DNA of 24,534 nucleotides from a virus. Its lineage: Duplodnaviria > Heunggongvirae > Uroviricota > Caudoviricetes. The stretch lies in IMG/VR virus record IMGVR_UViG_2698536676_000006. One strand, written 5' to 3'. Each line of letters starts with the position of its first letter. The first letter of the stretch is position 1. The position numbers were made by a program, and so were the translations under genes. The notes beneath the pieces are model-generated. The model made no database searches. It saw only the letters and a list, made by a program, of their open reading frames with translations, and had not been told where the DNA came from. Positions 1 to 24,534 of the stretch are shown in pieces.

Positions 1-149
1 GGTTGAGAAGCGGTGTAAGTGAACTGCAGTTGCCATGTTTTACGGCAGTGAGAGCAGAGATAGCGCTGATGTCCGGCGGTGCTTTTGCCGTTACGCACCA
101 CCCCGTCAGTAGCTGAACAGGAGGGACAGCTGATAGAAACAGAAGCCAC
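1..149 (-). CDS. insA: IS1 InsA, 5' partial (GTG start at 149, runs off the window)
   Basis: Reverse complement reads GTGGCTTCTGTTTCTATCAGCTGTCCC..., i.e. [48 protein letters not shown], the InsA N-terminus with its zinc-finger cysteines. Confidence 0.75.
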
Positions 150-204
150 TGGAGCACCTCAAAAACACCATCATACACTAAATCAGTAAGTTGGCAGCAT
201 CACC
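1..204 (-). mobile_element. IS1 left-end fragment (terminal inverted repeat plus insA 5' region); element continues left of the window
   Basis: Bases 1-204 are the exact reverse complement of 24331-24534 and match my recollection of the first 204 bp of IS1 (GGTGATGCTGCCAACTTACTGAT...CACCGCTTCTCAACC). Confidence 0.9.
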
Positions 205-557
205 TCATTCTTGATAAATATAATGTAACAGTCCCTTTAACTGTAAATATAGGGAAAGGCTTTGATATTTCTTATCTCAACAGTGTTGTTATCGGTCACA
301 AAGTAACAATCGGTGAAAATTGTTCAATAAAACCGGGGGTAACTATTGGGCTACGTGGTGATTTTAATGATATGGATATTGTTATAGGACATAATGTGAC
401 CATTGGTTGTAATGCCACCATTCTTGGTGGCAAAGTGCGTATAGGAAACAATGTCACAATAGGTGCTCATGCATTGGTATTGCATGATATTCCTGATGAT
501 TCAACATTCATCACTAAATTTCAGTCTGAAGTTATCTGCTCGTCCTCCCGCACATAA
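205..557 (+). pseudogene. Hexapeptide-repeat (left-handed beta-helix) acetyltransferase, N-terminally truncated by IS1
   Basis: The reading frame is open from the IS1 boundary; translation ...VVIGHKVTIGENCSIKPGVTIGLRGDFNDMDIVIGHNVTIGCNATILGGKVRIGNNVTIGAHALVLHDIP shows repeated [LIV]-G-x-x-x-x hexapeptides. The tool ORF 372..557 is only the part after an internal Met. It sits where P2 carries Z/fun, after the tail fibre assembly gene. Confidence 0.6.
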
Positions 558-1138
558 CCCTGATTCATCAGCTCTGGCCATACGATATCCGGAGCTGTAC
601 TGGTGTCAATTCTACTCACTAATACTCTGTATTTTCTCCAGGAATCCAGTTGTGAATTTTCCTCGTTTGTTGCTATTTCAAGATTAACTGCATCCTGCAG
701 AATTGCGATGTTATCTGTTGCCTCCTGGATCAACCTTGCCTTTTTCTCTTCCGCTTCCCGTATCCGAAACAGCTTTTCTGCTTCCTCATCCTTCACCCAG
801 GATACGCCGTCCCACTTCTGATATTCCCCTGCTGGCGACAACCAGGTGACATTCTCTGGTAGCGGTCCGGGTTCAGAAATAAACAACGCGTCCCCCGATG
901 CCACGTCATAGACCGTTTTACCACGATGGTCTTCAACAATATTCCACGATTCATTTTCACTGTTAAAAATTGCCACAAAGCCAGCAGGAATTTCCGGTGG
1001 GGCGATATCTGTAGAATTAGCTGGCAGCCCTGTATGAGGTGGAATATATGCGTCACCTTCACCAATAAACTCATTAGTTCCGGCCAGCAGGTTATAAATT
1101 TTTACAGTACGTGATTGTTCACTCATTCTGAATGCCAT
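521..1138 (-). CDS. Tail fibre assembly protein (P2 gpG / lambda Tfa-like chaperone)
   Basis: 205 aa; C-terminal ...[23 protein letters not shown] is typical of Tfa chaperones; start codon overlaps the tail fibre stop (TAATG) directly downstream of the fibre gene. Confidence 0.85.
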
Positions 1139-3795
1139 TATGCAAGCCTCACAATATAATTAAATGCGATGTTTTTAACGGTGTTTTCCGCGTTACCAGC
1201 AGCGTTAACGGTGATGGTATGTCCATGTGAACCAATCGCAACAGAGTGCGTATGAGCGCCAATACCAACAGTGTGTGCATGTGCCCCAGCACTTGTAGCG
1301 GTACCTGATACTGAGTGGGTATGTGCGCCAGAAGAAGGCACAGTTCCATTCCCCACCACCGTGCCACTTGATGCACCATCCAGCCAGTCGAAATTCATAC
1401 CGCCACTGTTTGGTCTCCTTAATGGAACGGTATGAGTATGTGCGCCAGCACTATTTGCAGTACCAGATACATTGTGGGTATGTGCACCTGTGTTATTCGT
1501 TGATTTAGTACCGTAATCAAACGAAGATGTGGTTTTCGTACCCAAATCCGTATTGGATGCGCTGGCGCTGTGGGTGTGCGATTTAATGCCATCCTGTTCC
1601 AGAGACAATACGTCCCGACCACTGGCGGGTTTGCCCTTGATTGTCCAGCCACGCATATCCGGGATCACGCCTGACGGATAAGCGGCTGCAAGTTTCGGGT
1701 ATGCAGATTTGTCAAAAGTCTGTCCCTGCATCAGGGCGTAACCAGACGGCACAGTATCTGATGGCCACGGCAGCGGAACACCTGGCGGAAACGCTTCAAT
1801 ATTTGCCGAGCCGTCAAATTTTACGCCGTTAATTGTCCTTGCCGTTTTCAGCTTTGTTGCTGTAGCAGCATTGCCGGATAGTTCGCCTGAAAGACCACCG
1901 CTGAATGTCTGTTTCGCCGCCCATGTCTGAGCTTCGTCGATAATTGGCACACGTCTTGTCGTAATCGTGCGGCTTCCCGGATTTCCTGAAATGCGAACCA
2001 TAAAAAAGCGGTAATTCGCTTTACTTACAGTGCTGCGCCATACATGCATTGAGCGCCCCGTACCAGAATCATCACTCGGACCAACTGCGATGTTTATCAG
2101 GTTGCCATCAATGACGCCCCAGTCCATACCGTCGGGAATATTGGTCATGTTATCAAGCCGAACGGTTATCAGACTGCCCGGCACAAAATCGTAGGTCTGC
2201 CAGTCCAGGCTGGTGAGTTTTGCCACTGCGCCACCGATACCCAGATTCAGGGGAAGTGAATAAGATGTGTAAACTTCCCGCCATTCGCTCCACGAGCTGC
2301 CGGTATAAACGCGCTCAAACGTGCGACCTTTAAGGGTTGCACCTGTTCCGGCGGTTGTATAACGTTGCCATACGTTAACGCCATCAAAGCGCCTCAGCAC
2401 TTCCAGAATACCGAGTACAGTCACGCCGTTTCCGTCCAGTATTGGACCATTGGTCGCTTTACCTGTAACGCTGTAAATACCTGGTGAGGTTACATCATTC
2501 AAATCACCGTCGTAATAACGGCTTTCTGACTGGTAGCCCACTCTTGACCACGGCTCCCATTGTGGGTTCTCTGCATCCCACGAGGCCGAAAGACAGCGAA
2601 CATAAACATTTCCACGGCGGGTCGTGTAACGCTGCGTTCGCGAGTAACCACCACCTTCAAGAACTTCAAGGAGTCCCTGACCATAACTTCCTTCTTCCGG
2701 ATAGTTGCGGTCAAATGAAGCGATTGAGCCACTACTGTTTCGCCATAAACCAAGATGCTCTGCGCCTCCGAGCGTGTTCAGGTCAATGGTTGTGCTCAGG
2801 GGGCGTGTTGCAGACTGAACCTGACGCCAGTAACTCCACGGACCGTCTGAACCATTCCATGTGCCAGAAAGGTTGCGCATATAAACATTGCCTGTTCTGG
2901 TGGTGTAACGCTGCATTCCTGCAAAATTACCGCCATTGAATACCTCCAGTACACCGACTGCACCGTCTTCAGGGAAATTTTTAGCAGCCGTCGCGTTAGT
3001 GGATGTAGCTTTAGACCAGACGCCAAGATAAGCCTTAACGGGACCAAATGTATTCAAGTCAGCATCAAGCGGCATTTCGCCATTGTTTTTCATAAACGTC
3101 AGGCTGGTAACGCCAACATTGTCCAGAAAAGCGCCCTTATCTGGAATATCGTCACCGTTCTGGTCTTTCTGCATACGTTTTTCAGCATTGTCATAGGCTG
3201 CTTTTACTGCCTTTGGCGTTGCCGCCAGCTCTTCACTGGTGCTGTTTGTTGCGCTACTTAACTGAGTAAAACCTTTTTCTGTCAGCGTGGCGTCAGGATG
3301 GCGGCGGGATTGCTCATGCTCTGCGATTTTGTCATCGACGTAATCCTGCGTCGCCATCACTGTGCTGGCATCAATACTCAGCTCAACGGACGCTACGTTG
3401 CTGACAGTAATAACCATGCGGCAGGTCTGCGCGCGCCCGGAGCCTTCAGCGAGTTCAGGCTTATAGCTTTCCGCCATGTTAGCGACCGCAATCAGTGTTC
3501 CGGCATCGTCATACAGACCCAGCTCACGCATCCAGAAGCCGCCCACTTCTGGCGGTACAACCAGTTCAGCCACGATATAGTTTTTATTCTTGTTATCCAC
3601 GCTGACTTTATTCAGAGCGTGACGCCAGACCTCATGCACCAGTTTCGTCTGACCGGCATCCGGCACCGGCAATTTGCCATTACCGTCACCCACGGCCATT
3701 GCAGACAGAGTTACTTTTTTCCCGCCGGGGACAGTGGCGGCTGCCAGCTTCGCGGCTCCGGCAGTAGTGATAGCGGTTTTAAATTTCGTGCTCAT
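1138..3795 (-). CDS. Tail fibre protein (P2 gpH-like N-terminus, mosaic His-rich C-terminal tip)
   Basis: 885 aa; N-terminus [20 protein letters not shown]...[10 protein letters not shown]...[29 protein letters not shown] matches the conserved P2 gpH N-terminal domain; three internal repeats of LEV-x-GG...QRYTTR-x-GNVY-x-R; C-terminal GAHTH-x-VSG repeats. Confidence 0.9.
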
Positions 3796-3805
3796 TGTTT
3801 CTCAC

Positions 3806-4333
3806 TTATCCGGGATAAACAGTAATAACATCACCATCACAGACCACACCGCCTGTATACAGATAGCCGGGAATGTCCTGGATAATGTTCAGGCCGATAA
3901 GGTGGCGACTTGCGGGTTTGGCATCGGCAATCAGCCGTTCCATTTCCAGATACATTTCCTCGGTCACACCACTGTCCAGCGTGCCAACATCAACCTTGAA
4001 TGTTCCGGGTTCGCCGTCGAACTCCCACCACTCAGACACGCGAATGAGGTATCCCAGCGGCTCAATGGCCCGGCGCAGTGCGCTGATGGTCCCTTTGTGT
4101 CGGTGTATCAGCCATGCATCACGAATAACCTGTCGCTTTGTCTCTTCCGGCCAGTTGCGATCCCAGCGGTCAACGGAAAATGCCCAGGCGAGATAAGGCA
4201 GCAGATGCACCGGGCAGGTGTCCGGTGACCACAGCGTGTTGAGGTCTACCGGGATGTTTGTAATGCGCGCTCCGACAGCTTCGGCGCAACGCATGAAATT
4301 GCTGGCTGATGGTGGTAACAGTGAATTACTCAT
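3806..4333 (-). CDS. Baseplate assembly protein I (P2 gpI-like)
   Basis: Follows gpJ in P2 order. I prefer the ATG at 4331-4333, preceded by AAGGTGG and lying 2 nt after the gpJ stop, over the tool's GTG start at 4366. Confidence 0.8.
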   Translation of the reverse strand: MSNSLLPPSASNFMRCAEAVGARITNIPVDLNTLWSPDTCPVHLLPYLAWAFSVDRWDRNWPEETKRQVIRDAWLIHRHKGTISALRRAIEPLGYLIRVSEWWEFDGEPGTFKVDVGTLDSGVTEEMYLEMERLIADAKPASRHLIGLNIIQDIPGYLYTGGVVCDGDVITVYPG

Positions 4334-5222
4334 TACGCCCACCTTCGCTGATGGTGAATGACTCACAGCGCGCCGCCTGTATGTCGCTGATGGCCATATT
4401 CTGTGTGGGTTCGATTATCTCCACGCGTTGCACACCGTGCACATGCAGTGCGGCAGCAATGGCGGACAACGCCACGTCCTGACCGATAAGCCCCTGCTCA
4501 GCCAGCCACTTCCTGAACGACGATTCAGCCGCAGCCAGAATAGGTTCGGATTCCGGGCCGGGATAAAAGTACAGTTTTGCATTCAGCCGCCATGTCACGA
4601 TTCTGGCGCTCTGTACGGTCAGGCGGTCGGCCACCGGGCGGGTATCCTCTGCATTCAGAACGGCACGAACGGTATTAAGCAACGCCTCCGTTGCTGTGCC
4701 GTCGCCTTCAGTGGACAGGATGGAAACCGTCACACAGGCCGGAGACGGGCTGATGGCCCGCGCATCACGCACCAGACCGCTGGCGCTGCGTGCAAAATAC
4801 TCGTATGCACCTGACGGGCCAGCAACACTCAGGCCGTCGTACGCCCGCTGCGCCCGCAGTCTCAGCGAGGTGTCGCTCTCCATCACCGCGTCGGTGGTAT
4901 CCGTTGCCGGAGTGATAACCAGGCGCTTTGTGTTCATATTGCCCGCGAGGTTGTCCAGGTCTGTCCCGGCGCTGTGGCTTAACATGCAGGCGCGTGCACC
5001 CTCATTGACCCGCTGGCGTAACAGCATTTCACGAAACGCTGTTGTCTGGGCGATAACGTTCAGGGGTTCCGATTCCAGCTCCAGCGCAGCGGAAACGGCT
5101 TCACGCTGTTCGGCGGGATAAGCTGCAATCATCATGGCCTTTGTGTCAGCCAGAATTGCTTCAAAGTCAGGCTCCGCGATGATGGCGGGTTCTGGTAACT
5201 GGGAAAGGTCAACGGCGGGCAT
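4326..5222 (-). CDS. Baseplate assembly protein J (P2 gpJ-like)
   Basis: 298 aa; MPAVDLSQLPEP...LESEPL...RQRVNE...RPVADRLTVQSA...LHVHGVQRVEI is collinear with P2 gpJ as I recall it. Confidence 0.9.
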   Translation of the reverse strand: MPAVDLSQLPEPAIIAEPDFEAILADTKAMMIAAYPAEQREAVSAALELESEPLNVIAQTTAFREMLLRQRVNEGARACMLSHSAGTDLDNLAGNMNTKRLVITPATDTTDAVMESDTSLRLRAQRAYDGLSVAGPSGAYEYFARSASGLVRDARAISPSPACVTVSILSTEGDGTATEALLNTVRAVLNAEDTRPVADRLTVQSARIVTWRLNAKLYFYPGPESEPILAAAESSFRKWLAEQGLIGQDVALSAIAAALHVHGVQRVEIIEPTQNMAISDIQAARCESFTISEGGRNE

Positions 5223-5225
5223 GAT

Positions 5226-5576
5226 TTACTCCCTCAGCGTGATGGTTAACTCAACATTCTGCATGGTCTGCATGACAGTGCCCGACAGCGTCACCCCGGC
5301 GCGGCCTCCCGCTTTCCAGACAACGTCAATGGCATCCAGGGCAATGCGGGGTTCCCATCGTGTCAGCGCAATCACGGCAGCACTCATGCATTGCAGACGC
5401 GTGGTGTTATTCATGGGTTCGTCAATCAAATCAGGCACAAGGCTGCCATATTCCCGTCGCATAACCCGGCTTGCCAGCGGGGTGGTCAGGATGTCCCTGA
5501 CTGACTGTTTCAGGTGCTCCATATCGTTCAGGTTTCCCGTTCCGTCCGGGTTCATTCCTGTGTAGCGGGTTGTCAC
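5226..5576 (-). CDS. Baseplate wedge protein W (P2 gpW / gp25 family)
   Basis: 116 aa, MTTRYTGMNPDG...SRVMRREYGSL...; GTG start overlaps the upstream stop (GTGA). Confidence 0.85.
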   Translation of the reverse strand: MTTRYTGMNPDGTGNLNDMEHLKQSVRDILTTPLASRVMRREYGSLVPDLIDEPMNNTTRLQCMSAAVIALTRWEPRIALDAIDVVWKAGGRAGVTLSGTVMQTMQNVELTITLRE

Positions 5577-5980
5577 TGTGGGCCTCCTGTCGAATCGCTG
5601 CCGCCTTTCACGCCACCGTGTTTATGCGTATGCACTGTAATGCCGTTTGAGGTGAAGTTGCCGCCGCTGTGCGTGATATTGCCGCTCATCTTTCCTCCTT
5701 TTGTGACGTCAAGCGTCGCCGTTCTCAGAAGGTTTGTGCATTCCACGACGGGCGTATCCAGTTTCACGCTGACGGATGCCTGTAAAGTGGCCGTTTTCAT
5801 GCCGCTGGCGCTCAGTGCGCCAGCGTCCGCGTCGTAGCGGAACACCGCGCCGTCCGGCGCGCTGATCACGATTTCTTTCAGGCTTTTGCCGGGGGCCGGA
5901 CTGGCATCACTCCACAGGCTGCCAATTATCATGGCGGTTACGGCGATCTGTGCCGTCATAACTGGTATTCGTGCGCGCAA
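5573..5980 (-). pseudogene. Baseplate spike gpV, C-terminal fragment, fused out of frame to the capsid remnant
   Basis: ISAPDGAVFRYDADAGALSASGMKTATLQ...KLDTPVVECTN...GGKMSGNITHSGGNFTSNGITVHTHKHGG resembles the C-terminal half of P2 gpV; the N-terminal half is missing. Confidence 0.7.
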
Positions 5981-6218
5981 TCGGCCCGGTGGTGTCCAGG
6001 AGAACTTTTTCGCCTTTCTGGTCAGTTACACCGATTACATTAATTCTTTTCGTAAATTCGGTACTTTCCTTTGAAGCGTTTTCAAAACGCTGTTGTACCG
6101 ATGGATTGACGGTAAATCGCGATACCAGCGCAGAAACCGGGATATTGTTAAGCGACGCCTGCTGCGTCATGTAGCAGCCCAGCTTGTTACGGGCATTATC
6201 TGACATCACCAGATTCAT
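5907..6218 (-). pseudogene. Major capsid protein gpN, N-terminal fragment (about 90 codons), junction with gpV at roughly 5930-5980
   Basis: RFTVNPSVQQRFENASKESTEFTKRINVIGVTDQKGEKVLLDTTGPIARTNTSYDGTDRR parallels the P2 gpN N-terminus; homology stops and the frame overlaps the gpV fragment, implying loss of N(3')-M-L-X-Y-K-R-S-V(5'). Confidence 0.7.
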
Positions 6219-6241
6219 AAAAAATTTGCTCCTTTGTCTTA

Positions 6242-7078
6242 TCAGAAGTCAGCCAGCTGATCGGAGGCTGCGCCCGTTGCGGTGAACCGGTTCTGTGGAT
6301 CGCCGTCCTGCGTGCGCAGTTTTTCCTTCAGTGCTGTCAGCTCTGTGGTCAGTGACGTGATTTTCTGACGGTCCTGCTTATGGCGGGCTTCCAGCACATT
6401 AAAACGGTCGATAATGTCGGCCTGTGACGTTGCGACGCCTTCCACCGCTTCCTGAATACGGGAAAAACTGGCGTCATCCGCTTTGCGGCCACGGCCAATA
6501 ATCCCCATTACGCGGTTAAACCACTGGGTGCCTTCTTCCTGGCGTTGTTCTGCCATTTCGATGATTTCAGACTCAATGGCTTCGGAGATAAGCGGCGCTT
6601 CACCCTGGATACTGTTGAACGTCATCACCGCCTGACGTTGCTGTGCCGTGAATTTCAGGCGCTCAGTGCCCAGGCTTGCCGGGGTGTCGGTCATCGCCAG
6701 CCCGACCAGATAGGCGCGCCCGTTAACGGAGAACTGCGGGTGCAGTTCGATACTGGAATAGATTTTCTTGCCGTCAGCGACAAGCTGCTTCATGCGCTCG
6801 GTCGGTTCGATTTCTGCATACAGCGCAGTACGTCCGGCCAGCGGGCCTTCCGTAATATCTTCCGTACTCAGCGCGGTGACATCGCCCATTGCGGAAAATT
6901 CGCTTGACGGGCATGGCGAGAGATAGTGCTCAACGTTCACGCGGGCAGCGTAAACATCCGGGTTGAAGTTCTCGGCGGCTTCACGCAGATGTACCGGGCT
7001 GATTTCGCGGCCATCAACAGTTGATCCGGAGACAGCCACGCGAAACTTTTTGCGGGATGTCTTTTTTTCATTAGCCAT
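6242..7078 (-). CDS. Capsid scaffolding protein (P2 gpO-like)
   Basis: MANEKKTSRKKFRVAVSGSTVDGREISP...YLVGLAMTDTPASLGTE resembles P2 gpO; ATG at 7076-7078 with GAGGGG upstream is preferred over the tool start at 7111. Confidence 0.85.
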   Translation of the reverse strand: MANEKKTSRKKFRVAVSGSTVDGREISPVHLREAAENFNPDVYAARVNVEHYLSPCPSSEFSAMGDVTALSTEDITEGPLAGRTALYAEIEPTERMKQLVADGKKIYSSIELHPQFSVNGRAYLVGLAMTDTPASLGTERLKFTAQQRQAVMTFNSIQGEAPLISEAIESEIIEMAEQRQEEGTQWFNRVMGIIGRGRKADDASFSRIQEAVEGVATSQADIIDRFNVLEARHKQDRQKITSLTTELTALKEKLRTQDGDPQNRFTATGAASDQLADF

Positions 7079-7232
7079 AGTTTTTGCCCCTCTGACTGGT
7101 TCTTCAGTCATGATGGCAAAGCGTAACAGGCTGATACAAAGGGCTTTTGTTGTAAGAAAACGGCCAGAACAGGGGGTTAAGGAGAACGGTTTCGCGCGCG
7201 GGTAATCTTCCTGTAATTACTCAGGGGGAGCA

Positions 7233-8495
7233 ATGATTCAGGACGCTTTTGTGCGCCAGCGTGCGCGGCAACTTTACTGGCAGGGTTATCCGCCCGCAGA
7301 AATATCACGTCTGATGGGAATAAACCCGAACACGATTTATGCGTGGAAAAAACGCGACCAGTGGGATGAAACGCCCCCCGTGCAGCGTGTCACGCAGTCC
7401 ATCGATGCGCGCCTCATCCAGCTTACTGAAAAACAGAATAAAACAGGCGGTGACTTTAAGGAAATAGACCTGCTGACCCGGCAGCTTAAAAAGCTGCATG
7501 ATGGCCAGCCGGATGTGATGGCCGCAGGAAAGAAAGGCCGGGCGAAAAAACTTAAAAATCATTTCACGCCGGAACAGATTGCCGCACTGCGGGAAAAAAT
7601 CATCAGCAGGCTGGAGTGGCATCAGCGGGGCTGGTTTGACTCCCTGACACTTTGCAGGGAAGCCGGGATACGTAACAGGATGATCCTGAAATCCCGACAG
7701 ATTGGGGCGACCTGGTATTTTGCACAGGAAGCTCTGCTGATGGCGCTGCGTGACGATGTGGCGCAACCTTACCAGCGTAACCAGATTTTTTTGTCTGCGT
7801 CGCGTCGTCAGGCGTTCCAGTTTAAAAGCATTATTCAGAAGGTCGCGGCTGAAGTTGATGTGGAGCTGAAAGGGGGCGATAAAATCATCCTCTCCAACGG
7901 CGCAGAGCTGCATTTTCTCGGCACTTCTGCTGCGTCGGCACAGTCCTATACGGGCAATTTTTATTTTGATGAATTTTTCTGGGTCAGTCGCTTTGCTGAA
8001 CTGCGCAAGGTGGCTGGCGCTATGGCAACCCTCAGCGGACTGCGGCGCACCTACTTCTCCACGCCATCCACCGAAACGCACGAGGCGTACGCCTACTGGA
8101 ACGGCGACCGCTGGAACGAGAAAAAGGCCTCGCATAAACGCCAGCGTTTTTCTGTGGACTGGAAAACGCTGCATAACGGGCTTATCTGCCCTGACCGGAC
8201 TTGGCGGCAAATTGTCACGCTGGAAGATGTGGTTAATCACGGCTGGAAACACACCGATATCGACGAAATTCGTGATGAAAACACCGAAGACGAGTTCCTC
8301 AATCTCTATATGTGTGAGTTTGTCCGCGAAGGGGAATCGGCATTTAACCTGAATATCCTGATTGGCTGCGGTGTTGACGGATACGACGACTGGAAAGACT
8401 GGAAACCTTTTGCTCCCCGCCCGATGGGGAATCGTCCGGTATGGATTGGGTATGACGCAAACGGCAGCAGTGGCAACGGCGACATGCCAGCTTGA
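7233..8495 (+). pseudogene. Terminase ATPase subunit (P2 gpP-like), C-terminally truncated
   Basis: 420 aa with N-terminal ...LYWQGYPPAEISRLMGINPNTIYAWKKRDQWDE; P2 gpP is about 590 aa as I recall. The ORF ends shortly after VWIGYDA, and portal Q, cos and the tin/old region expected between P and A are absent. Confidence 0.75.
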
Positions 8496-8560
8496 TGTTG
8501 GTGGAGCCGTCGTCGATACAAATTTTCATGTCGCTTTTCCTTATGTTGATTAATTAATCG

Positions 8561-8670
8561 TTTACGGGATTCTGAAATCCCGTTTTTGCCTGTTTTATGC
8601 GCGCTTCATATATCGCGGCGCGTTTTTTGCTCATTTACGGGATTTGTGAATCCCGTTTCTGTCTGTTTTT
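8561..8670 (+). repeat. Two diverged direct repeats (8561-8596, 8634-8670), each an 8-bp-stem hairpin ACGGGATT-N4-AATCCCGT followed by a T-run
   Basis: Read directly: tttacgggattctgaaatcccgtttttgcctgtttt and tttacgggatttgtgaatcccgtttctgtctgttttt. Confidence 0.6.
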
Positions 8671-11428
8671 TGTTTCCACTGGTCAGGCCACCCCGCAGCA
8701 GGTCTGCTTTGCGGTGGGCGCGTTCAGTTGTTTCACTGATTCTCTGTGCGTGCTCTGCGTCGCGGATGGCGCGCAGCATGTCAGAAAGTACGGTAACGGG
8801 TGTTTTCATGGTGTTCTGGTCTTGCTGAAGTGTGGATGCCAGGCGTGCGGCGGCTTCATGGTCTGATGCCCTTAGTTGTTCCAGATAGCCGGCGACCGGG
8901 TTATGGCGGATCTCCGTGCTGCTTACGCCGTGATTACGGCTCAGGCGCTGCCAGAGCTGCGTGATTCGGCTGTCCGGGCGGGTATCCGGTTTGCGTACAA
9001 TTTCAAATCCCTGCGGTGCAATGATGCTGCCGTCAACGTACAGGCTGCCGCCCCGTAACAGGTGCTGCATCTGCTGTTCACCGATATGCAGGCCGAGAGA
9101 TTCGGCAGATTCCCGCCATTCTTTAGCGAGTAATTCGTGGTTATCAGGCAAAGGCCGCTGCTGTTTGCGGCTCTGTGTCCAGCTCTGCATTTCATCACTG
9201 CTGTTTTTTGCCTGTTTGTCACGCAGCGAACGCATCAGCGCCCGGCGTTCGTGCCGTTTCAGTGAGCGCATCCAGTCATCCACATCAACGCCGTCAGGAA
9301 GCTGCGGCCACAGTGCTGGCCGTTCTTCCGGCTGTTCTGTCCCGTTGTTGTCCGTTTCCTGTACACGGGGACAGTTATTGCCACGAGTCCAAGGGGCGGC
9401 AGGGCCGCCCTGAAGGTCAAAACCATTTTCGTGGGCGTTGTCTTCCGGTTCTGGTTTACGTCTTACCAGCTTCCAGTTATCCGGATGCGTGCACACACGG
9501 GAGGATTCCCCGATGAGTGGTGACCAGATCCCGTAAATCTGTACGCTCTGTTCGCCGTAATCGTTCAGCTCATCTGCGAGGTCGTAGGCGGTGCGAATCA
9601 GGTAGTCCTTGCGTGGAACAAGCACGCCACCCTGTTTTTCAATGTAGGTGGCAAAACACCCGGCATCGGCGGCAGCGAGTACCGCATCCATTGCATCATC
9701 TTTCAGCCGTTGCGGGCCTTCCGGATTGCGTGCCATCTGGCTGGCAAGGCGGCGCAGTTCACGCCACACCTGACGGGAGGGGATGCCAAAGAACTGGAAC
9801 TGACGGACCCGGTGAAGGCGCGCCCAGCCGATGGCGCGCTCCACGCTCTCGGCCATTGATTTTCCGGTTTCGTGGTCAACGCGTGGCTTGCCCGTTTTCG
9901 GGTCGATGCCATCCACGGCGCGGCTGTCCAGGTTCTTTCCGATGTAGGTGGCGATGTAGCTGGTTGGTGTGCCTTTTGAGCCGTCGACATACTCCGCCTT
10001 AAAACGCGGAGTTATGTCATCGCCCAGCTCGTGGCGGTCCTCCTGAATGGCAATATCGCAGACGTGGGACACGATGGTTTCAATCTCGTCCGGATGTGCA
10101 AAGACCATCATATGCCAGTGCACAGTGCCGTCATGGTGAGGCTCCACCGTGCGGATGCCATACCAGCGCAGGCCGTCGCGGTTCAGTTTTTTGCGGACCG
10201 CCGCAAAAAACGTGTTAACCAGGTAATCGCTGGAGTCGCGCATGGTGGCCCCGTTCCATTTGGGGTTCGGATGACCGTTCTCCGTTGTTGCGTGGTATTT
10301 TGACGGGCAGGTGACGGTCAGAAACACCGCTCTGTCGCCACGGGCTTCGGCCAGAAGTTCCAGTCCCTTCATGGTGGCCATCATTTCTGCCTTACGGTGA
10401 ACCGGGTTACTTACTCCCGCGTAATACACCGTCTCGAGATCAATCGTGAACCCGTCTTCATTTTCCAGCATGAAACTTTTCAGGAAATCGCGTGTTTTCT
10501 CGCGCTGTGCGCGAAACTCGCTTAACGCGTCCTGGCTCAGATAGGGGGATGTTTTTCTGGAAACCAGACAGGCGGCGCGGAGTTGTTCTTCCCGCCACTC
10601 ACAACGTAACAGCCACAGTTTGCGTTTCCACCATTCCGCACAGGTCAGGCGAAGGATTGCGCCCGGCAGCAGCTCCGTGTCCGGTTCGTTCCTCCGGTCT
10701 TTGTCTGTTGTCAGTGCGTCATAATGTGGAGGCATGGCGTGCAGGTGTAACGCCATGCGGGCCAGCATCTGATAAGCCTTCAGCGTTACATCCATGGTCA
10801 GCTCGCCATCAGTCGCGCCAAAGCCATCGCAGAGTTTTTCGAAGGTGCTGCTGAACATCGCCGCCGTCATGGTGGCCAGCGTCTGTATCTGGTGTTTGTT
10901 GAGCTGCGGCAGGTAAAGCAAATCATCCAGGCGTTCGCGTCCGGCAAGGGAGCGATAACCCGGTGTCAGCCAGCGGTGGTCGGTGCGGTCCAGACGTTCG
11001 AATATTTTGCGCAGGGTTCCGCACGCGTAGCGTTCAGCCTGCCAGCTCTTGTTGCCTTTCCGGCGATCGGCTTCCTGTTTTTTGCGCAGGAAGGAGAGGT
11101 GGCGAATAAGCGGATCGCGCAGATAGGACGGCAGCAGGCGCAGCGAGGCCATGGCTTCATCCACCGCGCCACGTGCCTGTTTTCTGGCGTCTCCTGCCAG
11201 TGTGATGGTTTTGTCCTGTTTTTCCTGTGCGTCCAGGCTTTTATTAATCAGGTTGCCCAGCGGCGTGGCGGAGAACGCCGCATCAGCCATTTCCTGGCGG
11301 CGCTCGTTCTCTGCCCGGTAGGCATCCAGCCAGGAGGAAAGCGCGGATTCAGGAGCGGGGATCCCCGTTCCTTCACGCCCCACTGCGTGGCGCGGTTGTT
11401 GCCAGTCCCTGATGTACTCTGCCGTCAT
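8606..11428 (-). CDS. Replication initiation endonuclease (P2 gpA-like, HUH rolling-circle nickase) with a C-terminal extension
   Basis: 940 aa; ...TVTCPSKYHATTENG...GIRTVEPHHDGTVHWHMMVFAHPDE... matches the P2 gpA catalytic core (HUH motif HWH). About 180 aa longer than P2 gpA (761 aa as I recall); the last codons run through the 8634-8670 hairpin. Confidence 0.85.
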   Translation of the reverse strand: MTAEYIRDWQQPRHAVGREGTGIPAPESALSSWLDAYRAENERRQEMADAAFSATPLGNLINKSLDAQEKQDKTITLAGDARKQARGAVDEAMASLRLLPSYLRDPLIRHLSFLRKKQEADRRKGNKSWQAERYACGTLRKIFERLDRTDHRWLTPGYRSLAGRERLDDLLYLPQLNKHQIQTLATMTAAMFSSTFEKLCDGFGATDGELTMDVTLKAYQMLARMALHLHAMPPHYDALTTDKDRRNEPDTELLPGAILRLTCAEWWKRKLWLLRCEWREEQLRAACLVSRKTSPYLSQDALSEFRAQREKTRDFLKSFMLENEDGFTIDLETVYYAGVSNPVHRKAEMMATMKGLELLAEARGDRAVFLTVTCPSKYHATTENGHPNPKWNGATMRDSSDYLVNTFFAAVRKKLNRDGLRWYGIRTVEPHHDGTVHWHMMVFAHPDEIETIVSHVCDIAIQEDRHELGDDITPRFKAEYVDGSKGTPTSYIATYIGKNLDSRAVDGIDPKTGKPRVDHETGKSMAESVERAIGWARLHRVRQFQFFGIPSRQVWRELRRLASQMARNPEGPQRLKDDAMDAVLAAADAGCFATYIEKQGGVLVPRKDYLIRTAYDLADELNDYGEQSVQIYGIWSPLIGESSRVCTHPDNWKLVRRKPEPEDNAHENGFDLQGGPAAPWTRGNNCPRVQETDNNGTEQPEERPALWPQLPDGVDVDDWMRSLKRHERRALMRSLRDKQAKNSSDEMQSWTQSRKQQRPLPDNHELLAKEWRESAESLGLHIGEQQMQHLLRGGSLYVDGSIIAPQGFEIVRKPDTRPDSRITQLWQRLSRNHGVSSTEIRHNPVAGYLEQLRASDHEAAARLASTLQQDQNTMKTPVTVLSDMLRAIRDAEHAQRISETTERAHRKADLLRGGLTSGNKKQTETGFTNPVNEQKTRRDI

Positions 11429-11434
11429 AGTGAT

Positions 11435-11800
11435 TTACTTCGTCATGCCATTCAGGGTGTCGCGGCAGACTGTAGCCAGCCGCTGAATTTCCAGCACGGT
11501 GTCTTCTGTGTCGGCATGGCGATGTGTGATGCGGATGCTGTCGGCAATCACATCGACGATTGCAGAGGATGGGCGCTGGTAAATGCCAATAACGGACGGG
11601 GTGCCACCTTCAATGCGGTAAAGCCTGTAATTTCCCTCGTGGCTGTCAATCATGTAGCGACCATCAATAACAATCTTTCCGTCAGCGAGCTGCGGTACAG
11701 GCAGGGATTTCAGGTACATGTCATAACGATCACGCACGCGAGCGGCAAGATCTCGTTCTGTGTTGAGCAGGTATTCAAGAAAGTCGTTGGCGAGAATCAT
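11435..11800 (-). CDS. Hypothetical early-operon protein (121 aa) directly upstream of gpA
   Basis: ATG with AGAGGA Shine-Dalgarno; 6-bp gap to the gpA start. Confidence 0.6.
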   Translation of the reverse strand: MILANDFLEYLLNTERDLAARVRDRYDMYLKSLPVPQLADGKIVIDGRYMIDSHEGNYRLYRIEGGTPSVIGIYQRPSSAIVDVIADSIRITHRHADTEDTVLEIQRLATVCRDTLNGMTK

Positions 11801-11872
11801 TGCGGCAATCCTCTTGTTACAGATGTGCGAAGGCCTCCCGCCGCAAGGTGCAGGAAAGGCCCGGAACAGGAA

Positions 11873-12103
11873 TTAATGGAGTTTGTTTTGCTGCTGGATG
11901 AGCTGTTGAAGCTCGTGCAGATCATCCGCCAGATAGCTGAAAACAGAGGCGGAATAAATGTTTGATAGTGCGTGGCTGCGCTCATGCAGCATATTGATGT
12001 GCATGATTTGCGCGACGCGTGATGCGCGGGAAAGTCTGTGGTTGATTTCAGTCTGGATGTGACGACGCTCCGCGATAGTGCGGTGCTGTTTGCGGTCTGC
12101 CAT
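11873..12103 (-). CDS. Hypothetical early-operon protein (76 aa, basic, no Cys)
   Basis: ATG at 12101-12103 with AGAGG upstream; no recognisable domain. Confidence 0.5.
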   Translation of the reverse strand: MADRKQHRTIAERRHIQTEINHRLSRASRVAQIMHINMLHERSHALSNIYSASVFSYLADDLHELQQLIQQQNKLH

Positions 12104-12425
12104 GGTGTGGCCTCTTTGCTCGGTGATAGAAATAACTCACCATCCAGAGTTGAGAATCTCGGGGTGGCGAGACGTACAGGGTTCTCAACACCGGAGAGCA
12201 AAGAATCCGGCCCGACCGAAGTCGGCCCCGTACGCCCCGCCATAATTCTGACGCGAAAAAGACGTGGCAATACAGTGCGCACAAAAAAACCGCTTGCGCG
12301 GTTATGCGCTTTGCTCTGTATCGGGTTGAGAATCCCGGCACCCGTTTTATGAGCTGCAGCGGAAATGTAACCTGACCGATTGAGGCATGGCAAGCGGTTT
12401 TTTTGTGTGTGCATGTTCTGGTTTC
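12104..12425. other. Structured non-coding gap inside the early operon: nested direct and inverted repeats; candidate ncRNA or regulatory/origin-like element
   Basis: GTTGAGAATC[T/C]CGG at about 12150 and 12325, inverted partner GTTCTCAAC at about 12175; CTTTGCTCT / AGAGCAAAG copies; 18-bp inverted repeat cacaaaaaaaccgcttgc at 12281-12298 and 12391-12408; hairpins TCTCG-N6-CGAGA, CCGGA-N9-TCCGG, GGCCCGAC-cgaa-GTCGGCC. Confidence 0.4.
12283..12310 (-). terminator. Candidate rho-independent terminator (AACCGC-gcaa-GCGGTT then TTTTTTTG on the minus strand)
   Basis: Plus strand reads caaaaaaaccgcttgcgcggtt; on the minus strand the hairpin is followed by a 7-T run. Confidence 0.5.
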
Positions 12426-12725
12426 TTACTGGTTCAGAAAAAAATCAAAAACGTTATCGATGCGTTGCAGCAGCTCTTGCTGCATTGCTTCCGGCGTTTC
12501 CGGTTCGCCAGGTGCCCCCAGCGTTGCGCAGAAATCAGCGATTTCATGATGGAGCGTGAGGCGAATGGCAGGAGCCGTGGTTCTGGCGTGCTCCAGCTGA
12601 TCCAGCAGTGCCAGCACAGCAGACGGCGAGAGCATTGCGCGAAATGCCAGTAATTTTTGAGGCGTTGCCATTCGTTGCAGGGCAAATGCCAGTTCGTGTA
12701 GCTTCTGGTGGTTGATGGTGCTCAT
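12426..12725 (-). CDS. Hypothetical protein (99 aa)
   Basis: ATG with GAAGGAAG Shine-Dalgarno; start overlaps the upstream stop (ATGA). Confidence 0.55.
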   Translation of the reverse strand: MSTINHQKLHELAFALQRMATPQKLLAFRAMLSPSAVLALLDQLEHARTTAPAIRLTLHHEIADFCATLGAPGEPETPEAMQQELLQRIDNVFDFFLNQ

Positions 12726-12988
12726 GCTCTGGCTTCCTTCAGTAGCTGGTTAAACATGTGAGTAAGTGGATTGCTACACCCGAACAGCATCGGGTTTACG
12801 TGGTAAGAAGCCTGGCCTCCTGTTTTGCGAGCGCGACCACCTGTGCTGCGGTTTGTTCTGATGACTAAGCCGCCGCGCCAAAGTCGGCGTAACTCAGCAT
12901 TAATGGCTGTGGTTGGGGTATTCAGTGCTGCGGCGATCTCTCCGCCGCTACACCCCGGATGAGTAGCGATGTAGTCCAGAATGGTCAT
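12722..12988 (-). CDS. Putative winged-helix DNA-binding protein (88 aa)
   Basis: MTILDYIATHPGCSGGEIAAALNTPTTAINAELRRLWRGGLVIR looks like an HTH / winged-helix; AGGAG Shine-Dalgarno; ATGA overlap with the upstream gene. Confidence 0.6.
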   Translation of the reverse strand: MTILDYIATHPGCSGGEIAAALNTPTTAINAELRRLWRGGLVIRTNRSTGGRARKTGGQASYHVNPMLFGCSNPLTHMFNQLLKEARA

Positions 12989-13188
12989 CTGCGTGGCTCC
13001 TGTACCTGTCGGATAAGATTCACCCGCGCCACGTTGGTGGCGCAGAAGTAAGTGCCGTCAGTGAGGTAGATGTGGTGTGCATCCTTTTCCGAACGATGTT
13101 TGTCGATAGTGGTAATCAGGCGTTCGTCGACCTCGTATTCGCGCCCTCTGGAGGTAAAGCGAACGACGGGAAAATGCTTAATTGCCAT
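12985..13188 (-). CDS. Hypothetical protein (67 aa)
   Basis: ATG with AAGGGGG Shine-Dalgarno. Confidence 0.5.
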   Translation of the reverse strand: MAIKHFPVVRFTSRGREYEVDERLITTIDKHRSEKDAHHIYLTDGTYFCATNVARVNLIRQVQEPRR

Positions 13189-13242
13189 TGCGCCCCCTTT
13201 GTCCAGTAACCCTATGCGTTAAATACGGCACATTGCGCGTCA

Positions 13243-13629
13243 TCAATGAATACAGCTTGAGAGCGTTCTATCAGGCGGAGATTTGTCAGAAGCTCTGACT
13301 CTTTTGTGTGGTAAGGCGTTATCAGGTATTTGCCGTGCAGTTCGGCAATAATGGTGTATTGCAGCATCATTGCTGAACCAAGAATATAAAATGCAGCGTC
13401 CAATGCTGGACGGATTCATGGCTGCAACTGTTGACTGTGTTTTAAGAGTGTCGATTTCTTTGCTCTGTTCCTCAATAACTTTGGCTGCTTCAGAGGCGGC
13501 TATTGCGATGGTCAGTGCGTAAAGCGCTGCCATATGTTGATTATCTTTCTGGGCTGCCCTGGACAGCTTGTCTTGCTCTGCTGACACTATTTTTAATGTA
13601 TTGATAATATTTTTTTCTTTTGCGTTCAT
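13243..13629 (-). CDS. Hypothetical protein (128 aa); N-terminal half coiled-coil-like, C-terminal half possibly frameshifted
   Basis: Strong start (GGAG then ATG at 13627-13629); a 63-aa ORF in another frame (13212-13403, TTG start) overlaps the 3' half. Confidence 0.45.
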   Translation of the reverse strand: MNAKEKNIINTLKIVSAEQDKLSRAAQKDNQHMAALYALTIAIAASEAAKVIEEQSKEIDTLKTQSTVAAMNPSSIGRCILYSWFSNDAAIHHYCRTARQIPDNALPHKRVRASDKSPPDRTLSSCIH

Positions 13630-13721
13630 TTTATATCTCCGTTATTTACGTGTGCGAATACCTCCGCGAATGCGGATAGTTTTCAGGTTTTCGGGTTTAA
13701 TCTGGTGTTTTGTTTAAGCTG

Positions 13722-13835
13722 TTATTTGTCAGTAAAAAAGCGTTCAATCTTTTTTACTGAATGAATAATTCGCATAATCCCAATGGCGCAGGCCACCGAA
13801 ATAATCAGAACAAGCCATGAGATAAATATACTCAT
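13722..13835 (-). CDS. Small hydrophobic peptide (37 aa, MSIFISWLVLIISVACAIGIMRIIHSVKKIERFFTDK), predicted single transmembrane helix
   Basis: Not in the ORF track (under 60 aa). Hand-translated: ATG at 13833-13835 overlaps the stop of the 80-aa gene upstream (ATGA coupling); a 20-residue hydrophobic stretch is followed by a basic tail. Confidence 0.4.
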   Translation of the reverse strand: MSIFISWLVLIISVACAIGIMRIIHSVKKIERFFTDK

Positions 13836-14074
13836 GCGATATTCCCCAGCTTATACGGTTCAATGTGTTCCCCGCATTCTGCGGCACAGATCAGCTCGGA
13901 AAGTTCGTTAAGTGCATCCAGATCATCAGCGTAAAAAGCAACGTCATACAAACTCCGGATTGCCCTGGTCAATGAGTCACGGGCTGCATGTTCAGCATGA
14001 GCGCCTGATGCACTTAAGCGAAAATAAAATCGTTCAAGTGCTTTGTTAATGAGAGTTTTATATTCTTTGCCCAT
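13832..14074 (-). CDS. Hypothetical protein (80 aa)
   Basis: ATG with AAGGG Shine-Dalgarno. Confidence 0.55.
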   Translation of the reverse strand: MGKEYKTLINKALERFYFRLSASGAHAEHAARDSLTRAIRSLYDVAFYADDLDALNELSELICAAECGEHIEPYKLGNIA

Positions 14075-14085
14075 CGCAACGCCCT

Positions 14086-14364
14086 TTAATCTGCTTTCTG
14101 AATTTCAGCTTCTGAATCCATACAAATAATTTCGATATAGGGTTCATCGCCATTAACCTGACGTGCCTTTTCAGCTTCGCTAATGATTTCTCGTACGGTC
14201 TGGTACGGAAGCTCCACAGTCAGGCGCGTACCGTTCAGATAAACGTAAGTAGTTGCGTTTTTTTCGGATGGAACAACTCCGTCAATGGCTGATGCGCGTA
14301 ATAACAGTTCACCGCGAAAATCAATAAAACGGATAAATACACCTTGTGCATGCTCTTTGGTCAT
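14086..14364 (-). CDS. Hypothetical protein (92 aa from the ATG at 14362-14364)
   Basis: AGGTG Shine-Dalgarno 5 nt upstream of that ATG; the tool's 14424 start is TTG and overlaps the upstream gene. Confidence 0.55.
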   Translation of the reverse strand: MTKEHAQGVFIRFIDFRGELLLRASAIDGVVPSEKNATTYVYLNGTRLTVELPYQTVREIISEAEKARQVNGDEPYIEIICMDSEAEIQKAD

Positions 14365-14374
14365 AAAGCACCTG

Positions 14375-14725
14375 TTATAAATCAGCCTGTTTAATAAAAC
14401 TTTGCCCGCGAAGCAGACGATCAACCGTGCGAAGTGCTTCGTATAATGTGAAATCCTGCCCGAAGTGATTGTCGCCGCAGTTCAATGCAAAAATGCGGTT
14501 TCCGGTAAACGGATTGCGTGGGCATTTGTGGATCACGATTCCAGCTTTCTCAATCAGCCAGGCATGCTCGCCGATTTGTTTTACAGCGTGGCCATCCGGT
14601 GTTGCGTGCGTCTCGTTCAGGTTATAGCGACTGTTACTACGTGATGCACTGGTAGCGACGTGGTGTACATGGCGTTCTACGCTATTACGAAATTTGGAGT
14701 ATGGATTATTAGCGTTTTTTTTCAT
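14375..14725 (-). CDS. Hypothetical protein (116 aa, His/Cys-containing)
   Basis: ORF with ATG start in operon context. Confidence 0.55.
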   Translation of the reverse strand: MKKNANNPYSKFRNSVERHVHHVATSASRSNSRYNLNETHATPDGHAVKQIGEHAWLIEKAGIVIHKCPRNPFTGNRIFALNCGDNHFGQDFTLYEALRTVDRLLRGQSFIKQADL

Positions 14726-14746
14726 GATGGTGCTCTGTTCATTGTT

Positions 14747-14950
14747 TTAGCTGTTAGCCAAAGCGTCTTTTAACATCGCCACAAGGTTTACTTCAGGCTT
14801 TTCCATTTTGGCGCGTTTGGGGCGGATAATAATTCGACCGTCAGCCAACATCTTTTTGCATGTATTAAGAGGGATACCTGTTATCTCTGCATATTTCTGC
14901 AGGGATACATAGGGGGCATTCACATTGATATTGATGGTTATACCTGACAT
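14747..14950 (-). CDS. Cox/Apl-like excisionase-type HTH regulator
   Basis: 67 aa; ...APYVSLQKYAEITGIPLNTCKKMLADGRI... resembles the P2 Cox HTH region as I recall it; correct position in the early operon. Confidence 0.6.
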   Translation of the reverse strand: MSGITININVNAPYVSLQKYAEITGIPLNTCKKMLADGRIIIRPKRAKMEKPEVNLVAMLKDALANS

Positions 14951-14966
14951 CCCACTAGCCTCCTGA

Positions 14967-15173
14967 TCAGGAAGATTTGTTTTGTTCTTTCTGGGTTAGC
15001 TCTAGGCCGCGAAGGAAGATCATGCGCGCCATGTTAGAGGATGAGCGTTGTTCTTTAGCTGCCATTTCATCAATGACGGCTCGCTCCTCGAGGGACAGCC
15101 GAAGTGCCAGTCTTGGACCTGTGGCGGTGTTACGCGGAATGCGTGATCTGGTATCGTGAAGAACTTGTTTCAT
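14967..15173 (-). CDS. Putative ribbon-helix-helix regulator, first gene of the early leftward operon
   Basis: 68 aa; LALRLSLEERAVIDEMAAKEQRSSSNMARMIFLRGL fits the RHH beta-strand/helix pattern; no clear Shine-Dalgarno. Confidence 0.5.
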   Translation of the reverse strand: MKQVLHDTRSRIPRNTATGPRLALRLSLEERAVIDEMAAKEQRSSSNMARMIFLRGLELTQKEQNKSS

Positions 15174-15248
15174 AGTGGTATATTGTGATCATCTAATAGC
15201 TCGTGAAATCATTTGGTATCAAAAAAGATACCTGTCAAGGTTTTTTGT
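15174..15248. promoter_or_regulatory. Immunity-switch intergenic region between divergent early operon and repressor; 18-bp palindrome GGTATC-aaaaaa-GATACC (15215-15232) as candidate operator
   Basis: Perfect palindrome read directly; a TTGACA hexamer on the minus strand (15233-15238) abuts it. Confidence 0.5.
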
Positions 15249-15653
15249 ATGAAAAATGATATTGGTCAGCGGTTGCGTGAGGAAAGGGAAAGATTGGGAC
15301 TTAGTCAAGTTGCCATGAGCGACATTGGTGGAGTCAAAAAGCTAACTCAGCTTAGATATGAGAAAGGAGATAGCTTTCCTGATGCTGCGTATTTGGCAGC
15401 GCTGTCTCGTTTTGGCCTTGATGTTCAGTATGTTGTGTTGGGAATTCACTCACCTGAAACTTATAACGATGATGAGCAGGAGTTGATTACTCGCTTTCGA
15501 GCAGCTTCGTTAGATGTGAAAAACGCGGTGATTGGGGCTTTAAAAGGTGCGATCAGTGAAAAGGAAACTCAGCCATCAGGACGTGAGTTAAATATTTCTG
15601 GTGGTAATAACCGTATCGCTGGTCGTGACTATAACGAAACTAAGGGTAGGTGA
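15249..15653 (+). CDS. CI/C-type immunity repressor (XRE-family HTH)
   Basis: MKNDIGQRLREERERLGLSQVAMSDIGGVKKLTQLRYEKGDSFPDAAYLAALSRFGLDV is a canonical XRE HTH; ATG at 15249 preferred over the tool's TTG at 15213; integrase-proximal, divergent from the early operon. Confidence 0.75.
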   Translation: MKNDIGQRLREERERLGLSQVAMSDIGGVKKLTQLRYEKGDSFPDAAYLAALSRFGLDVQYVVLGIHSPETYNDDEQELITRFRAASLDVKNAVIGALKGAISEKETQPSGRELNISGGNNRIAGRDYNETKGR

Positions 15654-15668
15654 TAGTAGGGAGGTGAC

Positions 15669-16319
15669 ATGGCCGTCAACTCAAACGGTTCAAACAATCG
15701 CGTTGCTGGGCGTGATTTTCACGAAAAGAATATTCAGATAGAGCGATATGATGGTTCTCATACCGTCAATATCGCAATCCCTTCGAATAATGATGATGAC
15801 GATCGCCCTTTGCTTAAGGCTCAGCGTAAGGAGCTAAATAGCTTGGTTGCTGCTATTGCAGAAGCTAGCAATACTGAAGCGTTTATTATTTGGCAAAAAG
15901 TACATGCGGAGATTGGTGTAGCTGGTATTGATGATATGACAGTAAATCAATATAAAACAGCGGAGAGTTTTCTGCATGCAATGCTTGAGCGATGTAAAGA
16001 TCATGATGCCTGTAAGGCTCTTGTAAGTTTATTACTACGTAACAGTGAAGACTGTGGACTTCGACAAAAACTTCTGCGGTATTGCCATATCAATTTCGGT
16101 ACAGGACGTTTAAACGATCTTACTCGTTCTCAGTTACAGTCTGCATTGTCGTGGTTAGAGCAACAATCGGCATCAAGCCACACAGAGAGTTCGACCTTAC
16201 CAGAAGTCCGACTTCGTGCTTCAGAATTAATCCGACTTTATCCAAAAGAAATAATATTCTTTATCTGCGTAGGGGTTTTGGTAGGCGGTGTCATTTCTAG
16301 GGCGTTTTTTAATTTGTAA
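15669..16319 (+). CDS. Cargo gene: 216-aa protein with C-terminal transmembrane anchor (candidate superinfection-exclusion / abortive-infection protein)
   Basis: GGGAGG Shine-Dalgarno; C-terminal IIFFICVGVLVGGVISRAFF hydrophobic helix; N-terminal SNGSNNRVAGRDFHE echoes the repressor C-terminus ISGGNNRIAGRDYNE; lies where P2 has repressor and integrase adjacent. Confidence 0.65.
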   Translation: MAVNSNGSNNRVAGRDFHEKNIQIERYDGSHTVNIAIPSNNDDDDRPLLKAQRKELNSLVAAIAEASNTEAFIIWQKVHAEIGVAGIDDMTVNQYKTAESFLHAMLERCKDHDACKALVSLLLRNSEDCGLRQKLLRYCHINFGTGRLNDLTRSQLQSALSWLEQQSASSHTESSTLPEVRLRASELIRLYPKEIIFFICVGVLVGGVISRAFFNL

Positions 16320-16348
16320 TCTTACTTGAGCTAAATTGAGGTAATGAT

Positions 16349-16696
16349 ATGAAAGTAAAAAAGGTTCAACTATTAGTTACTTTTTTATCTATGTTTTCTT
16401 TTTCCGCCGTCGCAATGCCTTTTAAAACTATTGAACGTGAGAGTTTCAATGGGGTATGGCCATTTAATACTGATGAGGTTCAATTACAGTGTCTTGATGG
16501 TAATCCTTATGTGATGAATTTTGACGATAATAAGTTATATGCACTTACAGGTTTGGCTCGAATAAAAGGTAAAACATTTGGTGCGTTACCGTTAGATAAC
16601 AATAATCCATTTTGGCTAGATAATGATGCCGCCCCAGGGTTAAAAAAGAGCCTGGGGGATGTCACTAAGGCTGCATTTGATTTATGTGATAAGTAA
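16349..16696 (+). CDS. Cargo gene: small secreted protein with signal peptide and two Cys
   Basis: MKVKKVQLLVTFLSMFSFSAVA-MP signal-peptide-like N-terminus; GAGG Shine-Dalgarno; Cys in QCLDG and DLCDK. Possibly DUF2511-like; unverified. Confidence 0.65.
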   Translation: MKVKKVQLLVTFLSMFSFSAVAMPFKTIERESFNGVWPFNTDEVQLQCLDGNPYVMNFDDNKLYALTGLARIKGKTFGALPLDNNNPFWLDNDAAPGLKKSLGDVTKAAFDLCDK

Positions 16697-16701
16697 CTAA
16701 A

Positions 16702-17703
16702 ATGTCGGTTCGTAAGATTCCATCAGGTAAATGGCTTTGCGAATGTTATCCCTACGGGGCATCGGGAAAACGCATTCGTAAACAGTTTGCGACAAAAAGT
16801 GAGGCGCTCTCTTATGAGCGCCGTTTAATGAATAGTAGAGTTGGAGACGAGTTTCAAGATGGTTCTGGTCCTCGTCTTTCTGAGTTGATTGCTCGTTGGT
16901 TTGAGATGTACGGTAAAACCTTGTCCTCTGGTGCAGAGCGCAAAGTCAAACTTGAGGCGATTTGTTCCAGGCTGGGAGATCCATTTGCTTCTCAGTTTGA
17001 CAAAAATATGTTTGCCACTTATCGGGAAAGAAGGTTATCAGGAGAGTGGAATCCCAAGGGGAAGAAAAAACTTAGTGAAGCAACCGTTAATCGCGAGCAG
17101 TCATATCTACATGCTGTTTTTGCCGAACTGAAGCGCCTTGGGGAGTGGTCTGGTGAAAACCCCCTGACTGGTATTCGCAAGTTTCGTGAGGAAGAAAAGG
17201 AACTGGCGTTTCTGTATGTAGATGAGATTGAACGCCTTCTGATTGCGTGTGATGAGTCACGGAATAAAGATTTGGGGGTTGTTGTCCGTATTGGGCTTGC
17301 GACTGGTGCTCGGTGGAGTGAAGCAGAAGGGTTAAAGCAATCTCAAGTACTGCCCGGTCGAATCACATTTGTTAAAACTAAAGGAAAGAAGAACCGCACT
17401 GTACCGATTTCACCTCAATTGCAGGCTATGCTTCCCAAAAAACGAGGAGCGCTATTTTCACCATGTTATGAGGCTTTTGACGCTGCAATTAAGAGAGCGA
17501 AGATCGAGCTTCCTGATGGGCAATTAACTCATGTGCTACGTCACACGTTTGCCAGTCATTTTATGATGCGGGGCGGAAATATTCTTGTGTTGCAAAAAAT
17601 ACTGGGGCATAGCGATATAAAAATGACTATGCGTTATGCGCATTTTGCTCCAGGTCATTTAGAGGCTGCTGTTGAATTGAACCCTTTTGACAATAGAGGG
17701 TAA
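16702..17703 (+). CDS. int: P2-type tyrosine integrase
   Basis: 333 aa; TGARWSEAEGLK, ITFVKTKGKKNRTVPIS, HVLRHTFASHFMMRGGNILVLQKILGH, YAHFAPGHL align with P2 Int as I recall it. Confidence 0.9.
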   Translation: MSVRKIPSGKWLCECYPYGASGKRIRKQFATKSEALSYERRLMNSRVGDEFQDGSGPRLSELIARWFEMYGKTLSSGAERKVKLEAICSRLGDPFASQFDKNMFATYRERRLSGEWNPKGKKKLSEATVNREQSYLHAVFAELKRLGEWSGENPLTGIRKFREEEKELAFLYVDEIERLLIACDESRNKDLGVVVRIGLATGARWSEAEGLKQSQVLPGRITFVKTKGKKNRTVPISPQLQAMLPKKRGALFSPCYEAFDAAIKRAKIELPDGQLTHVLRHTFASHFMMRGGNILVLQKILGHSDIKMTMRYAHFAPGHLEAAVELNPFDNRG

Positions 17704-17809
17704 AAAGTGGCGATAAAAAGTGACAATAGATTCAAATGGCGTTGTATAGAGCCATTTTCAAAGTTAATAAAATCATAAGGTTATGATTTATAAATGGTGG
17801 TTGATAGTT

Positions 17810-17864
17810 TTTAAAATCCCTCGGCGTTCGCGCTGTGCGGGTTCAAGTCCCGCTCCGGGTACCA
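17810..17864 (+). tRNA. 3' fragment (about 55 nt, from the anticodon loop to CCA) of tRNA-Leu(UAA), leuZ-like; integration-site core, not a complete tRNA
   Basis: TTTAAAATCCCTCGGCGTTCGCGCTGTGCGGGTTCAAGTCCCGCTCCGGGTACCA: T-arm GCGGG-TTCAAGT-CCCGC, long variable arm, acceptor 3' strand plus ACCA; no 5' half upstream. Confidence 0.65.
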
Positions 17865-17905
17865 TGGGAAAGACAAGAATAATCAAAGCAATAAGCAGTG
17901 TCGTG

Positions 17906-17930
17906 AAACCACCTACGGGTGGTTTTTTTG
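17906..17930 (+). terminator. Rho-independent terminator (AAACCACC-tacg-GGTGGTTT plus T-run)
   Basis: Read directly from sequence. Confidence 0.6.
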
Positions 17931-17964
17931 TGCCTGAAATTCACGCCCTGTGCATATCCTGTGC

Positions 17965-18846
17965 TCACGGGGTGCAATGAGCCGCAATCTCCAGCCTGGC
18001 AATGCCGAATCGAACGTGTCGCCTCCAGCATAGAGAACCAGGCCGCTTTGCCTGTTTTCCGGTACTCTTCCGGGAAGGGTGGCCTGCTGAGCAAGTTGTA
18101 ATGCTCTGGCCGCCCTTAGTACAAAGTTGCTTAATTCGTGCAATCACCTCATCTCTGTACTTCTGGTGTCCGCGCATAGCCCTTGGATGGGCAATTCTGA
18201 AACAGATTGTATTACCTGTTTTGAACTCCCACAGCTTCCCCGGAATGACTGAAGAAGTCTCATAACCGCCCAGCTCAGTAAGCACCTGTTTAATGATGTA
18301 GTCTGTTCTCCGGGCTCCGGATGCAAAGATCATGAAATCAGGCTCAAGGTGTTTAATTTGTACCGCCAGCAGCTTCAGCGAGGCTAATATGACTTCCTGC
18401 ACTTCATTTTGAGGGCGATTGAGAGGGGTCAGTCCGTCGTAATCCCACGCCAGTAGATTGGCATACACGATAGCCTGAGGAGGAATATTAAGCTCCCGGG
18501 CCAGCCTGAAATGATATTGCGTGAAGCGGCTACGTGATTTGAGGTTGGTGGTGCCATCATTTTGTACCGGAAGATGTTTCCTGTAACGATCTACAGCTTC
18601 TTCAACCACCTGCCCGATGGTGACGTCAGGCATAAGTCCCAACACCCGTGATATCGTATTCTTACCATTCAGCGTATTCCAGCCTGCGGTTTCACGTCTA
18701 ACCAGCATGATTTTTACCGGTGAATGCCAGTATTCTTCAAACGGCACGGGTAAAAAGACGCCTGAGTATTTATCTTCATTCAGGTTAAATGACTGGGCGT
18801 CAACTTCCTGTAATATCCGTTTGTACGCGTCTAATAGCCTTTCCAT
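17965..18846 (-). CDS. Hypothetical protein (293 aa) between the tRNA fragment and the P4-type integrase; C-terminal 50 aa low-complexity, possibly non-native
   Basis: Long ORF, no family recognised; Cys/Arg/Ser-rich tail. Confidence 0.55.
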   Translation of the reverse strand: MERLLDAYKRILQEVDAQSFNLNEDKYSGVFLPVPFEEYWHSPVKIMLVRRETAGWNTLNGKNTISRVLGLMPDVTIGQVVEEAVDRYRKHLPVQNDGTTNLKSRSRFTQYHFRLARELNIPPQAIVYANLLAWDYDGLTPLNRPQNEVQEVILASLKLLAVQIKHLEPDFMIFASGARRTDYIIKQVLTELGGYETSSVIPGKLWEFKTGNTICFRIAHPRAMRGHQKYRDEVIARIKQLCTKGGQSITTCSAGHPSRKSTGKQAKRPGSLCWRRHVRFGIARLEIAAHCTP

Positions 18847-18926
18847 TCTTCAATCCTGCCCCGTAATAAAAACACCTTCAGATATATATTATTTTCATGA
18901 TATCAATCAGATATATGAGGATAAAT

Positions 18927-20126
18927 ATGCAAAAATCCTTCCGATTCACCAATTCATCCATCAAAGCCCTTCCGGCAAACACAGATACCCGATCTACAGA
19001 GCTTGAGGTATCCGATACTGAGGTCATTGGCCTCAAATGCCTCTCAGGTCGAACGGGTAACAAACGTTTCCTCCTGCGCTACACATTCCACGGTACCAAA
19101 AAAAGTATCAGTATTGGCAGATTCCCTGAAATTGATGTGGGGACAGCCCGTCAGATAGCTCGTCGTCACAAGGAGGCGATTGCACTGGGAAATGACCCTA
19201 AGGCAGAACGCGATAATTATCGTGCTATGCCAACGCTTAGTGAGTTTTTTCACCAGACCTATGTTCCGTTCATCAAACGCCATAAAAAGTCCTGGGATAA
19301 GGATGTTCAGCGTTTCACGCAATACATTGAACCTTGTCTGGGGAAGATACGTTACTGTGACCTTCGGGCCCGGGAAATCCAGCAGGTGCTTTTCGACATG
19401 CTTGAGGGTCGTATTCACGGGCAGCAATATGCGCCGTCTACCTGTAACAGAGCCCTTGCTATTCTGAAAACGATGGGGCGTTATGCGTTGCGACAGGATG
19501 TGCTGGAAAAGAATGAAGCCGATAAGATCCCTTTACTGAAAGAGAATAATCAGCGGACGCGCTTTTTTGATGCTGATGAGATCAGGCGCATTCTTGACGC
19601 TGCTACCCAATATCCCAACAAAGCTGCCGGGGGATTGATAGCCATGTTGTTGTTAACCGGTACACGCAAAACAGAAATGCTTAATGTCAGGCATGAACAT
19701 ATCGACCGGGCCAATCGTACTCTGTTCATTCCTTATACAAAAAATGGTCGCAGTCGGACGGTATATCTAAGCGATGCCGCATTATCGATTATTGATGCTA
19801 TCCCACGAGTTGGCAGTAATCCGTATCTGTTCGCCATTAAGGATAATGGCAAACCGATATCGGAACCCCGATGGGCATATGAAAAAATACTGGCACAGTG
19901 CGGTATAGACAAGAATGAAGTCTGTTTTCACACCACACGTCATTCTGTTGCCTCTTTACTGGTTTCGAGTGGTCAATTCAGCCTGTATGACGTTAAAGCC
20001 CAACTGGCGCATGCCAGTATTCAGAGTACAGAACGTTACGCGAAATTAACACCGGAACGTATGCGTCAGACAGGGCAGGGAGTGACTGACCTGCTTCTGA
20101 ATACTGCGGCTACGAAGCAGATGTGA
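18927..20126 (+). CDS. int: P4-family tyrosine integrase (genomic-island type)
   Basis: N-terminal arm-binding domain (...GLKCLSGRTGNKRFLLRYTFHGTKKSISIGRFPEIDVGTARQIARRHKEAIALGNDPKA) and catalytic region (...TRHSVASLL...ERYAKL); ATG at 18927 with GAGG Shine-Dalgarno preferred over tool start 18897. Confidence 0.85.
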   Translation: MQKSFRFTNSSIKALPANTDTRSTELEVSDTEVIGLKCLSGRTGNKRFLLRYTFHGTKKSISIGRFPEIDVGTARQIARRHKEAIALGNDPKAERDNYRAMPTLSEFFHQTYVPFIKRHKKSWDKDVQRFTQYIEPCLGKIRYCDLRAREIQQVLFDMLEGRIHGQQYAPSTCNRALAILKTMGRYALRQDVLEKNEADKIPLLKENNQRTRFFDADEIRRILDAATQYPNKAAGGLIAMLLLTGTRKTEMLNVRHEHIDRANRTLFIPYTKNGRSRTVYLSDAALSIIDAIPRVGSNPYLFAIKDNGKPISEPRWAYEKILAQCGIDKNEVCFHTTRHSVASLLVSSGQFSLYDVKAQLAHASIQSTERYAKLTPERMRQTGQGVTDLLLNTAATKQM

Positions 20127-20162
20127 CTACTTTTTAGCAAACTATAAATATGGAGAATGAGG

Positions 20163-20399
20163 ATGCATTTAAAATGCCCACAGTGTGGCAGTTGTAATAC
20201 ATTGATAAGTTCAGCAGGAAAACTGCCATCGATAACCGATAATAAACACTCTGGGTATATTAGCCTGGAGTTTTTACCTGAAATACTGAAAGAAATTATT
20301 AAGGCTATTAAAAAACTATTTGGATTCCTTGAACAGTGTGAAAGGAATAATGCTCCAGTGCTTATCTGTATGGACTGTGGATATTATGAAAGAATTTAA
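20163..20399 (+). CDS. Small zinc-ribbon protein (CPQCGSC ... CMDCGYYE)
   Basis: Two CxxC pairs about 60 residues apart; GGAG Shine-Dalgarno; has its own terminator. Confidence 0.6.
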   Translation: MHLKCPQCGSCNTLISSAGKLPSITDNKHSGYISLEFLPEILKEIIKAIKKLFGFLEQCERNNAPVLICMDCGYYERI

Positions 20400-20446
20400 A
20401 TAGAAAACCAATAACTGTAAATAATAGTTATGCGGATGTATAAAAA

Positions 20447-20476
20447 CCTCGATACGTTAATCGTATCGGGTTTTTT
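20447..20476 (+). terminator. Rho-independent terminator (CGATACG-ttaat-CGTATCG plus TTTTTT)
   Basis: Read directly from sequence. Confidence 0.6.
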
Positions 20477-20494
20477 GTTTATGAGGATTATTCA

Positions 20495-20866
20495 ATGAAA
20501 TTTGTCTCGAACTGGCAAGACCTGCCGTCGCTCCTTCTTCCGGAGTCAGTAATGAGTCTGTTGAAAACAGAGCTGGTACTCCCATTTGAAGATGAATACT
20601 CTGCAATGAGTTTCTGGGATGAAGTCGGGGTGACATTAATATATGTCGAGCCCGATGATGTACCTGAAGATATTAAAGCGCAGGTATTAAATGTGATTCA
20701 TCAGTTAATTGCAAATCCAGAATTTGTAGTCCGTCTGACAGATGACTATTACCTGATGCTTTCTGTTACGGAAGATAACGGGAACGGTATTTATCTGTTA
20801 TTTCACCCCGATTGCCCTCTGAAGGGTATTGATTTATTAATTTCTATGGCCGAATCACGCTATTAA
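20495..20866 (+). CDS. Operon gene 1: acidic 123-aa hypothetical protein
   Basis: GAGGA Shine-Dalgarno; Asp/Glu-rich; AT-rich codon usage. Confidence 0.65.
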   Translation: MKFVSNWQDLPSLLLPESVMSLLKTELVLPFEDEYSAMSFWDEVGVTLIYVEPDDVPEDIKAQVLNVIHQLIANPEFVVRLTDDYYLMLSVTEDNGNGIYLLFHPDCPLKGIDLLISMAESRY

Positions 20867-20891
20867 ACACAAGCAAAACCAGGAACGCAAA

Positions 20892-21425
20892 ATGAGTAAA
20901 TCAAAATTAGTTAAAAATAATGTTGAGTCAGTTTCGAAGGAGATTAAAAATGAGGCAGAGGTTATTCATGAAAATCTCAGTGCAGATGAACAAACATTAT
21001 CTGATGTAAAAGACTATCAGTTGCTCATTGAAACAGGCCAGGCAGAAAAAATCAGTCCTAAGGCAAGTGGTATGCTGACATGGCAACTGGCGATATCAGA
21101 GGTGGATAATGAACTTTATCTTCGTCTGGTGGCAAATGGCTGTGGAGGGTTGTTCTCTAAGGACTGGATCTCACTTTCAAAGATTGCAACTGTTCTGGAA
21201 ACACAACCTGCTACCGGCTTCTCATCCGGAGTATTCAGGCCGCTATTCAAAGGGGCAAGCGCCAACAATGCAGGTTTTCTGGCTGCTGTTTTACGCTCCC
21301 CGGATATATGTCTGCTGGAGGCACATCCAGAGAAGTTATTTACTCATGTATTATACCCGGACTGGAGGGAGCGGTTGAATAAACTTAATACGATCAGTAG
21401 CCAGGAAAAGATTACAGAGGATTAA
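20892..21425 (+). CDS. Operon gene 2: 177-aa hypothetical protein
   Basis: AGGAA Shine-Dalgarno; 25-bp gap from gene 1. Confidence 0.65.
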   Translation: MSKSKLVKNNVESVSKEIKNEAEVIHENLSADEQTLSDVKDYQLLIETGQAEKISPKASGMLTWQLAISEVDNELYLRLVANGCGGLFSKDWISLSKIATVLETQPATGFSSGVFRPLFKGASANNAGFLAAVLRSPDICLLEAHPEKLFTHVLYPDWRERLNKLNTISSQEKITED

Positions 21426-21497
21426 TTTATTTCCTGCACTGTTATACAACCAGAAATCACCACACACCACTATTTACTTTCTAAAGGAAAATTTATT

Positions 21498-21932
21498 ATG
21501 CAAACCCAATATGCCTTAAAACAGGCAGGATTAACTCTGCCTGTTACTAAAGAATTTCAGCAGCATATTACTACTCTTCTGGCAAATCAGGTTTTACAAA
21601 AAATAACTGAGGCAGTGGTTATTAATTTCCGTGATCCGGACTACAGTGCAGAATCCGGGGGCTTTCATCCCGTTGAAATACGGTTTATCCGTAAGAATAA
21701 TGAATGGTATTTTGATTATGTCACAGATTTTAGTTATATGGGGCGTGTCTACCCTGAGCTGGAAAAAGAAATTGATTTTTGCTGGTCGGGGAATTATGTC
21801 TTCCATTATCTGATTGGGGATATTTCACTGGCAGCAGAGAGGAATGAACTCTGGTCCCTGTGGGAGCGTAATTTTATGGAGTATCTCTCTATGGGGATTT
21901 ACCGGGTAACGGTAACTGTGGAAAGTTGTTGA
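21498..21932 (+). CDS. Operon gene 3: 144-aa hypothetical protein (Trp/Tyr/Phe-rich)
   Basis: AAAGGA Shine-Dalgarno; 72-bp gap with no terminator before it. Confidence 0.65.
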   Translation: MQTQYALKQAGLTLPVTKEFQQHITTLLANQVLQKITEAVVINFRDPDYSAESGGFHPVEIRFIRKNNEWYFDYVTDFSYMGRVYPELEKEIDFCWSGNYVFHYLIGDISLAAERNELWSLWERNFMEYLSMGIYRVTVTVESC

Positions 21933-22045
21933 CCCGTTATGAACAGGAAGAAAGCGGGCGGCTTTGTAATCTACTGCATGTGGCGTGCATCACAGCATGG
22001 AGATGATGTCTCTTTTTCCTAGCTGTTCGCATAAACAAGTGCAGA

Positions 22046-22076
22046 CACGGGGGATCTCAGATCCCTCGTGGTTTTT
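22046..22076 (+). terminator. Rho-independent terminator closing the three-gene operon (CACGGGGGATCT / AGATCCCTCGTG then GTTTTTG)
   Basis: Read directly from sequence. Confidence 0.55.
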
Positions 22077-22233
22077 GCCCCCTATGGAGCATTCTCCTGT
22101 AGCAGGGTGATAACGGTTAATCCATTACCCCAACTACAGTATTACACCGGTAATAAATGTTCATGAATACAGTTAGTTATGTGGGTTTTGAGGTGGGCTA
22201 TGTCATCGTTGACGATAACTGAAGGTTTTACAG

Positions 22234-22461
22234 ATGTATAAAACTCGCGGTGAAAGGATCGCAGAAAGGCTGTGCTGGATATTACTTCAACTGTATACCG
22301 GTAATACGGTATCGGTTAATGATATATGTCAGCGTTTCGCGGTCAGTCGCCGAACCGGACAGCGTGATTTGTTGAGAGTTGAAACTGTAACGGAAACTAT
22401 TTCACCTGGAAGGGTAAGGCTGGCAAGTTTGATAAGGGAACGAGTTAGACGAAATTTTTAA
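22234..22461 (+). CDS. Small HTH protein (75 aa) resembling the N-terminal DNA-binding domain of a WYL/DeoR-type regulator
   Basis: ERIAERLCWILLQLYTGNTVSVNDICQRFAVSRRTGQRDLLRVE parallels [40 protein letters not shown] of the WYL protein at 23423-24325. Confidence 0.5.
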   Translation: MYKTRGERIAERLCWILLQLYTGNTVSVNDICQRFAVSRRTGQRDLLRVETVTETISPGRVRLASLIRERVRRNF

Positions 22462-22496
22462 TCGAATCCATATCAATACTATAAAATATGAAAATT

Positions 22497-22522
22497 AACG
22501 GGAGTAAATATATACTCCCGTT
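22497..22522. terminator. Hairpin between convergent genes (AACGGGAGTA-N6-TACTCCCGTT), T-rich on both sides
   Basis: 10-bp perfect stem read directly. Confidence 0.5.
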
Positions 22523-22542
22523 ATAATGCAACCTTTTTTTAA

Positions 22543-23361
22543 CTACTCAAATGATATTAATTTAGGTGCGACAGTGTTTTTATGATGTGTTGAATTTGCA
22601 AGATTAATAATATCATGAAATGATTTCATGTCGTCGTCAGTGATTTCTAGGGCTGGATCAGCTAAATCGGCACAGGTAACATTTAACCAGTGTGTTAATG
22701 AATCAATCCTGTTTGAAGTAATATATTCAGTGTGACCAATATTCCACTTCCAGTTGATTATCCGAGCAGGTCTGAATCTCACCTCCCGAACCCCAATTGG
22801 CGTTACTGACTCTACGAGAGGGTATATCGTGTTAAGTACTTTATCATGTTCACTGTAGATATTTAAATGCCCCATTTTTGAACCGTAAGCCATTTTCATT
22901 ATGTTCTCTGTATAACTTGTTATTGGGGTGGCTCCGGCCATAGAGATTGTTAAGAGAATATTATCATTTTTAATATAGGGTAATGTATTGTTTATTAATC
23001 GAGTCCCTAAAGAATGACCCATTATGATCACATTACGCTTTTCTTTAACGTATATCTCGTTTATTACGTGTGCTAATTTTTCTCTGTTATTAACTGCTGC
23101 TTTCGTTGCATTATACCAGGCCTGACGCGCTTTAAATGGAATGGAGATTGATGACAATAAAGGAGATGTTCTCAGGGGGAAGAGAGTATATAACCCCCAC
23201 TTGTTCGCTATGTCAGAACTTAATATGGATAGTAGATTTGCCGATTCCCATTTATAGTATCTGACATCAAGGCCACACCCTGCTTTAATTCGGTTAAACC
23301 ATGATATATCATTTTCGGTCAGAAACCCTGATACAACAAGAAGAACCGGGCATTTTTTCAT
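22543..23361 (-). CDS. Alpha/beta-hydrolase-fold serine hydrolase (esterase/lipase-like), candidate effector
   Basis: 272 aa; IIMGHSLGTRL carries a G-x-S-x-G nucleophile elbow; GGAG Shine-Dalgarno; AT-rich. Confidence 0.7.
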   Translation of the reverse strand: MKKCPVLLVVSGFLTENDISWFNRIKAGCGLDVRYYKWESANLLSILSSDIANKWGLYTLFPLRTSPLLSSISIPFKARQAWYNATKAAVNNREKLAHVINEIYVKEKRNVIIMGHSLGTRLINNTLPYIKNDNILLTISMAGATPITSYTENIMKMAYGSKMGHLNIYSEHDKVLNTIYPLVESVTPIGVREVRFRPARIINWKWNIGHTEYITSNRIDSLTHWLNVTCADLADPALEITDDDMKSFHDIINLANSTHHKNTVAPKLISFE

Positions 23362-23422
23362 GGTAACTCCATTTTTTAGCTTACAAAAATAGCACTCAAT
23401 GAAAATTATATTATCCGTGTCA

Positions 23423-24325
23423 TTACGGGGCGTTACTTGGCTGGGTGTAACGTTTCAGTGCGGATTGTATATCTTCAGCAAGTTGTTGACGGATTGAGGC
23501 CGGTTGTATTACTTCGACATCCGGTATCCAGTATTTCATTAAAGGCATTATCTGATCTGTGTGTGTTACACGTGATATCACCAGTAAATCGCCAGACCGG
23601 GAAGTATGAATTATTTCCTGTCCTGGCAATAGATGACGGTGGGTAAACCACGGAGCAACATGTGCGGAAACTGAAATAAGAGCTTCGATAAGGTCTTCGC
23701 TATACCAGATACCATCTGTCTTTTCTATTTTTTCATTAATTTCGGGGATTATCCTGAAAGAGATATTACTCATGCAAACGTCTTTGACAGATGAGATAAC
23801 AAAGCTTTTTAATGTACTGTCATGGGCGGCAGCGAGATACCACAATCCGTTGTCATTAACCAGTCTGTATGGCTCAACAGCCCGAAACTCTTTATCTTTG
23901 TAATTAAAATTTACTTTCTTCTGTGACAGGATGGCATCGGATAATACATTCAGAATTGACATGAATGATCCGCAGTTTTCGTATGGACGTTGTTTTATCA
24001 GAAACGGGTTGTTTTTCGTGTTACCTAACAAAATACTCAGTAGTCTGTCATCCCAGCGAGGGAACAGCCCTTCAATACCCAGGATGCGCGTGAAATGACG
24101 TAAATCAGCATTGCTGCGTTGACCGAGAACACCGTCAGACAGGCGATAGCGACCATTTTGTCGAATCAGATTAAGATAGGACAGGCGCTGAGTAAGATCA
24201 CGACGGATAGTTTTTTCGCAAACGTTAAATTCCTCAGATAACTCCCGGACGGCTAGTGACTCACCATTGTTCAGGCGAGTTAATATCAATCCGAGTCGAT
24301 ATCCAAGTTTATCGTGCTTACCCAT
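23423..24325 (-). CDS. WYL-domain transcriptional regulator (HTH-WYL architecture, BrxR/CapW-like)
   Basis: 300 aa; N-terminal HTH ([35 protein letters not shown]), central LWYL motif ([12 protein letters not shown]); ATG lies 5 bp from the IS1 end. Confidence 0.75.
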
Positions 24326-24330
24326 TCATT

Positions 24331-24534
24331 GGTGATGCTGCCAACTTACTGATTTAGTGTATGATGGTGTTTTTGAGGTGCTCCAGTGGCTTCTGTTTCT
24401 ATCAGCTGTCCCTCCTGTTCAGCTACTGACGGGGTGGTGCGTAACGGCAAAAGCACCGCCGGACATCAGCGCTATCTCTGCTCTCACTGCCGTAAAACAT
24501 GGCAACTGCAGTTCACTTACACCGCTTCTCAACC
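24331..24534 (+). mobile_element. IS1 left-end fragment; element continues right of the window
   Basis: GGTGATGCTGCCAACTTACTGATTTAGTGTATGATGGTG...CACCGCTTCTCAACC matches the IS1 5' end. Confidence 0.9.
24386..24534 (+). CDS. insA: IS1 InsA, 5' partial
   Basis: GTG GCT TCT GTT TCT ATC AGC TGT CCC..., the InsA N-terminus. Confidence 0.75.

Follow-up and report, generated by a model that had tools for sequence, protein, structure and literature searches.

The window, by which we mean the whole 24,534-nt stretch of DNA analyzed here, joins a prophage to one end of a pipolin. Positions 1-17809 hold a P2-like prophage co-integrated between leuZ and the pipolin, with genes for a tail fibre, baseplate J, the GPO scaffold, terminase, the GPA replication protein and an integrase (16702-17703). 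At the junction between prophage and pipolin, 134 nt of the leuZ 3′ region recur as a partial copy (17810-17943). ARAGORN finds no tRNA in the window, and the flanks examined contain no att direct repeats around the pipolin core, only this partial leuZ copy.

On the plus strand, the tRNA-Leu-proximal end of the pipolin carries a P4/SXT-type tyrosine integrase at 18897-20126, recognized by Pfam (Arm-DNA-bind_3 and Phage_integrase), by synteny and by a position that is that of the published IntSXT. The DUF2787 pipolin core gene (21498-21932, plus strand; Pfam DUF2787, 3.8e-40; syntenic in all loci) lies directly 5′ of the gene described in this paper, which we call the small HTH gene. It occupies 22234-22461 on the plus strand, with its ATG at 22234 and its stop ending at 22461, and encodes a stand-alone winged helix-turn-helix (wHTH) protein of 75 aa without a WYL or WCX domain. 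The minus strand carries a cargo gene for a 272-aa DUF726-type alpha/beta-hydrolase (22543-23361; Pfam DUF726 and LCAT, no PADLOC match), 61 nt 3′ of the gene for the pipolin-core WYL protein, a 300-aa wHTH-WYL-WCX regulator (23423-24325, minus strand; Pfam HTH_DeoR, WYL and WCX). At 24331-24534, 5 nt upstream of the WYL start codon, the window ends in a copy of an element that we take, from its terminal repeat, to be IS1; its end was placed from the sequence and by comparison with the native upstream region in locus L005.

Gene order of the tRNA-Leu pipolin core

In related loci that are long enough, the gene order is constant. It runs from pgsA and glyW-cysT-leuZ through a 246-aa gene (minus strand), the integrase (plus strand), a zinc-ribbon ORF, two orphan genes, DUF2787, the small HTH gene, the cargo and the WYL gene (minus strand) to a gene for an 866-887-aa protein (minus strand), a 200-212-aa gene, an excisionase-like HTH_17 gene and a second integrase (minus strand). 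The 866-887-aa protein has weak PolB matches and contains the motifs KH-X8-KTRG, SVTTDG and DTE (L005, L004). Their residue numbers agree with those published for Escherichia coli piPolB (K613, H614, K623, D59 and E61), counting from an internal start 21 codons into the 887-aa ORF; the product called in related loci has 866 aa. At the level of its sequence, the protein is confirmed as piPolB. It is not visible in the window because IS1 and the window end intervene.

The account of Mateo-Caceres and Redrejo-Rodriguez (PMC11551731) gives the enterobacterial pipolin core as IntSXT near tRNA-Leu, DUF2787, WYL, orphan proteins, piPolB, an excisionase and IntP2, places the tRNA-Leu site between pgsA and yecA, and describes pipolins as defence carriers. 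Judged by gene content and order, the locus is this published core, and the small HTH gene belongs to its synteny; a search of the main text found no mention of the gene. The small HTH gene is a previously unremarked core gene of the enterobacterial tRNA-Leu pipolins. The stretch is matched in 327 of 5426 complete E. coli genomes.

Conservation, fold and relatives of the small HTH protein

The small HTH ORF is a genuine conserved gene. A Shine-Dalgarno-like GAAGG is read from the sequence at 22221-22225 (plus strand), 8 nt 5′ of the ATG, and the AGGT core of this site and the ATG start are invariant across seven alleles. The product is a very basic protein of 8.8 kDa (pI 11.3). It differs from its Citrobacter freundii orthologue at 68 nucleotides, 44 of them in third codon positions, which corresponds to a pS of 0.77, a pN of 0.15 and a pN/pS of 0.19; the gene is under purifying selection, with synonymous sites near saturation. 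A pseudogene or chance ORF is effectively ruled out by this ratio together with the conserved length, start and Shine-Dalgarno sequence.

A search of 5.8 billion proteins returned short homologues only, of 45-87 aa. Orthologues of 76-78 aa with 73-77% identity occur in Citrobacter, Enterobacter, Serratia and Scandinavium, and scanning genomes brought in Franconibacter, Intestinirhabdus and Buttiauxella as well. The length is constant at 71-78 aa across E. coli, these seven genera and Yersinia. No fused, full-length form was found among the 5.8 billion proteins, which were searched twice, and the WYL domain is absent from every homologue of 71-87 aa.

The exact 75-aa sequence is present on 312 contigs and near-identical 75-aa forms on thousands more, where the best name given is ‘hypothetical protein’. 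A few copies are frameshifted or truncated by IS1, and in some genomes the IS1-truncated proteins end in ...GDAANLLI. In both E. coli RefSeq genomes that were examined (NZ_CP024275.1 and NZ_LR882973.1), the gene has no annotation from the NCBI PGAP pipeline, and a 600-bp ‘intergenic’ gap is the site of the gene (L001 6335-6562, L002 4335-4562). Orthologues that are annotated bear the name ‘DeoR family transcriptional regulator’ though they have no DeoRC domain, a label that over-states what is known. NCBIfam has no family that covers the protein.

AlphaFold2, run with the family alignment, models the protein with a pLDDT of 90 as a winged helix-turn-helix followed by one C-terminal helix, the elements being helices at residues 5-21, 28-35 and 39-48, a beta-hairpin wing at 53-63 and a helix at 65-74. 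Pfam matches are below threshold, with HTH_11 at E = 2.3e-4 and HTH_DeoR at E = 2.9e-3 (17.8 bits against a Pfam cut-off of 21). Pfam gives no match to WYL (PF13280), WCX (PF25583) or DeoRC, the model ending in the single helix 65-74, and none to HTH_17 at E <= 1; Xis and other excisionase families likewise show no similarity. Sequence searches of the PDB with the family profile and with the WYL protein gave nothing usable, the profile finding no PDB sequence. The small protein is a wHTH of the HTH_11/DeoR-like type.

Its likeness to the WYL regulator in the same window is detectable and limited. BLASTP aligns the two over 70 columns (26% identity, 15 gaps); the E-value of 3e-4 holds for that single comparison. 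The small-HTH family profile scores the window WYL regulator at 29.5 bits, equivalent to E = 0.06 at the scale of a library of 1.84 billion proteins, and the Citrobacter WYL allele at 25 bits. Among 1.84 billion representative proteins, this profile finds only 31 at E <= 1e-3. The best multi-domain matches with a clean single match (P0032, P0033 and P0036; 295-300 aa, E from 2e-7 to 1e-6) are wHTH-WYL-WCX proteins, matched over profile positions 3-75, and P0045 and P0048, lower in the list, are WYL proteins as well. The list also contains one DeoR-DeoRC protein (P0040, 39.9 bits), HATPase_c_4/Schlafen-type proteins and a GIY-YIG protein, and several unlinked HTH_11/DeoR-type domains, at 36-47 bits, outscore the window WYL regulator. 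When the profile was run over the 1779 ORFs of 28 loci, the neighboring WYL regulators scored 20-30 bits and HTHs of other classes (GerE-type UvrY and others) at most 7. In PADLOC, the sole match of the small protein is the HTH part of a WYL-protein model, and phrog_13105 matches both it and the WYL regulator.

A score matrix of N-termini separates the WYL proteins compared into two wHTH clades. The small HTHs cluster with the clade of P0032, P0033 and P0036 (48-57 bits) and reach only 24-39 bits against the clade of the neighboring WYL N-termini. A recent tandem duplication of the neighbor's HTH is ruled out by this matrix. The recognition helix of the small HTH, RRTGQRDLLR, also differs from that of the WYL regulator. 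The resemblance is at the subfamily level and unspecific to the neighbor: the small HTH is a BrxR/CapW-type wHTH minus the sensor and dimerization domains, and no recent copy of the gene beside it.

These results bear on the original prediction, which saw in this ORF a domain-sized HTH like the N-terminus of the WYL regulator about 1 kb away, aligning with it by eye, lacking a WYL domain and perhaps a truncated paralogue. The 75-aa HTH ORF is borne out by its coordinates, the Pfam HTH matches and the AlphaFold2 model, the lack of a WYL domain by the lack of Pfam WYL or WCX matches, and the kinship with WYL-regulator HTHs by the top multi-domain profile matches, the PADLOC model and phrog_13105. 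The distance is right for the stop of the WYL gene, about 1 kb off, but its HTH-coding end lies about 1.9 kb away. The alignment with the neighbor is real, but it is weak and would not single the neighbor out. As to whether the similarity exceeds that between arbitrary HTH proteins, it is above that of other HTH classes but no better than that of several HTH_11/DeoR-type domains. The truncated paralogue is not upheld, given the length kept at 71-78 aa, the pN/pS of 0.19, the lack of a fused form and the closer match to a different WYL clade; nor are the close homologues elsewhere full-length WYL proteins, in any instance among the 5.8 billion proteins.

Among characterized systems, the BrxR/CapW proteins, wHTH-WYL-WCX repressors of BREX, CBASS and other defence islands, share their N-terminal wHTH type with the small HTH, whereas their WYL ligand-sensing domain, WCX dimerization domain and cross-over helices are all absent from it; identity to the solved proteins (PDB 7T8K, 7QFZ, 7TB6 and 9C5G) is 14-17%. 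BrxR/CapW proteins bind inverted repeats at their own promoter and repress a downstream defence operon. No inverted-repeat operator was found at the small HTH gene, which is followed by a same-strand gene in the Citrobacter and Yersinia lineages and by none in the lineage of this window. Since it lacks the defining WYL and WCX features, the small HTH lies outside the BrxR/CapW family, and it therefore cannot sense ssDNA in the way described for CapW (PMC11662680).

The pipolin-core WYL regulator shares with the small HTH the element, the cargo slot, a convergent arrangement and a homologous wHTH, and the two diverge similarly between two lineages, the small HTH being 75% and the WYL regulator 71% identical to its Citrobacter allele. 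It differs in its wHTH sub-clade and recognition helix, in having a box pair of its own (described below) and in being only 26% identical to the small HTH. The DeoR family (HTH_DeoR plus DeoRC) shows weak HTH_DeoR/HTH_11 similarity, but its DeoRC sugar-phosphate sensor is absent, which places the protein outside the definition of that family. The solo HTH_11/DeoR-type mini-proteins P0034 (66 aa), P0046 (83 aa) and P0052 (76 aa) are alike in size and HTH type but distant in sequence (E from 4.5e-7 to 6.4e-4), and P0034 groups with the other wHTH clade; P0046 and P0052 lie on contigs shorter than 1 kb. Excisionases (HTH_17, Xis) differ from the small HTH both in family and in their adjacency to an integrase.

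Cargo slot and regulatory DNA

The small HTH and WYL genes are convergent, with a variable cargo slot between them, in each locus that reaches that far, whether the WYL gene is intact or frameshifted. In the lineage of this window (lineage A), the 75-aa small HTH has no plus-strand cargo, and the minus strand carries the DUF726 hydrolase and the 300-aa WYL regulator; only 81 bp separate the small HTH gene from the next gene, which is unrelated, and they hold no WYL remnant. In lineage B, the Citrobacter type, a 78-aa small HTH heads a three-gene plus-strand unit with two small signal-peptide-like genes, cf106 and cf130, opposite a minus-strand LeoBC-like GTPase gene, a 135-aa gene and a 308-aa WYL regulator. 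In the L003 copy of this lineage, the 106- and 130-aa genes lie at 8323-9078 (plus strand), have signal-peptide-like N-termini and match no family; this version of the slot has its LeoBC/LeoA-like GTPase and 135-aa protein at 9138-10425 (minus strand). A third E. coli allele encodes a 76-aa small HTH, again without plus-strand cargo, a DUF726 homologue on the minus strand and a frameshifted WYL gene. The frameshift splits the WYL gene into ORFs of 149 and 154 aa (L026 5559-6463, minus strand; L025 11138-12532), and the small HTH and the DUF726 homologue are intact despite it. The DUF726 hydrolase and the LeoBC/LeoA-like GTPase with its 135-aa protein are uncharacterized candidates for defence or toxic effectors that a BrxR-like regulator would control.

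An island of Yersinia enterocolitica extends the arrangement to a 71-aa HTH of 41% identity. Its order is DUF2787, LRAT, the 71-aa HTH, GRAM and 261-aa genes on the plus strand, then a convergent 125-142-aa gene and a WYL-WCX gene (303-310 aa) on the minus strand; the LRAT stop and the HTH start overlap, both genes being part of a unit that runs from DUF2787 to the 261-aa gene. The island (L016 2627-13169) has a pipolin-like left core that includes an integrase, and a DUF927 gene instead of piPolB, followed by an Avs-like nSTAND NTPase gene; it is a piPolB-less relative of pipolins. Its WYL protein and the pipolin WYL regulator are orthologous, scoring 110-118 bits across the N-terminal 85 aa, and the pairing of small HTH and WYL is therefore old and stable.

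Within pipolins, which small-HTH allele a locus has (99-100% or 73-79% identity) goes with its WYL and cargo type, and DUF2787 identity does not follow them. The L007 recombinant, for instance, has a lineage-B-like DUF2787 (85%) with a lineage-A HTH (99%) and WYL (96%). The breakpoints between lineages fall in the spacer between DUF2787 and the small HTH gene (L007, L013). Because physical adjacency can explain such linkage, functional coupling of small HTH and WYL is not proven by it.

The spacer itself, non-coding at 21933-22150 in the window, is 77-97% identical between pipolin lineages, even though the neighboring gene is close to saturated at synonymous sites (pS 0.77). It contains a near-invariant hairpin with an 11-bp stem, followed by GTTTTTG, at 22046-22070 (plus strand; terminator scan, RNA fold of -21.9 kcal/mol, z = -3.5), which is found once per pipolin locus at 93-97% identity between lineages and probably terminates transcription of the DUF2787 unit. 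Each locus has the spacer palindrome a single time, and the Yersinia island lacks it. Since the breakpoints fall here, the spacer may, besides terminating transcription, act as an anchor for the recombination that exchanges cargo. The terminator scan places another hairpin at 22496-22523, between the convergent small HTH and DUF726 genes (folds of -16.6 and -17.5 kcal/mol, z = -6.6 and -5.9); its T-run is on the minus strand only, so that transcription of the WYL-DUF726 unit probably ends there.

A promoter scan found no plus-strand sigma-70-like promoter upstream of the small HTH gene. As for an operator of its own, the inverted repeats in 21933-22560 amount to the two terminator hairpins and weak pairs, and no conserved inverted repeat was found upstream of the gene. 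The 12-bp palindrome ATCGTTGACGAT (22204-22215) was considered and rejected as an operator because it is not conserved in the Citrobacter amalonaticus locus L007, which is 99% identical. Rfam, searched over 21800-22700 at a permissive threshold, gave one chance sub-threshold match only.

The WYL gene, by contrast, has boxes of the form GGACANNNTGNGTCC, exactly two per locus and upstream of this gene only, in all 12 of the pipolin loci that hold the region; none is near the small HTH gene. They form an inverted pair 65-77 nt apart (L005 12141-12157 and 12235-12251; L003 11394-11408 and 11479-11493), and the Yersinia island has an analogous pair (L016 13220-13240 and 13306-13326). On the model of BrxR, which binds inverted repeats at its promoter (PMC9122601), they are candidate WYL operators. 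We found no description of the boxes in the literature consulted. In L005, a 108-aa orphan gene (12471-12797, plus strand) is divergent from the WYL gene and shares the box-flanked intergenic region with it; this gene is present in lineage A, absent from lineage B and without a family match.

The window has no GGACANNNTGNGTCC box because IS1 displaced the region upstream of WYL. Homology to L005 ends at 24327, and the native counterpart of window positions 24326-24534 is L005 12092-12470. The insertion replaces the native WYL Shine-Dalgarno sequence (GGATAAACGAATG becoming CACCAATGAATG), the promoter and both operator-like boxes, and the WYL-DUF726 unit of this strain is probably silenced or driven from IS1. 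In L002, an IS1 is annotated at the equivalent place, and IS1 also truncates DUF726 there.

Regulatory role and alternatives

Our preferred reading, to which we give somewhat better than even chances on the sequence evidence, is that the small HTH serves the pipolin core as a transcription factor without a sensor, autoregulating its rightward unit in parallel to the WYL regulator. It builds on a real gene with a defined fold, family relationships and synteny, co-inherited with the WYL and cargo side. We infer that the protein binds DNA, which it would contact through helix 3 (residues 39-48, RRTG[Q/R]RDLLR) and the beta-hairpin wing; its effect on target promoters, as a repressor or as an activator, would be set by its own concentration, without a sensor. 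In E. coli, it would probably autoregulate its rightward unit through its own allele-specific upstream region, and where downstream plus-strand cargo is present this too would probably be under its control, namely cf106 and cf130 in the Citrobacter type and the GRAM and 261-aa genes in Yersinia. The WYL regulator would drive the convergent leftward unit, in which the DUF726 or GTPase cargo follows WYL, from a promoter region with the two GGACANNNTGNGTCC boxes on either side. The small HTH would act alongside the WYL regulator and not through it, a predicted independence that follows from the boxes being upstream of WYL only and from its closer relationship to a different wHTH clade. Against the transcription-factor reading, neither an operator nor a plus-strand sigma-70-like promoter was found for the gene, the lineage of the window has no downstream plus-strand gene, and the protein is without the WCX and cross-over interfaces through which BrxR dimerizes (PMC9122601). 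Against independence, the constant pairing with WYL across a divergence down to 41% identity could equally mean a functional partnership.

Such a partnership was anticipated by the original prediction, which proposed a decoy or anti-repressor in the same circuit. As partner, decoy or antagonist, the small HTH would occupy WYL-type operators or pair with the WYL protein, so that repression of cargo or core would no longer respond, or would respond differently, to the ssDNA or damage signal that the WYL domain detects. The bracketing of the cargo slot by the two genes in every sufficiently long locus, including Yersinia, the BrxR/CapW-like fold and the tracking of WYL and cargo type by the small-HTH allele, as seen with the L007 recombinant, are consistent with this. 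Yet the neighbor's wHTH is the least similar among those of the WYL proteins compared (24-39 against 42-57 bits), the surfaces that form BrxR-type dimers are missing with WYL and WCX, one lineage keeps an intact small HTH beside a frameshifted WYL, and adjacency with breakpoints in the conserved spacer can account for the linkage. We consider a partner role unlikely, and the decoy or anti-repressor in particular finds no support, the recognition helices being different and the GGACANNNTGNGTCC pair lying nowhere near the small HTH gene; cross-regulation through these boxes, or competition for them, is not supported. The broader proposition that small HTH and WYL form a two-regulator switch around the cargo slot, or that the small HTH is a constitutive super-repressor on BrxR-type operators, seems to us quite unlikely. 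In a host-directed version of the second form, the protein would serve anti-defence by sitting on host operators of the P0032/P0033/P0036 clade and holding defence islands off whatever the signal. Its nearest multi-domain relatives are indeed unlinked WYL regulators in front of defence-like operons (an AAA ATPase; a dynamin-like GTPase with YjcZ), and it has no sensing domain of any kind; however, identity to that clade is only 37-41%, the recognition-helix residues are not identical, a shared operator is not known, and pipolins are themselves described as defence carriers in PMC11551731, so that a host-directed super-repressor strikes us as very improbable.

An architectural role has a rather low probability in our view. 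Instead of regulating transcription, a small, very basic winged helix might bend DNA at att sites for the SXT/P4-type integrase or at the start of piPolB replication, as a recombination-directionality factor or replication accessory, and the gene lies on the same strand as, and 3′ of, a tRNA-proximal integrase that has no adjacent excisionase, the second integrase by contrast adjoining an HTH_17 gene. The small HTH nevertheless shows no HTH_17, Xis or excisionase similarity, all its sequence and structure matches being transcription-factor wHTHs, and it lies 2.1 kb from the integrase, beside the cargo slot, co-transcribed with cargo genes in two lineages. Hardly any credence is left for a non-functional remnant, either a truncated WYL pseudogene or a chance ORF, to which the missing PGAP annotation in two E. 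coli RefSeq genomes, the Pfam matches under the gathering thresholds and the frameshifted or IS1-truncated copies might point. A remnant would be at odds with a low pN/pS at near-saturated synonymous sites, a confident fold, a start, Shine-Dalgarno sequence and length kept over at least nine genera, and the 81 bp downstream that hold no trace of WYL before an unrelated gene.

We regard the result as a well-supported improvement in annotation together with a modest lead; the protein joins the broad class of small winged-helix DNA-binding proteins. Pipolins are recently described, widespread defence-carrying islands with a minimal core, to which the small HTH adds a second, predicted DNA-binding protein. 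Two wHTH genes, of which only one encodes a sensor, converge on the cargo slot of this core from either side, and the candidate WYL operator boxes GGACANNNTGNGTCC are directly testable. If the small HTH controls cargo or core expression, as in our preferred reading, it would offer a simple handle on how pipolins switch between silence and activity. If instead it antagonizes WYL-type regulators, it would represent a new regulatory principle for defence islands, and a switch or super-repressor, should either prove true, would show a mobile element adjusting or overriding, in a new way, defence expression induced by damage or ssDNA.

Follow-up and report, generated by a model that had tools for sequence, protein, structure and literature searches.

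Our question was whether two neighboring genes near one end of a viral sequence record belong together as a unit, what such a unit could do, and whether it is likely to be in use in the DNA that we analyzed. In the window, by which we mean the whole stretch of 24,534 nucleotides, the gene of a WYL-domain regulator is followed on the same strand by the gene of an alpha/beta-hydrolase, and an IS1 element ends next to the start of the regulator. A preliminary description, made from the letters alone, had found a lipase-like effector under its own WYL sensor plausible, given that WYL regulators commonly gate defence islands. Our best explanation, which we hold with about even confidence, is that of an island cassette in which a regulator of the PafBC/DriD type drives a lipase-like conflict effector, and which has been decapitated by IS1 here.

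The regulator-hydrolase cassette and its island

The open reading frames are arranged exactly as had been described. The first gene of the cassette (23423..24325, minus strand), identified from the list of open reading frames and Pfam, encodes an HTH-WYL-WCX transcription factor of 300 aa, and the second (22543..23361, minus strand) encodes a DUF726-like alpha/beta serine hydrolase of 272 aa with a GHSLG motif at residues 115-119. The 61 bp spacer between them (23362..23422, minus strand) contains, before the ATG, the hydrolase ribosome binding site, AATGGAGTTACC, and also a lone TATAAT hexamer. It has no terminator, and no promoter in it passed the scan. Downstream of the hydrolase lies a hairpin terminator of 11 pairs with a T-run (22496..22523), whose stem is kept across three alleles with a variable loop. 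It is common to the hydrolase gene and the convergent gene of an unannotated 75-aa DeoR-type HTH protein (22234..22461, plus strand), which has weak Pfam matches to HTH_11 and HTH_DeoR. Taken together these features support an operon-like cassette of regulator and hydrolase that is closed by the terminator. No Rfam families or tRNAs were found in the cassette region. The dN/dS values of 0.07-0.28 for the hydrolase and 0.20 for the regulator indicate that both genes are under purifying selection; the value for the 75-aa HTH gene is 0.15.

The cassette is located in an island with a P4-type integrase, whose site is the tRNA cluster flanked by pgsA and yecA, defence hotspot no. 18 of E. coli (Hochhauser 2023), and the integrase-DUF2787 backbone of this island adjoins tRNA-Leu. 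Given this location, and the type I RM system, DUF262 pair and Hhe genes that are the island neighbors of the cassette, the defence-island setting proposed earlier is well founded. The corresponding position of the Cedecea island is held by a 76-aa HTH_DeoR protein with 43% identity to the 75-aa HTH protein, the gene of which belongs to the conserved backbone of this island family. Every island gene has PHROG matches at near-identity, which could be taken to mean a phage origin. We rejected this and read the matches as small families that arose from the island having been swept into a prophage prediction beside a P2 remnant.

Among 5426 complete E. coli genomes the cassette is present in 317 (6%), and 187 of these have at least 80% of the region. 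The gene pair is maintained where the hydrolase alleles have diverged to 66-86% identity. Two other hosts, Intestinirhabdus alba and Franconibacter, have it as well, with the whole island in Intestinirhabdus. Its recurrence over these 317 genomes, the diverged alleles and the two other hosts argues that the pairing of regulator and hydrolase is not due to chance. The hydrolase allele at locus L005 has a dS of 2.7 compared to 0.10 for the flanking DUF2787 gene, a contrast that fits cassette swapping. In about one third of the island-bearing E. coli the regulator has been lost together with one half of the hydrolase gene, and the repeated disruption by IS elements shows that the cassette is dispensable.

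The regulator and its putative operators

The matches of the regulator to HTH_DeoR (residues 10-61, 2.9e-8), WYL (124-183, 1.4e-10) and WCX (213-290, 1.7e-9) all exceed the Pfam cut-offs. A single-sequence phmmer search of the PDB with the regulator alone gave no match, and a profile search was required. With a profile built from 16 homologues, the only proteins matched were PafBC (6sj9, 7.8e-11) and DriD (8tp8/7tzv, about 4e-9), in both cases over WYL-WCX. The WYL fold that had been claimed for this protein is thus upheld both by Pfam and by solved structures. The WYL motif is canonical, with G160, W162, Y163 and L164 invariant across the 16 homologues. This motif and the domain order are shared with DriD of Caulobacter and PafBC of actinobacteria, although the similarity is remote and confined to WYL-WCX, and although those proteins serve a chromosomal DNA-damage regulon whereas here we find a mobile island and a single adjacent cargo gene. 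Six of the nine positions with which DriD contacts ssDNA are conservatively matched in the regulator (Y142, K145, Y163, K173, F175 and Y208), and the remaining three contacts of DriD, R178, R207 and R288, are not conserved.

Upstream of every regulator orthologue there is a conserved pair of GACAGGWTGNGTC sites, which we consider to be candidate operators. The motif was derived from the same sites that it then retrieves. Matched with 0-1 mismatch against six loci of four lineages, it finds nothing but this convergent pair upstream of the regulator gene, the two sites being 83-111 bp apart. The pair is still present in a divergent E. coli allele in which the intergenic DNA is otherwise unalignable. 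The distal site of one orthologue (locus L028) is embedded in an apparent terminator hairpin of the integrase. As for the proximal site, it is followed after exactly 12 nt by a -10-like element, which reads GAAAAT, GAAAAT, CATAAT, GATAAT or GACAAT. The duplex sequence of the putative regulator operator is GGACAGGATGAGTCC.

A search for a -35 element at the regulator promoters gave no match, and the -10 of the E. coli promoter agrees at only 4/6 positions, which makes the regulator promoter look activator-dependent. The GAC-N7-GTC geometry of the sites agrees with the DriD box, CGAC-N7-GTCG (PMC10853764), and DriD sites overlap the -35 position of promoters that are without a -35 (PMC13004042). 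As in DriD, the putative site in the regulator's own promoter would then cover the position of the absent -35, with a constant spacing to the -10. The difference is that DriD has one site, whereas the regulator has an inverted pair separated by about 95 bp. Judged by this geometry, a DriD-like activator is no less likely than a repressor. The position of the site and the missing -35 are the sole pointers to activator polarity, and a repressor could use the same site.

This is the point at which the reading of the preliminary description has to be weighed, in which a CapW/BrxR-like WYL repressor would hold a toxic lipase off until ssDNA or another phage cue is met. We find it doubtful, but as a serious contender it deserves a full comparison. 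The characterized defence proteins with a wHTH-WYL-WCX layout, CapW and BrxR, are repressors that act on palindromes in their own promoters and are released by ssDNA (PMC11662680), and this three-domain layout is shared by our regulator. The likeness extends to the arrangement of the genes, since here too a WYL gene in a defence island directly precedes the gene of a putative effector on the same strand and is associated with varied downstream cargo, and to what may be autoregulation through palindromic own-promoter sites. The proximal GACAGGWTGNGTC site overlaps the core promoter, which is compatible with repression, and at locus L006 a natural frameshift of the regulator lies beside an intact hydrolase, as is tolerated for deletions of capW. 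These points are countered by the protein itself. The RWHVR motif of CapW and BrxR is absent from its WYL domain, where N-G-L-W-Y-L-A is found at that position, giving GLWYL instead. The BrxR-specific Pfam models WHD_BrxR and BrxR_CTD (PF26109, PF26107) do not match it, though both detect the BrxR at locus L008, and among the PDB matches of the regulator profile at E<=1 the structures of CapW and BrxR are absent while those of the activators PafBC and DriD are present. In PADLOC-DB 2.0.0 only generic WYL models are matched. Additionally, the gene that would be under control belongs to no known defence system, and the missing -35 and poor -10 of the E. coli promoter also count against a repressor. 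The BrxR/CapW type that had been expected is not what the profiles returned. By these comparisons the regulator is not of that type, and among solved structures those of PafBC and DriD, both activators that sense ssDNA, stand closest to it.

The hydrolase, its homologues and the cargo slot

The second gene product matches the Pfam family DUF726 (PF05277) at 9.3e-7 with 28.5 bits against a gathering cut-off of 22.6, and the alignment is limited to positions 191-314 of the 343 in the model, its C-terminal third. It also matches LCAT and DUF900, and RefSeq labels it as a DUF726 domain-containing protein. Across 57 family sequences the catalytic triad of Ser117 (in GHSLG), Asp173 and His210 is invariant, with the oxyanion hole at Gly12-Phe13. 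Within the elbow of these sequences G119 is invariant, and 90% or more of them keep G115, H116 and L118. Structure prediction with the 57 family members gave an alpha/beta-hydrolase fold. There is no signal peptide, as the chain opens directly with the first beta-strand of the fold. Thus the suggested hydrolase family could be given a name, an elbow, a triad and a fold, but the search of PADLOC-DB 2.0.0 gave no match and so supplied no defence model. The variable insert of the protein comprises residues 42-75. The possibility that the insert, between W38 and W82, is a membrane anchor was considered and is not one that we claim, given that it is only mildly hydrophobic (0.88, with a family median of 1.16 and values of at least 1.6 in 6 of 57 sequences).

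The GHSLG elbow and Ser-Asp-His triad are shared with the DUF726/DUF900/LCAT hydrolases, such as yeast Mil1, human TMCO4 and archaeal cinquedea, a DUF726/DUF900 hydrolase that is a bactericidal phospholipase (bioRxiv 10.64898/2026.06.10.730825). Compared to the DUF726 family, the cassette hydrolase is minimal, having 272 aa and no transmembrane region. As a hydrolase effector carried as mobile cargo, which may attack membranes and so abort infection, it would resemble the patatin-like phospholipase CapV of CBASS and the HAD-hydrolase + TM system of P4 hotspots. However, these have patatin and HAD folds and not that of a DUF726-type alpha/beta hydrolase, and the cassette is without a cyclic-nucleotide synthase or TM partner, so that control would be transcriptional. 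Rst_Hydrolase-3Tm was also considered as a known equivalent and was ruled out, being HAD-like. We found no literature on lipase activity, toxicity or phage defence for this hydrolase.

The word-indexed homologue search returned only the close E. coli alleles of the hydrolase, and the remote ones were sought by exhaustive HMMER. This revealed a rare family, with 162 cluster representatives at E<=1e-3 and 19 at E<=1e-10 among 1.84 billion. Ten of the more distant contexts were examined and in none of them is there a WYL gene beside the hydrolase homologue. All ten are mobile elements and none is a metabolic operon. The settings include an integrase island, a position beside RM genes, one near a BrxR system and a Vibrio plasmid, as well as prophages in which the homologue is among tail genes or directly after the antiterminator Q. 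The earlier concern that the hydrolase might turn out to be a conserved metabolic esterase found without the WYL gene is then half justified: it does occur without the WYL gene, but as mobile cargo and not as a conserved metabolic esterase. Proteins of 71 aa next to the homologues were considered as a conserved partner and rejected, since two are homologous glycine-zipper membrane peptides and the third is unrelated, as is the E. coli 75-aa HTH protein.

The regulator also occurs without the hydrolase. In orthologues from Cedecea, Yersinia and a metagenome the island backbone is kept and the hydrolase is not in the slot downstream of the regulator. In the Cedecea orthologue (66% identity), which is adjoined by Septu, the slot is filled by a 144-aa protein overlapping the regulator stop codon. 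In the orthologue with 47% identity (L028) a 326-aa protein is encoded in the slot, 12 bp behind the regulator, and in the Yersinia orthologue (56% identity) the slot is empty. Neither the 144-aa nor the 326-aa protein matches Pfam or PADLOC. The different downstream genes of the orthologues show that, while the regulator is conserved, the content of the cargo slot behind it can be swapped, and the Yersinia orthologue without cargo implies that the regulator may have another primary role.

These findings bear on a different account, in which the regulator serves island control or a DNA-damage response and the hydrolase is an unrelated moron that is of use to the host or the element otherwise than by anti-phage defence, for example as a lysis helper, a virulence or colonization esterase, or an interbacterial toxin. 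The cargo-less and differently loaded orthologues fit this account, as does the role of the solved relatives PafBC and DriD in running DNA-damage regulons. The prophage homologues occupy classical moron positions, including the Q-to-lysis slot that is used by toxins and late-expressed cargo. The spacer can be read in the same direction. The hydrolase ribosome binding site is kept in three diverged alleles and the TATAAT in two of the three, and the spacer variants carry either TATAAT or TTGAAT-17-TAGAAT, with which the hydrolase may have a promoter of its own. We nevertheless consider this account improbable. No further copies of GACAGGWTGNGTC were found elsewhere in the islands above the chance level, so no wider regulon is visible. 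A copy with one mismatch upstream of hsdM (L001 22917) was attributed to chance, since it is oriented the wrong way and lacks a suitably spaced -10. The Cedecea cargo is translationally coupled to the regulator and the L028 cargo is only 12 bp away, which argues for co-expression, and the hydrolase has neither a signal peptide nor a secretion-system context. A last reading has no role in conflict at all: a YafY-like regulator would simply control a housekeeping or metabolic esterase. This is very improbable, for though RefSeq labels some regulator copies as 'YafY family protein' and the fold is similar to that of many metabolic esterases, the family is very rare, patchy even within E. coli, always on mobile elements in the ten contexts examined and frequently lost to IS elements.

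Loss of the promoter to IS1 and the proposed working of the cassette

The window is 100% identical to the IS1-free genome NZ_CP024232 through position 24330 and diverges from 24331. The regulator ATG is bounded at 24325, and by comparison with NZ_CP024232 the last 5 bp of the native leader (24326..24330, minus strand) are left between it and the IS1 terminal inverted repeat GGTGATGCTGCCAACTTACTGAT, exactly the distance first noted. The left end of IS1, made up of this IRL and the start of insA, begins at 24331 and runs past the window end (24331..24534, plus strand), and it is transcribed away from the regulator. This stretch of IS1 matches 73,334 places in 4970 of the 5426 genomes. Five genomes, FORC_031 among them, have the identical junction, with an IS1 family transposase annotated there by RefSeq, and in these five IS1 directly abuts hsdS, coupled with a deletion of ~10 kb. 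IS1-free homologues could be found as had been proposed, and the native upstream region was recovered from them. It measures 380 bp, and in NZ_CP024232 the cassette together with this region lies at 4083851-4086012. They confirm that the promoter and ribosome binding site are gone, but replacement by IS1 is too small a description of an event that, in the five genomes with this junction, goes with the deletion of ~10 kb up to hsdS.

There are no matches to the GACAGGWTGNGTC operator in the window. With both operators and the promoter missing, the cassette in the window is probably silent. A hybrid promoter starting from an outward TTGGCA of IS1 was considered and rejected, given that its -10 would fall inside the first codons of the regulator (GTAAGC, 1/6). 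The hydrolase would in this DNA be made at most at a low constitutive level, from the spacer.

In our preferred explanation the cassette would be the two-gene cargo of a P4-type-integrase island at the pgsA-yecA hotspot. In the native state a dimer of the regulator would occupy the two GACAGGWTGNGTC sites, inverted relative to each other, ahead of the regulator gene, with the proximal site standing in for a -35 at 12 nt from a weak -10. The WYL pocket would bind a ligand, most likely single-stranded nucleic acid from phage replication or DNA damage, and the ligand-bound regulator would turn on itself and the hydrolase gene. The hydrolase, as a small cytoplasmic Ser-Asp-His enzyme of the DUF726/DUF900/LCAT clan, would then cleave an ester, most likely in a membrane lipid, and act as a conflict effector through abortive infection or exclusion. 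The slot behind the regulator is swappable, with unrelated genes occupying it in orthologous loci. In the window the IS1-linked deletion, having removed both operators, the promoter and the ribosome binding site, would leave a regulator without targets that is probably not expressed.

The cassette is, from its sequence features, a plausible anti-phage candidate, and its hydrolase family is uncharacterized. A bolder version of this proposal would make it an undescribed anti-phage module with a single effector, in which a DriD-like WYL activator responding to ssDNA, and no repressor of the CapW/BrxR type, is coupled to a swappable effector. The E. coli effector would be a DUF726-type lipase that kills or arrests the infected cell, and DUF726-like mobile cargo would in general represent new defence effectors. 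We think that this version is unlikely to hold in full, though far from fanciful.

For the strain that carries the window, the practical meaning is that IS1 has disconnected the module, which is not to be listed among the active systems. For the family more generally, a direct test of the regulatory model is made possible by the operator, which is conserved and has a fixed spacing to the -10. If the native cassette protects against phage, then DUF726-type alpha/beta hydrolases would be a new family of immunity effectors, with eukaryotic relatives of unknown function, and the regulator would be the first activator-type WYL sensor to drive a defence gene. The combination of a regulator and a swappable slot could then be mined for further effectors, for example the 144-aa and 326-aa proteins.

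The regulator-hydrolase cassette and its persistence in E. coli

The gene pair picked out in the preliminary description is real and its reading as a WYL protein with a hydrolase is reasonable, but in this window the module has been decapitated. The 300-aa regulator ORF (23423-24325, minus strand) matches the Pfam DeoR-type HTH, WYL and WCX models, all over their cut-offs. A 61-bp spacer separates it from the 272-aa hydrolase ORF (22543-23361, minus strand), which is over the Pfam threshold for DUF726 and also touches LCAT and DUF900, all three being lipase-type alpha/beta hydrolase models. A terminator-like hairpin of 11 pairs with a T-run (22523-22496) lies 3' of the hydrolase gene, and the left inverted repeat of IS1 starts at 24331, 5 bp past the regulator ATG, so the earlier account of the proteins, gap, hairpin and IS1 was accurate in every particular. 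The hairpin is shared with a 75-aa DeoR-type HTH ORF (22234-22461, plus strand) that is without RefSeq annotation in the genomes examined. This ORF has a 76-aa counterpart at the same island position in Cedecea (43% identity), and its dN/dS of 0.15 indicates purifying selection.

Of 5426 complete E. coli genomes, 317 have the 2.2-kb cassette region, always on the chromosome. The two genes are a maintained, operon-like cassette and not a chance adjacency, because their order is kept in alleles with hydrolases at 86, 84, 82 and 66% identity and in other genera, and because dN/dS is low (hydrolase 0.07-0.28, regulator 0.20). Intestinirhabdus alba has the entire island, and Franconibacter helveticus has the cassette segment with a shortened regulator reading frame. 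In one diverged E. coli allele, seen in L005 and L006, the hydrolase protein differs by 31% from that of the window (8001-8852 against 22543-23361; dS 2.7), whereas the flanking DUF2787 gene is 93% identical to the window's (dS 0.10), and thus an ancient hydrolase allele appears to have been recombined or swapped into an otherwise near-identical island. The regulator of L006 is split by a frameshift while its hydrolase is intact.

The cassette is also dispensable and frequently lost. In an even sample of island-bearing genomes, about a third (15 of 45) have in common a deletion linked to IS1 that takes out the regulator together with the first 462 bp of the hydrolase gene. In other strains IS1 interrupts the regulator gene, lies in the region of the 75-aa gene or sits 373 bp upstream, or IS3 has entered the 3' end of the hydrolase. 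This pattern of loss is typical of accessory conflict genes, although it proves nothing on function. At least six independent insertions or IS-linked deletions (IS1, IS3, IS903B) were seen in the 3-kb cassette region of the E. coli loci L029, L030, L031, L032 and L004.

Relatives of the regulator and of the hydrolase

The regulator is not of the BrxR/CapW type for which profile searches had been proposed. BrxR-specific Pfam models do not match the regulator, though they detect a true BrxR on the L008 contig of a distant hydrolase homologue; CapW/BrxR repressors are marked by RWHVR where the regulator has GLWYL; and a 16-sequence regulator profile matches only PafBC (7.8e-11) and DriD (about 4e-9) in the PDB. 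When the ssDNA contacts of DriD are mapped on the regulator, six are conservative (Y142, K145, Y163, K173, F175, Y208) and three are mismatched. The regulator belongs to the PafBC/DriD-like branch, not with BrxR/CapW.

The hydrolase family is rare: among 1.84 billion cluster representatives searched exhaustively with HMMER, just 162 matched at E<=1e-3 and no more than 19 reached E<=1e-10. Invariance in a 57-sequence alignment (G12, W38, S117, G119, D173, L176, G190, H210) identifies Ser117, Asp173 and His210 as the triad and Gly12-Phe13 as the oxyanion turn. The AlphaFold model from this alignment has pLDDT 86 and pTM 0.85, and a PDB profile search gave only weak lipase matches. Residues 42-75 form a variable, poorly predicted insert, which we do not call a membrane anchor as its hydrophobicity is just mild. 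The hydrolase has no match in PADLOC or NCBIfam, and our literature search found no paper linking DUF726 to phage. One preprint describes an archaeal DUF726/DUF900 hydrolase as a bactericidal phospholipase (bioRxiv 10.64898/2026.06.10.730825).

It had been asked whether the hydrolase could be a conserved metabolic esterase found without the WYL gene. The second part is seen in more distant homologues (22-32% identity), where an adjacent WYL gene is present in none of ten contexts. All ten, however, are on mobile or variable DNA, so the hydrolase is not a conserved metabolic esterase, and the WYL partnership is specific to the enterobacterial island family. These contexts include an island with a P4-type integrase, a variable region adjoining type I restriction-modification (RM) genes and integrase fragments, a BrxR-controlled system 2 kb off (L008), a Vibrio plasmid right after parAB, two prophages in which the hydrolase gene sits amid tail genes on the strand opposite to theirs, and a lambdoid prophage with it immediately after antiterminator Q; some homologues are paired with small membrane proteins. 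The positions of the prophage-borne DUF726-like homologues at 31-32% identity on two IMG/VR contigs (L038 5896-6684; L040 5935-6693) are classical for morons, one opposite-strand among tail genes and the other with antiterminator Q directly on one side and the lysis/terminase region on the other. Next to two of the distant hydrolase homologues lies a 71-aa glycine-zipper membrane peptide, homologous between the two (L008 3343-3558; L012 2796-3011), downstream in one locus and upstream in the other; it is not in the E. coli cassette and may be a partner in that hydrolase branch.

The native control region and its loss to IS1

IS1-free homologues, proposed earlier as a route to the native upstream region, were found and gave a 379-bp intergenic sequence, in which GGACAGGATGAGTCC occurs twice in E. 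coli, as exact copies in inverted orientation, 96 bp apart. In a diverged E. coli allele with otherwise unalignable intergenic DNA the pair is kept as GGACAGGTTGAGTCC and GGACAAGTTGAGTCC, and the Cedecea, Yersinia and metagenome loci have the same convergent pair, with its sites 83-111 bp from each other, ahead of the regulator gene. With a motif defined from the very sites counted, the paired sites are the sole 0-1-mismatch matches to GACAGGWTGNGTC in every locus, bar one copy near hsdM in the IS1-free locus L001. That copy (22917-22929, one-mismatch GCCAGGTTGTGTC), found in IS1-free strains 164 bp ahead of hsdM, is wrongly oriented and lacks a -10 at the distance seen elsewhere, and is probably chance. 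The distal copy of the metagenome locus is part of a terminator-like hairpin.

Exactly 12 nt after the proximal site there is a -10-like hexamer in all five lineages (GAAAAT, GAAAAT, CATAAT, GATAAT, GACAAT), and the -35 position falls within the site and has no consensus. DriD sites overlap the -35 position of promoters without a -35 (PMC13004042). We favour a DriD-like activator because the GAC-N7-GTC geometry of the candidate operators is that of the DriD box, and because the proximal site, at a fixed 12 nt from the -10, lies over an absent -35 as DriD sites do; a repressor sitting at the same proximal site is possible.

A motif scan of the window finds zero copies of the candidate operator. 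Compared with IS1-free genomes, the operators and the Shine-Dalgarno-like GGAT of the native leader are gone, so IS1 did replace the promoter and ribosome-binding region as first described. The insA gene of IS1 reads away from the regulator, and a hybrid promoter from its outward TTGGCA is unusable since the -10 would lie in the first codons. With these elements gone and no usable IS1 promoter, the regulator is very likely unexpressed and without a target here. Within the spacer the hydrolase still has its RBS and a lone TATAAT, so its low constitutive expression is possible.

RefSeq annotates the IS1 transposase at the identical junction in FORC_031 and four other complete genomes. In these five, hsdS directly follows IS1 and about 10 kb is deleted relative to L001, comprising the 108-aa, 866-aa and 212-aa genes, an HTH gene, an integrase, two hypothetical genes and hsdM. 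Since the window stops within IS1, we infer the same deletion from those genomes. In FORC_031 (L003 14257-16076) hsdS, a YecA-family gene, hsdR and an M48 peptidase gene remain; because hsdM is deleted, the neighbouring type I RM system is probably inactive in this lineage.

The island and its cargo slot

In IS1-free genomes the order is pgsA, tRNA-Gly/Cys/Leu, a hypothetical gene, a P4-type integrase and 123-aa, 177-aa and DUF2787 proteins, followed by the convergent cassette, a divergent 108-aa gene and, farther out, type I RM genes and a further integrase module; a DUF262 pair and Hhe are additionally present further along in FORC_031. The pgsA-yecA interval is hotspot 18 of an E. coli defence-island survey (PMC10121019 supplement). 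Just past the island integrase, the window has an 80-aa ORF (20157-20399, plus strand) with two CxxC pairs and a weak PhnA zinc-ribbon match; the gene calls of one metagenome-derived copy (L006) include it, at 81 aa, and it is without RefSeq annotation. The left 17.7 kb (1-17703) is a degraded P2-like prophage with a P2-type integrase (16702-17703). It keeps tail fibre and assembly genes and baseplate I/J, then directly the gpO scaffold, with terminase gpP shortened to 420 aa and lying right against the gpA replication endonuclease; it has lost most of its head, lysis and tail-tube genes. All island ORFs (17965-24325) match small, high-numbered PHROGs near-identically (e.g. phrog_35015, E 1e-193, full length), evidently because the adjoining P2 remnant swept the island into prophage predictions, and a 24,484-bp IMG/VR provirus contig carries a 100%-identical hydrolase.

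Regulator orthologues are found in Cedecea lapagei (66% identity), Yersinia canariae (56%) and a metagenome contig (47%), in islands that keep one backbone of integrase, DUF2787 and 76-aa HTH. The position behind the regulator holds a 144-aa protein overlapping the stop codon in Cedecea, is empty in Yersinia, and holds a 326-aa protein 12 bp downstream in the metagenome contig; the two proteins are unrelated and without Pfam or PADLOC match. The loci concerned are L024 (Cedecea) 7905-8339 and 9497-9958 and L028 (metagenome) 7913-8893. In the Cedecea island Septu (PtuAB) lies nearby, and immediately ahead of the 76-aa HTH there is a 153-aa protein of LRAT/NlpC-P60-like type. As these islands share their backbone yet differ behind the regulator, the regulator is the conserved element and the cargo slot behind it is swappable. 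The whole would be a cargo cassette under WYL control that lies in a defence island and whose effector family has so far no link to immunity; a role in defence is a candidate function.
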